Below, piece by piece: positions 1 to 64,000 of a stretch of 64,000 nucleotides of DNA. Origin of the DNA: a bacterium (GTDB lineage: Bacteria; UBA8248); assembly GCA_965207065.1 (NCBI GenBank), contig OZ242260.1, positions 3,744,001-3,808,000 of the forward strand, written 5' to 3'. The notes beneath the pieces were generated by a model. It saw nothing but the letters and a program-made list of their open reading frames with translations. It did not search any database and was not told the DNA's origin. How positions within the stretch are numbered: the stretch's first letter is position 1; each line of letters opens with the position of its first letter. The position numbers were made by a program, and so were the translations under genes.

Positions 1-3
1 ATT

Positions 4-1551
4 TTATGGATTCACTTCTTTCAACCGAATCGTAGGCAGGTAGATTCTCTCATCCGGTCTCGGCGTCCACTGTGTCCTCGCGCTCAGACCGAAAAAATCA
101 TACTGGTTCCAGAGAAACACCCATGGGCTATCCGCGCGAACAATGCGCTGCATCCGGTAGCTGATTCTTCTGCGCTCAGCGGGGTCGAACGTCTGACCGA
201 GCTTCTTGTAGTTTCGAATGAACTCGCGGTTTCTCCAGGCGGTGAGGTTCGCGAACAGGTTGGGCCTCAACACGCCCAAATCGAGCTCTTCGTTGAAGGC
301 GGAGCTGAACCCGTGAAAATACAAGGGCGCCAGCGTCTTTTTCCTTCTTCTCGCGAGGAAAACGGACCACTCCAGCGGAATCACCTCCACGTGGACGCCC
401 ACGGTTCGGAAATAAGCAGCCAAAAATTCAGATATCTCCTTTCCTTTCAGATACCTGGATGCAGGAACTTCAAGTTGTATCTCAAATGGTTTTCCATTCA
501 TTTCCAGCACGCCGTCCCCATTCGTGTCCTTAAGGCCGGCCTCGGCGAGGAGCGCCTTCGCCTTTCGGGGATCGTAGGCGTACGCCTTCATGTCCGGGGC
601 GGCGTTCGGGGGGTTCACGATGCTCCGCATCCGCGAACCGTGACCCAGAAAAACGTTTTTTGCGATTGCCTCGAAATCAATCGCATGATTCAGCGCCCGG
701 CGGATGCGTACATCGCCCAGCACCCCGTGATCCGTGCGAATCCCCAGGTAAATCCTGCGTCCTCCCCGAGTCCCTTTGAGCTGCAGACCTTCTCCTCTCG
801 CCAGGATGGTTTTCGACTGATCGGGCGAGATGTTCATAATAATGTCGGCCCCGCCCGTCTCAAGTTCCGCTATCCGGGCCGATGCCTCGGCCACCGGCCT
901 CCAGAACACTTTTTTTATCGCAGGCTTACCCCGCCACCAGCCCTTGTTGGCCGCCATCTCGATGCGGTCGTCCTTGATCCATTTCACCAGTTTGTAGGGC
1001 CCAGTTCCCACAGGTTTTTTCAACAATTCCTTGGGCGGAGTCGACGAATAATACCTGGGCGGCAGCATGAAAGCGTTGACCATCCAGACCGGCAGGGTGG
1101 CTACCGGACGCTTCGTGTGAATCTTCACGGTGTGGGAATCCACTTTTTCTATCCTGTCGAGGAATATCCGCCTGTACACCGTGATGCGCGGCTTCAGCTT
1201 CTTATCCCGCATCCGATCGAACGTATAGCGCACGGATTCTGCATCGAACGGCTCGCCGTTATGAAACTTCACACCCTTGCGGAGATGAAACGTCCAGACT
1301 TTTTTCGTCTCATCCACCTCCCAGCGCTCGGCCAGAGCGGGACCCAGCGTCATATCGCCGCGCCGCTCGATGAGCGGGTCGAACATGTTCATCAAGATGC
1401 TCCACTCGATGGTGGCGGTGGCGAAATGGGGGTCGAGCGTATTGGCCTCCACCGAGAGGATAACCGTGAAAGGCCCTTTTTTCGCTTCGCGGCCGCAGGC
1501 GGTGAGCGCCACGAGCAGCAGGCAAAATCCGCACAACAAGGCCCTTTTCAT
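4..1551 (-). CDS. Peptide/nickel ABC transporter substrate-binding lipoprotein (SBP family 5)
   Basis: Lipobox-like LTAC after signal peptide MKRALL (ATG 1551; the ORF track extends to 1575); LAERW..WTFHLRKGVKFHNG and PVGTGPYK motifs. Confidence 0.93.
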   Translation of the reverse strand: MKRALLCGFCLLLVALTACGREAKKGPFTVILSVEANTLDPHFATATIEWSILMNMFDPLIERRGDMTLGPALAERWEVDETKKVWTFHLRKGVKFHNGEPFDAESVRYTFDRMRDKKLKPRITVYRRIFLDRIEKVDSHTVKIHTKRPVATLPVWMVNAFMLPPRYYSSTPPKELLKKPVGTGPYKLVKWIKDDRIEMAANKGWWRGKPAIKKVFWRPVAEASARIAELETGGADIIMNISPDQSKTILARGEGLQLKGTRGGRRIYLGIRTDHGVLGDVRIRRALNHAIDFEAIAKNVFLGHGSRMRSIVNPPNAAPDMKAYAYDPRKAKALLAEAGLKDTNGDGVLEMNGKPFEIQLEVPASRYLKGKEISEFLAAYFRTVGVHVEVIPLEWSVFLARRRKKTLAPLYFHGFSSAFNEELDLGVLRPNLFANLTAWRNREFIRNYKKLGQTFDPAERRRISYRMQRIVRADSPWVFLWNQYDFFGLSARTQWTPRPDERIYLPTIRLKEVNP

Positions 1552-1580
1552 GCGCAAATTTCCTTCAAAAAGCAAAACGA

Positions 1581-2513
1581 CTACATATCATCGCCGAGGC
1601 GGGGGTCCATGTAATCCCGCAGCCAGTCGCCGATGAGGTTGATGCTCAAAACCGTCGCCATGATGGCGAGACCCGGAAAAGTCGCCATCCACCACGCGCC
1701 TCTCAGATATTCGCGCCCTTCGGAGAGCATGCCCCCCCAGGTGACGACAGAAGGCGGAACGCCGAGCCCCAGGAAACTGAGCGAGGATTCGGAAATAATG
1801 TTTCCCGCCACGGCGAAGGTGGCGATGACGATGAGAGGCGAGAGGGTGTTGGGCAGAATCTGCATGAACAATATGCGGTATACGGGATAGCCCAGGGCGT
1901 GGGTGGCCTCCACGAATTCGCGCTCCCTTATCGAGATGACCTGGCCTCTCACCACGCGGCCATACGCCACCCACCGGCTGATCCCCAGTACGATGATGAT
2001 GTTGAACAGGCCCGGCCCGATGACCGCCATGATCGTGATCGCCAGCAAAATAAAGGGAAACGCCAGTTGAATCTCGGAAAACCCGCTGATGAGATCGTCT
2101 ATTTTCCCGCCGAAAAAGCCGGAAACAAGACCCAGAACGATGCCGATCACCCCCGAAATCACCACCGAACTCAAGCCCACCAGAATGGAGACGCGGCCCC
2201 CGTAAATGAGCCGGCTCAGAATATCCCGGCCCAGCGCGTCGGTTCCCAGCATATAGCTCGCGCTTCCTCCCTCCATCCAAACGGGAGGCTTCAGACGCAG
2301 GTTCACGTCCACCTTACTCGGGTTTTGCGGCGCGATGAGAGGAGCCGTAAGGGAAAAGACGACCAGCATAATGAGGAAAACGCCGCCGAGCATCGCCGGT
2401 TTGGATCGCATCATGCTCCGTCGGAATATCTCCCACCTGAGCTCCGATTCCGACATCATGGGGTATACATCCGATTCAAAAGCAGATTCGGACATTGTTC
2501 TATCTTCGGACAT
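1581..2513 (-). CDS. Peptide ABC transporter permease (DppC/OppC-like)
   Basis: LGTDALGRDILSRLIYGGRVS; EAA-like loop EFVEATHALG; ESSLSFLGLG; GDWLRD. Confidence 0.93.
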   Translation of the reverse strand: MSEDRTMSESAFESDVYPMMSESELRWEIFRRSMMRSKPAMLGGVFLIMLVVFSLTAPLIAPQNPSKVDVNLRLKPPVWMEGGSASYMLGTDALGRDILSRLIYGGRVSILVGLSSVVISGVIGIVLGLVSGFFGGKIDDLISGFSEIQLAFPFILLAITIMAVIGPGLFNIIIVLGISRWVAYGRVVRGQVISIREREFVEATHALGYPVYRILFMQILPNTLSPLIVIATFAVAGNIISESSLSFLGLGVPPSVVTWGGMLSEGREYLRGAWWMATFPGLAIMATVLSINLIGDWLRDYMDPRLGDDM

Positions 2514-2665
2514 TCACCTGCTCTCGCGCCTCGGAGGCGGTAATTCGGGAGTTGATTCGCTTTGTATCCTAGCATAGCGCACTGTGAGTTGCAGAAAAAT
2601 TGTCAATACCGAAATGTCGAATTGTGTTGATATCCACAAGGCTATCGAATTAGAATCGCCTGTTT

Positions 2666-4159
2666 TTGAATTTTGGAGCCGCTTGGACAATTGTGAAGAT
2701 TCTCGGTGAAGGAATTCTCTCCTTGCCCTCCTACAATAAAGATAATTTCAATGAAGTGCTGATTTCCGCCGTTCCGGACGGATCGACGTTCGGTTTCCAG
2801 GGCCTGCGCGCAGTCGATTCGATCACCATGGAGAGCATCGTCCCCCTCGATTTCCTCATCGCCTGCGACTACGGACTCGACGGGCCTGAATGGGACAGGC
2901 GCCTGCGCTATTTCGCCGTGGAGCGCGGGCAAAACAAGCGCATCGTGTGGACGCACTCATCCCTCGTAGAAGCATACGAAGGAGCGTTGGGTTCGCAAAT
3001 TCGGAAATTTCTCTCAATTGGAGATGCTCCCCGGTACGTCATCCCCTACCGCTCCACGGAATTCCTCGGCAAACTCGCAGAAGAAGCCGATGGCAGGCTC
3101 CGCATCCTGGCGAATCCGGTGGAAATCAAGACGAGATTCGACGACAAAATTTCCTTCCGGCGCCGGGCCGTCGAAGCGGGGTTCGCCGTTCCACCGGGCG
3201 ACGTGGTGGCGTTGGGCGAACTTGGGCCCAATCAAATCGAGCAATTCGGGCCTGTCATGATCATTTCGGAGCAAATCGGCTCCTCAGGCAACCAGACGCA
3301 CCTCATCGACTCACCCGAGGCGCTCGCGAATAAACGCGATGAACTCATCGAAAAGCTGGGAGCCGATGCGCCGGTGATCGTCAGTACGTTTCTAAGCGGG
3401 CCCGCCGTCGGCACGGCGGGGCTGATTTATGGCGGCAAACCCTGGATGTCTCATCCTTCGGTGATGTTCACGGGCATCCCCGGCTGTTCAATGCACCGCT
3501 TCGATTACGCCGGAAGCGACTATGCGGCGTATCGGCTGGTTTCCGAAAAGAGCCGGCGAAAAATCGAGGAATTCACTCTGAAAATCGGAGAATGGATAGC
3601 CGAGGCGGGCTACCGGGGTATATACGGCGTCGATTTCATCGTCCATCAGGACGAACCCTACGCCCTCGAACTCAACCCTCGCGTGCTGGGAACCACGCAA
3701 CTGATGACCGAACTCGAGGAAAAACACAGCAGCGCACCCACCACCACCTACTGGCATCTGGCCGAATTCCTGAATCCGGACGCCGCTCTCGACGCGCATC
3801 AGGATCTGCTCGCCGAACTCAGCCGACCGGATTTATCCGGTTACCAGCTTTTGATTCGAAACACGAGGAGCTCGAAAATGAGAATCGGCCATTCGCTGGA
3901 GCCCGGCATCTACACCATCCAGAATGGGAGGCCTGAATTCATCCGGCGAGGCTTCCGCCTGAGCGACGTTCAAGGGCAGGATGAGGTGCTCGTCACTTGC
4001 TCTCCTCCGGCGAAAGGCACCATAGTAGAGCCGAGGGGAGCGTTCTGTAAGCTTGAGGGCGTCTCATCCATCTATGAAGGGGAAGAAGAGCAGATATCCT
4101 CCGCCGCCCGGGAAATGATAGATGTATTCACGCGCAGTCTCGCTCTTTCTCCCGCTTAG
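2666..4159 (+). CDS. ATP-grasp-fold protein, probable peptide/amide ligase (start uncertain)
   Basis: FDDKISFR, GSSGNQT loop, GYRGIYGVDFIV, ALELNPR (ExN). Confidence 0.75.
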   Translation: MNFGAAWTIVKILGEGILSLPSYNKDNFNEVLISAVPDGSTFGFQGLRAVDSITMESIVPLDFLIACDYGLDGPEWDRRLRYFAVERGQNKRIVWTHSSLVEAYEGALGSQIRKFLSIGDAPRYVIPYRSTEFLGKLAEEADGRLRILANPVEIKTRFDDKISFRRRAVEAGFAVPPGDVVALGELGPNQIEQFGPVMIISEQIGSSGNQTHLIDSPEALANKRDELIEKLGADAPVIVSTFLSGPAVGTAGLIYGGKPWMSHPSVMFTGIPGCSMHRFDYAGSDYAAYRLVSEKSRRKIEEFTLKIGEWIAEAGYRGIYGVDFIVHQDEPYALELNPRVLGTTQLMTELEEKHSSAPTTTYWHLAEFLNPDAALDAHQDLLAELSRPDLSGYQLLIRNTRSSKMRIGHSLEPGIYTIQNGRPEFIRRGFRLSDVQGQDEVLVTCSPPAKGTIVEPRGAFCKLEGVSSIYEGEEEQISSAAREMIDVFTRSLALSPA

Positions 4160-4172
4160 GACTTGGTGAAAA

Positions 4173-5342
4173 TTGAAACCAGATTTATTCGCATCCACCA
4201 CCCGAGGATTGTTTCTGTCGCCTGAAAGCCCATTTACGTTTGAGGGGGAATTCACACCCGACCCCAGGCCCGTTCCCTCAAACGGAATCGCGCTGGGCGA
4301 AGTCGTCGCGACGCCCAAGAACGCTCCCATCGATCGCCTGGAATCACTCGAAGTCCTCCGGGGAACGCAGGACGCCTGGAATACGAGCGAAATTAAATTG
4401 CGCGAAAAAATGAACGTGGCCGTTGCGATCGGCGGGCGCTATGCGAATCGCAGCATTTCGGGCCGAGAGCCGGACTCGCCCGCAGAGCCCGGAGCCGTAC
4501 TCGACCTGTTGAACGTCGGCGGCGTCTGCGGGATCCGCGCGAACCCCGAAACGCCGTGCGTCAAAATAGAGGTGAAAGGGGGCGTCTCGCTTCGAGGCGA
4601 ACCCGCTCAGCTTTCCCATCTCCCCGTCATCCCCGATACAAGGTGCCCCGTGGATGAAGAGGGAATTCCCTGCGCTCCCATCATCCTGGTGACCGGCTCC
4701 GAGATGGACGTGGGTAAAACGACATGCGCCTCTTCGCTCGCCTCCGCCCTTCACTCTTCGGGCATCCACGTCTCATACGTGAAACTCACCGGAACCGGCC
4801 GGATGCGGGATCTCATGCAGGTGAACTACGGAAGGCCGCTCGGGTTTTTCGACTCGGCGAGACTCGGCTGGGATTTCGTCGATGCGGGTCTTGCTTCCAC
4901 GTGCGGCGTCCCTGGACACAGGGTCAGGCGATGCGCCCAAAACCTGCTTCGCCACGCATGCGCGAAGGCGGAAATCGTAATTGCGGAACTGGCGGATTCT
5001 CCCTCATCGGACGCCAGCCTTCACGTAGCGAGCGACCCATGGGTCAGAGACTGGCTCGCGCGCAGGGGTCTGTTAATCTGCGCATGTGATACGCTGGAAT
5101 CAACACTCATCGTTCATTGGATTAGAAGCCACCTGGGGGTGGATGAGGAGAACATGCTGATTTCCGGAAGGCTCGCCAACGAAGCGCACGCGCGCGAGGA
5201 GGCGTACCGGATGACGGGGATACGCGCCTTGAGCTGCATCGCCCCGAACCCCACCTCCCTTGCAACCGACAATGCCGTGGGCGGCGCCATTGCGGACTGG
5301 GTGATCAAACACTTCATGCGTCAGCGCAAGTCGGTGTTCTAG
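4173..5342 (+). CDS. DUF1611-like P-loop protein
   Basis: ILVTGSEMDVGKTT Walker A, VKLTGTG, DFVDAGLAST, N-terminal GGRYA and GGVCG segments. Confidence 0.7.
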   Translation: MKPDLFASTTRGLFLSPESPFTFEGEFTPDPRPVPSNGIALGEVVATPKNAPIDRLESLEVLRGTQDAWNTSEIKLREKMNVAVAIGGRYANRSISGREPDSPAEPGAVLDLLNVGGVCGIRANPETPCVKIEVKGGVSLRGEPAQLSHLPVIPDTRCPVDEEGIPCAPIILVTGSEMDVGKTTCASSLASALHSSGIHVSYVKLTGTGRMRDLMQVNYGRPLGFFDSARLGWDFVDAGLASTCGVPGHRVRRCAQNLLRHACAKAEIVIAELADSPSSDASLHVASDPWVRDWLARRGLLICACDTLESTLIVHWIRSHLGVDEENMLISGRLANEAHAREEAYRMTGIRALSCIAPNPTSLATDNAVGGAIADWVIKHFMRQRKSVF

Positions 5343-5359
5343 GTCTCGAGAGCGAAACC

Positions 5360-6976
5360 TTGGCCTCACGTAAAACATTCAACCATCCCCGAATCGCACG
5401 TGAACCCTCTCTCTACCATCTCACGCCCGATGCAAGCGGCGGCGCCTGGGATCTGTACCGCGTGAGCCAGGAGTTCGATTCGATTGAAGGTGATCTGAAC
5501 GAAACGCTAATCGAAAGCCTCAACCACTGGGCGTCGCGCGAGCCCCGTTTCACAGACTTGCGCATTCTGGAAGACTCGCCACCCATTCAACGCCCGGGAG
5601 AAATCCTTTTGCTGGACGGCTCCCCGAGCCGACTGCCCCTCACCATGGAAACGGCGCGCGTAATGAGAGCGCACTTGAAGCAACTCGGGCTGTCCATCCC
5701 CGTCAGGGTACTGAACCGGCGCGAAGAACTTCTGGCGCGCGCCGCAAAGGCACCGAAAGAACTGCTCGTCATCAGTCAGACCGCCCAGAGAAGCCTCTAC
5801 GACGCGACCCTCGCCAAGGTTCTGGAGGAGCGGGGAATCGTCGTGGCGCCGGGGTCTCTCACCGCTCCCGGCGGGCCGCTCTCCAACAAGAAAACCACCT
5901 ATGAACTCCTGAATGGAAACGGCGAGAACGTCCAAAACCCGAAATCGGACGGGCATGGACATCGGCTGACAGCCCGCTATGAAGTGGTGGAATTAAACGG
6001 GGGAAGACCTGCGGACACCGCCGCCGCCATCCTGGATTCCGCCTCCGCCTTGTCGCAGAAATGGGGGGCGGGGACTTTCTTCGTCAAACCGCAAGAAGGC
6101 GGCGGGGGACGTGGATGTTTCCGGCTGGACGTCTACCCCAACGGGTTCGGGATGCCGGATTTAAGCAGGCTCGGCGTAGCGGCGGAACATGCGACACCCC
6201 TGCCCTTGTCCCTTGACGCGGAAAACCCCTATCACCTCCAGGCGATGGACTGGCTTGTTCAACGCTTCCAGGCCAGCCCTGCGACTTCGAGAGCCTATAT
6301 CAAGACCCAAAGGGTGGAAGGCGGCTCTTCACCGGACGTTTTGGGGGAAATGCTCAGGAACTGCGCGCCCAGACTCGAATCCGAACTGCGCGAAGCATCC
6401 CGCTCCCGGGAGGATTCGATTCGCCTCCTGGCGAGCGCCATCGAAAACTACGAGCAGGTATTCGACACGCGCTATCTGCCGCTGATATGCAACTGGATCG
6501 ATTTCGGCCTGTTCAGCATCCGCGTGCATCTGAGACTCAGCCGCGAGGGAATCGTTGTGGAAACGATCTACGCCCGGCTATTTCCGGTGGAATTCTCGGA
6601 TGATTCGGTCGGGGTCGTCGGCGTGGACAGCATTACGAACCGCACGGAGGGAGGCATGGAACTGAACCGCTATGCGCCATTGTTACCCCCTCTGGTCGCA
6701 TACGCGGGAGGCGCGGAGAGATTGTGCGAGAAGATTCGCGGCGCTTTTGACGCGTTCGCGCGCTTTTTGTCCCTCCTCGACCCCGGGGAGCGCGGCAGAG
6801 TGCCAGTTCGGGCCGAATTCGACCTATCGCCGCTCAACGGCCTGATCGCCGAGGGCAACGCCGACCCCGTCCGCGCCCAATGCGCCAACAGCCGCTGGGA
6901 AAGGTTCAGCGAAAACTGCGCGCAGTGGACGGATGACGCCTTGTCGTTCTACTCATGGAAATCTCAAAAAGTCTAA
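5360..6976 (+). CDS. Divergent ATP-grasp-fold protein
   Basis: SNKKTTYELL, FFVKPQEGGGGRGCF, EFDL..LIAEGNADP (ExN); long insertion between the B and C subdomains. Confidence 0.65.
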   Translation: MASRKTFNHPRIAREPSLYHLTPDASGGAWDLYRVSQEFDSIEGDLNETLIESLNHWASREPRFTDLRILEDSPPIQRPGEILLLDGSPSRLPLTMETARVMRAHLKQLGLSIPVRVLNRREELLARAAKAPKELLVISQTAQRSLYDATLAKVLEERGIVVAPGSLTAPGGPLSNKKTTYELLNGNGENVQNPKSDGHGHRLTARYEVVELNGGRPADTAAAILDSASALSQKWGAGTFFVKPQEGGGGRGCFRLDVYPNGFGMPDLSRLGVAAEHATPLPLSLDAENPYHLQAMDWLVQRFQASPATSRAYIKTQRVEGGSSPDVLGEMLRNCAPRLESELREASRSREDSIRLLASAIENYEQVFDTRYLPLICNWIDFGLFSIRVHLRLSREGIVVETIYARLFPVEFSDDSVGVVGVDSITNRTEGGMELNRYAPLLPPLVAYAGGAERLCEKIRGAFDAFARFLSLLDPGERGRVPVRAEFDLSPLNGLIAEGNADPVRAQCANSRWERFSENCAQWTDDALSFYSWKSQKV

Positions 6977-7065
6977 GCTAGAATCAACCTGTTCAGCACA
7001 GCCTGCGTTCCGGAAATCCCAGAGGGCGGGATACACGCGAAGGACCCTCATCCACCGCTCTACAA

Positions 7066-10000
7066 GTGATTGACATGGCGAAACTCCTCAAAAAAGCCTT
7101 CAACATCCAGGAAGAGGAGTTGCTCGTCTTCTCGGTATTCTTTTTCTTCTACTTCCTGATCGGGGTCCAGTTCTCCATCGGGCTCACCGTATCCGAAGCC
7201 CTGTTCCTCTCGGAAGTCGGCCCGGGCTTTCTCCCCTATATGTATATATTCAACGCCCTGATGATCATCTTCATCAGCACTTTCTACTCCTCGCTCACAG
7301 AAAAACTCTCGATTCCGGCGATGTTCAAGACCGTCTTGATCTTTTTCATCGCGCTCGTCTTCGGCATCAAATTGCTTATATTCGCCGATTTCCGCGCCTA
7401 TGCGATGCCGATCGCGTTTCCGCTTCTCCACACGCTGTTCGTCATGTTCACGAACATGCTGCCGAACAATTTCCGTGCCCTTTACGGCCAGTACCTGGAC
7501 GTTTTGCAATCCAAGCGGCTCGTTCCGATCATCCTCACCGGGGGGCGCTACGGCGGTATAGTGGGCGGTCTGGCGATTCCGCTCCTGATCCCCGTACTTG
7601 GGAGCGTCTCGAACCTGCTCTATATATGGATCGGCGCCATCGTCGTCAGCATCGGGGTGGTGCAGTACGCAGAATGGCGGCTCAGAGACCATCTCATCGA
7701 AGACGCGGGCCCAAAAAAACGCAAAACGACGAAGAAGACGGCATCAAAAGGCGGCAATCTCGCACTGATGAAGTCGAACAAATATGTCTGCGCGTTCGCG
7801 CTTTTCAGCTTCATCGTTGTGATTCTCAGGAGTTTTCAGGATTTCCAGTACAGCCTCATCTTCCGCGAGGTTTATCCCGATCGCGCGCAACTCGCCTCGT
7901 TCCTCGGGTATTTCACCGCCATCGGGAGCGCCTTCTCGCTGCTCGTGCAGACGTTCATCACCCCGCGCATCATCAAGCGGCTCGGACTGGGAACGGCGAA
8001 CCTCCTCTACCCGCTCACGACCATCATCGGCCTTGCCGGCATGGCGATTTCGCCCGGTTTCTATTCCGCCGTCTTCCTGCGCTTCAACAACAAGAATCTC
8101 CAGGAATCGATTCGAAACGCCATCAACGCCCTGCTCTATAACGCCGTCTCCCCCTCGATCCGCGCGCGCGTGGGCGCGTTCGTCGCCGGCCAGGTGGTCG
8201 CCGTGGCCAGCATCGTCAGCGGCGTCACCCTGCTCATCATCAAACCCACCGGCCTCGCCCTATTCCCCCTGAGCGCAGGCCAATTGGCGCTCATCTCCCT
8301 GTTCATCGCGTTCGCCTATCTCGCCACAGGCTTCTTCGTGCGCCATGAATACGGCGCCGCGCTGCGCCGAATGCTCGAGGAGCGAAACCTGGGGCTGTTC
8401 CGCTACGCCCAGGAGGGATACGGCCCGGTTGACGATGAGAACATGGCGATACTCAGAAAAAACATCCGCGAGGGGGATGACGATCTTAGCGTCTTCACGG
8501 CACAGATGATGGCGGAAAGCGGCAGAAGCGAAACCAGTCAAATTATTCTCGAAGAAGTCCCCCGGCGGAAAGGACATGCGGCGGCCGAGTTGCTGAAAAT
8601 TCTCGCCAAGGCGCCCGGCGCCGAAGTGGGCGAGAAAATACGGCCCCTGCTGGAGGAATACCTCACTTGCGAGGAGCCCGTCCTGCAGTGCGCCGCCATG
8701 GATGCGGCCGAATCCATCGGACTGACGGAGGAAACGGCGGAACTGGTTCACGAGAACCTGGAGAGCGGCTCCCCCGAAGTCAGGGCGCGCGCCGTCGAGC
8801 TGCTTGTACGCTCCGATGACCTGTTCTGGCTCGCCAACGGCCTCCAAACGCTCCACCGGATGCTGAACGAAGAAGACGCGGCGGCCAGAGTCTGCGCCCT
8901 CAGGTGCATGGGAGAGCTCCAGAATCCGCGCTTCATCAAACGGTTGATTCCCTATCTCTACCAGAACGAGGAGAAAGTCCGCGAAGCCGCTTTGGAGGCG
9001 ATAGAAGTTCTGGCCATGAACCAGGGGGTCGATGAGGAGAGCATGGACGAAGTCATCCGGGTGACCACCTCGGATGAGAGTGCGGCCATCAGGCGAAGAG
9101 GCGTCCGGCAACTGGGCAACAAAGGCACGCGGGAGAATTTCGAACGCGCCCTGACCGCTCTTTCGGACGTCGATTCTCTGGTGAGGCGAGAGGCCGTCGA
9201 ATCGCTCAAGAACATGAAGCGAAAAGGAACCCTCTCTCTCGAAGGCTCCGGTCTTGTATCGTTCATCGCTCCGCTGTTGTTCAAAAGCGCGAAAAACGGC
9301 TCCCGCGAGATGAGCGAGCAGGAAATCGTGGACTCCCTCTCCGGGTTCGCAGTCGAACACCTGAAGGAGGTGTATGACGTCATCAATCACCTGCACGTCA
9401 TCGAACGCCGGGAAAACGTATCCGCCTTCACGATGTTAAGAAAAGCGCTCGAAGACGTCGTCGCGGAAAGACAACTCGTCCTGCTGGAATTGCTGGGGGT
9501 GATAGGGGACGAGAAAACGGTGGACACCGTGTCGGAGTCCCTCTCCCGGGGCGGCTCCTCATCGAGAGCGATCGCCATCGAGACGCTCTCGAACTTCTCC
9601 TCGACAGGAAATACGAGACTCCTGATTCTGGCCCTGGAGCCTCTGTTGCTCGGCAGATCGACCGCCGATAAGGTTTCCGAGGGCAGGAAACTATGGGAGA
9701 TACCCGAAAAATCGATCGATGAGGTTCTGACGACCTACATGGATTCCGAGAACGCGTGGCTGGAAGCCATCGCCGTGGATGCGGCGGGCAAACATCTTGC
9801 CGGCGAAGCGGATGGAGAAACCGCCTCGCGGCGCGCGCAGTTCAAGGAGCGGGCAACCGAGGGCGACCCGTACGTCCGTGAGGCCGCGGTTGCCGCTTTA
9901 AGAATAATCAAGAAAGATGAAGACGACGTTGTGTCGTTATTCAGAACCCTGGAAAATGACGAGAGTCAACAGGTTCGCCTTCAGGTACGCCGCGAACTCC

Positions 10001-10476
10001 TGCGTTATGAGGGAAGCGGCGAAAATCTATCCGAACAGGAGAAAATCATGCTCTCGACCATCGAAAAAGCCTTGTTCCTGAAAGGCGTCAACATGTTCGA
10101 GACGATGAGCGCGGATGAACTGAAAATACTGAGCAACATTTCCAGGGAAATTCAGATAGAGGCGGGAAAGGTTCTTTTCGAGCAGGGAGACCCCTGCGAT
10201 TACCTCTATGTCATCGTGGATGGGGAAATAGAGATCATCCTCAACCAGGAGAGCGGGGAACCCAGGATTCTCGCCACGCTCGCCCCCCCGAACTCGTTCG
10301 GTGAAATCGCGCTGTTTGGCGATGAGGGAAGAAGCGCAGGCGCGCGCGCGAGCCGGGACACCTCACTGCTGGGCATCGAAAAAGAACCTCTTCTCGAACT
10401 GATCCACGAGCACCCGACCATCTCCATCGCCATCATCGGCCAGCTCGCCGGCATCATCAGAAGCCAGAACGAATAG
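7066..10476 (+). CDS. NTT/TLC-like MFS transporter fused to HEAT repeats and a C-terminal cNMP-binding domain
   Basis: About 12 hydrophobic segments (SEALFLSEVG, LQSKRLVPII); PEVRARAVE/VREAA repeats; FEQGDPCDYLYVIVDG..FGEIALF..RSA. Confidence 0.85.
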   Translation: MIDMAKLLKKAFNIQEEELLVFSVFFFFYFLIGVQFSIGLTVSEALFLSEVGPGFLPYMYIFNALMIIFISTFYSSLTEKLSIPAMFKTVLIFFIALVFGIKLLIFADFRAYAMPIAFPLLHTLFVMFTNMLPNNFRALYGQYLDVLQSKRLVPIILTGGRYGGIVGGLAIPLLIPVLGSVSNLLYIWIGAIVVSIGVVQYAEWRLRDHLIEDAGPKKRKTTKKTASKGGNLALMKSNKYVCAFALFSFIVVILRSFQDFQYSLIFREVYPDRAQLASFLGYFTAIGSAFSLLVQTFITPRIIKRLGLGTANLLYPLTTIIGLAGMAISPGFYSAVFLRFNNKNLQESIRNAINALLYNAVSPSIRARVGAFVAGQVVAVASIVSGVTLLIIKPTGLALFPLSAGQLALISLFIAFAYLATGFFVRHEYGAALRRMLEERNLGLFRYAQEGYGPVDDENMAILRKNIREGDDDLSVFTAQMMAESGRSETSQIILEEVPRRKGHAAAELLKILAKAPGAEVGEKIRPLLEEYLTCEEPVLQCAAMDAAESIGLTEETAELVHENLESGSPEVRARAVELLVRSDDLFWLANGLQTLHRMLNEEDAAARVCALRCMGELQNPRFIKRLIPYLYQNEEKVREAALEAIEVLAMNQGVDEESMDEVIRVTTSDESAAIRRRGVRQLGNKGTRENFERALTALSDVDSLVRREAVESLKNMKRKGTLSLEGSGLVSFIAPLLFKSAKNGSREMSEQEIVDSLSGFAVEHLKEVYDVINHLHVIERRENVSAFTMLRKALEDVVAERQLVLLELLGVIGDEKTVDTVSESLSRGGSSSRAIAIETLSNFSSTGNTRLLILALEPLLLGRSTADKVSEGRKLWEIPEKSIDEVLTTYMDSENAWLEAIAVDAAGKHLAGEADGETASRRAQFKERATEGDPYVREAAVAALRIIKKDEDDVVSLFRTLENDESQQVRLQVRRELLRYEGSGENLSEQEKIMLSTIEKALFLKGVNMFETMSADELKILSNISREIQIEAGKVLFEQGDPCDYLYVIVDGEIEIILNQESGEPRILATLAPPNSFGEIALFGDEGRSAGARASRDTSLLGIEKEPLLELIHEHPTISIAIIGQLAGIIRSQNE

Positions 10477-10601
10477 CTTGGGGCAAGACGACGCGCCGCA
10501 TGAGCGCCCGATGTCTTCATCGTGAACCACATCTTGTTTTCCGCATATTCTCCCCGTCTGGAGGCGGGTATACGTTGCATTGAAACTACCCCCTTTTAAG
10601 G

Positions 10602-10630
10602 TTGACGCCCGCCCTGCCCGTACCTATAAT
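10602..10630 (+). promoter_or_regulatory. Sigma70-type promoter of the multiheme cytochrome c gene
   Basis: TTGACG-17 bp-TATAAT. Confidence 0.75.
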
Positions 10631-10677
10631 CAGCCGGATTTTAGCCAAGAAACCCGGAATTTCCGCTCAGAACGCCG

Positions 10678-13626
10678 GTGGGGGAGCGTTTTTTCAAGAT
10701 GCAAGGTCGAGACTTCAAGCCTCCGGAAGAGAAAACCAGTCCAATCACGTTTTTCATCCTAGGCCTCATCATGGTCGCGGTGACGTTTTGGACCGTCTGG
10801 GACGAAGCGTTCACGCGCAGACCCTGGAAGCAATACCAGAAACAGTTCAACGCCTATGAAAGAACCCAGGTAGAGAAAGAACTCGCCAGTCTCAAGAAAA
10901 CCACGGGTTCCGCGGTCGCCGACCTCGACAAGAAAATCGCCGCGCAACAACAAAAACTCGCCACAGACGAAGAACTCAAACAACTCAAGGACGAACTCAC
11001 GAAAAGCGAGTTGGACGCTTTCGAGAAAGTGCAGGAGCTGGCCTTCAGAAAAGCGCTTTTCGATCAGTCCTACTTCTATCTTCAGGAAGCCATCCGGCAG
11101 GGACACGATAAAGAAGCCGAGCAAAAGGAAGTCGACGAAGCCAAGGCCCTGCTCGATGAGATAACACCCATCGCGGCGAAAGCCGAAGCTGCCAGAGACG
11201 CGATAAAGGCGAAGATTGAGGCCAAAGAAAAAGAGTTGAAAACGCTCGAAGCGACGAGACGAAAAGTGGCGGGCGATATTTCCTTCCAGGAGCGCCGGCT
11301 GAAAGGCATCGCCGCCCGCCCCTATGAAATCAGCCAACTCGTCCTTCGCGAATACGAACGCAACAATTTCAACGAACCCGTGATGAAAGTCGAACGGTGC
11401 CAGACCTGTCACCTGGGCATCAACAGGGCGGGCTTCGAGGATGCGCCCCAGCCGTTCCGCACGCATCCCAACAGACGCCTGTATCTCTCGACGCACGAAT
11501 TCAACAAGGTCGGCTGCACGCTTTGCCACGGCGGCCAGGGAACGGCCGTCACCAGCCTCAATACGGCCCACGGCTATGTGCAATTCTGGGAAGACCCCCT
11601 CCTCCGCGGCAGCGAAACGCAAACCAAGTGCAGAAGCTGCCACACCGAGATATTCAACATTCCCGAAGCGCCCAAAATCTCGCGCGGCATCTCGCTCACC
11701 CGGGAACTCGGATGCAACGGCTGCCACACCCTCCCGGGCACGGAAGGCCTGCGCAAGGTGGGGCCGGACCTCTCGAGAATCCAGGAGAAAGTGGCGCCCG
11801 CCTGGCTCGTCTCCTGGGTCAAAAGGCCGAAAGACTACAACCCGCGCACCCGGATGCCCTATTTCAGCCTGACGGACCAGGACGCGCTGGACATCGCCAC
11901 ATACGTCTGGCGGCAGGGCCCGCGCAAGGTGGAATCGGCCGAGTTCCCGAATCTGGACGACGCCTCTCTGATACAAAAAGGAAAATCCGTATTCGAAGAC
12001 GTCGGTTGTCTGGGCTGTCACATCCGCAACGAAAAAGATGCGGAACCCGGGCCCCCGCTCGAGGGCGTGAACGGCAGGCCCCTCGTGTACAGGAACCGCG
12101 ATTTCGCGCCGGCGCTTCAGAACATCGGCGCCAAGGTCCAGCCCGACTGGCTGTTCCGGTGGCTGAAAAACCCGAAGGCGTACTGGCATGACACCAAGAT
12201 GCCGAGCCTTCGACTCACGGATGAGGAGGCGAGCGCGGTCACCTCGTATCTCATCAGCCTCACGCCCGCCTCGAAGCGGCCCAAACCCCGGAAGCTGGGC
12301 GATGAGGCCTCCTTTGAGCGCGGCAAGAAACTCGTGGCGACGCGCGGTTGTTTCGGCTGCCACGTCATCCCCGGCACCGAGAAACTCTCGAAAATCGGGC
12401 CGGACCTGACACGATTCGCCGCCAAAAAACCGTTCGAACTATCGTTCGGCAACGTGGTGGATATGCCCCACACATGGGAATCCTGGACCTTCGGGAAGCT
12501 CAAAAACCCGCAACTCTACCAGACAGAGCGCGAGACGCTGCTCATGCCGAACTTCGAATTCTCGGACGCGGAAGTCTCCTCCATTCGCACCCTGCTGCGC
12601 TCCATGACGCCGCACGGCGCGCCGCACAGCGTCCACCAGGTGCTCGACACGCGCGCCCGGCGAATCGAAAACGGCCGCCGGATGATCGAGAAATACAACT
12701 GCAACGGCTGCCACGTCATCGAGAATTGGGGCGGCGACCTCCTCAGGCGCTATGAAGACAAGACGAACGGCCCGCCACTGCTGAACGGCGAGGGCAGAAA
12801 AGTCCAGCCCGATTGGTTCTTCGGCTTCCTGCGCAACGTCGTGACGCTGAGGCCATGGCTCAAGGTGCGGATGCCCAGCTTCCAGATGCCCGACGAAGAC
12901 GCCGCGGCACTCGTGGACTACTTCGCCGCGCTGGACTCGAAACTGAACCCCTACATCCATTTCGACGCCAAGAGCGTGAGCGCGGAAAACTACAAGGCCG
13001 GAAAGCAACTCTTCGAGATGGCCGAATGTCTGGCCTGTCATGGCGCATGGCCGCCTCCGCCGGGGCAGGAGCCACCGACGGCGCCGAACCTCTCGTTCGC
13101 CAAGAATCGCCTGCGTCCCGACTGGGTAGTCGACTGGCTGATATATCCGGGCAGAATCCAGCCCGGAACCAAGATGCCGAATTTCTTCGAGGGCGCGGGT
13201 TCAGTGGCCGATATCGTCAAGGGCGTCCAGGGAGAGAAGGAAGACGACCTGTTCATCTACGAGCTCGAAGCCACCAAGGAAGTCGAATTGCCGGAAGAGC
13301 AATTCGCCACCCTGCGGGTCGGAGGCGCTACCCACCTCGTGAAGGTAACGGAAATCGATGAAAAGAAAATGACCATCTCCTCGCCCACCGATCTCGGAAA
13401 GAGCATCGGCAAAGCGACGATAGAGAGCCACGGCGAGCCCATCGACGAGGAACTCCTCGGGGGAGACGCGTACCGGCAAATCCGCGCGATGCGCGATTAC
13501 ATGATGATCGAGACGAATTTCCTCAAACCCGCTGAGTCCAGCGCGAAGAACGAGGCGCCTCAAACGGATAAACCCGAAAAAGAAGCCGAGAACAAACAGA
13601 CAGATAGCGACGCATCGCCTGGCTAG
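10678..13626 (+). CDS. Membrane-anchored octaheme c-type cytochrome (likely partner of the Rieske/cyt b complex)
   Basis: Eight CxxCH motifs (CQTCH, CTLCH, CRSCH, CNGCH, CLGCH, CFGCH, CNGCH, CLACH); N-terminal TM plus coiled coil; repeated GP.L..W..P....MP units. Confidence 0.9.
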   Translation: MGERFFKMQGRDFKPPEEKTSPITFFILGLIMVAVTFWTVWDEAFTRRPWKQYQKQFNAYERTQVEKELASLKKTTGSAVADLDKKIAAQQQKLATDEELKQLKDELTKSELDAFEKVQELAFRKALFDQSYFYLQEAIRQGHDKEAEQKEVDEAKALLDEITPIAAKAEAARDAIKAKIEAKEKELKTLEATRRKVAGDISFQERRLKGIAARPYEISQLVLREYERNNFNEPVMKVERCQTCHLGINRAGFEDAPQPFRTHPNRRLYLSTHEFNKVGCTLCHGGQGTAVTSLNTAHGYVQFWEDPLLRGSETQTKCRSCHTEIFNIPEAPKISRGISLTRELGCNGCHTLPGTEGLRKVGPDLSRIQEKVAPAWLVSWVKRPKDYNPRTRMPYFSLTDQDALDIATYVWRQGPRKVESAEFPNLDDASLIQKGKSVFEDVGCLGCHIRNEKDAEPGPPLEGVNGRPLVYRNRDFAPALQNIGAKVQPDWLFRWLKNPKAYWHDTKMPSLRLTDEEASAVTSYLISLTPASKRPKPRKLGDEASFERGKKLVATRGCFGCHVIPGTEKLSKIGPDLTRFAAKKPFELSFGNVVDMPHTWESWTFGKLKNPQLYQTERETLLMPNFEFSDAEVSSIRTLLRSMTPHGAPHSVHQVLDTRARRIENGRRMIEKYNCNGCHVIENWGGDLLRRYEDKTNGPPLLNGEGRKVQPDWFFGFLRNVVTLRPWLKVRMPSFQMPDEDAAALVDYFAALDSKLNPYIHFDAKSVSAENYKAGKQLFEMAECLACHGAWPPPPGQEPPTAPNLSFAKNRLRPDWVVDWLIYPGRIQPGTKMPNFFEGAGSVADIVKGVQGEKEDDLFIYELEATKEVELPEEQFATLRVGGATHLVKVTEIDEKKMTISSPTDLGKSIGKATIESHGEPIDEELLGGDAYRQIRAMRDYMMIETNFLKPAESSAKNEAPQTDKPEKEAENKQTDSDASPG

Positions 13627-13648
13627 GTTTTAACATTCCACATAAAAC

Positions 13649-13677
13649 AAGCGCCTCGAACGGGGCGCTTTTTTTAT
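13649..13677 (+). terminator. Rho-independent terminator between the convergent cytochrome c and nfi genes
   Basis: aagcgcctc-gaac-ggggcgctt followed by a T run. Confidence 0.75.
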
Positions 13678-14363
13678 GCTCTTTTCCGCTTCTTCCGCTC
13701 CTCACCCACGCGCCTGTGGGCCGCGCGTATCACCTCGGGGAGGCGGAATCTGGAAGTGGCCGCAAGCACCCAATGGAGCGAATCTTCGATGTCGATAAGG
13801 TGGCCGGGAGAAACGTACACGGGCTTCACGCCCCGCCTCGTCCTGAGAACGGCGCCTATCTCCAGCCCATCGGGTGAGCGCAGGTATCGCCAATCGCCCT
13901 TCTCCTCTCCCGGCGGTTCGGCCGCTTCGCCGAACAAGCGGCTCTTGGCGCACCCGATGGAAGGCACGCCCAGCCGAAGGCCCAGGTGCGAGGCGATGCC
14001 GAATCCCCTGGGATGGGCCGTGCCCTGACCGTCGAAGATGATGAGGTCCGGTTTTTCCCTCAATCCCAGAAATGCTTCTTCGAGCAAAAACCCTTCCCGG
14101 AAAGAGAGCAGCCCCGGCACGTAGGGGAACCGCAAATCTCCGCCGTAGAATGATTCGTCGATGAGCTGCATATCCGGCCAGGAGAAAACGACCATGCCCC
14201 CGACGCCGAAGCGGCCGCGCCACTCGCATGAGATATCGGCGCCCGCAATCGTTTTCGGCGCGGCGGACAACGGATGCAGGGCCAGGTGTTTTTCAAGCGC
14301 TTTTTGGAGCCGAACCGCTTCGGAGGGCGCGATCTCCCAGGAATGATGGAGCGAGTCGGTCAT
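13674..14363 (-). CDS. nfi: Endonuclease V (deoxyinosine 3' endonuclease)
   Basis: GADIS, FPYVPGLLSFRE, DGQGTAHPRGFGIASHLG, GCAKSRL, PVYVSPGH, RLPE. Confidence 0.95.
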   Translation of the reverse strand: MTDSLHHSWEIAPSEAVRLQKALEKHLALHPLSAAPKTIAGADISCEWRGRFGVGGMVVFSWPDMQLIDESFYGGDLRFPYVPGLLSFREGFLLEEAFLGLREKPDLIIFDGQGTAHPRGFGIASHLGLRLGVPSIGCAKSRLFGEAAEPPGEEKGDWRYLRSPDGLEIGAVLRTRRGVKPVYVSPGHLIDIEDSLHWVLAATSRFRLPEVIRAAHRRVGEERKKRKRA

Positions 14364-14470
14364 GAATCCGCTATCGATCCTTGAAGGGGCGAGTGGCTAA
14401 CGGCGTCATTCGCCTCGGTGATGAGACGATGGGGATGCGCGCCATTACGCCGAGACGGCGGGAAAGAGAC

Positions 14471-16771
14471 CTACTCCGTGGGAATCTGCGGAACCTTCCC
14501 CTTGACCGGGGCCACCTCGGGTGCGATGCGGTTGACGGAGTAGATATATTTTTCGCCGCGAACCTTCTTGACGACTTCATTGAGTTGGGCCAGATCATGC
14601 ACCTGAACGTCCAGACGAATCTTCGCCCTGCTCCCGGAGGTCTCGGCCTCGACACGCGAGATGTTCGCATCACAGGTCGCGATGTCGGCGCTCAGGCTCG
14701 CCAGCACGCCCGGCCTGTCGCGCGCCTCGATGACGAGCGTCACCAGGTGCATCTGATCCTTGTCGACTTCCCCCCAGGAAACCTCCACCAGGCGCTCCTG
14801 ATCGTCCATCAGCGCCTTGATGTTGGGACAATTCTCGTTGTGCACCGTCACGCCGCGTCCGCGCGTGATGAAACCCACGATCCCGTCGCCCGGAATCGGC
14901 TGGCAGCATTTCCCGTAACGGATCAAAACGTCGTCCTGGCCTTTGACGAGGATGCCCGATTTGTTCTTGTGGCGGCTCACGCGGTTCACGAGGCGCCTGA
15001 GGCGGGAGTTCTCCCGCTTTTCCCGCTCGCGCACGAGTTGTTCGGGCAACAGCTTGTGCACCACCTGCCGCGCGGATACGCGACCGAAGCCAATCGACGT
15101 CAGCAAGTCTTCATCGCTCTGAACCCCGAAGGAGCGCGCCACCTGCTGCAGCTCCCCGGGCTTCATGTATCCCTCGACTTCCTTCTTCTCCACGCATCGC
15201 TCCAGCTCATGTTCGAGCAACTCATGGCCGAGCGTGAGGGAGCGCTCTTTCTGTTCCTGCCTGATCCAGTTTCTGATTTTCTGCTTCGCCCGGGCGGTGA
15301 CGACGAACTTCAGCCAGTCCGCACTGGGCCTGCGGTGCGGATTCGTGATGATCTCGACGATGTCGCCGTTCTCGAGCAGCGTGCTGAGCGGCGTGATTTT
15401 TCCGTTCACCTTCACGCCTACGCAACGGCTCCCCACTTCCGTATGGATGGAGAAAGCGTAATCCACCGGTGTCGCCCCGCGCGGAAGGCTCTTCACCTCA
15501 CCCCGGGGCGTAAAGACGAACACCTCGTCCTGAAACAGATTCACCTTGACGGAGTCGACCAGATTCCTGGGGTCGGACTCCTCGTTCAGGCTTTCCACGA
15601 TTCTCCTGATCCACTCGAATTTGTCGGCCATGCCGTCGTCGGCCTCATCGCCCCCCTTGTACTTCCAGTGCGCGGCGATGCCCTCCTCCGCCACCCGGTG
15701 CATTTCCCTGGTGCGAATCTGGAACTCCACCCTCTGGCCCTCCGGCCCCACCACGGTGGTGTGAAGAGACTGATACAGATTCGCCTTGGGGAGTGCGATG
15801 TAGTCCTTGAAGCGGCCGGGGATGGGCGTCCATTTCGAGTGCAGGACGCCTAATACCGCGTAACAATCCTTCATGGAATCCACGATGATTCTTACGCCGC
15901 AAATGTCATACACCTGATGGAAATCGAGGTTTTGCGTCTGCATTTTCTCATAGATGCTGGAGTGGAGCTTGAACCTGGCGGACGCGGCGCCGTCGACGCC
16001 TTCGAGTTCCAGGCTCTCCTTCACCTGCTCGATGATCAGTTCCATGTATGCTTCGCGATCCTTGAGGCCGTCCCGGAGCATCTCGTCGATTTCGATAAAT
16101 TCCTTGGGATGCAGGTGCTTGAACGCCACGTCCTCGAGTGCTCCCTTGAGCCATCCGATGCCGATGCGATTGGCGAGCGGCGCGTATATTTCCGCGGTCT
16201 CCCGCGCAATGCGTTCTCTGCTTTTCTGGGGGAGGTGGTGGAGCGTCAGCGCGTTGTGGAGCCTGTCGGCGAGTTTGATGATGATGACGCGAATATCCTT
16301 CGCCATGGCGATCAGCATCTTGCGGTAGCTTTCCGCCTGGCGAACCTGTGTGTTCGAGACGTCGATCTTGGCGAGCTTCGTGACGCCGTCCACGAGTTCG
16401 GCGACGTCATGTCCGAAATGCTCGTCAACTTCCTTGAGCGTCGTGGCGGTGTCCTCCACGGTGTCATGGAGAAGCCCCGCGCATACGGTCTCGGGGTCCT
16501 GGCGCAACTCCGCCAGAAGCCGGGCCACTTCCAACGGGTGGGATATGTAGGGTTCGCCGGAAATGCGGGATTGTCCCTTATGGACCTTCGCCGTGAAGAT
16601 ATATGCTTTGGTGAGCAGATCCGAGCAGTCGGGCGAGTAATCCTCGACCAGATCGACGATGTCCATGATCCGGGCGGGAGGGCGTGACGTCAAAACTGGA
16701 GGCAACGAATTTCCTCCTCTTTCGACTTGCTCGGCCTGATGACGAAAAAGAGCAAAATCAGACCCTTGCAA
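14471..16771 (-). CDS. Bifunctional (p)ppGpp synthetase/hydrolase, RelA/SpoT family (true start probably downstream of 16771)
   Basis: Intact HD motif LLHDTVED, KLADRLHN, GRFKDYI, YQSLHT, EFQIRT, TGS and ACT domains. Confidence 0.95.
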   Translation of the reverse strand: MQGSDFALFRHQAEQVERGGNSLPPVLTSRPPARIMDIVDLVEDYSPDCSDLLTKAYIFTAKVHKGQSRISGEPYISHPLEVARLLAELRQDPETVCAGLLHDTVEDTATTLKEVDEHFGHDVAELVDGVTKLAKIDVSNTQVRQAESYRKMLIAMAKDIRVIIIKLADRLHNALTLHHLPQKSRERIARETAEIYAPLANRIGIGWLKGALEDVAFKHLHPKEFIEIDEMLRDGLKDREAYMELIIEQVKESLELEGVDGAASARFKLHSSIYEKMQTQNLDFHQVYDICGVRIIVDSMKDCYAVLGVLHSKWTPIPGRFKDYIALPKANLYQSLHTTVVGPEGQRVEFQIRTREMHRVAEEGIAAHWKYKGGDEADDGMADKFEWIRRIVESLNEESDPRNLVDSVKVNLFQDEVFVFTPRGEVKSLPRGATPVDYAFSIHTEVGSRCVGVKVNGKITPLSTLLENGDIVEIITNPHRRPSADWLKFVVTARAKQKIRNWIRQEQKERSLTLGHELLEHELERCVEKKEVEGYMKPGELQQVARSFGVQSDEDLLTSIGFGRVSARQVVHKLLPEQLVREREKRENSRLRRLVNRVSRHKNKSGILVKGQDDVLIRYGKCCQPIPGDGIVGFITRGRGVTVHNENCPNIKALMDDQERLVEVSWGEVDKDQMHLVTLVIEARDRPGVLASLSADIATCDANISRVEAETSGSRAKIRLDVQVHDLAQLNEVVKKVRGEKYIYSVNRIAPEVAPVKGKVPQIPTE

Positions 16772-16836
16772 TGATTATGGGCCTCTTGCAAAGGAAACGC
16801 TACCTGAGCGCCGATATAGCGTCAAGGAGTTCGCCC

Positions 16837-16870
16837 AAAAAAAGACTCCCCCGATGCCGGGGGAGTCTGG
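16837..16870 (-). terminator. Terminator after the ferredoxin gene
   Basis: agactcccc..ggggagtct hairpin with an A run on the plus strand. Confidence 0.65.
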
Positions 16871-16887
16871 ATGTGAAATGTCTCGTC

Positions 16888-17367
16888 TTAATATGCGCGC
16901 AGTGGCGAGGTGACGAACTCGTGCATGAACGGCGTCATGTACTCGGATTCGTCGTCGTGCTTGGGCACGATTATCGCTCCCTTGTTGCAAATCTCCTCGC
17001 ACAGACGACAGCCGACGCAGGTGGACTGATCCACCACGGCCACCGCGCTGTGGTCGCGCTCCACCGAAGACGGCGCCATGCGGATGCAGTCGAACGGGCA
17101 GACGTCCACGCACCAGATGCAGCCCGTGCAGTTTTCCTCGAGCACGAACGCCTTGGGCATTTCCTTGTGCTTGATGTTCTTGATGATGTCGCCCATATCG
17201 TCCTGAATGGCGAAAGCCGGGCAATACTTGCCGCACACGCCGCAATCGATGCAGAGCGTGGGGTCGATCATGTAGATATCGCGCGGCTCGCCCGTGATGG
17301 CTTTCGTGGGGCAGACGGGTTCGCATACCGAACACCCGATGCAAGCGTCAAAAATGAAATGGGGCAT
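16888..17367 (-). CDS. Polyferredoxin with four [4Fe-4S] motifs
   Basis: CIGCSVCEPVCP, CIDCGVCGKYCP, CTGCIWCVDVCP, CVGCRLCEEICN; start taken at MPHF. Confidence 0.9.
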   Translation of the reverse strand: MPHFIFDACIGCSVCEPVCPTKAITGEPRDIYMIDPTLCIDCGVCGKYCPAFAIQDDMGDIIKNIKHKEMPKAFVLEENCTGCIWCVDVCPFDCIRMAPSSVERDHSAVAVVDQSTCVGCRLCEEICNKGAIIVPKHDDESEYMTPFMHEFVTSPLRAY

Positions 17368-17609
17368 AACCGCGCCTCTTTTCTGACTCGATTCAGAATG
17401 GGCGACCCGCCGGAAGAAATTACATCCCGGCGAAATCCTTTCGATTAAATAGATATATCCATTCCGCACGCCGGTTGTCAAGGCGTTCTGCAGGTGAAAT
17501 ACCTTCAAATTCAGGAGCGAAACTCTTGAATCTCTTGCCCTCGGCCCGGATTTGCGTCAGAATGCGGGCGTAACATTTTTATCACCAATTCGACTGAAAA
17601 GGATTCGAG

Positions 17610-17777
17610 ATGGAAAATTTCCTGCTCATTCTGACAAAACCCGACAACATCCCCATCGCGTTCATGATTCCCCTGGTTGGGTTTTTCGTCTGGCTGGCAA
17701 TCGCTCAGGGCCTCAGACACGACAAACTCATCAAAAAGGGGAAAAAAGACGACGTATACGACGAGATGATCCGATAA
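17610..17777 (+). CDS. 55-aa single-TM protein (KPDNIPI type), missing from the ORF track
   Basis: MENFLLILTKPDNIPIAFMIPLVGFFVWLAIAQGLRHDKLIKKGKKDDVYDEMIR*, with aagga upstream. Confidence 0.75.
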   Translation: MENFLLILTKPDNIPIAFMIPLVGFFVWLAIAQGLRHDKLIKKGKKDDVYDEMIR

Positions 17778-17892
17778 GCGCCTTGGGCTTCACTCACTCC
17801 CACATCAATACCTCCAGTGCATGGGACCTTGAATCCTTGATGGTCGGCCGCGGCTCGATGCCTTCGTTCTCACCCGTATTCTGGAGGCCGAC

Positions 17893-18405
17893 TTGCTAGA
17901 ACTCATCTTCGTCGCGCTCTTCCTGGGATTCATCACCATATTGTTCGTCAAGAGAACGACCTCGAACATCGCGCTCGAAGCGGATGCGGAGAAGACCAGA
18001 AACGATTCGGAAATCGAATCCCTGCGCCAGATGTCTCCTCAGGTGTTCGAGCGCATGCTCATCGAACTGCTCGAAGGCATGAACATGCGCATCGTGGAGG
18101 TCCACTGGGTCAACGAGGAGGAAATCGACATCCTCGCGCACAACCCCGCGCCCATTCTCGGGGGCGACTACATCATCCACGGCATACTCGTGCCGGAGGG
18201 CGACTTCGTGAACTCGATACGGGTCATCGGCCTCTCCGACACCGTGCGCGCCGAGCGGGCCCTGAAGGGAATCCTTGTATCGACGGGATACTTCACCGAA
18301 GAGGTGCAGAAATACTCCGAAGGCGCTCCGATGGAGCTCATCAACGTCGCGAAGCTCCGCGAGATACTCCACGCCCACGACATGGCCTGGCCTGGCGCGG
18401 AGTAA
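17893..18405 (+). CDS. Membrane-anchored Mrr-like restriction-endonuclease-fold protein
   Basis: GGAGG RBS before TTG; N-terminal TM; MSPQVFERMLIELL..IDILA..KGILVSTGYFT..MELI. Confidence 0.75.
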   Translation: MLELIFVALFLGFITILFVKRTTSNIALEADAEKTRNDSEIESLRQMSPQVFERMLIELLEGMNMRIVEVHWVNEEEIDILAHNPAPILGGDYIIHGILVPEGDFVNSIRVIGLSDTVRAERALKGILVSTGYFTEEVQKYSEGAPMELINVAKLREILHAHDMAWPGAE

Positions 18406-18459
18406 GGCTCATATCCAAGCAAATGATTACGTAAGTAGGGAAATCGCGCGATAAACACC

Positions 18460-18537
18460 TAGGGACAGGCTCCCGTGCCTGTCCAGCCGTTGCGCCATCC
18501 CATCCATAAAGGACAACCACGAGGGGTTGTCCCCTAC
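18460..18537. repeat. GTAG-type REP doublet
   Basis: tagggacaggc..gcctgtcc paired with ggacaacc..ggttgtcccctac. Confidence 0.75.
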
Positions 18538-18635
18538 CTTTTAATACAGAAACTTAACCACGCAACTCCACTCCTGTATGATCGCCTTGCAAGCACCGCT
18601 TAGAGTAAAATCCGGAGAAGGTGGAGGGCATGACC

Positions 18636-18878
18636 ATGGCGAGCATCACGATCGGCAATTTAGACGATGATGTGAAGATCCGCCTTCGCATCCGGGCGGC
18701 GAAGAACGGCCGCACCATGGAAGAAGAAGCGCGGGCGATTCTTAGTGAGGCAGTCGGGCGCAAGCCAGCTCCACAAAATCTCGCAAACCTAATCCGCGCC
18801 CGGTTCGGGCCATTGGGCGGCGTGGACATTGAGTTGCCGCCACGTGAGCCTGCTCGCGAGCCGCCCCGGTTCAATTGA
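18636..18878 (+). CDS. FitA/StbC-like ribbon-helix-helix antitoxin with no adjacent toxin
   Basis: MASITIGNLDDDVKIRLRIRAAKNGRTMEEEARAIL; GGVDIELPPREP. Confidence 0.85.
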   Translation: MASITIGNLDDDVKIRLRIRAAKNGRTMEEEARAILSEAVGRKPAPQNLANLIRARFGPLGGVDIELPPREPAREPPRFN

Positions 18879-18932
18879 AGTTCTAGGCATGAGACTGCCG
18901 AAAAGTGCCACAATTGCCCACAATGGGGACAC

Positions 18933-20471
18933 TTGATGAATCATCGTTCTGGACGCACGGCGCAGGATAAATTCAAACTGCTCTGCTCTGAGGCCGAAAT
19001 TACTTGCAACAGTTCTTCTGAGGATGATCACGGCTGGGATTTCATCATTGAACTTGTTCCCCAACGAGACAGCGGACTACCGGCGGATAAACTATCTGGT
19101 CCTAAACAGGTGCTGGTTCAGGTTAAGTCGACGACAGGCAAGTCTCTAAAAACCAGTATAAAGGTTACCAATGCCCTCAAACTAGCGAAATCGGAATTGC
19201 CATGTTTTGTGGTTTTATTTCATCACGCTCCTGGCACCGAAGAACGCATTTATATACGACATTTCTGGGCCGAGTTGATTGAACGTGCATTATTGCGCGG
19301 CAGACAGGCCAGTGCCGAGAATAAGAAGCTACACAAAGTTAGTATGAAAATAGGATTTTCCGATCAAGACGAACATAGCGCCGACCTTTTAAGTTGGATA
19401 ATCGCTACCGTGAATGAATATTCGGTGGAATACCCTGAAAAAAAACGCTCGCTCTGCGACACTCTAGGCTACGGAGAAAGAAACTACCGCGTAGAGGTAA
19501 CATTTAGTCCGTTAGGCGGTGTAGAGGAACTTGTTGACCACCAGTTGGGATTTACAGACTACCTACCAGTCTCCAATATTAAGTTCGTAGATTCTCGTTT
19601 TGGAATTGACGCTACCATGCCCATGTTGGGAAGCGATCACGGTCGGATACAAATCCGGCCAAATAATGCAAGGAAGTGCAATTTGGTACTTCAAAATTCG
19701 AGTGGAGATGTCATTTCATTTGAAGCCAGAATGAGGGGGCCAGCAATACCCAATCTACCCCCAGACAAGTTCAAAATTGCAATAGAGACATGGTGCTTCA
19801 CCGCGATTATTTTCTCCGATGGTAATATCTCGGCGCAAATCACAGATATATGGAATGAAAAACTCTCGTTGGAACGATTGAGCGAATATGTGACCTTTCT
19901 CTCGTGGGGAGGTGAAGAGATTTCTATGAAAATTGTTGATCATGATGTTCCAGCGTTGATTTATGACGGCAAGTTAAGCCTAAGCGGACATGAGGGATTT
20001 TACAGCGAATTATCTAGTATTCTTGGGACACTGCGGGGAATTCAAAAGCTGGCTGGTATAAACACTGTGAATTTAACATTGCAAGATCTGCGCTGTGCCT
20101 TCAATGAATTGTCGGGCTTTCAGAAAATCCTTTCAGCCGAAGACATTCAACTTTGTGCGCAACTAGATTCACCACTCAAGACTAATGTCAAATTTTCTCG
20201 AATACTTGGATACTTCGACTTCGAAATTGGAGGATATATCTTTTTTGTAGTATTCGATGCTTTGGCGACCGACTTGTCTGCGGGGGGTGGAGACATAAAA
20301 CTCGATTGTGGAAAACGGGTATTGCGAGAATGTTTTGTCGGTGATGATGGCGATAGCATAAGGGCCGCAGGCAAGAAAAGCTATAAGATCGAGGAAGCCG
20401 ATCATGTGGACGAGTGCTTTAGTTTTGGCGACATTCGAACTCTATTACAAGATTACCGAATCTTTGAGTGA
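18933..20471 (+). CDS. DUF4365-like PD-(D/E)XK nuclease-domain protein, AT-rich and probably horizontally acquired
   Basis: N-terminal DDHGWDFIIE..VQVKST; visibly lower GC than its flanks. Confidence 0.65.
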   Translation: MMNHRSGRTAQDKFKLLCSEAEITCNSSSEDDHGWDFIIELVPQRDSGLPADKLSGPKQVLVQVKSTTGKSLKTSIKVTNALKLAKSELPCFVVLFHHAPGTEERIYIRHFWAELIERALLRGRQASAENKKLHKVSMKIGFSDQDEHSADLLSWIIATVNEYSVEYPEKKRSLCDTLGYGERNYRVEVTFSPLGGVEELVDHQLGFTDYLPVSNIKFVDSRFGIDATMPMLGSDHGRIQIRPNNARKCNLVLQNSSGDVISFEARMRGPAIPNLPPDKFKIAIETWCFTAIIFSDGNISAQITDIWNEKLSLERLSEYVTFLSWGGEEISMKIVDHDVPALIYDGKLSLSGHEGFYSELSSILGTLRGIQKLAGINTVNLTLQDLRCAFNELSGFQKILSAEDIQLCAQLDSPLKTNVKFSRILGYFDFEIGGYIFFVVFDALATDLSAGGGDIKLDCGKRVLRECFVGDDGDSIRAAGKKSYKIEEADHVDECFSFGDIRTLLQDYRIFE

Positions 20472-20493
20472 CTCGCAGAAATTCCACAAAACT

Positions 20494-20527
20494 AAAAAAA
20501 ACGCCTCCCTGATCGGGAAGCGGTTTT
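20494..20527. terminator. Bidirectional terminator-like hairpin
   Basis: A run, cgcctccc-tgatc-gggaagcg, T run, between convergent genes. Confidence 0.5.
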
Positions 20528-20575
20528 ATAATTTTGGATAGTTATCAGCTAATTGATCTTGTGTCCTAAAACCCC

Positions 20576-20683
20576 TTAGACCAACAGATAAATCACGCCC
20601 GAGACGACGAGCAGGGCGACCGCGGCCACCTTCACGCCGCAGGCGTCCCACCAAAGATGTTTTCGCTGTCTGTCCTGAACCAT
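20576..20683 (-). CDS. 35-aa single-TM protein at the end of the Rieske/cyt b operon, missing from the ORF track
   Basis: MVQDRQRKHLWWDACGVKVAAVALLVVSGVIYLLV*; ggagaag RBS; starts 16 nt after the subunit IV stop. Confidence 0.6.
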   Translation of the reverse strand: MVQDRQRKHLWWDACGVKVAAVALLVVSGVIYLLV

Positions 20684-20699
20684 CTTCTCCGCTCAATAC

Positions 20700-21479
20700 C
20701 TAGATGTTGAACCAGGGCGTGACGAGAACGTATTTGACGTTGAGCCCGATGCGCAGGACCATTTTCGCCACTATCCCCATCATCGTCATGTTGAGCGACG
20801 CTTTTATGAGATAGCGAACCAGGCCCACGTTCTTCATGCGCTCGCGCCGCCAGATGTAGTAAGCCGGTATGGTGGCGTACCAGAGCACAATCATCACGGT
20901 GCCCGCCGCCGCCTGGCTCCAGTAACTCCTGAAGCCGAGCATGTAGGGCAGGTCCACGTTCGTCAGCGCCACGACCTTGTGCGGGTCCCAGTACTCCCAG
21001 GGCATGAAGAAGTTCCAACCCGGCCCGCGCAGGAATGTTCCCTGCACCACCATCCACACCCACAGGACCAGAAATCCGAACAGGAAGGTGAAGATGGCGA
21101 ACCTGCGCTCGTGGAAGGTGTAATACCCGTTCCCCTTGGGGTTCACGTCGATGAAGGGTATGGCCATCAGGCCCACGATGATGAGGGTGGGCAGCACGAC
21201 GCCCGCCATCCACGGGTCGAAATAGACGAGCAGCTCCTGAAGGCCCAGGAAATACCACGGCGCCTTCGAGGGGTTCGGCGTGACGGAAGGGTTCGCGGGC
21301 TCTTCGAGCGGCGCGTCGATCACGATGGACCACACCACCAGGAATATGGTGATGATGATCGCGCACATGAATTCGAGGCGCGTGAGGTAGGGCCACACGT
21401 GAACCTTGTCGTTCACCCGCTCCCAACTCGTCTTGGCCATCTCATCGGCAGAGCCGACTACCCTGTCTTCCTTCGCCAA
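20700..21479 (-). CDS. Cytochrome b C-terminal subunit (subunit IV/PetD-like)
   Basis: VHVWPYL, PLEEPANPSVTPNPSKAPWYFLGLQELL (PEWY equivalent), GTFLRGPGW. Confidence 0.9.
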   Translation of the reverse strand: MAKEDRVVGSADEMAKTSWERVNDKVHVWPYLTRLEFMCAIIITIFLVVWSIVIDAPLEEPANPSVTPNPSKAPWYFLGLQELLVYFDPWMAGVVLPTLIIVGLMAIPFIDVNPKGNGYYTFHERRFAIFTFLFGFLVLWVWMVVQGTFLRGPGWNFFMPWEYWDPHKVVALTNVDLPYMLGFRSYWSQAAAGTVMIVLWYATIPAYYIWRRERMKNVGLVRYLIKASLNMTMMGIVAKMVLRIGLNVKYVLVTPWFNI

Positions 21480-21511
21480 TGTATTCGCCCTTCCCTGTTA
21501 TGCCACGTAAC

Positions 21512-22300
21512 CTACAAGGGTCCCGATATGCCCCCGTCTTTTCGGATTCTCCAGAAGTGCACCATCATCAGAATCGCCGCTATCAACGGAACGACGATGC
21601 AGTGCAGCACGTAGAAGCGCAAAAGCGTGGGCGGTCCGACGATGGTTCCGCCCAACAGCGCCGAGCGCGCGTCGAAGCGCGGGGTGACGCCCACCATTTC
21701 GGCGAACGGGCCCTCGTGCCCCAGAAGCGGCGTCGCCCGCGCCATGTTCGTTCCCACCGTCACCGCCCAGATGGCGAGCTGATCCCAGGGGAGCAGATAG
21801 CCGGTGAAGCTGAGCAGGAGGGTGAGCGTGAGCAACAAGACCCCGATGACCCAGTTGAACTCGCGCGGCGGCTTGTAGGAGCCCGTCATGAAGACGCGCA
21901 GCATGTGCAGCCACACGGCAATGACCATCGCGTGCGCCGCCCAGCGGTGCATGTTCCGCATGAACATGCCGAAGGGGGCGTCGAATTCGAGATACTTGAT
22001 GTCGGCGTAGGCATATTCACCCACGGGCCGGTAGTAGAACATCAGGACCACGCCGGTGACGACGAGGTAGAGGAACAGCAGGAACGTCACCCCGCCCATG
22101 CACCACGTGAAGCGGATGCGGATGGCGTGCCGCCTGATTTTCGTGGGGTGCAAGTGCAGCCAGAGGTTGTCCACCACCATGAGAACGCGGTTTCTCGGCG
22201 TGTCCTCATACCCGTGGCGGAACATCGACCTCCATACCTGGGAGTCGAGCACACTGCGTTTCACCTGATCCAGATTCAAGCGTTCTTTCAAACTCGGCAT
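21512..22300 (-). CDS. Cytochrome b N-terminal subunit (cytochrome b6-like)
   Basis: [55 protein letters not shown]. Confidence 0.93.
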
Positions 22301-22343
22301 CTAAAAACCCCCACGTACTCGCATCGAACGAACATATAAGCTC

Positions 22344-22898
22344 TTAGGTAAAGAGAAAAGCACCCGGGTCGTCCCATTGCCCTTTCTCGTGGAGAAACAG
22401 CTTGCCCTTGTCGATAATCAGCTGCCCGTCCTCGGCCAGGCCGATCTTGAGCCTCTCGAGCGGCCTCGGCGCCGGACCCTCGAAGTTGATGCCGGATCTG
22501 CGGAACCCGCTCCCGTGGCAGGGGCACTTGAACTTGTCCTCGGAGCCCAGGTATTTCGGCGTGCATCCCAGATGGGTGCATATCGCGCTCAGGGCGTAGA
22601 ATCCGTTCTGCTCGCGGATGATCCACACGCGCTCGCTGTTCACGTAGCGGGTGTCCACCACGCCCACGGCGTAGTCCGCCGGATCCCCCGCCTTGAACTC
22701 GGTGGGCGGTTCGAACAGAACGCGCGGGAACATGAAGCGCAGGAAACCGATCAGCGCGACGTTGATGGCGCCCAGTACGCCGAGCCACCCCGTGTAGTTC
22801 ATGAACCGCCTGCGGTCGATGAACGGCTTTTTCTCTTTCGCCTCCTCCTCGTAATCGGCAGGCAGCTTTACCGGAGGGGCTTTCAAGCGAGTGTTCAT
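22344..22898 (-). CDS. Rieske [2Fe-2S] protein of the Rieske/cyt b complex
   Basis: Tat-like DRRRFM plus TM; CTHLGC..CPCHGS; GPAPRPL. Confidence 0.95.
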   Translation of the reverse strand: MNTRLKAPPVKLPADYEEEAKEKKPFIDRRRFMNYTGWLGVLGAINVALIGFLRFMFPRVLFEPPTEFKAGDPADYAVGVVDTRYVNSERVWIIREQNGFYALSAICTHLGCTPKYLGSEDKFKCPCHGSGFRRSGINFEGPAPRPLERLKIGLAEDGQLIIDKGKLFLHEKGQWDDPGAFLFT

Positions 22899-23255
22899 GA
22901 GGACTCTACACTCCTGTTTTGAAACCTAAACCACCTTTCGACCTCGCACATCCCAAACCGATCCATCTTCCAGCGTCGCACGGATATATTATCCCCCATA
23001 ACGACGGATAATGAAACCGATTCGCTTGATTTCGCCACGGGCGGCGCATGGCCTCGCCGGACGCCGAGACCATCAGGATTTCAGCTATTGCCAAGGTTCT
23101 TATTACGGACGAAAGCAACCGATGTCAAGGGCGAATGCGCGTTTCCCGCCGGATGGCGGGAGTTTCGCGAACTTGTGGACGGCTTTCTTCTGGAATACGA
23201 TAAAATTTGAGAACAAACAGGAGAGACACTGTTTCAAGAATCCACGGGAGCAACG

Positions 23256-23546
23256 ATGAAACGGGATGAAGTCCTGAAAATTCTCCGGGCACACAAAGGG
23301 ATACTCTCGGAGCGCTTCGGCGTCGCCGAGCTCGCCATTTTCGGCTCCTTCGCGCGCGACGAAGCCACGGAGGAGAGTGATGTGGATATTCTGGTGCATT
23401 TCGATGGTCCGGCGCACTGGAAACGATTTTTCGACGCGCAGTTCTACATCGAAGATCTGCTGGGTCGAGATGTCGATCTTGCGACGGAGAAGATGGTGCG
23501 AGCCGAGATACGCCCTTACGTCGAGCGGGAGATCGTTCATGTCTGA
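23256..23546 (+). CDS. MntA-type minimal nucleotidyltransferase antitoxin
   Basis: FGSFARDEATEESDVD (GSX10DXD); 96 aa; overlaps the next gene. Confidence 0.9.
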   Translation: MKRDEVLKILRAHKGILSERFGVAELAIFGSFARDEATEESDVDILVHFDGPAHWKRFFDAQFYIEDLLGRDVDLATEKMVRAEIRPYVEREIVHV

Positions 23547-23910
23547 GGCCGGTCATGGCGGGCGTGAATGGCGATTTTATGTTCAGGACATGATCGAGTT
23601 CTGCGGCAGGGTATCGGATTACACCGCAGGATTGGATCAGACAATTTTCTTCGCCAGCAAGATCACCTACGACGCCACCCTGCGCAACCTGGAACTAATC
23701 GGCGAGGCGGCGACCCACGTCCCGGAGGAGGTGCGCGATAGGTATCCTGATATCCCCTGGGGCAGCATCATCGGAGCGCAAAACCAGTTGGCTCACGGCT
23801 ATATGAGAATGGACGAAAACCTCGTCTGGACCATGATCGAGGATGGCATTCCCAGTCTGTTGCCGCAATTGCAAAATCTGCTACTCACGGAGACAGAAGA
23901 CTCAACCTAG
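23539..23910 (+). CDS. HepT/DUF86 HEPN-domain toxin with a variant catalytic motif
   Basis: DATLRNLELIGEAA..PDIPW..QNQLAHGY..VW. Confidence 0.88.
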   Translation: MSEAGHGGREWRFYVQDMIEFCGRVSDYTAGLDQTIFFASKITYDATLRNLELIGEAATHVPEEVRDRYPDIPWGSIIGAQNQLAHGYMRMDENLVWTMIEDGIPSLLPQLQNLLLTETEDST

Positions 23911-23937
23911 ACGGCGGTTCGCGTCGGCAAGAACGCA

Positions 23938-23963
23938 GGGCGGGCACAGGGGCCCGCCCCTAC
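23938..23963. repeat. GTAG-type REP
   Basis: gggcgggc-acaggg-gcccgcccctac. Confidence 0.7.
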
Positions 23964-24011
23964 GAAAACCTGCCTCAATCGAAACGAGACGCGCTGGAGA
24001 ATCACTCTCAT

Positions 24012-25004
24012 CTACAAGCCCGCGCGGGTGTTGTCCTTCACCTTTCTGTTGACCACGTTCACGGGCCATTCGCCCGATAATACACGCCTGACCTCGTTGG
24101 GCGCGCCCTGCTGGAGGCCGACCATGGACTCCTCGCTGTACCAGGCCGCGTGCGGGTTGATGATGACGTTCTCACGACCCCGCAGGGGATGGGGGTCGGG
24201 CAGGGGTTCGGGGTCGGTCGTATCGAGGGCGCAGCCGGCGATTTCGCCCGCATCGAGCGCGCGCACGAGCGCATCGGTGTCGATGATGGGGCCACGCGAG
24301 CAGTTTACGATGACGGCGGTGTTCTTCATCTGCGCGAAAGCCTCGTCGTTCATCATCCCGCGCGTCTGGGGGATGAGCGGCGGGTGGATGGAGACGAAAT
24401 CGGACTGCGCGTACATATCCGCGAGTTCCTCCATCTTCTCGCCGGGCGCGTCGAACTGGCCCTGCTCCACGAAGGGGTCGTTGAAGAGCACCCGCATCCC
24501 GAACGAGGCGGCGCGGACGGCCACCATGCGGGCGATGTTCCCGAAACCCACGAGACCCAGCGTGGCGCCCACGAGACGGAACATCGGCTTGCCCGGCGGC
24601 ACCGCCCAATCGCCCGCGCGCACCCGGCGATCGTAAAACGCCACCTTACGGGCCGATGTAAGCAACAGCGCCATCGTGTGCTCGGCGACTTCCTCGATGC
24701 AGTAGGTGGGGTTGTTCGTGACGATGATGCCCGCCTCCGTGGCGGCGTCCAGGTCAATCGTGTCCACGCCGATGCCGTAGCGCGCGATGATCTTGCAGTT
24801 CGGCATCCCCGCCATGTCCTCTTTCGTGATGGGGCCGGCGTAGGTGTTCAAGACCGCCTCGCAATCAGCGGCTTCCCCGAGAAATTCCGCGGGCGTCTTC
24901 GTCTGCATGGCGACGATATCGGCCAGATCTCCCAGAATCTCGTTCTCCACGTCCAGGGACTCCCAGACGTAATCGGTCAGGACGACTTTCGCCTTATCCG
25001 GCAT
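24012..25004 (-). CDS. D-isomer-specific 2-hydroxyacid dehydrogenase (CtBP-like)
   Basis: RYGIGVD, YCIEEVAEH, GLVGFGNIA, NCSRG, PHAAWYS. Confidence 0.92.
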   Translation of the reverse strand: MPDKAKVVLTDYVWESLDVENEILGDLADIVAMQTKTPAEFLGEAADCEAVLNTYAGPITKEDMAGMPNCKIIARYGIGVDTIDLDAATEAGIIVTNNPTYCIEEVAEHTMALLLTSARKVAFYDRRVRAGDWAVPPGKPMFRLVGATLGLVGFGNIARMVAVRAASFGMRVLFNDPFVEQGQFDAPGEKMEELADMYAQSDFVSIHPPLIPQTRGMMNDEAFAQMKNTAVIVNCSRGPIIDTDALVRALDAGEIAGCALDTTDPEPLPDPHPLRGRENVIINPHAAWYSEESMVGLQQGAPNEVRRVLSGEWPVNVVNRKVKDNTRAGL

Positions 25005-25165
25005 GTTGTTCCCCTTTTGCTGGTTTCCAGGATGGCTGAAATTTAATTGCGCGATGCTATCCCACGCTCATAAGGGAATCAAGGCTTTGGGCACATTCCT
25101 TGACCCCCGAGAGACCCTGTAATAGCCTTTTCCAGATTTCCCTTATCCAGAAAGGCGGAGAGCGC

Positions 25166-25732
25166 ATGCCGGACATCGACTCGTTCAGGCTCAGCCCCGA
25201 AGACAGCCTCCTGCTCATCGTCGACGCGCAGGAGCGGCTCATGTCCGCCATGAGGGAGGACGTGCGAGAGCAAGTCGTCGGGCGCATCCTCACGCTGACG
25301 GAAACGGCGAAGCGCCTCGATTTCCCGGTACTCGTCACCGAGCAATACCCCAAGGGGCTCGGGCCCACCGTCGAGGCGGTGGCGGAGAAGGCGCCCGGGT
25401 TCGCGCCCATCGAGAAAATCGCGTTCAGCTGCTGCGCGGAGGAGACGTTCCTCCCCCGCCTGCATGAGACGGGCCGGACGAAGATACTGCTCACGGGCGC
25501 TGAGACGCACGTATGCTGCTACCAGACGGCGCTCGACCTGCTGGATAACGGCTTCATCGTCCACGCCGTGGCCGACGCCACCTGCTCGCGCTCGAAGCTG
25601 AACTGGCGGACGGGGCTCTCGGCGCTCGAGCGCGCGGGCGCGATTCCCGCCACGACCGAGCAGGTTCTCTTCGAGCTTCTCCGCGTGGCGGGCACCGAGG
25701 ATTTCAAATTCCTCTCGAAACTGATACGTTAA
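25166..25732 (+). CDS. Isochorismatase-family cysteine hydrolase
   Basis: IVDAQERL, TEQYPKGLGPT, K..FSC, GAETHVCCYQT. Confidence 0.9.
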   Translation: MPDIDSFRLSPEDSLLLIVDAQERLMSAMREDVREQVVGRILTLTETAKRLDFPVLVTEQYPKGLGPTVEAVAEKAPGFAPIEKIAFSCCAEETFLPRLHETGRTKILLTGAETHVCCYQTALDLLDNGFIVHAVADATCSRSKLNWRTGLSALERAGAIPATTEQVLFELLRVAGTEDFKFLSKLIR

Positions 25733-25785
25733 GCCCCACGCCCACCTGAAACGCTTCACACGCCCCGAGGAAGGATTCGCCACAA

Positions 25786-26880
25786 ATGGCGTCACCGTCC
25801 CGAAAGACAAGCGTCGGCGTCGTGTTCGGCGGGCGTTCGACCGAGCACGAGGTGAGCCGCAACTCGGGCCGGGCCATCATGGCGGAGCTCGATCCTGAGA
25901 AATACGACGTCCATCCCCTCCTGATCACGAAATCGGGCGCCTGGATCGCCCTCTCCGCCCCGGATGCGCCGCCTGATGACGGCGAAGAAGTTCTCTTCTC
26001 GGGCACGCCGAACGGGCGGCCGCTCAGATACGCCGGAAGGGATGAGCCTCTCGCGATTGACGTTTTCTTCCCCATCATCCACGGCACGTTCGGGGAAGAC
26101 GGCACGCTGCAGGGACTGTTCGAACTGGCGGAGGCGCCGTTCGTGGGTTCGGGGTGCGCGTCTTCGGCCGTCACGATGGACAAGGCCGTCGCCAAGGCGG
26201 TGCTGCGCGCGGCGGGGCTGCCCGTTCTGCCGGCGCTGACGCTGTTTCCCGAAACCTGGGAGGCGAACCGCCACGCCGTTTCAGAAGAAGCCGCAGCCAA
26301 AATAGGATATCCGCTGTTCGTCAAGCCCTCCTCATCCGGCAGCAGCGTCGGCGTCCATCTGGTGGAGAGGCCGGATGAACTCGACGACGCGGTCGCCGAC
26401 GCCTTCCGCTTCGACAGTAAAGTTCTGATCGAGGAGCACGCGCAGGGGCGCGAACTCGAGTGTTCGGTGCTCGAGGGACCATTGCCGGGAGAATTCCTCG
26501 CCAGCCCGCTCATGGAGATTACGACGCGTACGGGCTGGTACGACTACGAGGCGAAATACGAGGAAGGCCGCGCTGAACTGATTATCCCGGCTCCGGTGGA
26601 GGAATCCCTCGCCGAACACGCCCGCCTCTACGCGCGGGGCGCGTTCAGCGCGCTGGGCTGCTCGGGACTCGCCCGCGTGGATTTCTTCTACCGCGAGAGG
26701 ACGGGGGAGACCTACATCAACGAGGTGAACACCCTGCCCGGCTTCACGCAGCTGAGCGGATACCCCAGGATGATCCAGGCGGCGGGGGTCTCCTACCCCG
26801 AAATGCTGGACCGCCTGATCGCTTGCGCAATGGCGCGCCACGAGAAGTTAGGCGCGAGGGAATACGACAGAGGCGCCTGA
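25786..26880 (+). CDS. ddl: D-alanine--D-alanine ligase
   Basis: FGGRSTEHEVS, HGTFGEDG, FVKPSSSGSSVG, YDYEAKY, ARVDFF, NEVNTLPGFT. Confidence 0.95.
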   Translation: MASPSRKTSVGVVFGGRSTEHEVSRNSGRAIMAELDPEKYDVHPLLITKSGAWIALSAPDAPPDDGEEVLFSGTPNGRPLRYAGRDEPLAIDVFFPIIHGTFGEDGTLQGLFELAEAPFVGSGCASSAVTMDKAVAKAVLRAAGLPVLPALTLFPETWEANRHAVSEEAAAKIGYPLFVKPSSSGSSVGVHLVERPDELDDAVADAFRFDSKVLIEEHAQGRELECSVLEGPLPGEFLASPLMEITTRTGWYDYEAKYEEGRAELIIPAPVEESLAEHARLYARGAFSALGCSGLARVDFFYRERTGETYINEVNTLPGFTQLSGYPRMIQAAGVSYPEMLDRLIACAMARHEKLGAREYDRGA

Positions 26881-26925
26881 CCGCTTAAACCCCTTGCAAC
26901 GGCGGCCGGAAAGGGAACGATGTAA

Positions 26926-27134
26926 TCACTCCCCCCTTGAGGGTCGGTCTATCCTCCTCGGGTAGACCGACGATGAAGACGAGCGGTTTGTGCGAAGTCT
27001 GAATCGGTGGGGGGTGAATCGCGTTTTATCGCCACTCCGAGTTATACCCCCCACCGAATCGCTTTCGGGCTTACGCCCTCAGCTCTTCGTCGGTCTACCC
27101 GAGGAGGATAGACCGACCCTCAAGGGGGGAGTGA
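26926..27134. repeat. 209-bp MITE/REP-like element with perfect 48-bp terminal inverted repeats
   Basis: tcactccccccttgagggtcggtctatcctcctcgggtagaccgacga (26926-26973) and its exact reverse complement (27087-27134). Confidence 0.9.
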
Positions 27135-27316
27135 AATTCACCGCGCTCCTTTTGTGAGGTTTTTCAACAGCCACCTCAAGGGGGGAGTGGTTCTCTTCTC
27201 TCTCGTCGGTTGGCGATGCTACCCAAGTGCGAAGCCCGCAACCGCGCCGATGGGGAACAGGTTCTCCTCTCCTGAAATTTATCCCCCACCGTCAATTCCC
27301 GCATCGGGTCTCTACG

Positions 27317-28309
27317 TCACGCTCGCAGGCAACCGTCCAGAAACCCGAACGCTTGTTCTTCGGCCCAGTAGGCCGGCGAGCGGGGGTTCCCTCCAGCCAC
27401 AAATCCCACGTGCCCGCCATTTTTTACCAAAACGCCGCTCAGCCACTCCGATTCCGCCACTTCCCGGTGAGGAAAAACGTGGGGCGGCACGATGGGGTCG
27501 TCTTCCGCGGAGAGGATGAGCGTTTTTACGCGAACATGGGGCAGATAAGGCGAAGCGTCGGCTTTCTCATAATAATCAAGCTCATCCCGGAAACCATAGA
27601 GCGGCGCGATGACGAGGCGGTCGAAATGGTGAAAAGTCCGCGCGCGGCGCACCCCCTCGATGTCGATGAGGCCGGGGTGCAGTTTCACGAAACGCTCCGC
27701 TTTTCTCTTGACGCTGCTCAGCAGGTGCCACCTGTAGAAATAGCCGGCCACGGAATCGAGCACTTTCGCGCATGCGGCAGGATTGATACTCGCGGATATG
27801 CAGGCGGCGCCGCGTATGCGGGCGGATACCCCATCGCCACATTCACCGAGCCACTTGAGCAGGACGTTCCCTCCCAGGGAGAAGCCCGCCAGCACGAGCG
27901 GCCCGCTGAACCGCTCCAGGATCCGCCCCGCCACGAAGCCCGGATCCCCCGTTTCTCCGCAATGGTAGAACCTGGGGTTCCGGTTCGGCTCGCCGCTGCA
28001 GGAGCGGTAGTTGAGCGCCAGCGTCCGCCAGCCGAGCGCGCGCGCCCTGGCCGCCGCGCCGCGCACGTAATGGGAATCGGCAGAACCTTCCAGGCCGTGC
28101 AGGACGAGCAGCGTCGGGGCGTCCGGATCGTCTGCGTCCAAAAAATCGACGTCCACGAAATCGCCGTCGGGCGTATCCCAACGCTCGCGCCGCCAGGGGA
28201 TGCGCGGGCGTTTTCTCAAATAATATCCCCAAACGCTCTGGAGATGCCGGCCCCGGCAATACCAGGCCGGGCGGAAAGGGGGGGTGAGCGAAGATTTTTT
28301 AAGTTTCAT
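27317..28309 (-). CDS. YheT-family alpha/beta hydrolase
   Basis: HLQS, RRERWDTPDGDFVD, HGLEGS, GFSLGGN, DDP, GGHVGF. Confidence 0.9.
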   Translation of the reverse strand: MKLKKSSLTPPFRPAWYCRGRHLQSVWGYYLRKRPRIPWRRERWDTPDGDFVDVDFLDADDPDAPTLLVLHGLEGSADSHYVRGAAARARALGWRTLALNYRSCSGEPNRNPRFYHCGETGDPGFVAGRILERFSGPLVLAGFSLGGNVLLKWLGECGDGVSARIRGAACISASINPAACAKVLDSVAGYFYRWHLLSSVKRKAERFVKLHPGLIDIEGVRRARTFHHFDRLVIAPLYGFRDELDYYEKADASPYLPHVRVKTLILSAEDDPIVPPHVFPHREVAESEWLSGVLVKNGGHVGFVAGGNPRSPAYWAEEQAFGFLDGCLRA

Positions 28310-28322
28310 GCCGCGCGCATGG

Positions 28323-28750
28323 GAGCTGTTGAATTACCTCGATGAACGAGGGTTTGACACGCGCGATGAAAGAGCAAGATTCACTCCCTCCTTGAGGGGT
28401 TGTTGGAAAAGTCCTCCACGGTCGGAATTGACCACCGCCGTCATTCCGGCGAAAGCCGGAATCCATTGTCGAGCTGGATGGCAATATTCCGGCTATTCAT
28501 CTCCAAGTCGTTTGAAGGAAGCAAGCAGAAAATAAAAAACAAAGGAAAAACAAATGGATTCCGTCGAACCCTCTCTCCTCGGTCGGTTCCGACACCGGAA
28601 TGACGATGCCTCTGCTTGGTCGATAAACAAGAATGTAGGGACAGGTCGCGACCTGTCCCTACCAAAACACAATCGCTCGCTCCTCGCTCATGTCAAACCC
28701 TCGTCCATCGGAGCTTTTTCAACAGCCCCCTCAAGGGAGGAGTGAAATCT
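28323..28750. repeat. Composite palindromic repeat cluster (TGTTGAAAAAG-type ends with internal REPs)
   Basis: ttcactccctccttgaggggttgttggaaaag ... ctttttcaacagccccctcaagggaggagtgaa; contains gtcattccggcgaaagccggaatcca and a perfect 28-bp palindrome at 28635-28662. Confidence 0.8.
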
Positions 28751-28800
28751 AGCGCACTTCTTCCGACGCTTTTCCAACAACCCCGTATGCGGGCGCGCGA

Positions 28801-29718
28801 TCAGGCGTCCTGATCTAGAAACGCTTTATAAATGCCCTCGCGGTGCGTCGGCGGGTCGAAGCGGTATTCCAGCTTGTATTTCTGCGCCAGCACCTGATAA
28901 AGACCCAGCGAATTACAGAAAAACGCGTTCGATGAGCAAACCAGCCAGATGCGGTAAATCCGGTACGTGCGCTCGCCGACGAGTTCCTTTATTTTCTGCG
29001 CGTTCGCCTCGAATTTCTCGTACCAGTGCTTGCACGTGCGCGCGTAGTGGAGTCTCAGATTCTCCACGTCCAGGATCTCCCAGCGCGCAAGCTCCATGAT
29101 GTCCTGAATGTGGGAGATGTTGTCCATCTCGCCGTTGGGGAAGACGTTACGCAGAAGAAATTCGTTCTGGCTCGATGGTTTCCAGAATTTGTTCGTCGTG
29201 ATCCCGTGGTTGAGGAACAAGCCGCCGTCGCGCAGGCGCTTTCTCACCGAAGTGAAGTAGCTCATATAGTTCGCAATGCCAACGTGCTCGATAATCCCGA
29301 TGGCGGAAATCTTGTCGAAAGTCCTCTCTTCGGGGAAATCGCGGTAATCCATGTGGTGGATCTCGCACCTGTCGTCGATGCCCTCGCGGCGCGCCCACTC
29401 CTGGCCCCACTTCGCCTGCTCGCGCGAGAGGGTGACGGCGGTGGCGTTCACGCCGTAGTGCTTCGCCGCCCAAATCGCCAGCGAACCCCACCCGCAGCCG
29501 ATGTCGAGATAGTCCTCTCCGGGCGAGAGCCTGAGCTTCCGGCAGACGAGGTCCATCTTGTCGCGCTGCGCCTGGGCGAGATCGCCGTCGGGTTCGCGGT
29601 AATAGGCGCACGTATAGAGCATGTTCTCGCACAGGAACTGCTCGTAGAACTCGTTGGAGAGATCGTAATGGTGCGATATCGCCTCGGCGTCGAATTCCTT
29701 TGTTCGCTCTTTTACCAT
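28801..29718 (-). CDS. Cyclopropane-fatty-acyl-phospholipid synthase-family SAM methyltransferase (catalytic domain only)
   Basis: ISHHYDLSNEFY, YTCAYY, LDIGCGWG, EHVG, ENLRLHYART; lacks the usual N-terminal domain. Confidence 0.9.
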   Translation of the reverse strand: MVKERTKEFDAEAISHHYDLSNEFYEQFLCENMLYTCAYYREPDGDLAQAQRDKMDLVCRKLRLSPGEDYLDIGCGWGSLAIWAAKHYGVNATAVTLSREQAKWGQEWARREGIDDRCEIHHMDYRDFPEERTFDKISAIGIIEHVGIANYMSYFTSVRKRLRDGGLFLNHGITTNKFWKPSSQNEFLLRNVFPNGEMDNISHIQDIMELARWEILDVENLRLHYARTCKHWYEKFEANAQKIKELVGERTYRIYRIWLVCSSNAFFCNSLGLYQVLAQKYKLEYRFDPPTHREGIYKAFLDQDA

Positions 29719-29737
29719 GGCAGCCTCAATGTTTTGT

Positions 29738-30850
29738 TCAACCGATTCCGAATGCGCCTTCCAGAACCAGCCGGCGTCTGAGCCAGGCGTTGCCGCAAAT
29801 GAATTTCGCCACGCCGAAAAGAACCTTATCCGGAAGACGATCGATCAATTTATCGAACAACCCTTCCCCGCCGCTTCCATATTTCTCATAGAGCGCCTCG
29901 CCGTATTCGGCGATGCCCTCCCCCGTATCCAGATACTCGTGCGCGGCCTCGGCCGCCATTTTAGCACTATGGACGGCGGGGCCGATGCCCTCTCCGCTGA
30001 AATCTTTCGCCAGGCCTGCGGCGTCGCCGATCAGGGCGAAGCCATCGCCCGCAGGCCGCCGGACGTGCCTGCGGTGAACCGAATAGGCGTGGCCGCGGAA
30101 TTTCGTGAGTTCCATCTTCGCGGGCAGCCTGCCCGTTTCGCGGAATTTTTCGAGCAGAATATCGAGACGCTCATGGACGCTCGGCTTCTTGCCGATGCAG
30201 CCGACGCCGATGTTCAAAAAATCCCCTTTGGTGAAATACCAGGCATAGCCCTTGAAGTCGGGTTCCGCAAACAACTCGGGCAAACCGTAGTTGGGCGCCA
30301 GGGCGCGGAGTTTCTCGGCGCCCACGTTCGTCTCGCTCTCCTGGGTCAGGACGACGGATTCTTTTGACGACACGTCGCCGAACGTTCTGGCCACAGGGCA
30401 GGTATGCCCCCCCGCGCCGATGACGAGCGGAGCCTCGATTTTCTCATCGCCAACATCAACGCGCATCCCGCCTGACGTTTTCTCCACGCCGCGCACCCTG
30501 ACGCCCTCTCGCACCTCGGCGCCCTCTTCCTGCGCGCGCCTCAGGAGCCAGGTGTCGAACTGGCTCCTGATGATCCCGTAGCTCGCGGGTTCGCTCCACC
30601 TGGTCTCCAGGAGCTTGTCGTCATAGCCCACGAAAACGCTTTGAAACGGCTGGATGGTGTGGGGGTATTCATTCGGGTCTAGTTTCAGGTCGCCCATCAC
30701 CTGCTTCGTCACCCAGCCCGCGCAGAGTTTTACGCGCGGGAACGCCGCTGCGTCGAGCACCAGGGCTCGGCGGCCGCGCTTCGCCAGCTCCCACGCGGCC
30801 GTGCTGCCGCCCGGGCCTCCTCCGACGACGATGACGTCCCAAGTACTCAT
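29738..30850 (-). CDS. Geranylgeranyl-reductase-family FAD oxidoreductase
   Basis: DVIVVGGGPGGS, FPRVKLCAG, GYAWYF, LIGDAAG..SGEGI. Confidence 0.88.
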   Translation of the reverse strand: MSTWDVIVVGGGPGGSTAAWELAKRGRRALVLDAAAFPRVKLCAGWVTKQVMGDLKLDPNEYPHTIQPFQSVFVGYDDKLLETRWSEPASYGIIRSQFDTWLLRRAQEEGAEVREGVRVRGVEKTSGGMRVDVGDEKIEAPLVIGAGGHTCPVARTFGDVSSKESVVLTQESETNVGAEKLRALAPNYGLPELFAEPDFKGYAWYFTKGDFLNIGVGCIGKKPSVHERLDILLEKFRETGRLPAKMELTKFRGHAYSVHRRHVRRPAGDGFALIGDAAGLAKDFSGEGIGPAVHSAKMAAEAAHEYLDTGEGIAEYGEALYEKYGSGGEGLFDKLIDRLPDKVLFGVAKFICGNAWLRRRLVLEGAFGIG

Positions 30851-31203
30851 TCCGAGAGTTTCCATATGCGAAGGGCCAACTTGAATTTCTGCATCGTGGT
30901 CAATTCGATATTCTCGAAGCTGTCGGCCACCTTCATGGCCTCGAACAGATCGCCCTCGAAATCGATGACCGAGTTGCAATACGCCTCGGCGAAAGCATCC
31001 GCGGTGGGATTCAGTAGTATGTGCTTGAAAGAATCGAGCGAGGGGAACGTAATTTCCAGGGGCAGCACTTCGCGGCCCACGGATATCGTAGTCCCGTCCC
31101 ACATGCGGAAGCGGAGCCCGTGGTCCATATCGCCGAAAACGTCGCGGAGAATATCGGCGGCGCCGGGAACTGCGGAACGGCTCTTTACATGAGTTGACTG
31201 CAT
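30847..31203 (-). CDS. Stand-alone N-terminal domain of a CFA-synthase-like protein
   Basis: FRMWDGT, NPTADAFAEAYCNSVIDFEGDL resembles the Cfa N-terminal 'LGEAY..G..D.EGDL' segment; 4-nt overlap with the reductase gene. Confidence 0.7.
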   Translation of the reverse strand: MQSTHVKSRSAVPGAADILRDVFGDMDHGLRFRMWDGTTISVGREVLPLEITFPSLDSFKHILLNPTADAFAEAYCNSVIDFEGDLFEAMKVADSFENIELTTMQKFKLALRIWKLSE

Positions 31204-31442
31204 GATGTCATCCTCCCATAGGGCGATAGGGGATGATATGTTCGACGCATTCTCTTAATTTGCAACTCGTCCATGGCCTCGTGTTGCGCCAGCGAGATAA
31301 CCTCAAGAAACCCCAACCTTCATACCTTTTGAATTAACGCTCATCGCGCATTCTGTCAACCCTTTTTTTCGGATCAATAGCGATTGATGAATGAATGATT
31401 GGCGCGACTGAGGAGTGAGGGGTTTCGGTTCGCCTACCGATG

Positions 31443-31538
31443 AGGGTTGTTCCTGATCCACGCAGAGGCGCCACCGTCATTCCGGCGCATGCCGGAATGG
31501 CGGCGAAACCTCCATCTCCGGGCTTTTTCAACAACCCC
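31443..31538. repeat. Short repeat element with a GTCATTCCGG REP and a ctttttcaacaacccc end
   Basis: gggttgtt..gtcattccggcgcatgccggaatggc..ctttttcaacaacccc. Confidence 0.6.
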
Positions 31539-31672
31539 GAGAAGGGAGCAATGGCGGTTGCGACAGAGAATGTCGTTTTCCACATGCGTCTATCGATATA
31601 ATAAAAATGCAGTTGATGCGTCAGATATATATGCTATATTTTCTGACATCTGGAAACAGAAGGAATCCACAA

Positions 31673-32296
31673 ATGAGTTCTGTGGCCAACAGGATTATGA
31701 AAAGGATATCCGAAAACGCCGGCGAGGGATGGGTTTGCGCGCCGAGGGACTTTCTGGATATCGGAAGCCGAGAGGCCGTCGATCAGGCCTTGTCGCGCCT
31801 CGTGAAGGCCGGAAAAGTGCGCCGGATCGGCCGCGGCTTGTACGACCAGCCGAGGATGAGCGCTGTGCTGAAGCGTACCGCCCCTGTCGACCTTGACGCC
31901 GCCATAGCCGCAATCGCCAGGAGGGACGGAATTCACGTCATGCCCGACGGCATGGCGGCCGCCAACGGACTCGGCCTCACGAACGCGGTTCCCGCCAGAC
32001 CCTGCTACGTTACGGACGGCGCCTCGCGGTCGGTCGAGATCGGCGGGCGTACGATCCGCTTCCGGCATGCGAGTCCGAGCGTCATGCGCTGGGCGGGAAA
32101 AGCGGCGGCCCCGGTCGCTCAAGCGCTCCGGTGGCTGGGTCCCGAGGCCTCCAGGGACGCGCGGGTCGCCTCGATACTGAGACGCCGTCTCCCCGATGCC
32201 GTGAAACGCGACTTGGCGAAAAACTGCCGGGACCTGCCCGGCTGGGCGATGCCGCTCGCACGCAGCATCACAAGTGATGAGACTATCGCTTCATGA
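31673..32296 (+). CDS. DUF6088/AbiEi-like type IV TA antitoxin
   Basis: DFLDIGSREAVDQALSRLVKAGKVRRIGRGLY, AANGLGLTNAVP, YVTDG; ATGA overlap with the next gene. Confidence 0.88.
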   Translation: MSSVANRIMKRISENAGEGWVCAPRDFLDIGSREAVDQALSRLVKAGKVRRIGRGLYDQPRMSAVLKRTAPVDLDAAIAAIARRDGIHVMPDGMAAANGLGLTNAVPARPCYVTDGASRSVEIGGRTIRFRHASPSVMRWAGKAAAPVAQALRWLGPEASRDARVASILRRRLPDAVKRDLAKNCRDLPGWAMPLARSITSDETIAS

Positions 32297-33334
32297 ACGA
32301 TGCGTTCAAATCCTTTTTCGCCTTGGCCGGGCAGGACAAACGCGATGTGTTCGAAGCGGCGGCGAGTCGTCTCGGCACGTTGCCCGGTTACGCAGAAAAG
32401 GATTTCTGGGTCTGTTTCGTTCTAGATGCGCTCTACAACGGGTTGCCTGGCGGGCACCCAAAACTGCTTTTCAAGGGCGGAACGTCCCTCTCCAAGGCAT
32501 TCGGTCTGATCGAGCGGTTCTCCGAGGAGATCGATCTGGTCGTCTATCGTGACGACCTGGGTTTCGAAGGCCACCGGGACCCGACGATTGGAGGAAACCT
32601 CTCCGGCAAGAAACGGAACGCTCTCTTCAGAGAGCTCACGAAAGCTTGCAGCGACTACGTTCTGGGAAATCTAAACGGCGCTGACGGGTTTGATTGACGG
32701 GGTTGTGGCGGAGTGCCGCGTCCTGCCGGATGAGGATGACGCCAGCCGCCAGACGCTATTTGTCGAATACCCCACCCTGTTCCCAGGCGGTACAGTTTCC
32801 TATGTGTCCCAGCGTGTGAAGATCGAGGCGGGGGCGAGATCCGCGCTGGACCCGAACCTGATCTGCACGGTCAGTCCGTATATCTCCGCCGAACTACCCG
32901 ACCGGACCTTTGAAGTGGAAGGAATCAGAACCCTCGCGCCGGAGCGCACTTATTGGGAGAAGCTCCTGATCCTGCATGGTCTGCACTACGGGTACGAAAA
33001 TGGAAACCGCCTACCAGCCGACAGAGACTTGATCTCACGCCATTACTACGATGCCGCGATGATTACTGCGACCGAAACCGGCAGGCATGCACTCTCGAAC
33101 ACTGATCTGCTTGGCGCAGTCCGGGAGCATAATCTCATCGCTTTTCGGCAAGCCTGGAAACGGTTCGATAAAGCCGTCCCCGGTTCGGTGCGATTGACGC
33201 CTCAACCGGAACTGCGCTCGGTGATTGAAAGGGACTACGGGGCCATGCAGGGCATGATCCTTGGCAGTGTTCGGGAATTCGGATGGATTATGGAGCAGCT
33301 TCAACGAGCCGAAGAAACAATCAATCGAGACTAA
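32293..33334 (+). pseudogene. AbiEii/AbiGii nucleotidyltransferase toxin, frameshifted near 32671-32676
   Basis: EKDFWV, FKGGTSLSK, RFSEEID in one frame; VKIEAGARS, RTYWEK, SRHYYD in another. Confidence 0.8.
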
Positions 33335-33442
33335 TCCGGCGACTTGTTGCCTGCTCGGTGGGGTGTGGACCGATGCGTCAGGAATCACGGGAATATGGTT
33401 TTTAGAAGCACTCCGTGATTAGCCCCTGCGCCCCTCCGCAAA

Positions 33443-33468
33443 GGACAACCACGGGGGGTTGTCCCTAC
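33443..33468. repeat. GTAG-type REP
   Basis: ggacaacc-acgggg-ggttgtccctac. Confidence 0.7.
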
Positions 33469-33696
33469 AAAATCATCACAAGCCCACGTTTCCAATCGAG
33501 TTCGCCCGAAACCCCGCTCATCACCTCCGAGACATCTAAATATCCCACTTAAATGACATAATAGCCTTAATATCCCCTTTATATCTCTTATTATTGCAGT
33601 TATTATCAATTTATTTCTTTAATATCTTATATTATATGGTGTATTATGGATCCCGGATACAGAGACCAACAACTTTTGATTGTGAGGTTCATTAAA

Positions 33697-34659
33697 ATGA
33701 GAATTCACCCCGAAACACTGAGAAAGCTGCGCAAGGCGCGTGGATGGAGCCAGCAGGAACTGGCCGAGAAAGCGAAGATCGAAAAGAAGACAATCGGCCG
33801 CCTCGAGAGCGAAAACGGGGGCGAAGCAAGGGAATCCACCGCCCGGTTGCTCGCTTCCGCCTTGAAACTGGGGAGTCCCCGGATTCTGGCCCAAGGCCCC
33901 GAATCAGATGCGGTGCGGGAGGAAGTATCCCGGATCAACTTCGATTCCGGCGGTTCAGGCCCCAGGGTCCACCTCGACAGCGAAACCGCCCTCGCCTACG
34001 ACCTGGTGGAGGAGCGCTACGGGGTGGACATGCACCGGCTCATCGAAGAGGCGCCCACCCTCTTTACCCTGCTTGCGGAGGCGTGCCTCGCCGAGCGCCG
34101 CCGCCGGGTCGGTGAGGCGAAAGCGGCTTTGGAGGAGTTCAACCGCGCCCTGCCCGAGCATCTGGCAGAATCCGGGTGGACGTATAAGGAGGAGGAAGAA
34201 TCCATCGAGAAGCGCGACCTGTTCCGCCACCCCGGTGACCTCGAATGGGACGACCCCCGCTGGGAGGAATACAGGAAAGACGGGAACCCCTTCGCCAATT
34301 TCCTGAAAAAGTTGGCGAATAACATCAAAGCCGACAACGGAGCACTCGACCCCGCCGACGTCGGATTCGACCCCGATATGGTTTGCCGGGGCTATCTTTT
34401 CCCCGAACACCGCGCGCGACTGACCGGCGACTCACGGCGCGCCGAGTGGGCTCTTTCCCACGGATATGCGCGTCTCGGCCAGATACCCAAGCGCCTGCGC
34501 GGCGAAGGCGAGCAGGTCGCCCGCGAGCGCACCGGGTGGCTCGAAGCGCAGATCACCGACGATGAGTGGGCCGAATGCGAGGAGATGATGGCCGCCGCCG
34601 AGAGACTCGGGAAAATGCTGACGGGCGAAACCGACCCCGACGGGGAACCAGGCGAATAG
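33697..34659 (+). CDS. XRE-family HTH protein with an unknown C-terminal domain
   Basis: LRKLRKARGWSQQELAEKAKIEKKTIGRLE; preceded by a very AT-rich segment. Confidence 0.8.
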   Translation: MRIHPETLRKLRKARGWSQQELAEKAKIEKKTIGRLESENGGEARESTARLLASALKLGSPRILAQGPESDAVREEVSRINFDSGGSGPRVHLDSETALAYDLVEERYGVDMHRLIEEAPTLFTLLAEACLAERRRRVGEAKAALEEFNRALPEHLAESGWTYKEEEESIEKRDLFRHPGDLEWDDPRWEEYRKDGNPFANFLKKLANNIKADNGALDPADVGFDPDMVCRGYLFPEHRARLTGDSRRAEWALSHGYARLGQIPKRLRGEGEQVARERTGWLEAQITDDEWAECEEMMAAAERLGKMLTGETDPDGEPGE

Positions 34660-34732
34660 GGAACCGGAGAGTTTCTATCTCCGGCATGGGACGGGGCAAA
34701 ACCGAGACGACGGACAGAGGAGAAGTAATAAC

Positions 34733-35740
34733 ATGAACGCCGAATGTTTGATTCAGTGGAACCGCCTCAAAAAAGAAGCCGCCGGGGATTTTCCACTGGA
34801 AAAACTCGAAGGCTGTATAGGAGAATACCTGCGCGAAAACCCCCAAAAAGGGGAGAACAACGCACGCACCGCACTGAGGTCCATCAGAGAGGCCCTCGGG
34901 TGCAGGGAACACGAAGACGAGGCCGTCAGGCACAAGGCCGGTAAACTCCTCAAGAGTTGCCGCCATTCCTTCGATGAGGTCTGCAAGAATGCAGGCCATT
35001 TCAGAAAGGCATTGACCGAGGCCAGGGAGAGGAATGCCGAAGAAAAAGCCAGCCCAAGAGTCATCCCTCTCGGCGGCGGGTTCCGTCTCGAAGAAGTGCT
35101 CTCCATCAAGATGCTCATGACAATCGGAAAGACTCTCGAACTCTGCGTCGCCAAGCGCGAGGATGCACGAAGTTATTGGAAGGAGGCCGAGTCCGGCGAA
35201 TCCGGGCTGTGGCTGCTCCTGAAGGGAGAGGAGCGATTCGCCCTGCTGAAAATCGACCTGGAGGAGAATAAGGTGGGGGAATTCTCCGCTCACGACAACG
35301 ACGACCCCATAATCTCATTCGAGCTGGCCATGGAAATTCTCGAGAAGCTCGGCGTCACCGCCGATGATGAGACTTCATTCGCCCGCGTCGGCGCATTCGG
35401 CAGGTTCAAGTGTGGTCGGCCCGAGGGCGAACCCGTCCGCGTCGGTGAGCAGGAAATGTGGGTCTGGCTGTATGAGGACGAACTCATCGTGGGGATGGAT
35501 GAACATGCCGACGGGAAACTCTTCTGGTCCCGCTTCGAACTCAAGCAGAAGAAATATAATCCATTCGAAGACCCCAGGAGTCCCTGGGACCTCTTCAGCC
35601 GGGAGGAGTGGGAGGAGAATACCGGTAACCACCTCAGCATGGGGATGCTCTTCGAGATCGTCCGGCGTAATCCCCATGTCCTGGAAAGACTCCGCTCCCC
35701 CGTCATCGCCGAACCGGCTCTCGCCAGGAAAGCCGCCTGA
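34733..35740 (+). CDS. Hypothetical protein, possibly containing a PcfJ-like domain
   Basis: 335-aa ORF with GAGGAG RBS; LMTIGKTLELCV..Y weakly resembles PcfJ 'L..EG..M.HCV..Y'. Confidence 0.55.
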   Translation: MNAECLIQWNRLKKEAAGDFPLEKLEGCIGEYLRENPQKGENNARTALRSIREALGCREHEDEAVRHKAGKLLKSCRHSFDEVCKNAGHFRKALTEARERNAEEKASPRVIPLGGGFRLEEVLSIKMLMTIGKTLELCVAKREDARSYWKEAESGESGLWLLLKGEERFALLKIDLEENKVGEFSAHDNDDPIISFELAMEILEKLGVTADDETSFARVGAFGRFKCGRPEGEPVRVGEQEMWVWLYEDELIVGMDEHADGKLFWSRFELKQKKYNPFEDPRSPWDLFSREEWEENTGNHLSMGMLFEIVRRNPHVLERLRSPVIAEPALARKAA

Positions 35741-35909
35741 GCGCGCCCGTTCCAGTTCGACCCGTCACAGAATCGTCCCCTCACCATTCGACGGCGCCAG
35801 ACAATCTCCACCCTTCCCGGCTCCGGATTCCCTCCCGGTCGTAGCCGGACCCCGCCGGAATGACGGCTGTCATCGAACCCTTGGAAGCCGGCGGCATACC
35901 CTTCCTCTC

Positions 35910-36230
35910 GGGGCTGTTGAAAAAGTCCGATGAAGGAGGAATGACGATTGTAGGGACAACCCCTCCTCGGGGTTGTCCTGCCCCTCCTCGGGGTTGTCCA
36001 TTTGCAGGATGTTTACAATCAGGACAGGCACGGAGGCCTGTCCCTACGGGGTCGTCGCGTCGCTGTGCGGGCGTGATTGGTCGTGTAGGTAGCGCTGCGC
36101 TACAGAAATGCGGCCCATGGTCGGCAGGCCTAAAAGGCAGGGTCGCATAATATGTCGGTCATACATGTCCGACCTACACCTTCACACCCGTCGAACCAAA
36201 CTGCTGAATCAAGGCTTTTTCAACAGCCCC
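35910..36230. mobile_element. 321-bp non-autonomous MITE-like element carrying GTAG REPs
   Basis: Perfect 16-bp TIR ggggctgttgaaaaag / ctttttcaacagcccc; no credible ORF. Confidence 0.7.
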
Positions 36231-36561
36231 CTCACTCAGGACGGACCACGCACTTCCCCGCATTTATCGTCACGGGCATTTCGCGTCGATGGGGTATGCT
36301 GGAGAGGCCGCCCGTCGGCCTGCGGTTTTTCAGGCGGCGCGAATCGCGGGAATCGGGCCACCGCTCGGGTGAGGCGCGGGTGGCGCAAAATGCAAATAAT
36401 AATTGCCGAAAATATGGATAAATTCAGATAAATTCACGGGGTTTTTCGATAAAAAAAGATAAATTACTTTCCTGGGATGGGACGCCGCGGAATCCGGGCG
36501 CAGGGGAATTCTGCCATGGCCCGCGCCTTCTGCAATGACGGCAATTGCGCGGAATTGCGGG

Positions 36562-37419
36562 CTAGCGCAGAGACGTCACCAGAATCACCCCCGCCACCGT
36601 GACGAGCACCCCCAGAACGATGCGCGGGGTGATTTTCTCGCGCTTCCCCAGTATCAAGGGCGCCAGCACGAGCATGAACAGCGGCACCGTCGCCACCAGG
36701 GGCGTGACGCGCGAGACTTCTCCTAAGCTCAGGGCGGCCATCAGGCATAACTGGGCGGCGGCCATCGCAAGACCCGCCAGGATGAAGTTGCCGAGCGAGG
36801 CCTTGTTGAACACGAACGGACTCCACCCGGTACTCGCCTTCAGGATCAGCGGGCCCAGGGCGCATGCCGAGACGGATTGCAGAAGCCCTCCGAAAACAAG
36901 GGATTCCACGCCTCCGAGCCCCATTTTCCTAAACGTATGGGCGAGCCCCATAAAAGCCGCCGCGCTAATCGGCAACAGCAGCACCCGCCCTCTGGCAAGC
37001 GGACCTCCCCCGCTCGACATAATGTAAACGCCAGCCACGACCACGAGAATCCCCACCCACACGACGGCCGGCGGGCGTTCTCCCAGCACCAGAAAGGCCC
37101 AGAACGCCCCGAAAATGGGGTGGGTGTTCGAGACGGGACTCGTGGAGGCGACGCCGATTCTCTGAATCGAGCGAAACAGGAACATCAGGGACAGCGCGGG
37201 TGAGGATATCCCCGCCGCCAGGAAGGCGAGCCAGTAGACCGAAGGCGAAATGCGGGAGAAATCCACCGCCACCAGGCAGGAGGAGAAGAAGACAACCTGC
37301 ATGATGAGAACGACCAGGCTTCCCGTGTGGGGCGTGCTGCCGTCCAGCCCTCGCCTGGTCATGATGCTTGAGAGGGCGAAGAAGACAGCCGGGCTCAGGG
37401 CGACCAGTTCGAACGGCAT
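36562..37419 (-). CDS. DMT/EamA-family transporter
   Basis: About 10 TM; LVLGERP, GEVSRVTPL, EKITPR. Confidence 0.88.
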   Translation of the reverse strand: MPFELVALSPAVFFALSSIMTRRGLDGSTPHTGSLVVLIMQVVFFSSCLVAVDFSRISPSVYWLAFLAAGISSPALSLMFLFRSIQRIGVASTSPVSNTHPIFGAFWAFLVLGERPPAVVWVGILVVVAGVYIMSSGGGPLARGRVLLLPISAAAFMGLAHTFRKMGLGGVESLVFGGLLQSVSACALGPLILKASTGWSPFVFNKASLGNFILAGLAMAAAQLCLMAALSLGEVSRVTPLVATVPLFMLVLAPLILGKREKITPRIVLGVLVTVAGVILVTSLR

Positions 37420-37474
37420 TCACACTCCGACCCGGCTAGCCCCCATCGACCTGTCCGGCGCAAGGGGAAATCGA

Positions 37475-38422
37475 TTAGATGACCCCTGGATTCACGATGT
37501 TTGTGGGTTTTTGGCCGGCCAGGGCCAGACGCATGTTCTCCGCCGTGCGCTCCATGGCGGCGACCTGCGTCTCGGGCGTCCGCGAAGCGTGGTGCGGGCT
37601 GATGATGACGTTCTCAAGCCCCCACAGGCCATGATCCCTGGGCAGAGGCTCAGGATCCGTGACGTCGAGCCCCGCGCCTGCGAGGTGGCCACCGCTCATC
37701 ACCTCCAGAAGATCGTCGCTCACGACGGCGGGACCCCTGGAAACGTTGATAAGAATGGCGTCGGGCTTCATTTTCAATAAATTATCCTTGTTCATGATGC
37801 CCCGCATCTCGGGAGCCAGGGGCATGCACAGAATCAGGAAATCGGCGCGCGGCAATAGGGCATCGAAAGACATGAACTCGAGCTTCGCCTCAGGCACGTA
37901 GGCGGGGTCTTCCGTCCGCGTGTTGATGAGCAACTCCATCCCGAAACCATGGCCGATGCGCGCTGCTCTCCTGCCGATATCCCCGAGACCCACGATACCG
38001 AGCGATTTGCCGCCCAGTTGCACCGCAGGCACATGCTCCCAGGTTTCCTGCTGATCCTGCATCCAGGCATGGCGGGCGACATAGAGCGCCAGGAAAAAGG
38101 CATGCTCCGCCACGGAGCGTCCACGTACACCCTCGACGTTGCACACCATGACGCCGCGTTCGTTGGCCGCATCGACGTCGATGTTGTCCACGCCCGCGCC
38201 CGGCTTCGCCACAACCTTTAGATTCGGCGCCATGTCCATCATTTCGGGCGAGACGGGCCGAAATACCGTCAGAATGCCCTCCGCCTCAGGCAGCAGCGGA
38301 TTTATGGCCTCAGGGTTGTATTCTGCCGGAGCGACGATCTCGTGCTCCACGCCCAGCCAGTCGGGAGCCACGTTCCACGCAGGCGTCGAATAAAGCGGAT
38401 CTACCAACACAACTTTCGCCAT
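37475..38422 (-). CDS. D-isomer-specific 2-hydroxyacid dehydrogenase
   Basis: GAGVDNID, GIVGLGDIG, NVSRG, LDVTDPEPLP, SPH. Confidence 0.92.
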   Translation of the reverse strand: MAKVVLVDPLYSTPAWNVAPDWLGVEHEIVAPAEYNPEAINPLLPEAEGILTVFRPVSPEMMDMAPNLKVVAKPGAGVDNIDVDAANERGVMVCNVEGVRGRSVAEHAFFLALYVARHAWMQDQQETWEHVPAVQLGGKSLGIVGLGDIGRRAARIGHGFGMELLINTRTEDPAYVPEAKLEFMSFDALLPRADFLILCMPLAPEMRGIMNKDNLLKMKPDAILINVSRGPAVVSDDLLEVMSGGHLAGAGLDVTDPEPLPRDHGLWGLENVIISPHHASRTPETQVAAMERTAENMRLALAGQKPTNIVNPGVI

Positions 38423-38580
38423 GATTAAATCCTCAGATGAAAAATCGGCCGCTCGCTTCGCAAATGAAAAGCGATGTAACCGACCAAAGCGGCCGATGGG
38501 CTCTATGACAAATCACAGGTTCTAAGCCGGAATTGCGAACCTAGGCTTCCCGCTTCGGGACGTCCCAATTACGAACTCTT

Positions 38581-39672
38581 CTACCCGATGATCTTGAGTT
38601 CAGGCACTGAAATGGGCCCAGATGCGTTGGCGATAGCCACCTGTTCGGCCACTTTTCTGGCCGCCTCGCGAAACGACCTGGCCGTAGGATGACCCGGCTC
38701 CCCCGCTACGACGGGCATGCCGAAGTCTCCCCCCAGCCTTACCTTGATGTCGAGTGGAATGGCGCCCAGAAACGGGACTTCATAGCGCTGGGAGGCCTTC
38801 TCCCCGCCTCCCGTATCGAAGATGTTTTCTCGATGGCCGCATTCGGGACACAGGTAGTAGCTCATGTTTTCGATGATCCCGAGGATGGGAACGTCAGTTT
38901 TTCGGAACATCTGAAGACCCTTGCGCGCATCGAGCAAAGCGATGTCCTGAGGCGTACTGACGATGACGGCGCCTGCAAGGGACACCTGTTGAACAATGGT
39001 CAGTTGCGCGTCGCCTGTGCCGGGGGGCAGGTCCAGGACAAGATAGTCAAGCTCCCCCCAAATCGTCTCGCTCAGAAACTGTACGAGCGCCCGCATGACC
39101 ATGGGGCCGCGCCAGATGACGGGGCTGTCCTCATCGACGAGAAACCCCATCGACATGACCTTAAGCCCATGCGCCTCCAGGGGCCTTATTTTATTCCCAT
39201 CCTCGGCAATGGGCCGCGCCGCGGGGATCCCGAGCATGAGGGGCTGGCTCGGCCCGTAAATATCGGCGTCCAATATACCTACCTTCGCGCCTTCAGAACG
39301 CAGGGCAAGCGCGATGTTCACCGCCACGGTCGACTTGCCTACGCCGCCCTTCCCGCTCGCGATGGCGATGATGTTCTTCACACCCTCGATATCCATCTTG
39401 CCCGCCATCGAAGGACGCGCGGTGACGTGGCTCGTCACCCGGACGTTCACCGAATTCACGTTTTCCAAAGAGCCGACGGCCAGCTTGCACTCCTGCTCGA
39501 ATTCTTCTTTGCGCGGATGCGCAGGCGTGGTCAACTGCAGCGTGAAGGCGACCGCATCTCCACAAATCTGAACTTCTTTAATCATGTTGAGGCTCACGAG
39601 ATCTTTTCCGACTTCGGGGTCTCGCACCTTCTTCAGAGCCTCTAGAATCTGGGCTTCGGTTGCTTCTGCCAT
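38581..39672 (-). CDS. apbC: Mrp/ApbC/NBP35 Fe-S cluster carrier ATPase with N-terminal DUF59 domain
   Basis: DPE, GKGGVGKST, DADIYGPS, WRGPM, DLPPGTGD, ENMS..CPEC. Confidence 0.93.
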   Translation of the reverse strand: MAEATEAQILEALKKVRDPEVGKDLVSLNMIKEVQICGDAVAFTLQLTTPAHPRKEEFEQECKLAVGSLENVNSVNVRVTSHVTARPSMAGKMDIEGVKNIIAIASGKGGVGKSTVAVNIALALRSEGAKVGILDADIYGPSQPLMLGIPAARPIAEDGNKIRPLEAHGLKVMSMGFLVDEDSPVIWRGPMVMRALVQFLSETIWGELDYLVLDLPPGTGDAQLTIVQQVSLAGAVIVSTPQDIALLDARKGLQMFRKTDVPILGIIENMSYYLCPECGHRENIFDTGGGEKASQRYEVPFLGAIPLDIKVRLGGDFGMPVVAGEPGHPTARSFREAARKVAEQVAIANASGPISVPELKIIG

Positions 39673-39859
39673 AGGGGAATCCTCTAATCCAAAGCTGGTA
39701 ACGCGTTGAAAAATCGTTTATCGGAAAGTTGCGCCCTCATACTGGAGCGTTTTCATCTTATCGCGCGGATTTTTTTGACTGTCAAACGTGAAAGGGGGAA
39801 ACCCCTTTTGGGGCGAGCGCGGAAAGGCCTCATAAAATCAGGAAAAATGCCTTTCTCGG

Positions 39860-39888
39860 TTGACGCATCGCCTACATCTCATTATTTT
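39860..39888 (+). promoter_or_regulatory. Possible sigma70 promoter for etfBA
   Basis: TTGACG-17 bp-TATTTT. Confidence 0.45.
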
Positions 39889-39981
39889 TAGGCCGTCTCG
39901 TTTGTCGATTCAGGAATACAACCGAGCACTTCATACAACCATGACGGATCCAATCTGGCAATAACAAGGAGAATCAATCCT

Positions 39982-40782
39982 TTGGATATCATCGTCTGCA
40001 TCAAGCAAGTACAAGACCCCGACATTCCTCCCCGCGACTTCAAGGTCGATGAGGAGAAGATGGACGTCATCCCGCCTGCGAACGTATCGCCCGTCATCAA
40101 CGGCTTTTGCGAAAACGCCGTCGAGGCGGCCATCAACCTCAAGGATGAACACGGCGGAAAAGTCACCGTCATGACGATGGGCGACGAGAAAGCCAGAGAT
40201 GGACTGAAGAAATGCCTGGCCATGGGTTGCGATGAAGCCGTCTTGCTTCAAGATGAGGCCTTTGGGGGTTCCGACGCCTTCGCTACTGCGCGAATCCTGG
40301 CGAGCGCCATTCAAAAGCTGGATGGCTTCGACATTATTCTCTGCGGCAGGCTGAGCAGTGACTGGAGCTATGGAACGACCGCTCTCGCCCTCGCCGAAGC
40401 GCTCGACCTCCCGAGCGTAAGCCAGCTTCAGAAAGTGGAGAAAACCGACGCGGGGATCCGGTGCGAACGCGCCCTGGAAGACGGCGTGGAGGTCGTGGAA
40501 GTATCGACCCCTTGCCTGCTCACCGCCAGCAATGAGATCAACACGCCTCGCCTACCCTCGGTCAAAGGCATTTTGATGGCGTCTCGCAAGCAAATTCCCG
40601 TATGGAGCTTGGCGGACGTCGGAATAGACCCAGATTCGGTCGGTGAAGAGGCGGCTACTATTGAAGTCACCAAATTTTATAAACCTGTCTTTGACGGTAA
40701 TTGTGAATTCATCGAAGGCGAATCACTCGAAGAAGCAGCCGGCGCTCTGGCGCTTCGTCTTCGTGAAGACAAGATTATTTAA
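39982..40782 (+). CDS. etfB: Electron transfer flavoprotein beta subunit
   Basis: IIVCIKQV, AMGCDEAV, GSDAFATA, INTPRLPS; AGGAG RBS before TTG. Confidence 0.93.
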   Translation: MDIIVCIKQVQDPDIPPRDFKVDEEKMDVIPPANVSPVINGFCENAVEAAINLKDEHGGKVTVMTMGDEKARDGLKKCLAMGCDEAVLLQDEAFGGSDAFATARILASAIQKLDGFDIILCGRLSSDWSYGTTALALAEALDLPSVSQLQKVEKTDAGIRCERALEDGVEVVEVSTPCLLTASNEINTPRLPSVKGILMASRKQIPVWSLADVGIDPDSVGEEAATIEVTKFYKPVFDGNCEFIEGESLEEAAGALALRLREDKII

Positions 40783-40800
40783 GGGAGAACGAATAACGCC

Positions 40801-41793
40801 ATGTCGAACAACGTCCTCATCCTGGCCGAGCGCGCGGGAGACAAACTCGCGCTCGTGAGCAGTGAGCTTTGTGGTATCGGCCGAAAACTCGCCGATGAAA
40901 AGGGGGGTTCCCTGGGAGCCCTTCTCATGGGAGGTGCAGGCACACAGGAATTGGCGAAAGGACTCATCGCCCTGGGAGCCGACAAAGTGCTGGCAGCCGA
41001 GTCGGATATTCTGGATGGGTATACCAACGCGGCGTATCTCAAAGTGATCGACGCCGTCATTACGGAAGAGAACCCGAACATCTTGTTGGTCGCCAACACT
41101 TCCATGGGGCGGGATGTCGCGCCCAGGCTCGCTTTCAGGCATGGAGCCAGCTATGCGCACGACTGCACGGATCTGTCGATCGAGAACGGCAAACTCGCCG
41201 CCGTCCGCCCGGTGCACGGAGGCAGCGCCATCAGCCACGTCCGCTCAAAAACGGATTCCCTCTCCATCGCATCCACGCGTGCGAAAGCCCTGCCGCTGGC
41301 AGATATCGAAGAGGGTCGTGAGGGCGAATTTATGGAAATCGGCGTTTCTGTGGATGCCGACGAGATTCGCATGAATTTCGTAGAGGCGAAAAAGGTGGAA
41401 GCCGAAGGCGTCCGCCTGGAAGATGCGGAAATCGTCGTGAGCGGCGGTCGCGGCCTGGGTGGGCCTGAGAATTTCGAATACTTGCAGGAACTCGCCAAAG
41501 TTCTCAAAGCGGCCGTGGGCGCGAGCCGAGCCGCCGTCGACGCCGGCTGGGTGCCGACGCCGATGCAAGTGGGCCAGACGGGCAAAATCGTGAGCCCGAA
41601 TCTCTACATCGCCGTCGGCATTTCGGGCGCCATGCAGCATATGGTCGGCGCAGGTCCGAGTAAAAATATCGTGGCCATCAACACGGACGCCGAAGCACCC
41701 ATCTTCCAGCGCGCGCGCTACGGCATCGTGGGAGACTATAAGAAAGTGATCCCCGCTCTGACGGAAAAATGCAAGGAATTGATGGATTCCTAA
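40801..41793 (+). CDS. etfA: Electron transfer flavoprotein alpha subunit
   Basis: [34 protein letters not shown]. Confidence 0.95.
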
Positions 41794-41796
41794 CCC

Positions 41797-42531
41797 TCAG
41801 GCGAGCGGTTGATAGGCCCAGACGACTCGGCCTACGATTCGATCAGCAGGTTCTTCCCCGACCAAATCAATATGGGCGACTACCTCTTCTCGATTCTCCG
41901 GCACCAGCCATAGACGAGGCGGGGTCCACTGCAACCGTTTGAGCGTACACCCGCCGGATTCATCCCGAACGGCGTAAATACCATCCGCAACGATCGTCTT
42001 GTCACGGCGGTCGATGACGACCACGGCGCCCGGCTGTATCAAGGGAACCATGCTGCGGCCCATCTCTCTGTCAACTCGAACCGAGACCAAATCTCCACGC
42101 CCGGCAATTTGAGAGACGTGGATGAGTGCGTATTCTTCGATTTGCTCATCCACGATTCTGGCGCTGCCCGCTGCGATGGAGCCCGACACCAAAGGCACGG
42201 CGCGAAACTCCGCATCGCTCACTTTTCCCGGCGCCTGCAAGTTATCACTCATGCTCAAAGTGACGTCCAAAGGCCCGACACCTGGAATCTCAGGCGCGCC
42301 AGTTCGGCCCAGCAACCAATCGCCGGACACGTCGAGTACTTTTGCGATTTCGAACAGTTTACTCGCGCTCGGCTCGTTTTGTCCCTGTTCATAGCGGGTG
42401 AGATTCGCCCATGTGACCCTTGCGGCGCGCGCCAGTTGATTGCGGTTCCATCCCCTGCGCTCACGCGCGTGCGCGATACGTCTTCCTAGTTCGAACGCAT
42501 ACTCTGAGCGGGGTTGGGGAGACTCGGGCAT
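41797..42531 (-). CDS. XRE HTH plus S24 peptidase (CI/LexA-like repressor)
   Basis: N-terminal HTH; IAAG cleavage-site-like motif; GRSMVP Ser and TLKRL Lys. Confidence 0.85.
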   Translation of the reverse strand: MPESPQPRSEYAFELGRRIAHARERRGWNRNQLARAARVTWANLTRYEQGQNEPSASKLFEIAKVLDVSGDWLLGRTGAPEIPGVGPLDVTLSMSDNLQAPGKVSDAEFRAVPLVSGSIAAGSARIVDEQIEEYALIHVSQIAGRGDLVSVRVDREMGRSMVPLIQPGAVVVIDRRDKTIVADGIYAVRDESGGCTLKRLQWTPPRLWLVPENREEVVAHIDLVGEEPADRIVGRVVWAYQPLA

Positions 42532-42618
42532 AGGCTTTGTGGAGGGCTAAGAAATCCCCTCCCCGGGGCGGATGTCGCAGATAGACACCCAGCCTATCAC
42601 ATTTTTGCCATTTAATCG

Positions 42619-42659
42619 AAAAGACGGGGTCCCCGCCATTTTGGAGGCAGGGACCCCGG
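42619..42659 (-). terminator. Terminator-like hairpin after the cyclase gene
   Basis: cggggtccc..gggaccccg with an adjacent A run on the plus strand. Confidence 0.5.
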
Positions 42660-42667
42660 AAGGTGGT

Positions 42668-43357
42668 CTAATCGTCTAATACCGCAACTGCACGGACGGG
42701 GCTGCCCGTCCCCTCGCGGAACTTCAGGGGAAGGGAGATGAACTGGAACTCACCTTTGCCCAGCAGCGCTTCCAAGTTGCACAGACTTTCCAGATGCGTG
42801 ATTTCCCTCTCCCAGCAGGTTTTGTGGACCAGGGCGTTGACGTCTCCTTCGGGACCGGGACGCATGGAATCGATACCGAAATGGACAATCCCCTGATCCG
42901 CAAGCCATTCGGTGGCTTCCACGTTGATGCCCGGATTATCCGTCCCATACGCCTTCGTGGGGAACGTGCGGGCATGATGACCCGTGCAAAGCAGGATCGT
43001 GCCGCCCTGAGGAGCCGAGAGGCCGGTCTTCTTCACCGCTTCATCGAGGTCGCTCGAGGTGATTTCCGCCCGGGGCGCGATGTGCTGCAAATCGATGCAG
43101 ATACCGCGCACGATGCAGTTCTCGAGCGGGTACTCGTTCATCGGCTGCGCATCCTGGTGGAAATGGCGCGGCGCGTCGAGATGCGTGGTGCCATGCTCGG
43201 GCATCGTGACAAAGTTCAGGGCGTTCCCCCAGACGTTTCCCGAATCCTTGAAGGCTTCTTCATGATTTTTCCACGCGGCGTACAGAATGGGAGGCTGGCC
43301 TGGATACGCGGGCGTGCGATGATAAATCTCTCGTGAAAGGTCAACGATAGTAGGCAT
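42668..43357 (-). CDS. Cyclase-family metal hydrolase (kynurenine formamidase-like)
   Basis: HGTTHLDAPRH, GIDS, GTGSPVRAVA. Confidence 0.88.
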   Translation of the reverse strand: MPTIVDLSREIYHRTPAYPGQPPILYAAWKNHEEAFKDSGNVWGNALNFVTMPEHGTTHLDAPRHFHQDAQPMNEYPLENCIVRGICIDLQHIAPRAEITSSDLDEAVKKTGLSAPQGGTILLCTGHHARTFPTKAYGTDNPGINVEATEWLADQGIVHFGIDSMRPGPEGDVNALVHKTCWEREITHLESLCNLEALLGKGEFQFISLPLKFREGTGSPVRAVAVLDD

Positions 43358-43377
43358 AGAATTTTTCTCCTTTTCGC

Positions 43378-44619
43378 CTAAACGGTGCAACGCAAAATAT
43401 GCAGTCCATGGTTCTTGTCCGTTACGTATATGATCCCGCGTCTATCCACGATGACGTCCTCGCTCTGCGTTACGAGCGTCTTGGGCAGCATGCCGAGGCG
43501 TTTCGTCGGGTCGGCGGGTATGTAGTGCGCAATCTCGCGTGGATGGATGGGCTCGGAAATATCATAAACGCGGAGGCCGGCGTTGAAATACGTCAGATAA
43601 ACGCGGTCTTCCCTTTGTTCGAGACAGTCGAGCCCCTGGGGGTGGTGCTGATTATGCGGACCGAATCGTCCGCCTCGTTCGCAAAAACTCTTGTGGGAAT
43701 AACCAGTCGGCGGCTCGGGCACCGGGAAAAGGGACATGAGCCTCGGGTCCGCCTCGTCAGTTATATCCACTATTGCCGTGTAGTTGAGGGGCTCGTCGCA
43801 ATTCTCCTTGAGCGCCTCGCTGTTAATGATGGCGAATCCACGCTTGAGATAGGGATACGCCGTGTGCACGGCGATCGCGCTGCCAAGCGGCGGGTAGACG
43901 TTGAAACGGCTGATGAGCCTGGGGCTTGAAATATCCTCGATGTCCGCGATGACGAATCCACCGCGCGCATACGGCAGATAGGCACGCCCGTTTTCCGCAT
44001 GAGCGGGCCCGTGCTGGAACACGCGCATCCCCTCACTCCAGTCGTCCGATATATCGGTTTCGACCCCCTCCTGTTCGGGCAGCCAGAAGCGGCCCGCTTC
44101 CCTGGGGTTCCGAGGATCAGCCAAATCCAGAATGCGGTAAATGTTCCCGTCGTAGCCGGGCGCGTATGCGGAGAGGTGGGCGTAGCGGCCGCCGTTGTAG
44201 AAATTCCTGTGCGTTCCATCGGCCCCCGTCTGCCAATGTGAGATAAGCTCCGGATCGGCGGGGTCTTTTTTCACGTCCCAGATGTAGACGCCCTCGGCCT
44301 CGGGCGGGTCCTCGGGGCGCGGCCCCCAGCCCGGGGGAATTTTCTCCAAAGAGGTGATGAGCAACCCGTCCGCCACCTGCACCTGCAACGTCCAGGTATT
44401 GTCGGGACCCTCGATAAATTTGAGGAGTTTCGGGTCTTCGGGCTCGGTCACGTCCATGACGCTCCAGCCGCTCTCCCAGAATTGCGATAGATACAGATAA
44501 AAGCGTCCATCCACCTCCTGTATCGCCGTCTTGAAGGCGGGCCTGTCTGCTAAATCATGATATCCGACCAACTCCATGTTTTCGCTGCTGATTGCCGCAG
44601 GCGCCTGCGCGAGACTCAT
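43378..44619 (-). CDS. LVIVD-repeat beta-propeller protein
   Basis: Repeated (V/I)xD(V/I)xDP units; GTHR, HT, GRFGPHN, YFNAGLRVYDIS. Confidence 0.82.
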   Translation of the reverse strand: MSLAQAPAAISSENMELVGYHDLADRPAFKTAIQEVDGRFYLYLSQFWESGWSVMDVTEPEDPKLLKFIEGPDNTWTLQVQVADGLLITSLEKIPPGWGPRPEDPPEAEGVYIWDVKKDPADPELISHWQTGADGTHRNFYNGGRYAHLSAYAPGYDGNIYRILDLADPRNPREAGRFWLPEQEGVETDISDDWSEGMRVFQHGPAHAENGRAYLPYARGGFVIADIEDISSPRLISRFNVYPPLGSAIAVHTAYPYLKRGFAIINSEALKENCDEPLNYTAIVDITDEADPRLMSLFPVPEPPTGYSHKSFCERGGRFGPHNQHHPQGLDCLEQREDRVYLTYFNAGLRVYDISEPIHPREIAHYIPADPTKRLGMLPKTLVTQSEDVIVDRRGIIYVTDKNHGLHILRCTV

Positions 44620-44814
44620 CGCATCCTCACAAAAGTTGTTCTCTTTGACTCGTCGCCAAAATTGTGAAAGAGAATGTTTGTCGATTTCATGGCGAAACCA
44701 TGCCTTATGTACCCCACTACCGCATGGTGGTAAAGTCCCGCAGCGACTTTGAGTACGCCTACCGGAACATGGTGCGGACGCCTTGCGCCCAATACAGAGG
44801 AAGTCACAGAAAAA

Positions 44815-45579
44815 ATGACCTCACCCGGTGTGGATTTGAACGGCAAGGTAGCCTGCATCACGGGCGGCGGCCAGGGGCTCGGCGCCTCGATGGCCATCGC
44901 ACTGGCGGAGGCTGGAGCGGACCTCGTCCTCATCGGCAGACGGCCCGAGCCGATGGCCGAAACCGCGAAGGAATGCGAGAAATTCGGCGTACGGGCCAGA
45001 CCCGCCGTCTGCGACGTCACGGATTCGTCTCGGGTGAACGCCCTGTTCGGGCAGGTAAACAAGGAACTCGGCGGCCCGCACATTCTCATCAACAACGCGG
45101 GCGTCTCGCTCCCCAGCCCCATTCTCGAGACGACGGACGAACTCTGGCGCGAGACCATCGATTTGAACCTGAGCGGCATGTTCTACTGCTGCCGGGCGGC
45201 GGTGCGCTTCATGCTCGAAGCGGGGGAAGGCAAAATCGTCAATGTCGGCTCGGGCGCCGGCAGTAGGGGCCGACCGAACCAGGTGGCCTACGCGGCGTCG
45301 AAATCAGGCGTCAGGGGATTCACCGAGGCGCTCGCCGTCGAGCTTGCGGAGAAGAACATTCAGGTGAACAACATCGCGCCGGGACGCTTCCCTACTCCGA
45401 TGACGGTCGACCGTATTGCCGACCCGGCGCAGAGTGAAGAGTTCCTGCGCTACGTTCCCATGAAGCGTTACGGCGAACTCGAGGAAATCCGGCCCCTCGT
45501 CGCGTACCTTTGCGGCCCGCAGAGCGACTACATGACGGGACAGACGATTTACTTAGACGGCGGCAGCAACGCCCTCTAG
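44815..45579 (+). CDS. Short-chain dehydrogenase/reductase
   Basis: TGGGQGLG, NNAG, YAASK. Confidence 0.92.
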   Translation: MTSPGVDLNGKVACITGGGQGLGASMAIALAEAGADLVLIGRRPEPMAETAKECEKFGVRARPAVCDVTDSSRVNALFGQVNKELGGPHILINNAGVSLPSPILETTDELWRETIDLNLSGMFYCCRAAVRFMLEAGEGKIVNVGSGAGSRGRPNQVAYAASKSGVRGFTEALAVELAEKNIQVNNIAPGRFPTPMTVDRIADPAQSEEFLRYVPMKRYGELEEIRPLVAYLCGPQSDYMTGQTIYLDGGSNAL

Positions 45580-46370
45580 GGTCTCACCACGTCGCATCGC
45601 CCGCCGTCCACGTTGATTGACTCACCCGTGATGTTCGAGGCCAGATCGGAGACCAGGAACAAAACCGCGCCTGCGCAATCCTCGGCCCGCGTGAGGCGGT
45701 TCATGGGCAGTTCGGCGCGCCTCTCGGCATCCACCTCCTCATACGTGCGATTCGTGATTTCAGCGATTCTCGTTGTCTGCCGGACGTACCTCGGGGTATC
45801 CGTCGTGCCGGGATTGATGAGGTTCACGCGGATGTTCTCGGGCGCGAGCCTGCGGGCGAGCTGATGTTTGTAGGCGGCGAGGCCTGCGTTCGGGATGCAG
45901 CCCGAACCGTGGAATTCCGAGGTATGGACGTGGCTCAGCCCCGAGAAATAGACGATGGCGCCCCCGCCCCGTTTCCTCATCTTCGGTATCACGGCCTTCG
46001 TCACGCGGATGGCGGCGCGGAGTTTCAAGTCGATAGCGAGGTCGATGTCCTCATCTGTCGTCACTATCGGGTCCGTGCGCCTGCTCACGCCCGCAGCGCT
46101 TACGAGAAAATCGATTCCTCCGAACCGGGCGCAGGTCTCCTCCACTACATGCTCGGTCTGGCCGGAAGCGGTGAGGTCGCCCGCCAACACTTCCGCGCGT
46201 CCCCCGGCGGCAATGATATCCGAGGCGGTCTGCTTCAAATTCTCTTCGTTTCGGGCCGCGAGCGCGACCGAAGCTCCCGCGCGCGCCATCACCATGGCGC
46301 ACGCCTGCCCGATGCCCTGGCTCGAACCCGTCACCAGGGCGATTTTTCCGTTCAAATCTATGGTGATCAT
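45576..46370 (-). CDS. Short-chain dehydrogenase/reductase lacking the YxxxK motif
   Basis: TGSSQGIG, NPG, ITGESINVDGG; GCIPNAG at the catalytic position. Confidence 0.85.
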   Translation of the reverse strand: MITIDLNGKIALVTGSSQGIGQACAMVMARAGASVALAARNEENLKQTASDIIAAGGRAEVLAGDLTASGQTEHVVEETCARFGGIDFLVSAAGVSRRTDPIVTTDEDIDLAIDLKLRAAIRVTKAVIPKMRKRGGGAIVYFSGLSHVHTSEFHGSGCIPNAGLAAYKHQLARRLAPENIRVNLINPGTTDTPRYVRQTTRIAEITNRTYEEVDAERRAELPMNRLTRAEDCAGAVLFLVSDLASNITGESINVDGGRCDVVRP

Positions 46371-46541
46371 CTATTCCCCTTTCCTGGCAATTCATTCATC
46401 CTCACATCCGCGCCGGATGAAAAAACGTCAACTTCGTGAATAGCAGCTCGGACGCTGGATTTTCATGGCGATTTTTCTTATACACCACTTGTCACGCGGC
46501 GACATTCCCGGCGAGGTGCACATTCATAGAGGCGATACCCG

Positions 46542-47780
46542 ATGACGAAGAAAAGCATATCGAACCTCGACGTACGTGGTAAACGCGTTCTGATGCGGGT
46601 GGATTTTAACGTCCCCCAGGACGCGAACGTCCGCATCGCCGATGATCGCAGAATCCGCATGGCGCTTCCCACGATAAACCACATCCTGGATGGCGGCGGC
46701 CGCCTTATTCTCATGAGCCATCTGGGGCGCCCGAAAGGAGAAGCCCCACAAGCCGACGGCAGATGGACGCTCAGGCCCATTGCCGAACGCCTGGAGGAAC
46801 TCCTCGGAAAGAGTGTCGTTTTTGCGAATGACTGCGTGGGACCCGCCTCCGAGAGCGCAGCCGCCTCGCTGAAAGACGGGGAATGCTGCCTGCTCGAGAA
46901 CTTGCGTTTACACAAGGCCGAGCAGATCAAGGACAAAGCGGCCTCCGGCGATGCGGACTTAAAGTGCACAAAAGACGCCTTCGCACAGGGGCTGGCGTCG
47001 TTAGCCGACGTTTACGTGAACGATGCTTTCGGCACCTGTCACCGCGACAACGCAAGCATGCTCACCGTGCCGCAGATGATGGTCGGCAAGCCCCGCGTCG
47101 CGGGGTTTTTACTGGAAAAGGAGCTTCAGTACTTAGGCAATACACTGAATGCGCCAGAAAGGCCTTTCCTCGCCATCATCGGGGGCAAGAAAGTCTCCGA
47201 TAAGATGATGGTCATCGAAACTTTATTGGGCAAATGCGACCGGGTGCTCATCGGAGGAGCGATGGTCTATACGTTCATGCGGGCGATCGGCCAGGAGACG
47301 GGCGCGAGCCTCGTGGAGGAAGACAGGATCGAGGTTGCCGCGCGGCTGAAATCCATAGGCGGTGAGAAACTCGTTTTACCGACAGACGTCATCGCCGCAC
47401 ACGCTATCGAAGAGGGAGCAACCTTTGAGGTATTCCAGGGAGAGATTCCCGAGGGACTGATGGGGCTCGACATCGGCCCTGAATCCGCGAGGCGGTTCTC
47501 GCAAATGATTTCAGAAGCGAAGACAATCGTCTGGAACGGCCCCATGGGCGTCTTCGAGGTCAAGCCCTTCGATGGGGGCACGTTCACCGTCGCGCACGCC
47601 CTCGCGGAGGCGACGAGAAACGGCGCCACGACCGTTATCGGCGGCGGCGACAGCGCAGCGGCCATCGAGATGGCCGGACTGAGCGAAAAGGTGAGCCACG
47701 TGAGCACGGGCGGAGGAGCGAGCCTCGAGTTCATGGAAGGAAAATCGTTTCAGGCCGTAGAAATACTGGATGATTTGTAG
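46542..47780 (+). CDS. pgk: Phosphoglycerate kinase
   Basis: RVDFNVP, SHLGRP, LLENLR, VNDAFG, WNGPMGVFE, GGGDS, STGGGASLE. Confidence 0.97.
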   Translation: MTKKSISNLDVRGKRVLMRVDFNVPQDANVRIADDRRIRMALPTINHILDGGGRLILMSHLGRPKGEAPQADGRWTLRPIAERLEELLGKSVVFANDCVGPASESAAASLKDGECCLLENLRLHKAEQIKDKAASGDADLKCTKDAFAQGLASLADVYVNDAFGTCHRDNASMLTVPQMMVGKPRVAGFLLEKELQYLGNTLNAPERPFLAIIGGKKVSDKMMVIETLLGKCDRVLIGGAMVYTFMRAIGQETGASLVEEDRIEVAARLKSIGGEKLVLPTDVIAAHAIEEGATFEVFQGEIPEGLMGLDIGPESARRFSQMISEAKTIVWNGPMGVFEVKPFDGGTFTVAHALAEATRNGATTVIGGGDSAAAIEMAGLSEKVSHVSTGGGASLEFMEGKSFQAVEILDDL

Positions 47781-47857
47781 ACGTTGCGCGGATGCCGCAT
47801 AATCGTCTCGCAAGCTGAGGTTTTCGAATCATTAAGCCGCTCTCAAGGGTATAACGA

Positions 47858-48865
47858 GTGAAGAACAGCATTTTGGAGGCCATCGGCGACACACCGATCG
47901 TAAGGCTCAATTCCATCGGCGCGGAAGTCGAATCGGAACTGTTCGTCAAGGTCGAATACATGAATCCGGGCCTCTCGGTGAAAGACCGCATCGCGCCACT
48001 GATCGTCGAAGACGCAGAGAAAAAGGGTGAACTGAAGCCAGGCGGCATGATTGTCGAGGCCACCTCCGGGAACACCGGCGCGGGGCTCGCCATCGTGGCC
48101 GCCATCAAGGGCTACAAGTGTGTTTTCGTGATGCCCGACAAGATGAGCCAGGAGAAAGTCGACCGGCTGCGCGCATATGGCGCGAAAGTCATCGTCACGC
48201 CCACAGTGGCCCTTGATGACCCCGAGAGCCACTACTGCGTCGCCCGGAGGATCGTCGAGGATACGCCCAACTGCATTCTGGCGAATCAATACAACAACAC
48301 CAACAACCCCGAGTCCCACTACCGCATGACGGGCCCTGAAATATGGCGTCAGACGGGAGGCGAATTCGACGCCTTCGTCACGGGCCTGGGCACCGGCGGG
48401 ACCATCTCGGGTACGGGAAGATATCTAAAAGAAATGAATCCCGACATCAAGATCGTCGGTGTCGACCCCATCGGCTCGATACTCTACGGCCTTTTTTACG
48501 GCGAAACCGACCCCGAGGCGGGCTCCTACAAGACCGAAGGCATCGGGGAGAGCTTCAAGCCCAATACGCTCAGCTTCGATAACATCGACGAGGTGGTCCG
48601 CGTGACCGACAAGGAATGCCTACTGATGACGCGCAGGCTGGCGAGAGAAGAAGGCATCCTGGTAGGGGGGTCTGCGGGCGGCGCGGTTGCAGGCGCGGTG
48701 CGGTATGCGGAATCCCTCGAAAAACCGCAGAGAATCGTTACGCTGATGCCGGATTCGGGCATGTTTTACCTCAGCAAGATATTTTCCGATGAATGGATGG
48801 TCGCCAACGGCTTCCTCACTGAGGAGGAGTTGAAAGATGCGCCGGCATCCAAAAGCGCGCGATAG
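47858..48865 (+). CDS. PLP-dependent cystathionine beta-synthase/cysteine synthase family protein
   Basis: NPGLSVKDRIA, EATSGNTG, MPDKMSQEK, GTGGT, EGIG; no C-terminal CBS domains. Confidence 0.9.
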   Translation: MKNSILEAIGDTPIVRLNSIGAEVESELFVKVEYMNPGLSVKDRIAPLIVEDAEKKGELKPGGMIVEATSGNTGAGLAIVAAIKGYKCVFVMPDKMSQEKVDRLRAYGAKVIVTPTVALDDPESHYCVARRIVEDTPNCILANQYNNTNNPESHYRMTGPEIWRQTGGEFDAFVTGLGTGGTISGTGRYLKEMNPDIKIVGVDPIGSILYGLFYGETDPEAGSYKTEGIGESFKPNTLSFDNIDEVVRVTDKECLLMTRRLAREEGILVGGSAGGAVAGAVRYAESLEKPQRIVTLMPDSGMFYLSKIFSDEWMVANGFLTEEELKDAPASKSAR

Positions 48866-48924
48866 AGGCGGGAGGGCCGCCTGCTTCACGACGGCTACTC
48901 ACAGACCCTGAGGCAGCGCTATCG

Positions 48925-49455
48925 CTACCAATACGCCGCATTGTTCAGCGACGCCACGCATTCGATTTCGACTGTGTCTCCCCTGATTTCACATCGGTTC
49001 AATTCCAGGGTCTGCCAACCGAAAGGATATCCAAGCGGATAGGGAGGTATGAACCTCGACGCCGCCTCGGCATCGAATCCGAACCTGCCGTAATAGGCGG
49101 GATCGCCGTATACAAGGATGATATGCGCGCCGTCCTTGGACAGAAGCCGCTTTCCGTAATCGATTAAAGCAGAACCGATGCCCTGGCCTTGGCAATCGAT
49201 GCGAACGGCCAAAGGCGACAATATATATGCCCTGACATCCTCATGCCCCGTGATCGAAACCGGACTGAAAGCGATATGCCCCTTCACGACACCTGCGTCG
49301 TCCATCACGAGTGATTCGGTGGTTGGATTCGTCTTTTCGGAAAGCAGGCTGACCGCAAGCCTCCCTACCATCCCGCCCTCATTATCGGGGAATGCTTCAT
49401 CATATAAATTTTGCAATGCAGGTGTATCGTTTTGCCTGGCAGGCCTTATGTCCAT
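48925..49455 (-). CDS. GNAT acetyltransferase (YhbS-like)
   Basis: GHIAFSPV, LSPLAV..QGQGIGSALI, VYGDPAYYGRFGF. Confidence 0.9.
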   Translation of the reverse strand: MDIRPARQNDTPALQNLYDEAFPDNEGGMVGRLAVSLLSEKTNPTTESLVMDDAGVVKGHIAFSPVSITGHEDVRAYILSPLAVRIDCQGQGIGSALIDYGKRLLSKDGAHIILVYGDPAYYGRFGFDAEAASRFIPPYPLGYPFGWQTLELNRCEIRGDTVEIECVASLNNAAYW

Positions 49456-49560
49456 GCTTCCCTTCTACCTTTTTTCTGGAGATGCGGCGGATGCGCCGTC
49501 ATGCAAAAGATATGACGATTTCCTTGAAGAATCCAGGCTTTCGGGACGAACAGAGTCCGC

Positions 49561-49627
49561 GGGGACAGGCCCTCGTACCTGTCCCTACAGACTACTCTTG
49601 CGGGCGGACACACGGGTCCGCCCCTAC
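49561..49627. repeat. Two tandem GTAG-type REPs
   Basis: gggacagg..cctgtccctac and gggcggac..gtccgcccctac. Confidence 0.72.
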
Positions 49628-49781
49628 AAACCCCATCACGTATTGTGCAGGCGTATCCACCTGTTCCCATCGCGGATGTTCGGGTAGACTGCTTATCGAG
49701 AAACGCTCTTGTCAACCTCGCCGAAATATGAGTAAAGGTCGATACGAAGTTTGATGCCGCCCCTCGCCTTACGGGAGTCCC

Positions 49782-50957
49782 ATGAAGATATCCACCAGAG
49801 CGGTTCACCACGGAAAAGAACCCAACGAACTCACCGGCGCCGTGAAGCCCGACATCTGCCTGAGCAGCACGTTCAAGCAGCATACGCCCGGCGAGCCCGT
49901 GGGCGATTTCGATTATTCGCGCTCTGGCAACCCGACGCGAGAGGCGCTCGAGATGAACATCGCGGGCCTCGAACGCCCCGACAACGAGGATGCCGAATGC
50001 CATGGGCTGGCTTTCTCCTCGGGCCTGGGCGCGACGACCACGATTCTTTTCGCCCTGCTCTCCCACGGCGATCACATGCTCTGCTCCGACGACGTGTACG
50101 GCGGGACCTTCCGCCTCATCACGGGCAAGGATTTCAGGGGTTTCGAGAAATTCGGGATCGCGTGCGACTACGTGGACATGGCGGATGAAGAATCCCTGGC
50201 AGGCAAAATCAGGGAAAACACGAAGCTCATCTGGATAGAGAGCCCCACGAATCCGCTCCTGAAGATGGCCGACATCCAGAGCATCGCCTCCACGTACGGG
50301 AAAGACGGCGCCATCGTCGCCGTGGACAACACTTTCATGAGCCCCTATTTCCAGAGACCGCTCGCCCTGGGGGCGGACATCGCCGTACACAGCACGACGA
50401 AATATATCGGCGGACACAGCGACGTCGTCGGCGGCGCACTGGTGACGAAAAGCCAGGCGCTCCACGAACGCATCAAGCATTACCAGAACGCGCTCGGGGC
50501 GACGCCCGCCCCCTTCGATTGCTACATGACCATGCGGGGCATCGACACCCTGCCCGTGCGGATGGAAAAACACCAGGATAACGCCATGAAGATCGCGGGC
50601 TTCCTGGAGGGACACGGGAGCGTGGAGAAAGTGATCTACCCGGGGCTGAAATCTCACCCCCAGCACGAACTCGCCAAAAGGCAGATGAGCGGCTTCGGGG
50701 GGATGCTGGCGTTCTACCTGAAAGGCGGCCTGCCCGAGGCGCGCAGGTTCCTGGAAAACGTCCGGCTATTCACCCTCGCGGAGAGCCTGGGCGGCACCGA
50801 GTCCCTGGTGGAGCATCCCGCCATCATGACCCACGCCTCCCTCACCGAGGAGATCAGAGAAGCACTCGGTATCAGCGATACCCTCATCCGGCTGTCCGTG
50901 GGAATCGAGGACGCAGACGATTTGATCGAGGATCTGAAACAGGCCCTGAATGCATAG
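49782..50957 (+). CDS. Cystathionine gamma-lyase/synthase family PLP enzyme
   Basis: YSRSGNPTR, DDVYGGT, ESPTNP, DNTF, HSTTKYIGGHSD, AESLGG, RLSVGIE. Confidence 0.93.
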   Translation: MKISTRAVHHGKEPNELTGAVKPDICLSSTFKQHTPGEPVGDFDYSRSGNPTREALEMNIAGLERPDNEDAECHGLAFSSGLGATTTILFALLSHGDHMLCSDDVYGGTFRLITGKDFRGFEKFGIACDYVDMADEESLAGKIRENTKLIWIESPTNPLLKMADIQSIASTYGKDGAIVAVDNTFMSPYFQRPLALGADIAVHSTTKYIGGHSDVVGGALVTKSQALHERIKHYQNALGATPAPFDCYMTMRGIDTLPVRMEKHQDNAMKIAGFLEGHGSVEKVIYPGLKSHPQHELAKRQMSGFGGMLAFYLKGGLPEARRFLENVRLFTLAESLGGTESLVEHPAIMTHASLTEEIREALGISDTLIRLSVGIEDADDLIEDLKQALNA

Positions 50958-51027
50958 GGACAGGTCCCTGTGCCTGTCCTGATCACATCAGACAAGAAAA
51001 AGGACAACCACGGAGGGTTGTCTCTAC
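50955..51027. repeat. GTAG-type REP doublet overlapping the upstream stop codon
   Basis: tagggacagg..cctgtcc and ggacaacc..ggttgtctctac. Confidence 0.72.
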
Positions 51028-51107
51028 GGAAAATTAAATATTCAATATCATTTCCCTATCGAGGAATGCTTCTATTCCCCTCTCCCGGACGCATTCATGG
51101 CCTTGCA

Positions 51108-51156
51108 CAAAAAAACCATCCCCCTGCCCTCTATGAGGCCGGAAGATGGTTTTTTC
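51108..51156. terminator. Bidirectional terminator between convergent genes
   Basis: aaaaaaccatc..gatggtttttt. Confidence 0.6.
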
Positions 51157-51168
51157 TAAAACTTAAGC

Positions 51169-52173
51169 TTACATGAAATACTTCCGGTCGTTCATGTCCG
51201 GATACATGTCCCCCACCCACTTTGCATAGCCGTTGAACAGGAGTGTCGGCCTTCTCTCGTTCGTTCCCAGCATTCGCTCTGTGGCCTGGGACCACCTGGG
51301 GTGATTGAATTTCGGGTTGATGTTGGCCCAGAAGCCGTATTCGCTGGGCGCCGCCTTCTCCCAGAACGTGCGAGGCCGCTTATCGGTGAATTCGATGGAA
51401 ACGATGGATTTTATATTCTTGAAGCCGAATTTCCAGGGAATCACCAACCGCAGGGGCGCGCCATGCTGCTGCGGCATGGGATGCCCGTAAATACCCGTAC
51501 CCATCATGGCCAACTCGTTCATGGCCTCCTTCATGGTGAGGCCTTCCACGTAAGGCCACGGGTACCAGACCTGGAGCTGCCCCAACGCCACCTTGCGGTT
51601 TAAGAATGTTGTGAATTTGATGTATTTCGCCTTGCTCGTGGGTTCTACCTTCTTGATCAGTTCAGATATCTTAAAGCCCGTCCACGGAACGGCCATTGCC
51701 CACGCTTCCACGCAGCGGAAACGATAAAGCCGCTCCTCGAGCGTCATGCCTTTGATCAACTCGTCGATATCGTATGTTTTGGGCTTCTTGACGTGACCCT
51801 TCACCTCCACCTGCCAGGGGCGCGTCTCCATGCGCTTGGCCAGCCAGGAGATCGCCTTGTTGCCGCCGAATTCGTAGAAATTGTTGTATTCGGCCGCCAC
51901 TTTTTCATCCGTCAGGGGCCGATCCAGCGTGAATGCGGGATTCCGGCGCGCCGGGTAAAGGCCCACCGTCTGATCTTTGGGATGCGCGCCGGCATTTTTT
52001 GCCTGCGCCAGGGCGAGCGGCCCGTCACGTTCGGGCCAGTAGGGAGGCGTCACCATCTGGCTCAGCATCAGACCTGCGCCGCCCGCTAAAAACTTGCGGC
52101 GGTTCAAAAACACGGATTCCGGCGTAGCCTCACGCTCGGGCATCGACCATTCGGGCTTTTTGATAAATTTCAT
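51169..52173 (-). CDS. msrP: Protein-methionine-sulfoxide reductase catalytic subunit
   Basis: Tat NRRKFL; YNNFYEFG, RFRCVEAW, HGAPLRL, YGFWANINP, HPRWSQA. Confidence 0.95.
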   Translation of the reverse strand: MKFIKKPEWSMPEREATPESVFLNRRKFLAGGAGLMLSQMVTPPYWPERDGPLALAQAKNAGAHPKDQTVGLYPARRNPAFTLDRPLTDEKVAAEYNNFYEFGGNKAISWLAKRMETRPWQVEVKGHVKKPKTYDIDELIKGMTLEERLYRFRCVEAWAMAVPWTGFKISELIKKVEPTSKAKYIKFTTFLNRKVALGQLQVWYPWPYVEGLTMKEAMNELAMMGTGIYGHPMPQQHGAPLRLVIPWKFGFKNIKSIVSIEFTDKRPRTFWEKAAPSEYGFWANINPKFNHPRWSQATERMLGTNERRPTLLFNGYAKWVGDMYPDMNDRKYFM

Positions 52174-52415
52174 GTCATCCCCTTTTGGGTGGCGGCTGGA
52201 GTCTGGTGTATTCTCCAGAACAGGCGAATCGTCTTGAGCTATCCCATGGATGCGAATTCGCCTTCCATGACGGCCTTTAGAAATATATCATAGAAATCTC
52301 ACCCCGTAGTGAGAAAACCCGAAATTAAGGAAACTTTAAAGTCTGTAACTGTACACATGCACGGCGCTGGCGCGCTTTGTGAGTATTGAAACCGCCTATT
52401 GATCGAGGAGACACG

Positions 52416-53474
52416 ATGTCCGAACTGCGCTACCCCGTTGAACGCCTGGAAAATTTCATTCACGCCGTCCTGGCGGCGCACGATGTGTTGGACGATCACG
52501 CGCGCACCTGCGCCGTCCGCATGATCGAAGCCGACCTCCACGGGATGCACGGACACGGCATCTTCCGCCTACCTCCCTATTGCCGCAGAATACGCGAAGG
52601 CGGCTACAACCTGAGGCCCGACATCCGCGCCGAGCGCGAGACCGCCGTGAGCGCATTGGTCGACGGGGATAACGGCTTCGGCCAGGTGGTCGTGACGTTC
52701 GCGGCCGAACTCGCGATCCAGAAGGCGAAAGAAAGCGGACTCGCGTGGATCGGCATACACCAAGGAAACCACGCCGGCGCCGCGGGCGTTTACGCCGCCC
52801 TGCCCCTCGCGCACGACATGATCGGCATGTACATGGCCGTCGCCAACGCCAACCACATGCCCCCCTGGGGCGGCGTCGACATGCTCCTGAGCACCAACCC
52901 CATCGCCTACGCCATCCCGGCGGGCGAGGAGCCACCCTTCGTCCTCGACATGGCCACCACCGAGACCTCCTACGGCAAGGTGAAGGTCTATGCCCAGGAG
53001 GGAAAACCGATGCCCGAGGGCTGGATGATGACCAGAGACGGAAAACCCCTCACCGACGCCTCACGTGCCGAGGAGGGTTTTCTGCTCCCCATCGGAGGCC
53101 ACAAGGGCTACGGGCTGAACATGATGATCGGCGCACTCGCCGGCGTGCTGAACGGAGCGGCCTTCGGCTCGGACGTCATCGATTTCAACAAGGACTTCCA
53201 GACGCCCACGAACACCGGCCAGGTGTTCTTCGCCATGCGGCCGGACATCTTCCGGGACCTGGATGAATTCAAGGCGGAGATGGACCTGAGAATCCGCGAG
53301 ATCAGAAACTCCGCTCCCATGGAGGGCAAAGGTCCCATCCGGATTCCCGGTGAGAACCTCGCGCGCCGGAAAGATGAGATGCGCCGAGAGGGCGTGCCCG
53401 TCGCTGCACCCGTGATCGCCCAACTCAGAGAATTGGCCGAAGAGCTCGACTTAGGCGACAGACTCTCCGATTGA
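52416..53474 (+). CDS. Ldh_2 family (malate/L-lactate/sulfolactate/ureidoglycolate-type) oxidoreductase
   Basis: GHGIFRL, DGDNGFG, NHAG, STNPIA, LDMATT, GGHKGYGL. Confidence 0.9.
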   Translation: MSELRYPVERLENFIHAVLAAHDVLDDHARTCAVRMIEADLHGMHGHGIFRLPPYCRRIREGGYNLRPDIRAERETAVSALVDGDNGFGQVVVTFAAELAIQKAKESGLAWIGIHQGNHAGAAGVYAALPLAHDMIGMYMAVANANHMPPWGGVDMLLSTNPIAYAIPAGEEPPFVLDMATTETSYGKVKVYAQEGKPMPEGWMMTRDGKPLTDASRAEEGFLLPIGGHKGYGLNMMIGALAGVLNGAAFGSDVIDFNKDFQTPTNTGQVFFAMRPDIFRDLDEFKAEMDLRIREIRNSAPMEGKGPIRIPGENLARRKDEMRREGVPVAAPVIAQLRELAEELDLGDRLSD

Positions 53475-54332
53475 TCACGCGAGGCTAATCAGCGCGCCGC
53501 CTGCAACGATGAAAGCCGCGCCCAGCACCATGAGCGGCGTCAGCGGCTCCATGCCCTGTGGCAAAAACCGCGAGAAGAGCAGCACGAACAGGGGTTGGGC
53601 CGAGGTGATCGGCGTCACGACGACGATGCGCCCCTCCTCGAGCGCGAAGAAAAGCGCCGTAAGGGCCGAGAAACTGGCGATTCCCACGAGCACAAAATAA
53701 AAGAGTCCCTTCCCGGTGAAGTTCTTGCGGGCGCTTTTGGAATTCGCCAGGACAAAAGCCATGACAATGCTCGACGTTCCCGCCATCACGAAAATCGCGA
53801 GCGTCTTGTAGGGCACGTCGGGCGAGGAGTAGCGGATGATGAGGTCGCGCATGACCCAGATGAGCGTGGCCCCGATGGCGTAGGCGATTCCGGTAAGCGC
53901 CCACGAGCGCATTTCATCTTTCCTGATCGACAAGACGATGATGCCGCAGACGATGAGCGCGGTTCCCGCGGCGAGGACAGGCGTGAGCTGCTCGCCGAGA
54001 AGCAATACGGCCAGCGTGCTCGAGAAGAGCGGCCCCAGACCGCGCAGGATTCCCGAAGGCGCCGCCCCGATGCGCTGAACGCCCGCGAACTGAAACGTCC
54101 TCGATATGCTGGGGGTGATTATGCCGAGCCCCACGAACCAGAGCAGGTGCGGGTTGGCGAAAGCGCTCATCGGCACGCTCGCCGCTATCCAGGGCAGATA
54201 GAGCAGCGTCACCACGGCCGAAGCAACGAAACCGCCGAACACAGGCGTCGCCTCCCGCGTCGCAAGACGCGAGAAGATGAACGTCAGCGCGAAAAAAGCC
54301 GACGCCGCAACGGCCAGGGGAATTTCGGTCAA
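53475..54332 (-). CDS. DMT/EamA-family transporter
   Basis: About 10 TM; LLGEQL, VVTPI..QPLFV. Confidence 0.88.
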   Translation of the reverse strand: MTEIPLAVAASAFFALTFIFSRLATREATPVFGGFVASAVVTLLYLPWIAASVPMSAFANPHLLWFVGLGIITPSISRTFQFAGVQRIGAAPSGILRGLGPLFSSTLAVLLLGEQLTPVLAAGTALIVCGIIVLSIRKDEMRSWALTGIAYAIGATLIWVMRDLIIRYSSPDVPYKTLAIFVMAGTSSIVMAFVLANSKSARKNFTGKGLFYFVLVGIASFSALTALFFALEEGRIVVVTPITSAQPLFVLLFSRFLPQGMEPLTPLMVLGAAFIVAGGALISLA

Positions 54333-54353
54333 CGCATGCCTCGTCTCAGAATG

Positions 54354-54387
54354 AAAAAGCGCCCCCGGACCACACGCCAGGGGCGCC
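54354..54387 (-). terminator. Terminator-like hairpin after the M24 gene
   Basis: A run followed by gcgcccc..ggggcgc. Confidence 0.5.
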
Positions 54388-54407
54388 GATTCAGGACAAT
54401 CACCTGC

Positions 54408-55646
54408 TCAATCCTGAATGATCAACTCCTCGCAATAGGGAGCGCGCGTCATGTAGACGGGTTCATCCTCGGTGATGAGAATATGATCCTCGATGCGCAC
54501 GCCGGCCCCGCCCGGAATTCCCGGAACGAAGATGAGCGGCTCGATGGCGAACGTCATCCCCGGCACGAAGTCCACGCTCTCGGCCCCGGGCATCACCTCG
54601 CCCACGTAGGGCGGTTCGTTGGGCGATATACCGCAGCCGTGCCCGATGAAGAGTTTAATGAAATTATCCTCGAGACCCGCGGAACGAGCGACTTCCAGGA
54701 ACTCCGCCGCCGAGTCGTCGTTCGTGTAGCCGGGGCGCATCTTGGCGATACCAGCCTTGAGCGCCTTGTAGACGGTCGTATACACCTTTTGCTGCATGGG
54801 ATGGGGCGGGCCGCCGGCCACCTTCGCGCGTCCGCAGTCGCCGAAATAACCGTTCCAGCAGGCCCCGATGTCGATGAAGACGATATCCGCGTTTCTGATG
54901 ATCTTATCGGTGGGAAAGCGCGTCGGCGGCGCCATGTGCTCGCCCGAGGCGACGAACGGGGACGCCAGATGCCCGAACTCCCCGCCGTGAGTGAAGAGCG
55001 TCTTCATGGCCTCGGCCGCCACGTCGAACTCGCGCACGCCCGGCACAGCGTGGTTCAGCGCCGTGATGGTCACGGCGTCGGCGATGGCGCACGCCTGGTG
55101 GAGGCAGGCTATCTCGTCCGGCGTCTTCTGAACCCGGCTCATGTACATGAACTGCTCGCCATCCACGAAGTTGGCTTCGGGGAAATATTTTTCGATCATC
55201 GCCCGCTGGGTGAACGTGTGCCCATCCAGCCCGATGGTGCCGTTCGAAACCCCCCAGTCATCGAATCGCGTCTTGATGTCGATCCCCACCGTGTGCTCGA
55301 CGAGACCGGGCTCCTCCAGGATGCCGATAGGCACGTAATCGTCTATCCAGGGCATGCACTCTTCGATGCGGTGCGCCTCGCCGCTCGAGGCGAGCAGCGT
55401 CGGATTACCTTCCTGCCTGAGCAGTACGCCGTAGGTGGTGGAGGAGCGGTACTGAATCATGATGACGCGTGCGCTGGTCAGGTAGCGCACGTTCTCGTCC
55501 TTCCAGAGTATGAGGGCGTCGATACCCTGTTCCTTCATCGCCGCCTGGGTTTTCTCGACGCGTTCTCTGCGCATCCGGTCCATGTCGATGCGGTGCTCCC
55601 AGTCGACCATCATCGAGCCGCGCGCCCACGTGGGGTAGTCCGTCAT
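54408..55646 (-). CDS. M24 (Xaa-Pro peptidase/creatinase-like) hydrolase
   Basis: ENVRYLT, DIG..GYFGD, GHGCG, FAIEP, VRIED. Confidence 0.9.
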   Translation of the reverse strand: MTDYPTWARGSMMVDWEHRIDMDRMRRERVEKTQAAMKEQGIDALILWKDENVRYLTSARVIMIQYRSSTTYGVLLRQEGNPTLLASSGEAHRIEECMPWIDDYVPIGILEEPGLVEHTVGIDIKTRFDDWGVSNGTIGLDGHTFTQRAMIEKYFPEANFVDGEQFMYMSRVQKTPDEIACLHQACAIADAVTITALNHAVPGVREFDVAAEAMKTLFTHGGEFGHLASPFVASGEHMAPPTRFPTDKIIRNADIVFIDIGACWNGYFGDCGRAKVAGGPPHPMQQKVYTTVYKALKAGIAKMRPGYTNDDSAAEFLEVARSAGLEDNFIKLFIGHGCGISPNEPPYVGEVMPGAESVDFVPGMTFAIEPLIFVPGIPGGAGVRIEDHILITEDEPVYMTRAPYCEELIIQD

Positions 55647-55903
55647 TGCTTCTTCCTCCTCGAAAAACAAAGATTTCGGCCTGAAATTATCGAGTCTGCA
55701 AACGATTGTTCTGAATATGAAATTCGCGGCGACGCTAGCACCCGCGCCCTGGCCTGTCAAGAAAACGCGGGCGGGGCGGCTTGTCGAATGCGTGCAAAAG
55801 AGATGGATACCTCCGCATCGTTGACTTGAAGGCCCGGCCTCGCTACTTTCGGCGCAAAGGACTTGCAACAAGCGCATTCACCAAATCAACATGGAGAAGT
55901 CCC

Positions 55904-56671
55904 ATGAGCCTGGTCAATTACGAAGTGAAGGATAAAATCGCCACTATCACCCTGAACCGGCCCGAGAAGCTCAATGCCTATACCGAAGAGATGGTGGACG
56001 AGATGTACGAAGCCTGCCAGAGATTCGCCAAGGACGACGACGCCTGGACGGCCATCGTCACAGGCGCAGGCGATCGCGCGTTCTGCGCAGGACACGACCT
56101 CACCCTGGTCGTGGAAAGCGAAGGACAATACAAGGATCACGACTCTCCCACAGTGTGGTACGGAGAATTCGAGATATACAAACCCATGATCGCCGCGGTG
56201 AACGGCTACGCCTTCGGCGGGGGGTGTTCCCTGGCGCTCTCGTGCGACATCCGGATCGCATCTGAAAACGCAGTGTTCGGCTACCCGCAGCCCAAGTACG
56301 GCGCGATGAGTCTGGGCGGCCACCAGCGGATGCCCAAGACCATCCCGCCCGGCATCGCCATGGAGTTCATGCTCACAGGGAGGCACATCCCGGCGGAAGA
56401 AGCCGCACGCTGGGGTATGGTGAACAAGGTGGTGCCCCAGGACGCCCTGATGGACGAGGCGCGCGCCATGGCCGCCCTCATCAACGAGAACGCGCCCTTA
56501 TCCGTCCGGCACACGAAAGAGGCGGTGCTCAAGGGTCTGAGAACGCCCGACGTTCGCGAAGGAATCGCCATGGCAAAACTCATCAGCTATCGACTCCAGA
56601 CCTCACAAGACACGCAAGAGGGTCTCGCGGCCTTCATGGAGAAGAGAAAACCCGAATGGCAGGGCCGTTAG
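55904..56671 (+). CDS. Enoyl-CoA hydratase/isomerase family protein
   Basis: LNRPEKLNA, FCAGHDL, KPMIAAVNGYAFGGG, AFMEKRKP. Confidence 0.92.
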   Translation: MSLVNYEVKDKIATITLNRPEKLNAYTEEMVDEMYEACQRFAKDDDAWTAIVTGAGDRAFCAGHDLTLVVESEGQYKDHDSPTVWYGEFEIYKPMIAAVNGYAFGGGCSLALSCDIRIASENAVFGYPQPKYGAMSLGGHQRMPKTIPPGIAMEFMLTGRHIPAEEAARWGMVNKVVPQDALMDEARAMAALINENAPLSVRHTKEAVLKGLRTPDVREGIAMAKLISYRLQTSQDTQEGLAAFMEKRKPEWQGR

Positions 56672-56744
56672 TATAAATTGCCTGTCCGTCTCTCCATTCA
56701 CATTAGGTGTAATGCGCATATATCTTCATACGAGGAACCCATAG

Positions 56745-57782
56745 ATGAATGATGCACCGAAAATCGGCATGGCCTTCATCGGTCTCGGCTGGTGGGGCGC
56801 CGTGCTCGCAGACGCCGCCCTCGCCTCCGGAAAAGTGAAGGTGACCGGCGGCTTCGCTCGCACGCCCTCTACCCGCGAAGAATTTATCGGGAAATACGGT
56901 GGGAAGAACTTCGCCTCCATCGACGAGGTGATGGCCGACTCCGAGACAGAGGCCGTCGTTATCGCCACGGCAAACTCCGTCCACAAGGAGATCGCAGTCG
57001 CCGCCGCGCGCGCGGGCAAGCACGTTCACCTGGAAAAACCGATGGCGCTCAGCGTCTCGGACGCGAAAGCGGTTGAGCAGGCGTGTAAAGACCACGGCGT
57101 GAAACTCCACATGGGGCAGAACTTCCGGCGCTGGCCGATGTTTCGCAAGGCGAAGGAAATCGTCGAAAGCGGAAATCTGGGGCTGGTGAACTACACGGTC
57201 GCCACGTTTTCCAATAACCACGGCTTCACCTCCGGCCCCAAGAGCATGCGGTGGGACGCCACGGAAAACCCGGGTGGGCCGCTCTACAGCTACACCATCC
57301 ACCTGGGCGACATTATGGAATATCTCTTCGGCGACGTGGAAGAGGTGAACGCCGCATGCGCCAAGGTGGGCGGCCCGAACCCCCAGGAAGACGCCGCCGC
57401 CGCCATCTTGCGCTTCAAGAGCGGGCTGATGGGCGTCATTTCGAGCAGTTATCTGGCTCCCTTCCACTTCGCCTTCGACGTTCAGGGCACCGAAGCGAAC
57501 CTGAGCCTTTCCACGACGGAAAACCCGACTCTCAAGCGGCCCATCGACCTGATGGGCGGTCTGGAAACAGAGACAGTGGAGCTCGACCATGATCTCGTAG
57601 AGGGGAGACTCCTCGCGAACCGCGAGCAGTTCGACGACCTGATCGGCGCGATCCGAGAGGACAGGGACCCGGAAGTCACCGGTCGCCACGGTGTGCGGGC
57701 GCTCGCCATCATGCGGGCGATTCTCAAGAGCAACGCAGAGAGACGGATTGTGACAATCGAGGAGATTCTGGAGTCCGACTAG
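56745..57782 (+). CDS. Gfo/Idh/MocA oxidoreductase
   Basis: IGLGWWG, GKHVHLEKPM, GGPL..IH. Confidence 0.9.
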   Translation: MNDAPKIGMAFIGLGWWGAVLADAALASGKVKVTGGFARTPSTREEFIGKYGGKNFASIDEVMADSETEAVVIATANSVHKEIAVAAARAGKHVHLEKPMALSVSDAKAVEQACKDHGVKLHMGQNFRRWPMFRKAKEIVESGNLGLVNYTVATFSNNHGFTSGPKSMRWDATENPGGPLYSYTIHLGDIMEYLFGDVEEVNAACAKVGGPNPQEDAAAAILRFKSGLMGVISSSYLAPFHFAFDVQGTEANLSLSTTENPTLKRPIDLMGGLETETVELDHDLVEGRLLANREQFDDLIGAIREDRDPEVTGRHGVRALAIMRAILKSNAERRIVTIEEILESD

Positions 57783-57926
57783 GCCCGAAACATGACTATC
57801 GCAAGATAGTCCTGATTCGCGTATAATTCTCACTCGTTAGCCCACCGCATCTCTGTGACTTGTTCCGCCCGGACTCGTTTCGGAAACGGCTTTCCCATGG
57901 GCAGGCGCCGCGATACACCGGATTTC

Positions 57927-58712
57927 ATGAGCTCTAACAAACTCCCGGCACTGGCATACAGACCCGCTGCCCAGGAGCGCGAACTCACCGGAAAACTCAT
58001 CGCTTCCACGAGCGCGGACGAGCGCGAAGCGCTGGGCCAGAAACTGCTCGACAACATTTGCCGCAGCCTCAAAATCCCCAGGACGCGCCTGCGCGTGTTC
58101 GAAAAGCGCCAACCCCACAAGCTGCGCGGCGGAAAACTCGCCTACAAGCTCTATGGCACCTATAACTGTGAAACCGCGGTGATCGAAATCGCCAACCTGA
58201 CTTCGGTTCGCAAGCAGGTTGTCGCGGGCAAGACGTTTCTCGATACCCTCATCCACGAACTCATGCACCACATCGACAGAAAATTTCTCCGAATTCCCTC
58301 CACGCCCCATAGCCCCGGCTTTTACAAACGCATCGAGGACCTCAAAACCAAACTCATGCGCATGAAGAGCGGGGAGCGGGTACCCCCGCAAGAAGCCGCC
58401 TGGGAGCGACCCAGAGACCTGACGGCGGCTCTCGAGGCGGCGGCCGCAAACGCCCGTGGGAAAAACGATAGTCAAGACCGGCAACAGACAAATGAGGCGA
58501 TCGCGGAGGATGTTCGGCCCGAAACGAGAAAATCCAGGTTGTCCCCACAGGATGAAACGGAATCCCTCTTTCCGGCGCCACCAGGTGAACCAAGCGCAGC
58601 GAAACCCCGGAAAAAACCACCACGCGCGCGCGAAGGAGTGAGCACGCCTCCGAAAAATCCCCAAAAAGTCGCTTCGGGAGAGAAAGAACCGCAGCTGTCG
58701 TTCGATTATTAA
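57927..58712 (+). CDS. SprT-like HExxH metalloprotease with a disordered C-terminus (start uncertain)
   Basis: LYGTY, DTLIHELMHH, H..GFYKRI. Confidence 0.7.
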   Translation: MSSNKLPALAYRPAAQERELTGKLIASTSADEREALGQKLLDNICRSLKIPRTRLRVFEKRQPHKLRGGKLAYKLYGTYNCETAVIEIANLTSVRKQVVAGKTFLDTLIHELMHHIDRKFLRIPSTPHSPGFYKRIEDLKTKLMRMKSGERVPPQEAAWERPRDLTAALEAAAANARGKNDSQDRQQTNEAIAEDVRPETRKSRLSPQDETESLFPAPPGEPSAAKPRKKPPRAREGVSTPPKNPQKVASGEKEPQLSFDY

Positions 58713-58910
58713 TTTTCTACAATCTACTTTAGATAAACAATATTAAAACTTGAAATAAAAAGTGAAAAAAACTCAAGAAATCTACCCTTCAAGGACCGTC
58801 TTTCGTTCCCACGTTCGGGCGGTTGTGTTTCACTCTGCGATTGGGTAAACAAAGGGACTGGGCATACGCCTTCATACAAACAAACGAATATCGCAGAGGA
58901 GTTTCCTTCT

Positions 58911-59603
58911 ATGAGACCGGCTAACGATTCCGTCCCGAAACCCTGGGGACCGCTGGCGGGTTTTTGGTCCTGGCAATACCTGAACCTGTGGAAGACCATC
59001 AAACTCGTCACGAGCAAACGGGTCAAGAGTTTTTATGAAAAATTTCCGAACGTCCTTCCCCCCGGCGCCGATTTCCCCGACTTCGAACTCAAAGACATTC
59101 AAGGAAACAGCCACCGCATGTCGGACTATCTGGGCAAGAAATACGTGGTGATGACCACGGGGGCCATCACGTGACCGCCATACAGGCGGCAGGTGCCGTT
59201 TTATGAAGAGTTGCAGGAGAAATACGCGGACCGCGACGTAGTGGTCTTCAATCTCTACGTGAGGGAACCCCACGCAGGCGAGCGCGGATTCCCCGAGATC
59301 AGAAACCATGAATCCTACGAGCACAAGCGGAGCTACGCGCAAGAGCTGGCCGATATCAAGAACATGGAAACCAACATCCTCGTCGACGAGATGGACCAGA
59401 AGGTCCACGCCATGCTCGGAGACCTGCCGAACACCATCTGGCTCATCGGCAAGGACGGGAAAGTGGCTTACAAATGCACCTGGTCGAACGCCGAACACGT
59501 GGATGAATATCTGGCCCGGATGGTGAACGAAGACCCCGCATTCGAGGGAATGCCAAGAATCGAGCAAACCATCTTCACCGCTCGCGCGAGCACCGCGATC
59601 TAG
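58911..59603 (+). CDS. Deiodinase-like thioredoxin-fold selenoprotein (TGA 59172-59174 read as Sec), 230 aa
   Basis: The two ORF-track fragments are in frame across one TGA: PDFEL..VVMTTGAIT-U-PPY..YVREPH..ILVDEMD..LPN; SECIS-like hairpin follows. Confidence 0.85.
59175..59205 (+). promoter_or_regulatory. Putative bacterial SECIS element
   Basis: CAUA-C-AGGCGGC-[AGGU]-GCCGUUU-UAUG stem-loop; loop lies 17-20 nt after the UGA. Confidence 0.7.
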
Positions 59604-59621
59604 CCGGACAAGTCGTTCATC

Positions 59622-59651
59622 AGCGCCCCCTCGTGAGTGGGGGCGTTTTTT
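59622..59651 (+). terminator. Rho-independent terminator after the selenoprotein gene
   Basis: gcgccccc-tcgtgagt-gggggcgt followed by a T run. Confidence 0.75.
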
Positions 59652-59681
59652 CTGCATCACAAACCATGGAGGAATCGGGAC

Positions 59682-60206
59682 ATGGATGCGCCGACTATCA
59701 TCAAAGAGCGCCTCGAAGCCTACGGGATGAGGCTGAGAGAGGTTATGGAAGACGTCACCGATGAGGACTTGACCCTTCAACCCGGTCCGAACGACAACCC
59801 CATGGGCTGGCTCATCTGGCACATGACGCGCTTTGAGGACAGGACATTTTCGTTCCTCGGCGGAACGCAGGAGCTTTGGATAGAGGGGAAATGGCACGAG
59901 CGCTTCAGCATGGAGCCCGACCCCGAATGCACCGGCGTGGGCTTCACGCTCGAACAGGTTCTCGCGCTTGAAGTCAGCAAGGACGCCCTGATGGGTTATT
60001 TCGAAGCGGCGAGAGAGAAGACTCTCGCCTGCCTCTCAAGTCTGAGCGCGGCGGACTTGGATCGGGAAGAAGTCGACTTCGCCAGCAAGAAGCCCATGAA
60101 ACTCGGACTGGTGCTGGGCAGGTACTTGGGCGATCACATCTCCCACATCGGACAAATCTGCTATCTCAGGGGCCACATCGCAGGCTGGGGGCGATACCCC
60201 ACATAG
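59682..60206 (+). CDS. DinB/YfiT-family metal-dependent protein
   Basis: GGAGG RBS; NPMGWLIWHM..ED; DHISHIGQICYLRG. Confidence 0.88.
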   Translation: MDAPTIIKERLEAYGMRLREVMEDVTDEDLTLQPGPNDNPMGWLIWHMTRFEDRTFSFLGGTQELWIEGKWHERFSMEPDPECTGVGFTLEQVLALEVSKDALMGYFEAAREKTLACLSSLSAADLDREEVDFASKKPMKLGLVLGRYLGDHISHIGQICYLRGHIAGWGRYPT

Positions 60207-60209
60207 ATT

Positions 60210-61211
60210 TCAGTCGAGTTCTCCCAAGACCTTAAGCGCTTGTTTCACGTCCTCTTCGGGCGTCTCGTCGGGCACGCGGAAAAGCGGCTGCGTGACGCCC
60301 ATCTCCCTGATTGCAGCCAGCATTTCGTTGCATCTTGATTTGGGACCGCAGATGGCGAGGTCGTCCACCAGTTCATCCGAGAGCGCCTCTCCCACCGCCC
60401 TGCGACCGCCCTTTCTCCAGGCCGCCCGAATGTTGTCGGCGTCTTCCCCGTAGCCCCAGCGCGTGAGCTGGGCGTGGTAGTAATCGCCCATCGCGCCAAT
60501 GTAAAAGCCGAGTTCGGGCTTAACGAGTGCGCGTGCTCGTTCCAGATCGTCAAAAGGCGCCGTGTAGACGAACGGCGCCACGTCGATTTCCGTAATCGCC
60601 CTGCCCGCCGATTCCGCGCCCTCTTCCAGGAATTTGAGCGCGTCTTTTGTTTTCGAGAACGGGATGCAGAAAGGAATCCAGCCGTCCGCAATCTCCCCGG
60701 TCAGCCTCGTGTAGTTCGGGCCGTTCGACCCCAGATAGATGGGCAGACGCTCCTGCACCGGCTTTCGCCTGAGCTTGAAGCCGCTCATCCGGTAGATTTC
60801 ACCGTCCAGCTCCACGCGCTCGCCCCTGAACGCCTGGCGCAGGGCTCCGACCATCTCCCGGGAGCGCTTGAGCGGGCTGCCGAAAGGAACCCCGTGCCAG
60901 TTCTCGATTACGGCCTGGCCGCTCGAGCCGAGCCCGAGATGGAAGCGGCCGTCGCTCAACACATCGAGTTCCGCCGCCGTCTGCGCCATGAGGCCGGGCG
61001 TTCTGCCGTAGACGTTGAACACCGCGGCTCCCAGCTTGATCTTCTCCACCGCCTGCGCCGCCATGGCGATGAGGATGCTCCCGTCTCGCACCCAGGTTTC
61101 GGGAAACCAGAGCGAATCGATGCCTGAATCCTCGCACCACCGGGCGAATCGCGGAACCTCGCGCGCGTCGATGGTCTCCTGATGCCACAAAACGATCCCT
61201 TTTTCCGTCAT
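60210..61211 (-). CDS. Luciferase-like (LLM) flavin/F420-dependent oxidoreductase
   Basis: WFPETW, RTPGLMAQTAAELD.LSDGRFHLGLG, GEIADGWIP. Confidence 0.9.
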   Translation of the reverse strand: MTEKGIVLWHQETIDAREVPRFARWCEDSGIDSLWFPETWVRDGSILIAMAAQAVEKIKLGAAVFNVYGRTPGLMAQTAAELDVLSDGRFHLGLGSSGQAVIENWHGVPFGSPLKRSREMVGALRQAFRGERVELDGEIYRMSGFKLRRKPVQERLPIYLGSNGPNYTRLTGEIADGWIPFCIPFSKTKDALKFLEEGAESAGRAITEIDVAPFVYTAPFDDLERARALVKPELGFYIGAMGDYYHAQLTRWGYGEDADNIRAAWRKGGRRAVGEALSDELVDDLAICGPKSRCNEMLAAIREMGVTQPLFRVPDETPEEDVKQALKVLGELD

Positions 61212-61252
61212 CTACCGACTCCCTTCAATCCGCAAGTCCTTGAGTTTCGCGC

Positions 61253-61281
61253 TTGACAGCAGCGAGCTTCTTCCCTATAAA
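61253..61281 (+). promoter_or_regulatory. Sigma70 promoter of the DEAD-box helicase gene
   Basis: TTGACA-17 bp-TATAAA. Confidence 0.75.
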
Positions 61282-61289
61282 CACTCATC

Positions 61290-63011
61290 GTGAGAATTAT
61301 CAAACATTTAGCGAGCATCATTCGCTCCAAAAGCAAAGAACAAACCCCCGAGAGCCTACCTTCCGCCAAGGTCCTGGAATCCAATTCCGCGCCATCCGCT
61401 GACTACGCGGAGCGGAACAAAACCTCTTCCGCCTCGAAACCTGCCGATGTCGAATCTCCGCAGGGAAAAACCGACTCGAACGGGACGAACCCCGGGAACA
61501 AGCGCCGCCGGCGCAGACGCCCCCGGAAAAAACAAAATAATGGAGAAACATTGCATAAGCAAAACGCAGCGACCATAGAACCGAAAAAACCGGAAAACGA
61601 CGAGAACCCATCCAAAAACAAAAGGACAAGAAGGCGCCGCAAGAAGAAACCCGCTGTGGCAGGAGCGCATGCCGCACCGCAAAAATCCCAGAAAGCGGCG
61701 AATCCCTCTTATAACGGCATCACCTACAAAAAAGACCCCTCCGAATTCGGCGTGGCCGATTTCGACGTAGCAGACGCGCCCGAGGGCTTCCGGGAACTCG
61801 GCTTCGGGCCGGAGCTGCTCCGCGGAATTCACGGCCTCGGGTTCGACGCCCCCACTCCCATCCAGCGGGATGCGATTCCCGTCGCGCGGGAGGGCCGGGA
61901 CATCATCGGCTGCGCCCAGACGGGCACGGGCAAAACAGCTTCGTTCGCCCTTCCGACTCTCGAACGCCTACAAGGCGCCTCGGGCACGCGGTGCCTCGTC
62001 CTGACGCCCACGCGGGAACTGGCCATCCAGGTATCGGAGCAATTCCACCGTCTGGGAAAACACGTCGAAACCTCGTGCGCCGTCATCTACGGCGGGGTGG
62101 ATTACGAGCCTCAGTTCCAGGCTTTTAGCGAGAACGTTGACATCGTCGTCGCCACGCCCGGCCGGCTGCTCGACCATTTGAAACGAAAATCCGTTCATTT
62201 CAAGAAACTGGAGATACTCATCATCGACGAGGCCGACCGCATGCTGGACATGGGCTTCGCCGAGGAGATCACCGAAATCCTCAAGCGCCTGCCCCAAAAG
62301 CGGCAGACCATGCTCTTCTCCGCCACCATGCCAGCAAAAATCCAGGATCTGGCGAATCGCGCGGTGAGCGAGCCGGTGCAAATCAACATCTCGACGCCCT
62401 CGACGCCGGCGGAGGGCATCCACCACGGCGTCTACCCCATCAGCATGTCGAACAAGCCTCGTGGGGTGCTGGGCATCATCGACAAATACAACCCCACCAG
62501 CGTTCTCATCTTCACGAGAACCAAAGCCGGGGCCGATGTGCTCTGCAATTTCCTGGAGAACGAGAAAATTTCCGTCGCCAAGATTCATTCCGACAGAAGC
62601 CAGAGACAACGGGAGCGCGCGCTGGCGGGCTTTCGCCAGGGCCAGCACCGCATCCTCGTGGCGACGGACATCGTTTCGCGCGGCATCGACGTGACGGGCA
62701 TCTCGCACGTCATCAATTACGACGTGCCGGAATACCCCGAAGACTACGTCCACCGCGCAGGCAGAACCGCCCGCGCCGGCCGCATCGGCTACGCCATGAC
62801 GCTCATGTCGCCCGGCGAAATCACGCCAGTCAAGAATATCGAACGCTTCATCGGCAAGGCGCTCCCCAGAGTCGGCATGGAAGGTTTCGCCGACGACGTC
62901 CACCAGCAAAACATCGAGAACGAACCCAAACCCCTGCTCGACCAACCGAGGGTGGCGCGTTACGAGCGCCTACGCAAAATGCCGCGCCGCACGGGCCTGT
63001 CACTTCGCTAG
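61290..63011 (+). CDS. DEAD-box RNA helicase (RhlE-like) with a long basic N-terminal extension
   Basis: PTPIQ, AQTGTGKT, PTRELA, TPGRL, DEAD, SAT, YVHRAGRTARAG. Confidence 0.95.
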   Translation: MRIIKHLASIIRSKSKEQTPESLPSAKVLESNSAPSADYAERNKTSSASKPADVESPQGKTDSNGTNPGNKRRRRRRPRKKQNNGETLHKQNAATIEPKKPENDENPSKNKRTRRRRKKKPAVAGAHAAPQKSQKAANPSYNGITYKKDPSEFGVADFDVADAPEGFRELGFGPELLRGIHGLGFDAPTPIQRDAIPVAREGRDIIGCAQTGTGKTASFALPTLERLQGASGTRCLVLTPTRELAIQVSEQFHRLGKHVETSCAVIYGGVDYEPQFQAFSENVDIVVATPGRLLDHLKRKSVHFKKLEILIIDEADRMLDMGFAEEITEILKRLPQKRQTMLFSATMPAKIQDLANRAVSEPVQINISTPSTPAEGIHHGVYPISMSNKPRGVLGIIDKYNPTSVLIFTRTKAGADVLCNFLENEKISVAKIHSDRSQRQRERALAGFRQGQHRILVATDIVSRGIDVTGISHVINYDVPEYPEDYVHRAGRTARAGRIGYAMTLMSPGEITPVKNIERFIGKALPRVGMEGFADDVHQQNIENEPKPLLDQPRVARYERLRKMPRRTGLSLR

Positions 63012-63288
63012 TTCGAAGCATCCTCTCAGCAAAAGTGACAGGAAATAACCGAAGTACCCCCTTACTCTCTTAATAATATGGTAAAGATTTTTTGAACTTT
63101 TCAAGTCATTGATAAAAAGCTACTTATCGGTATCGAGGCGCGCCTTTTGATGAAAAAACCCTGCGCTACTCCATCTTATCTATTGACCTCTCCGCGCGGC
63201 TACGATAAATTGACTTTCCTCGTGACAAATATTTGCAATGTCAAAATCTTCTATATAGCCCGGATTTGAAAGTGGAAGGGAGACCCAT

Positions 63289-63564
63289 ATGCAGAAATCC
63301 GATCTCGTAGAAAAAATCGCCGGGGACGCCGGCATCTCCAAAGCGGCGGCGGACCGCGCCCTGAAGTCCCTGCTTGATTCCGTTACGCAAGCGCTGAAGA
63401 AAGGTGACCGTGTTTCCCTGGTCGGATTCGGAACGTTTTCCGTTTCCAAGCGATCTGCACGAACGGGTCGCAACCCGCAAACGGGCGAGACAATCTCCAT
63501 CAAGGCGAGTAAGGCGCCCAAGTTCTCCGCAGGCAAGAGCCTCAAGGACGCGGTGAACAAATAA
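63289..63564 (+). CDS. hup: DNA-binding protein HU
   Basis: [34 protein letters not shown]. Confidence 0.97.
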
Positions 63565-63720
63565 ACACAGGCTTTTGATGGCGTCAGATTCGGAAATCAC
63601 CCGATAACTGGCCGTTGGATGATTCCAGTCAACTGTACACTTTAGCGTAAGGTAGTCCCGCTTTAGAAATTATCCGGTTCAAAGTAGGTATTCATCCTGT
63701 AAGAAGCAATTATCAAGTCC

Positions 63721-63768
63721 GAAACCCCGACGCTGTATATTTCATCACGGCGTCGGGGTTTTCGTTTT
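63721..63768. terminator. Terminator hairpin between hup and the convergent aminotransferase gene
   Basis: aaaccccgacgc..gcgtcggggttt followed by a T-rich tail. Confidence 0.65.
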
Positions 63769-63813
63769 CAAAATTGTTTCAGAATTCTGCATTAAGAACA
63801 CCACGAAACAACT

Positions 63814-64000
63814 TCAGGCGAGTAAATCCTTGAGCTCCGAGAGGAAGCGCGCGTTCTCCTGTTCAAGTCCGACGGTGACGCGAATCCATTCTGGATGCCC
63901 GAAAGCGCTGCCGGGGCGAACGATGACGCCCTCGCGCATCAGGGCGGCGGTCGCCGCGTCGCCGTCGCCCACGCGCACGAAGATGAAATTGGCCTGGCTC
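63814..64000 (-). CDS. hisC: C-terminal fragment of a histidinol-phosphate aminotransferase-like protein (runs off the window)
   Basis: Manual translation: SQANFIFVRVG..LMREGVIVRPG..WIRVTVG..ENARFL..LLA*. Confidence 0.75.
   Translation of the reverse strand, partial: SQANFIFVRVGDGDAATAALMREGVIVRPGSAFGHPEWIRVTVGLEQENARFLSELKDLLA

Follow-up and report, generated by a model that had tools for sequence, protein, structure and literature searches.

A cross-phylum pair of predicted ATP-grasp ligases within a conserved four-gene locus of Nitrospinota, accompanied by a P-loop enzyme and a predicted NTT-HEAT-cNMP carrier

Background

Within the RimK/LysX/ArgX/GshB/Ddl/DcsG branch of the three-domain ATP-grasp ligases, RimK, LysX and ArgX ligate onto protein C-termini; these enzymes and the tubulin ligases add amino-acid tails to C-termini or side chains. 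Small capped peptides are produced by successive ATP-dependent amide ligations in the GshA/GshB (glutathione) and Ngg/AsnO (N-acetylglutaminylglutamine amide) pathways, in which one enzyme is an ATP-grasp, and the Ngg/AsnO product serves as an osmolyte. To our knowledge, no product of the GshA/GshB or Ngg/AsnO kind has been described from Nitrospinota, the main marine nitrite oxidisers.

This study considers a four-gene locus (G1 to G4, Table 1) in a window of 64,000 nucleotides, the whole stretch of DNA that was analysed, from a Nitrospinota genome (assembly GCA_965207065.1, contig OZ242260.1). As in the two pathways above, successive ATP-dependent amide ligations are proposed for G1 and G3; however, no sequence relationship to those pathways was found, the enzyme set is different, and G2 stands in place of a GNAT or an amidotransferase. 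The predicted carrier G4 has a three-part architecture identical to that of the NTT-HEAT-cNBD fusions, which the part of the paper by Major, Embley and Williams (2017, PMC5381601) drawn on here describes as widespread in bacteria in other contexts and functionally uncharacterised. It differs from these fusions in a membrane domain too divergent for Pfam TLC and in being tied by co-occurrence to a ligase operon, a tie not mentioned for the fusions in that part of the source. The combination as a whole had not been recognised as a described pathway in an earlier note on this DNA, and a literature search judged largely by titles likewise found no published description.

Results and Discussion

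Organisation and conservation of the locus

Table 1. Features of the locus, in positions of the window.
Feature	Position	Strand	Description
Divergent opp-like unit	4..2513	-	OppC-type permease 1581-2513; family-5 solute-binding protein 4-1575 (Pfam)
Promoter-like site upstream of G1	2627..2656	+	TTGATA-18-TAGAAT, consensus scan 10/12
G1	2666..4159	+	497 aa; ATP-grasp ligase, 'PRK06524/biotin-carboxylase-like' kind; probable true start GTG 2693
G2	4173..5342	+	389 aa; beta-rich N-domain + BioD/CTP-synthase/DUF1611-type P-loop domain
G3	5360..6976	+	538 aa; divergent ATP-grasp ligase, family without Pfam or NCBIfam model
Promoter-like site at G3 end, upstream of G4	6956..6984	+	TGGAAA-17-TAGAAT, scan 9/12
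G4	7066..10476	+	1136 aa; NTT-like 12-TM + HEAT + cNMP-binding; probable start ATG 7075

The earlier note had reported four co-directional genes at 2666-10476, an ExN motif in both ligases and a Walker A in G2, and all of these observations were reproduced. The ORF gaps are 13, 17 and 89 nt; ELNPR occupies residues 335-339 of G1 and EGNAD residues 498-502 of G3, both invariant or nearly so in relatives down to 25-33% identity; and GSEMDVGKTT lies at residues 175-184 of G2. By alignment, the codon corresponding to TTG 2666 reads TTC in a close relative, so translation of G1 more likely starts at GTG 2693, which has GGAG in front; database copies of G1 are mostly 478-488 aa, in agreement with this start. 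ATG 7075 is invariant in 13/13 aligned sequences and is the more likely start of G4; counted from there, the spacer between G3 and G4 would measure 98 nt.

Co-occurrence of the genes elsewhere had been named as a test of the proposal, and the order G1-G2-G3-G4 recurs in 26 of 30 related loci, the other four of which end at contig ends. Within the same taxonomic order, another family shows the arrangement as well, with proteins that are 34-37% identical; therefore, the four-gene arrangement is not due to chance. Beyond G1, the divergent opp-like unit continues past the window with genes for an OppB-type permease and an HDAC-family deacetylase and a TetR gene. This unit adjoins G1 across the family, but the whole neighbourhood is syntenic by descent, so that adjacency by itself says little about a functional link.

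Promoter-like sites in the region do not exceed chance (5 found, 3.0 +/- 1.9 expected). The -10 block of the site upstream of G1 is nearly invariant in 12 aligned relatives, and a second conserved block, ATCCTAGCATA (about 2566-2576), could be a minus-strand -10-like element (TATGCT) directed towards the opp-like genes. Immediately behind the G3 stop, most of 13 aligned relatives retain a TAGAAT-like block, which reads TATAAT in the most distant of them; the -35-like part of this second site lies inside conserved coding sequence, and its conservation therefore says little. Searched against Rfam, positions 1-14000 matched nothing at E 1 or better, and a ligand is thus not suggested by any known riboswitch. 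Among the 24 sequencing runs found, no RNA run is listed as containing this DNA, and 20 DNA-type runs from 14 studies do contain it. A role in anti-phage defence was considered and rejected, PADLOC giving no match to G1, G2 or G3 and only generic HEAT/cNMP models for G4 (19-30 bits).

The two predicted ATP-grasp ligases

No Pfam or NCBIfam model matches G3 at E 0.1 or better, and PDB sequences searched with G3 and with its profile gave nothing relevant. The proposed ATP-grasp identity is nevertheless borne out by the AlphaFold model (pLDDT 84.7, pTM 0.88), for which Foldseek returned Ddl, PurK and PurT at E 4e-6 and above with probability 1.00. By VIA-align, the best matches are ArgX (Z 19.3, 274 residues aligned), DcsG (Z 19.3, 281 residues aligned) and LysX (Z 18.2), followed by RimK (Z 17.5), Ddl (Z 16.2) and GshB (Z 15.5). 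The three-domain fold is common to G3 and this branch (Z 15.5-19.3 with 265-287 residues aligned), as are the lysine, the glycine-rich loop and the E-x-N metal site, and the predicted structure places G3 as a three-domain ATP-grasp of the RimK/LysX/Ddl branch. Its invariant residues comprise K243-P, the glycine loop 247-252, R388/H390/R392, D488 and E498-G-N500-A-D502; alignments of 27 and of 16 sequences show no variation at K243, G247-G252, D488, E498 or N500, whose roles (phosphate-binding Lys, glycine loop, E-x-N metal ligands) are assigned by motif position. Judged from the model, the chemistry is likely that of the RimK/Ddl branch, in which an acyl-phosphate is made and an amide is then formed.

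Unlike the members of that branch, which are about 280-330 aa long, G3 has about 540 aa, with an extra N-terminal segment and a helical insert of about 100 residues (about 265-370 in the model); it also goes undetected by sequence profiles and is accompanied by a second, unrelated ATP-grasp. Only 44 matches to G3 were found among 1.84 billion cluster representatives. G3 has relatives in KSB1, Elusimicrobiota, Portnoybacteria and DPANN. A graspetide (microviridin-type) RiPP system was also considered and rejected: MdnB/C-type ligases match G3 at Z 11.6-13.3, under RimK and LysX, the three spacers hold no conspicuous precursor ORF, and G1 and G3 have 490-540 aa against about 320 aa for the MdnB/C type.

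For G1, the ATP-grasp assignment was upheld by Pfam (ATP-grasp_3, 28.8 bits against a cut-off of 23.2, residues 160-343), and PDB sequence matches include PurD and the propionyl-CoA carboxylase alpha subunit at E 3e-4. The NCBIfam model that G1 matches best, PRK06524, belongs to an uncharacterised group of 'PRK06524 / biotin carboxylase' ATP-grasp proteins (about 480-490 aa, Proteobacteria and Actinomycetota); G1 has clusters of this group as its ESM Atlas neighbours and shares 24-27% identity with proteins named 'biotin carboxylase'. However, the 62 bits scored by G1 are far under the model cut-off of 684 bits, and the link to G3 is a feature of the G1 clade. Residues conserved among aligned relatives are K155, D159, K161, GSSG 205-208, D323 and E335-x-N337-P-R339. 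The canonical 'vvKP'-strand lysine before the glycine loop is absent (S in the window, Q/E/R in relatives), and K155 and K161 are invariant in the family instead. Since the 'vvKP' lysine usually contacts ATP, G1 might act in a non-canonical way or even have no catalytic role in the pair. An origin of G1 and G3 as diverged duplicates was ruled out at the sequence level (hhalign probability 1.7%).

The P-loop enzyme and the predicted carrier

G2 combines a beta-rich N-domain (about residues 1-165) with a P-loop domain (about residues 166-389), and its family is limited to Nitrospinota and Tectomicrobia-labelled genomes. Pfam and NCBIfam gave only sub-threshold matches, at the Walker A region: AAA_26 with 19.8 bits, DUF1611 with 16.9 (cut-off 25) and bioD with 23-24 (TIGR00347 cut-off 83.3). 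The weakest relative in the family (P0158) comes to 24.6 bits against the DUF1611 cut-off of 25. For the AlphaFold model (pLDDT 91.8), Foldseek matched ATPase-type HypB, CTP synthase and BioD at E 6e-7 to 4e-6, and VIA-align gave Z 14.6 for 2g0t (DUF1611), 14.2 for CTP synthase, 14.0 for 2obn (DUF1611), 13.3 for DgcN (237 aligned, rmsd 5.1) and 12.6 for BioD, the N-domain being barely covered. G2 therefore has the P-loop fold that is common to BioD, the CTP synthase amidoligase domain and DUF1611 (TM0796, Ava_3511 and the N-acetyltransferase DgcN) at Z 12.6-14.6, while falling under every family cut-off. By sequence profile, the nearest solved relative is BioD: the family profile matches the M. 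tuberculosis enzyme at E 1.4e-5, aligning the BioD-type Walker A and K..TG motif, whose residues we take to correspond to the BioD substrate-phosphorylation site. G2 is not the housekeeping BioD, as a canonical bioD with 149 bits lies elsewhere in the genome. The earlier label 'DUF1611-like' thus survives in part: G2 is a P-loop enzyme with DUF1611 among its best structural matches, tied with CTP synthase and BioD, but does not pass the DUF1611 Pfam cut-off.

The earlier reading of G4 as an NTT-HEAT-cNMP transporter was confirmed for the HEAT repeats (about residues 478-973; HEAT_2 84 bits over 4 stretches) and for the cNMP-binding domain (residues 1030-1116; 75.2 bits). For the NTT part, an NTT-like 12-TM region at about residues 1-440, the evidence is divided. 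Pfam TLC (PF03219) gave no match at E 1 or better, nor did the membrane domain have any other meaningful Pfam match, whereas a profile of 10 G4 orthologues matched PDB 9j3n, 'ADP,ATP carrier protein 1', at E 2.1e-5 over about 200 residues. In the ESM Atlas, 30/30 listed feature matches fell in one TLC/MFS family set (best score 0.98). From its sequence, G4 is best read as a remote NTT-like carrier that is joined to HEAT repeats and ends in a domain for cNMP binding.

The ligase pair in other phyla

Outside Nitrospinota, G1 lies directly upstream of G3 in 47/47 loci whose sequence leaves over 1500 nt for it, and the two genes overlap by 4 nt in 32 of the 55 junctions called. These paired loci amount to only three clusters at 60% G3 identity, plus Nitrospinota; the census leaves out the G3 relatives of KSB1, Elusimicrobiota, Portnoybacteria and DPANN and the proteobacterial G1 relatives, and the metagenome scan used a 9-sequence alignment. 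On one archaeal contig (L051), G3 occurs without an adjacent G1. Neither G2 nor G4 was found in any of 70 non-Nitrospinota loci. The constant G1-G3 order, with no G2 or G4 there, indicates that the core is a cross-phylum pair of ATP-grasp ligases, to which G2 and G4 were added in Nitrospinota. The idea of the four genes as one pathway therefore holds for the G1+G3 core and fails for an indivisible four-gene system, with G2 and G4 confined to Nitrospinota and kin; because both are absent from the 70 loci, they are tied to the pair by a single lineage, in which the entire neighbourhood is syntenic.

Other genes accompany the pair in these phyla. A MATCAP/QEGLA metallopeptidase is encoded directly upstream of it in 31 of 39 non-Nitrospinota loci, and a CstA transporter directly downstream of G3 in 15 of 50. 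Additionally, one lineage carries a gene for a SagB-type peptide dehydrogenase (122 bits; cut-off 78.4 bits) as well as a radical-SAM gene.

Proposed pathway and alternative explanations

From the observed folds, catalytic motifs, gene order, co-occurrence and co-loss, we infer the chemistry, step order, product and transport direction as follows. G1 and G3 would each activate a carboxyl group as an acyl-phosphate and join it to an amine, acting in sequence to give a short amide-linked (peptide-like) product or an extended peptide end. G2 would probably provide a third ATP-dependent activation on the same molecule, with amidation, ureido formation or ring closure as options, or N-acylation if it is DgcN-like. 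G4 would probably move the substrate or product across the membrane under cNMP control. The locus would then be a conserved but dispensable biosynthetic unit whose ligase core yields a peptide-like product that G2 and G4 modify and move, a proposal that we consider to have an even chance of being right. Counted in favour of a peptide and transport theme were the MATCAP, CstA, SagB-type and radical-SAM genes and the opp-like importer of Nitrospinota. Counted against the proposal were the structural neighbours, which do not fix a substrate, the lack of the 'vvKP' lysine in G1, the archaeal G3 without an adjacent G1, and a congener (G015) in which G2 is intact despite the loss of G3 and G4.

One alternative is that the functional unit is G1-G2-G3, or G1 and G3 only, with G4 a separately regulated and merely conserved neighbour. 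The conserved promoter-like element of its own after the G3 stop, together with the 98-nt spacer, was also counted against our proposal, as was the occurrence of the G4 family in other contexts without these ligases, widespread according to the part of PMC5381601 drawn on here. Its absence from all 70 non-Nitrospinota loci points the same way, and the flanking opp-like, cytochrome c, endonuclease V and RelA genes are syntenic across the family too. However, G1, G3 and G4 are found in an identical 25 of 41 related genomes, and full-length G4 is missing from 5/5 closely examined genomes that lack G3. The congener G015 has lost G3 and G4 jointly, with G1 internally deleted, while the next gene (cytochrome c) is retained. 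The adjacency of G4 also persists at 37% identity in a locus (L012) that has ceased to show cytochrome c as the downstream neighbour, and in another lineage a different transporter, CstA, fills the position after G3. On this balance, we regard G4 as a mere neighbour as fairly unlikely.

A second alternative takes G1 and G3 as a 'writer' that attaches amino-acid tails to a ribosomal peptide or protein, either at its C-terminus or on side chains, with MATCAP as 'eraser' and no free small molecule. The modelled structure of G3, best matched by ArgX, LysX and RimK, would be in keeping with this, as would the MATCAP/QEGLA gene upstream of the pair and the SagB-type and radical-SAM genes of one lineage. 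However, the small-molecule enzymes DcsG and Ddl score as high as the protein ligases, the three intergenic spacers of the four genes hold only short, unremarkable frames, and none of G1, G2, G3 and G4 ends in a conserved acidic tail. By its Pfam model, no MATCAP was found in the genome of the window, though control genomes likewise gave none. The pair is also flanked by transporters in two separate contexts, so a diffusible compound fits better, and we judge tailing of this kind to be distinctly unlikely.

A broader form of this idea, which we hold to be more doubtful still, casts G1/G3 and a MATCAP-type peptidase as a prokaryotic counterpart of the tubulin ligase/MATCAP cycle, a peptide-tailing module rewired in Nitrospinota with a BioD-like enzyme and an NTT-HEAT-cNBD carrier. 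In a variant, a capped peptide may be exported by G4, re-imported by the opp-like importer and de-acylated by its HDAC-family partner.

Finally, it is most improbable that the pair makes a non-ribosomal amino-acid polymer, a cyanophycin-like reserve built by backbone and side-branch ligases and mobilised in other phyla by the MATCAP-type carboxypeptidase: cyanophycin synthetase has two different ATP-dependent ligase sites, as the pair would by analogy, and other lineages add a carboxypeptidase-type partner and the 'carbon starvation' transporter CstA, but cyanophycin synthetase was matched in none of the NCBIfam, Foldseek and VIA-align searches, no primer-binding or oligomerisation domain is evident, and the peptidase partner was not found in the window's Nitrospinota genome (a weakly controlled search).

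Conclusions

G3 defines an ATP-grasp family that is invisible to sequence models and yet, in Nitrospinota and no fewer than three further lineages, is firmly coupled to a second ligase, suggesting that an amide-bond product is made across phyla. The operon also places two orphan groups among candidate partners: the MATCAP/QEGLA peptidases of bacteria and the membrane proteins of the NTT-HEAT-cNBD type. If the reading as a tailing module is true, the operon would provide the first functional handle on both the sequence-invisible ATP-grasp family and the NTT-HEAT-cNBD proteins. For Nitrospinota themselves, a metabolite with its own regulated carrier, be it an osmolyte, a signal or a symbiosis factor, would be new physiology.

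Gene arrangement of the four-gene unit

The source genome of the window is a single contig of 4.48 Mb, and the close relatives of this genome are labelled Nitrospinae or Nitrospinota. The earlier note had described four co-directional genes with gaps of 13, 17 and 89 nt; the ORF positions agree with that description, and the sequence motifs quoted there are present in the proteins.

Genes of the four-gene unit and its surroundings (positions in the window unless another contig is named)
Feature	Position	Strand	Context
Divergent opp-like unit	4-2513; locus L127 7369-10002	- (window)	genes in a row
G1, predicted ATP-grasp ligase	2666-4159	+	ORF
G2, BioD/CTP-synthase/DUF1611-type P-loop enzyme	4173-5342	+	ORF
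G3, predicted ATP-grasp ligase	5360-6976	+	ORF
G4, NTT-like HEAT-cNMP carrier	7066-10476	+	ORF
Multi-haem cytochrome c, 982 aa	10678-13626	+	downstream of G4
Endonuclease V (229 aa) and full-length RelA/SpoT (766 aa)	13674-16771	-	after the cytochrome gene

Judged from sequence comparisons, both G1 and G4 probably start later than their first in-frame start codon. In our reading of the alignment, a close relative has TTC in place of the G1 codon TTG 2666 and keeps GTG 2693 with its preceding GGAG; database copies of G1 are for the most part 478-488 aa long, and the G4 codon ATG at 7075 was invariant in 13/13 aligned sequences. At the promoter-like site spanning 2627-2656 the -10 block is almost invariant, within a promoter scan that was overall not above chance (5 sites vs 3.0 +/- 1.9 expected). 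Two short blocks (~2566-2576 and 2649-2656) are nearly invariant across the family, the rest of the divergent spacer being variable, and are probably the -10 elements of two back-to-back promoters.

The opp-like unit comprises, in order, an OppC-type permease, a family-5 binding protein, an OppB-type permease, an HDAC-family deacetylase (PF00850, 302 bits) that begins right where the OppB-type permease ends, and a TetR gene; no ABC ATPase gene was found in this row. An importer coupled to a deacylase, adjoining a ligase operon, is suggestive of a possible acylated-peptide cycle. On the other side, the cytochrome c contains three Cytochrom_C stretches and c7/c3/MtrC-like parts and has in front of it the region's highest-scoring promoter-like site (10602-10630, 11/12), and both endonuclease V and RelA/SpoT are syntenic across the family.

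Predicted functions of the encoded proteins

G1 matched Pfam ATP-grasp_3 at 28.8 bits, above the cut-off of 23.2, and its closest NCBIfam model was PRK06524 'biotin carboxylase' (62 bits vs a 684-bit cut-off). Its metal site (D323, E335, N337, R339) is conserved among 58 relatives, and the usual lysine ahead of the glycine loop is substituted. G3 had no match in Pfam, NCBIfam or PDB sequences; on its predicted structure (AlphaFold, 27-sequence alignment, pLDDT 84.7, pTM 0.88), G3 is an ATP-grasp protein. Foldseek matched this model to D-Ala-D-Ala ligases, PurK and PurT (E 4e-6, probability 1.00), and VIA-align, over ~270-285 residues each, to ArgX (Z 19.3), DcsG (19.3), LysX (18.2), RimK (17.5), Ddl (16.2) and GshB (15.5). 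K243, the glycine loop 247-252, D488, E498 and N500 are invariant in G3. Metal sites are kept in both ligases; no relationship between G1 and G3 was detectable by hhalign (probability 1.7%).

The G2 model (pLDDT 91.8) combines a beta-rich N-domain with a P-loop domain, for which Foldseek returned ATPase-type HypB, CTP synthase and BioD, and VIA-align returned DUF1611 proteins (Z 14.6 and 14.0), CTP synthase (14.2), DgcN (13.3) and BioD (12.6). The G2 family profile also matched M. tuberculosis BioD (E 1.4e-5), with the Walker A and K..TG motifs aligned. G2 was rejected as the BioD of the cell, since the genome has a canonical bioD (149 bits) at another location.

G4 carries HEAT repeats and a cNMP-binding domain. 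Its 12-TM domain had no Pfam TLC match; a 10-sequence G4 profile matched the solved 'ADP,ATP carrier protein 1' (E 2.1e-5), and its ESM Atlas neighbours fall in TLC/MFS clusters. Major et al. 2017 (PMC5381601) described this NTT-HEAT-cNBD architecture and gave no function for it.

Conservation and loss in Nitrospinota

The order G1-G2-G3-G4 was seen in 26 of 30 related loci of the genome collection, the remaining four being interrupted by contig ends, and was retained at 34-37% identity in L012, a locus from another family of the same taxonomic order. G3 and G4 (the latter at E 1e-30 or better) occurred in the same 25 of 41 related genomes, and G1 in those 25 plus fragments in the congener G015, the 41 genomes being kin and the counts therefore not independent. 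G1, G3 and G4 were each absent from 7/7 genomes of the neighbouring family f4.

A decayed locus was observed in G015, which is 97% complete (L126, G015:C1:2736000-2755999, about 10436-12822). Here the OppC-type gene is down to a 57-residue remnant, and a deletion of ~345 residues leaves only residues 27-80 and 425-497 of G1. G2 remains intact (82% identity), neither G3 nor G4 is present, and the very next gene encodes the cytochrome c. The four-gene unit can therefore be dispensed with, G3 and G4 having been lost jointly. In another congener, the G1 orthologue (G012:C20:256280-257764) contains one in-frame TGA; candidate explanations for it are an error in sequencing, recent pseudogene formation and recoding.

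The G1-G3 pair beyond Nitrospinota

The G3 family has very few members: of 1.84 billion cluster representatives, 44 were matched in a full HMMER search (29 at E 1e-30 or better), a few of them named KSB1, Elusimicrobiota, Portnoybacteria or DPANN. A G3 ORF was called in 68 of 70 loci beyond Nitrospinota (69 from a metagenome scan plus L046). G1 lies directly upstream on the same strand in all 47 loci with >1500 nt upstream, and 32 of 55 called G1-G3 junctions have a 4-nt overlap. At 60% identity the G3 proteins of these loci fall into just four clusters (34, 22, 1 and 1 members), so the independent support is a handful of lineages, not 47. The exception to the G1-G3 arrangement is L051 (2-2496), an archaeal-looking contig where G3 stands alone; only 891 nt are available upstream, and instead of G1 they contain the terminal part of an archaellum ArlJ/FlaJ-like gene. 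Matches to G2 or G4 were found in 0/70 loci (E 1e-3 or better). The conserved core consists of G1 and G3, to which G2 and G4 were added in Nitrospinota.

In 31 of the 39 loci offering room for it, the gene immediately before G1 encodes a MATCAP (PF08014)/QEGLA (TIGR02421) metallopeptidase, and in 15 of 50 loci the gene immediately after G3 encodes CstA. One lineage has, in addition, a radical-SAM gene resembling spore photoproduct lyase and a SagB-type dehydrogenase (122 bits vs a 78.4-bit cut-off), and another has citrate synthase upstream. Genes for peptidases, for peptide-type dehydrogenases and for transporters of peptides or small acids are recurrent around the pair. On L046 (253-6461), a contig labelled 'uncultured archaeon', G1-G3 lacks an accompanying MATCAP and has a LarC-type nickel-insertion gene as its neighbour on the opposite strand.

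Interpretation

No published description of the G1-G4 combination was found in the literature searched; the enzymes belong to known superfamilies and therefore do not constitute a new category. The nearest structural kin of the ligases couple a carboxylate with an amine, acting on amino acids, on small molecules or on the C-termini of proteins. Because of this kinship, the kept metal sites and the recurrent peptide and transport genes, we favor successive ATP-dependent amide ligations yielding a short peptide-like product, a general statement to which we give an even chance. In this scheme the third ATP-dependent step would fall to G2, and G4, controlled by cNMP, would move the substrate or the product. 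That G4 is only a neighbour, which would be compatible with this core reading, is possible but rather unlikely, and somewhat less likely again is a protein- or peptide-tailing system in which MATCAP would be the eraser. A cyanophycin-like polymer is highly improbable.

Follow-up and report, generated by a model that had tools for sequence, protein, structure and literature searches.

On the forward strand of the 64,000-nt stretch of bacterial DNA analysed here (hereafter "the window"), two open reading frames, 58911-59174 and 59193-59603, lie in the same frame with a single TGA between them. Are they a broken gene, a pair of unrelated small ORFs, or one gene in which UGA encodes selenocysteine (Sec), and what would the product of such a gene do? 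The first-pass annotation had read the pair as one Sec-dependent, deiodinase-like gene followed by one terminator. Translation of 58911-59603 bears out the single frame. It yields 230 residues interrupted by one internal stop, the TGA at codon 88, in the context TTGAIT-U-PPYRRQV. We consider it very probable (about 0.92) that the two ORFs together form a single working gene, the product of which is a cytoplasmic selenoprotein belonging to the prokaryotic "deiodinase-like" family; UGA88 would be decoded as Sec by means of a hairpin located just downstream.

The features of the locus are collected in Table 1. The MRPAND start of the protein is kept among relatives. A terminator scan located the expected terminator-like hairpin behind the joined gene; its stem (59622-59647) has nine pairs, seven of them G-C, and is followed by TTTTTT. 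An upstream gap of 198 nt, together with a Shine-Dalgarno-like sequence and a terminator of its own, makes the gene look monocistronic. The maximum 19-residue hydropathy of the 230-aa protein is 0.41, with neither a transmembrane nor a signal-like segment present.

Table 1. Features at and around the deiodinase-like selenoprotein gene (window coordinates).
Feature	Position	Strand	Remarks
Enoyl-CoA hydratase	upstream		
Gfo/Idh/MocA oxidoreductase	upstream		
285-aa protein	upstream		no Pfam match
Shine-Dalgarno-like AGGAG	58897..58901	+	9 nt 5' of the ATG; sequence inspection
Complete CDS, predicted deiodinase-like selenoprotein, 230 aa, TAG stop	58911..59603	+	one frame, one TGA
UGA codon 88, predicted to be read as selenocysteine, active site T-U-P-P-Y	59172..59174	+	TGA in 75/75 covering relatives
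Putative bacterial SECIS hairpin	59185..59200	+	stem 59185-59190/59195-59200, apical loop AGGU 59191-59194
Intrinsic-terminator-like hairpin and T-run	59622..59653	+	3' of the TAG stop; terminator scan
DinB_2/mycothiol-S-transferase-like protein	downstream		
Luciferase-like oxidoreductase	downstream	opposite strand	
DEAD-box helicase	downstream		

In public records the gene is present in pieces. Among the 61 matches from a word-indexed protein search, 60 were C-terminal pieces of 127-137 aa called "hypothetical protein," and an 87-aa N-terminal piece is sometimes annotated as well (e.g., P0064). Gene callers do split the gene, as had been supposed, and the public entries are its separate halves. 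The further prediction that pipelines would label it a pseudogene failed, as the C-terminal piece is recorded as a hypothetical protein instead.

The TGA is present in every relative that covers it. A tblastn scan of species-representative genomes recovered 29 loci matching the whole protein with 54-95% identity (28 over residues 1-230, and L038 over residues 5-230). All 29, like the window, have TGA at column 88, and their terminal stops differ (TAG, TAA, and TGA). Metagenomes contributed 51 loci, five of which are partial. The other 46 reach the column and all have TGA there, down to ~32% identity, giving a total of 75 out of 75 covering relatives. The genome also contains two paralogs (43% and 41% identity), with one TGA apiece in the context GAIT-U-PP[YF]RRQV. 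A PF00837 profile search of this genome returned the two paralogs but not gene 58911-59603, the product of which passes the cut-off in a direct hmmscan. Eight partial cyanobacterial matches (L039-L046) span only residues 158-222 and do not reach the Sec column.

When 1.84 billion cluster representatives were searched exhaustively, 2,831 relatives reached E <= 1e-3, and the best 149 of these (query excluded) were realigned. In the 157 aligned segments from these 149 proteins, the Sec column is occupied by Cys in 146, Ser in six, Gly in three, Asp in one, and Thr in one. Trp or Arg, which the first-pass annotation had named as refuting its reading, occurs in none of the 157 segments. P0062, for example, is a Cys homolog that reads FGANSCPPF. 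Another 14 segments without a residue at the column are truncated halves, some of which stop exactly at ...GAIT while others start just past it.

Selection acts on both sides of the TGA. The dN/dS of codons 1-87 is 0.11-0.18 (five of nine relatives, those for which synonymous sites are unsaturated) and that of codons 89-230 is 0.08-0.20 (against all nine relatives), and these low values indicate that both halves are protein-coding. The luciferase-like neighbor gene stops with TGA and none of six neighboring genes has an internal TGA, thus the code is not reassigned. Two further studies provide contigs, assembled from DNA runs, that cover the entire gene with no difference listed at 59172-59174. 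As these independent contigs keep the TGA, with neither TGC nor TGG in its place, assembly error is excluded. Two contigs from RNA libraries, which can contain DNA, cover only 58811-59099 and 58887-59074, i.e., the 5' leader and the N-terminal half, and none of the matching RNA-library contigs bridges the TGA.

Profile searches of the genome identified selA (517 bits), the SelB wing domain in the gene adjoining selA, and selD (334 bits), all above curated cut-offs. The selD gene itself has one in-frame TGA. A tRNA-SeC with anticodon tca was found by aragorn, so that selA, selB, selD, and tRNA-Sec, for which the first-pass annotation had proposed a search, are all in the genome.

The putative SECIS element has the sequence GGCGGC/AGGU/GCCGUU and begins 10 nt past the UGA, with a UGA-to-loop distance of 16 nt. 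The stem is 6-7 bp, and an AGUU loop replaces AGGU in other clades. Covariation was evaluated in an alignment of 55 rows, made up of the window and 54 segments of 60 nt, out of 59 distinct ones. The remaining five belong to the most distant relatives with a TGA (L087, L089, L090, L093, and L095), the downstream sequence of which could not be aligned. Standard pairs fill 99.7% of the 330 cells, four of the six pairs have changes on both sides, and none of 500 shuffles was as good. Several of the compensatory changes replace residues of the protein as well (Pro by Ser; Arg-Arg by Arg-Gly), so that protein conservation does not account for the covariation. Folding that begins at the UGA gives this hairpin as the structure of minimum energy, and taken alone it has an energy of -8.2 kcal/mol; the folding energy of the region is unremarkable compared with shuffles (z of -1.1 to -1.3). 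The case for a SECIS therefore rests on covariation, not on stability.

The hairpin falls within all the bounds of the bSECIS model given in a 2026 review, i.e., an apical loop of 3-9 nt with G in its two leading positions and then G/U, a stem of 4-16 bp, a UGA-to-loop distance of 16-37 nt, and an energy <= -7.5 kcal/mol (PMC13188914). The paralogs and the most distant relatives have a G-rich loop of 4-5 nt in the same place (AGGU, AGGUA, GGUC, or GGUA), with different stem sequences. When the five relatives left out of the alignment were folded singly, four had a 4-nt loop starting with G at a similar distance (GAAA in L087, GGUA in L090, and GGUC in both L093 and L095), and L089 had no such loop there. 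A second hairpin, CCGCC/GGCGG at 59175-59189, is possible directly after the UGA and is mutually exclusive with the first; a fold of 59166-59245 puts the UGA inside it. We ruled it out as a SECIS, as it has no covariation, 15 of the 55 rows have a broken middle pair, and its loop is just 5 nt from the UGA. A search of the whole 64,000-nt window with all Rfam families at gathering thresholds gave no match, meaning that no model of that library reached its gathering score.

In combination, the conservation of the TGA, its pairing with Cys in homologs, the selection on both halves, the Sec machinery, and the SECIS show UGA88, as far as sequence can tell, to be a conserved Sec codon that is accompanied by a SECIS, in a genome that has the means to insert Sec. 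The contrary reading is that of a dead gene or two unrelated small ORFs, in which the TGA arose by nonsense mutation or by a mistake in assembly, and the cell makes either the 136-aa downstream ORF alone or no product. The halves in public annotations and the lack of an RNA contig across the TGA would agree with it. It is nevertheless scarcely credible, given that TGA occurs in all covering relatives and in two paralogs, that the upstream half is constrained, that full-length homologs have Cys at the column, that a covarying hairpin lies at SECIS distance, that the Sec machinery is present, and that independent assemblies agree on the TGA. The conservation data effectively refute it.

What kind of protein would the selenoprotein gene encode? 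The product scores above the Pfam cut-offs of both families that the first-pass annotation had named for comparison, with 48.6 bits for AhpC-TSA (PF00578; cut-off of 26), the highest Pfam score, and 40.9 bits for T4_deiodinase (PF00837; gathering threshold of 27). Redoxin (40.1 bits) is also above its cut-off. As AhpC-TSA outscores T4_deiodinase in the same clan, the Pfam overlap rule would label the protein AhpC-TSA. The best NCBIfam match is deiodinase_rel (NF038285, a hypothetical equivalog; E of 2e-21), with 76.6 bits against a cut-off of 250 and coverage of profile positions 181-324 of 347 only; by these scores the protein is related to that family and not a member of it. When a profile of the family was searched against PDB sequences, the mouse Dio3 core (4TR3) ranked first (E of 9.5e-10), TlpA next, and Dio2 (9H48) fourth (E of 5.5e-07). 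The HMMER alignment to 4TR3 pairs GSCT[U->C]PPF with TGAIT-U-PPY, YIEEAH with YVREPH, and LVLD with ILVD. The proposed resemblance to the motifs of animal deiodinases is thus supported and appears to be far more than chance.

An AlphaFold model (based on a 13-sequence alignment; mean pLDDT of 72, pTM of 0.74) predicts a thioredoxin fold with two extra N-terminal strands, with pLDDT <50 at the active-site loop (residues 85-95) and the putative deiodinase insertion (119-131). VIA-align against the PDB gave Z-scores of 16.5 for Bcp1 (3DRN), 15.3 for AhpE, ~15 for ResA, 14.6 for Dio3, and 14.4 for Dio2. The match to Dio3 includes 161 residues, the most among single-domain matches, with 22% identity, and Foldseek (pdb) ranks Dio3 47th. 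Judged from the model, the fold does not separate deiodinases, peroxiredoxins, and TlpA/ResA proteins.

In the family alignment, T87, U88, P89, and P90 are invariant, as are Gly84 and Ala85. Column 88 is the sole invariant Cys/Sec column, and the alignment has no conserved second Cys and no CxxC or UxxC. Aligned to Dio3 (residue numbers derived from the chain), U88 corresponds to Sec170 (Cys in the crystal construct), T87 to Thr169, Y116, E119, and H121 to Tyr197, Glu200, and His202, and H133 to His219. The relay residue Ser167 of the deiodinase corresponds to Ala85. The Dio2 core structure was used to propose a proton relay of Ser127, Thr129, Tyr157, Glu160, His162, and His182, the residues of which sit at the edges of the deiodinase-specific insertion (PMC11592359). 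With Dio2 mapped to Dio3 numbering from the alignment, five of the six relay positions are invariant residues here (T87, Y116, E119, H121, and H133) and the Ser position is Ala. The extra segment that follows E-x-H and lies between the two His (residues 119-135), poorly modelled over 119-131, is five residues shorter than in Dio3.

Peroxiredoxins have the active-site signature P-x-x-x-T/S-x-x-C. The corresponding segment here, M81-T-T-G-A85-I-T-U88, lacks the Pro at -7 and has an invariant Ala at -3, so that Met81 and Ala85 occupy the key positions. The absence of this signature, together with that of CxxC/UxxC, places the protein in the deiodinase-like branch of the thioredoxin-fold clan, as a probable one-Sec enzyme.

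This family is not new. The "deiodinase-like protein" (Pfam00837) was reported as a new bacterial selenoprotein family from the Sargasso Sea by Zhang, Fomenko & Gladyshev in 2005, who described four Sec sequences, Cys homologs, and a bacterial SECIS, and proposed a redox function unlike thyroid-hormone deiodination (PMC1088965). A GOS table from 2008 lists 22 Sec-containing deiodinase-like sequences and itself gives no motif (PMC2398784), and review tables from 2022 and 2026 retain the family with the motif UxxC. The part of the first-pass annotation that described a Sec-dependent thioredoxin-fold protein of ~230 aa related to iodothyronine deiodinases stands, and its implied novelty does not, as Sec and Cys forms of the family have been known in bacteria since 2005 (PMC1088965). 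The gene is a further member of a known selenoprotein family, and the observation is correct but ordinary. According to BSepDB, an assembly named like that of one of the relatives (L032; 54 genes) and two other Nitrospinota-labelled assemblies are among the most selenoprotein-rich bacteria (PMC13326102). The Nitrospinota-labelled subfamily to which the gene belongs has a conserved N-terminal stretch of 50 residues and a conserved C-terminal tail.

The protein shares with the prokaryotic deiodinase-like family the thioredoxin fold, the T4_deiodinase match, UGA-Sec at the deiodinase active site, Cys homologs, and a bacterial SECIS with G in a small apical loop directly downstream. It differs in having U-P-P-Y and no conserved second Cys where the 2022 and 2026 tables give UxxC, a comparison made with the published description of the family. 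Dio1-3 likewise have Sec at the same position in T-U-P-P-F/Y, the Tyr, Glu-x-His, second His, and Thr of the proposed relay, and Prx-like N-terminal strands on a thioredoxin fold. Unlike Dio1-3, the bacterial protein has no N-terminal transmembrane anchor and no proximal or distal Cys, has Ala85 in place of Ser167, and is encoded with a bacterial SECIS inside the coding sequence, whereas theirs is in the 3'UTR. The bacterial protein is not expected to act on thyroid hormones. The BCP/PrxQ and AhpE peroxiredoxins (PF00578) resemble it by the highest Pfam and structural scores and by a single catalytic chalcogen at the start of helix 1, but it lacks their signature and has a putative deiodinase-type E-x-H...H insertion region. 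TlpA/ResA thiol-disulfide oxidoreductases share the fold, with similar HMM and structure scores; theirs is a CxxC dithiol, whereas here one Sec has no partner Cys.

The gene block is syntenic in close relatives. The DinB/MST-like gene occurs only in relatives above ~82% identity and is gone at 69-76%, and an upstream HExxH protein and the luciferase-like and DEAD-box genes persist in more distant relatives than it does. A clade with ~50% identity has a different neighborhood. Neither the flanking genes nor their conservation in relatives suggests a functional partner.

Based on these features, SelB carrying Sec-tRNA(Sec) would bind the hairpin at 59185-59200, and codon 88 would be read as selenocysteine and not as a stop. 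The U88 selenolate, located where the first thioredoxin-fold helix begins, within the motif T-U-P-P-Y, may be the catalytic nucleophile, assisted by a network of Tyr116, Glu119, His121, His133, and Thr87 that is homologous to the deiodinase proton relay. As there is no conserved second cysteine, the oxidised selenium (Se-OH, Se-S, or Se-halogen) would have to be reduced by an external thiol, either thioredoxin or a low-molecular-weight thiol. A role as a thiol-dependent reductase or in peroxidase-type redox chemistry comes near to an even chance without reaching it, and a role other than this or dehalogenation takes up the rest once dehalogenation is also counted.

Two more specific proposals concern only the chemistry and substrate of the selenoprotein. 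One is a one-Sec peroxidase of the peroxiredoxin type, in which U88 would reduce hydroperoxides and the resulting selenenic acid would be recycled by thioredoxin or a small thiol. This fits the AhpC-TSA family as top Pfam match, the best structural Z-scores (15-16.5, for the Bcp/PrxQ and AhpE 1-Cys peroxiredoxins), and the DinB/mycothiol-S-transferase-like gene directly downstream in close relatives, and reviews presume that the majority of prokaryotic selenoproteins with a thioredoxin fold serve in redox defence. We consider it doubtful, as the peroxiredoxin Pro and Thr/Ser are replaced by Met81 and Ala85, the latter invariant together with Gly84, the deiodinase-type Glu-x-His and second His are invariant, and the DinB neighbor is missing in relatives at 69-76% identity.

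The other proposal, raised in the first-pass annotation for iodo- or bromo-aromatics, is a reductive dehalogenase, in which the selenolate would take I+ or Br+ from a halogenated phenolic substrate, just as in animal deiodinases, and a Se-halogen intermediate would be resolved by the external thiol. The absence of the canonical peroxiredoxin motif and the presence of three Sec-containing paralogs in one genome are in line with it. Dio3 and Dio2 are the best sequence relatives among solved structures, and T-U-P-P-aromatic and the Tyr/Glu/His/His/Thr relay residues of the deiodinase (PMC11592359) align with invariant residues. Of the two matching RNA-library contigs, one derives from a run that bears the label sponge metagenome. 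Brominated tyrosine derivatives abound in sponges. However, relatives also occur in assemblies without a sponge label, among them a MAG from deep water and a "RIFCSP" MAG of aquifer type, and among the compared relatives no dehalogenation-related genes are conserved beside the gene. The relay Ser167 is Ala, the loop between the His residues is shortened relative to Dio3, and the authors of the 2005 study favored a different, redox function (PMC1088965). We found no assay of any bacterial family member in the open-access papers searched. We regard a dehalogenase as decidedly unlikely.

Annotators should merge the pieces of this gene and of each of its two paralogs and give all three a selenoprotein label; the public records are truncated "hypothetical proteins." To the selenoproteome surveys of 2005-2026 the finding adds little biology, i.e., another selenoprotein with a thioredoxin fold, from a lineage that had been listed as selenoprotein-rich before. 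What value remains is for biochemistry, as a clean bacterial homolog of the deiodinases that has one Sec, lacks a resolving Cys, has conserved relay residues, and is soluble, with no membrane anchor. Expressed in a U88C or Sec form, the protein could serve to test whether dehalogenation chemistry predates animals. It is conceivable, though a long shot, that the three Sec paralogs per genome are true selenium-dependent reductive dehalogenases of halogenated tyrosine- or phenol-derived natural products, such as those plentiful in sponges and seawater. If so, they would correspond functionally, in bacteria, to the thyroid-hormone deiodinases of animals, which might even have evolved from them, and would join the corrinoid and flavin enzymes as a third kind of biological dehalogenase.

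Two deiodinase-like paralogs, L099 and L100, are encoded in the same genome and share 43% and 41% protein identity, respectively, with the window selenoprotein. With scores of 64 and 52.5 bits, both exceed the cut-off of the Pfam model T4_deiodinase, and each has a single in-frame TGA in the context GAIT-U-PP[YF]RRQV. Their hairpins have an AGGU/AGGUA loop, and the stem differs through compensating changes. One paralog resembles the window gene so closely over the 36 nt surrounding its TGA that contigs from that paralog aligned to window 59163-59198. The selD gene of this genome (L004) also includes an in-frame TGA, from which its product is predicted to be a Sec-containing selenophosphate synthetase.

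Features of the selenoprotein gene, its neighbors and related loci on contig G000:C1 of the same genome
Feature	Location	Strand	Remark
285-aa ORF	window 57855-58712	+	HELMHH metalloprotease-like motif; upstream of selenoprotein gene
Conserved N-terminal 50 residues	window 58911-59060 (residues 1-50)	+	strong conservation
Conserved C-terminal tail	window 59526-59600 (residues 206-230)	+	N-x-D-P...T-x-x-x-x-T-x-I
DinB_2 / mycothiol-S-transferase-like gene	window 59682-60206	+	79 nt downstream of selenoprotein gene
selD (L004)	G000:C1:543537-544499	-	one in-frame TGA
Deiodinase-like paralog L099	G000:C1:2092769-2093380	-	in-frame TGA, Pfam T4_deiodinase
Deiodinase-like paralog L100	G000:C1:3060377-3060991	+	in-frame TGA, Pfam T4_deiodinase

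Among matching loci in other genomes, the most persistent upstream neighbor is the 285-aa ORF, which had no Pfam match at E <= 1e-3 and is retained by the majority of relatives, to as low as 69% identity to the selenoprotein. The DinB_2-like gene is confined to close relatives (above ~82% identity), and is therefore a recent neighbor rather than a conserved partner.

The C-terminal tail of the selenoprotein lies outside the thioredoxin fold, and its T-x-I is always last before the stop; the tail was not found in L099 or L100 (0/2). Within the N-terminal segment, W19, S20, W21, Y23, L24, K28, T29, K31, S35, R37 and K39 are invariant. This segment is basic and amphipathic, with hydrophobicity too low for a membrane span, and was modeled with low confidence. 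It might serve at the membrane surface or in dimerisation, in place of the animal deiodinase anchor.
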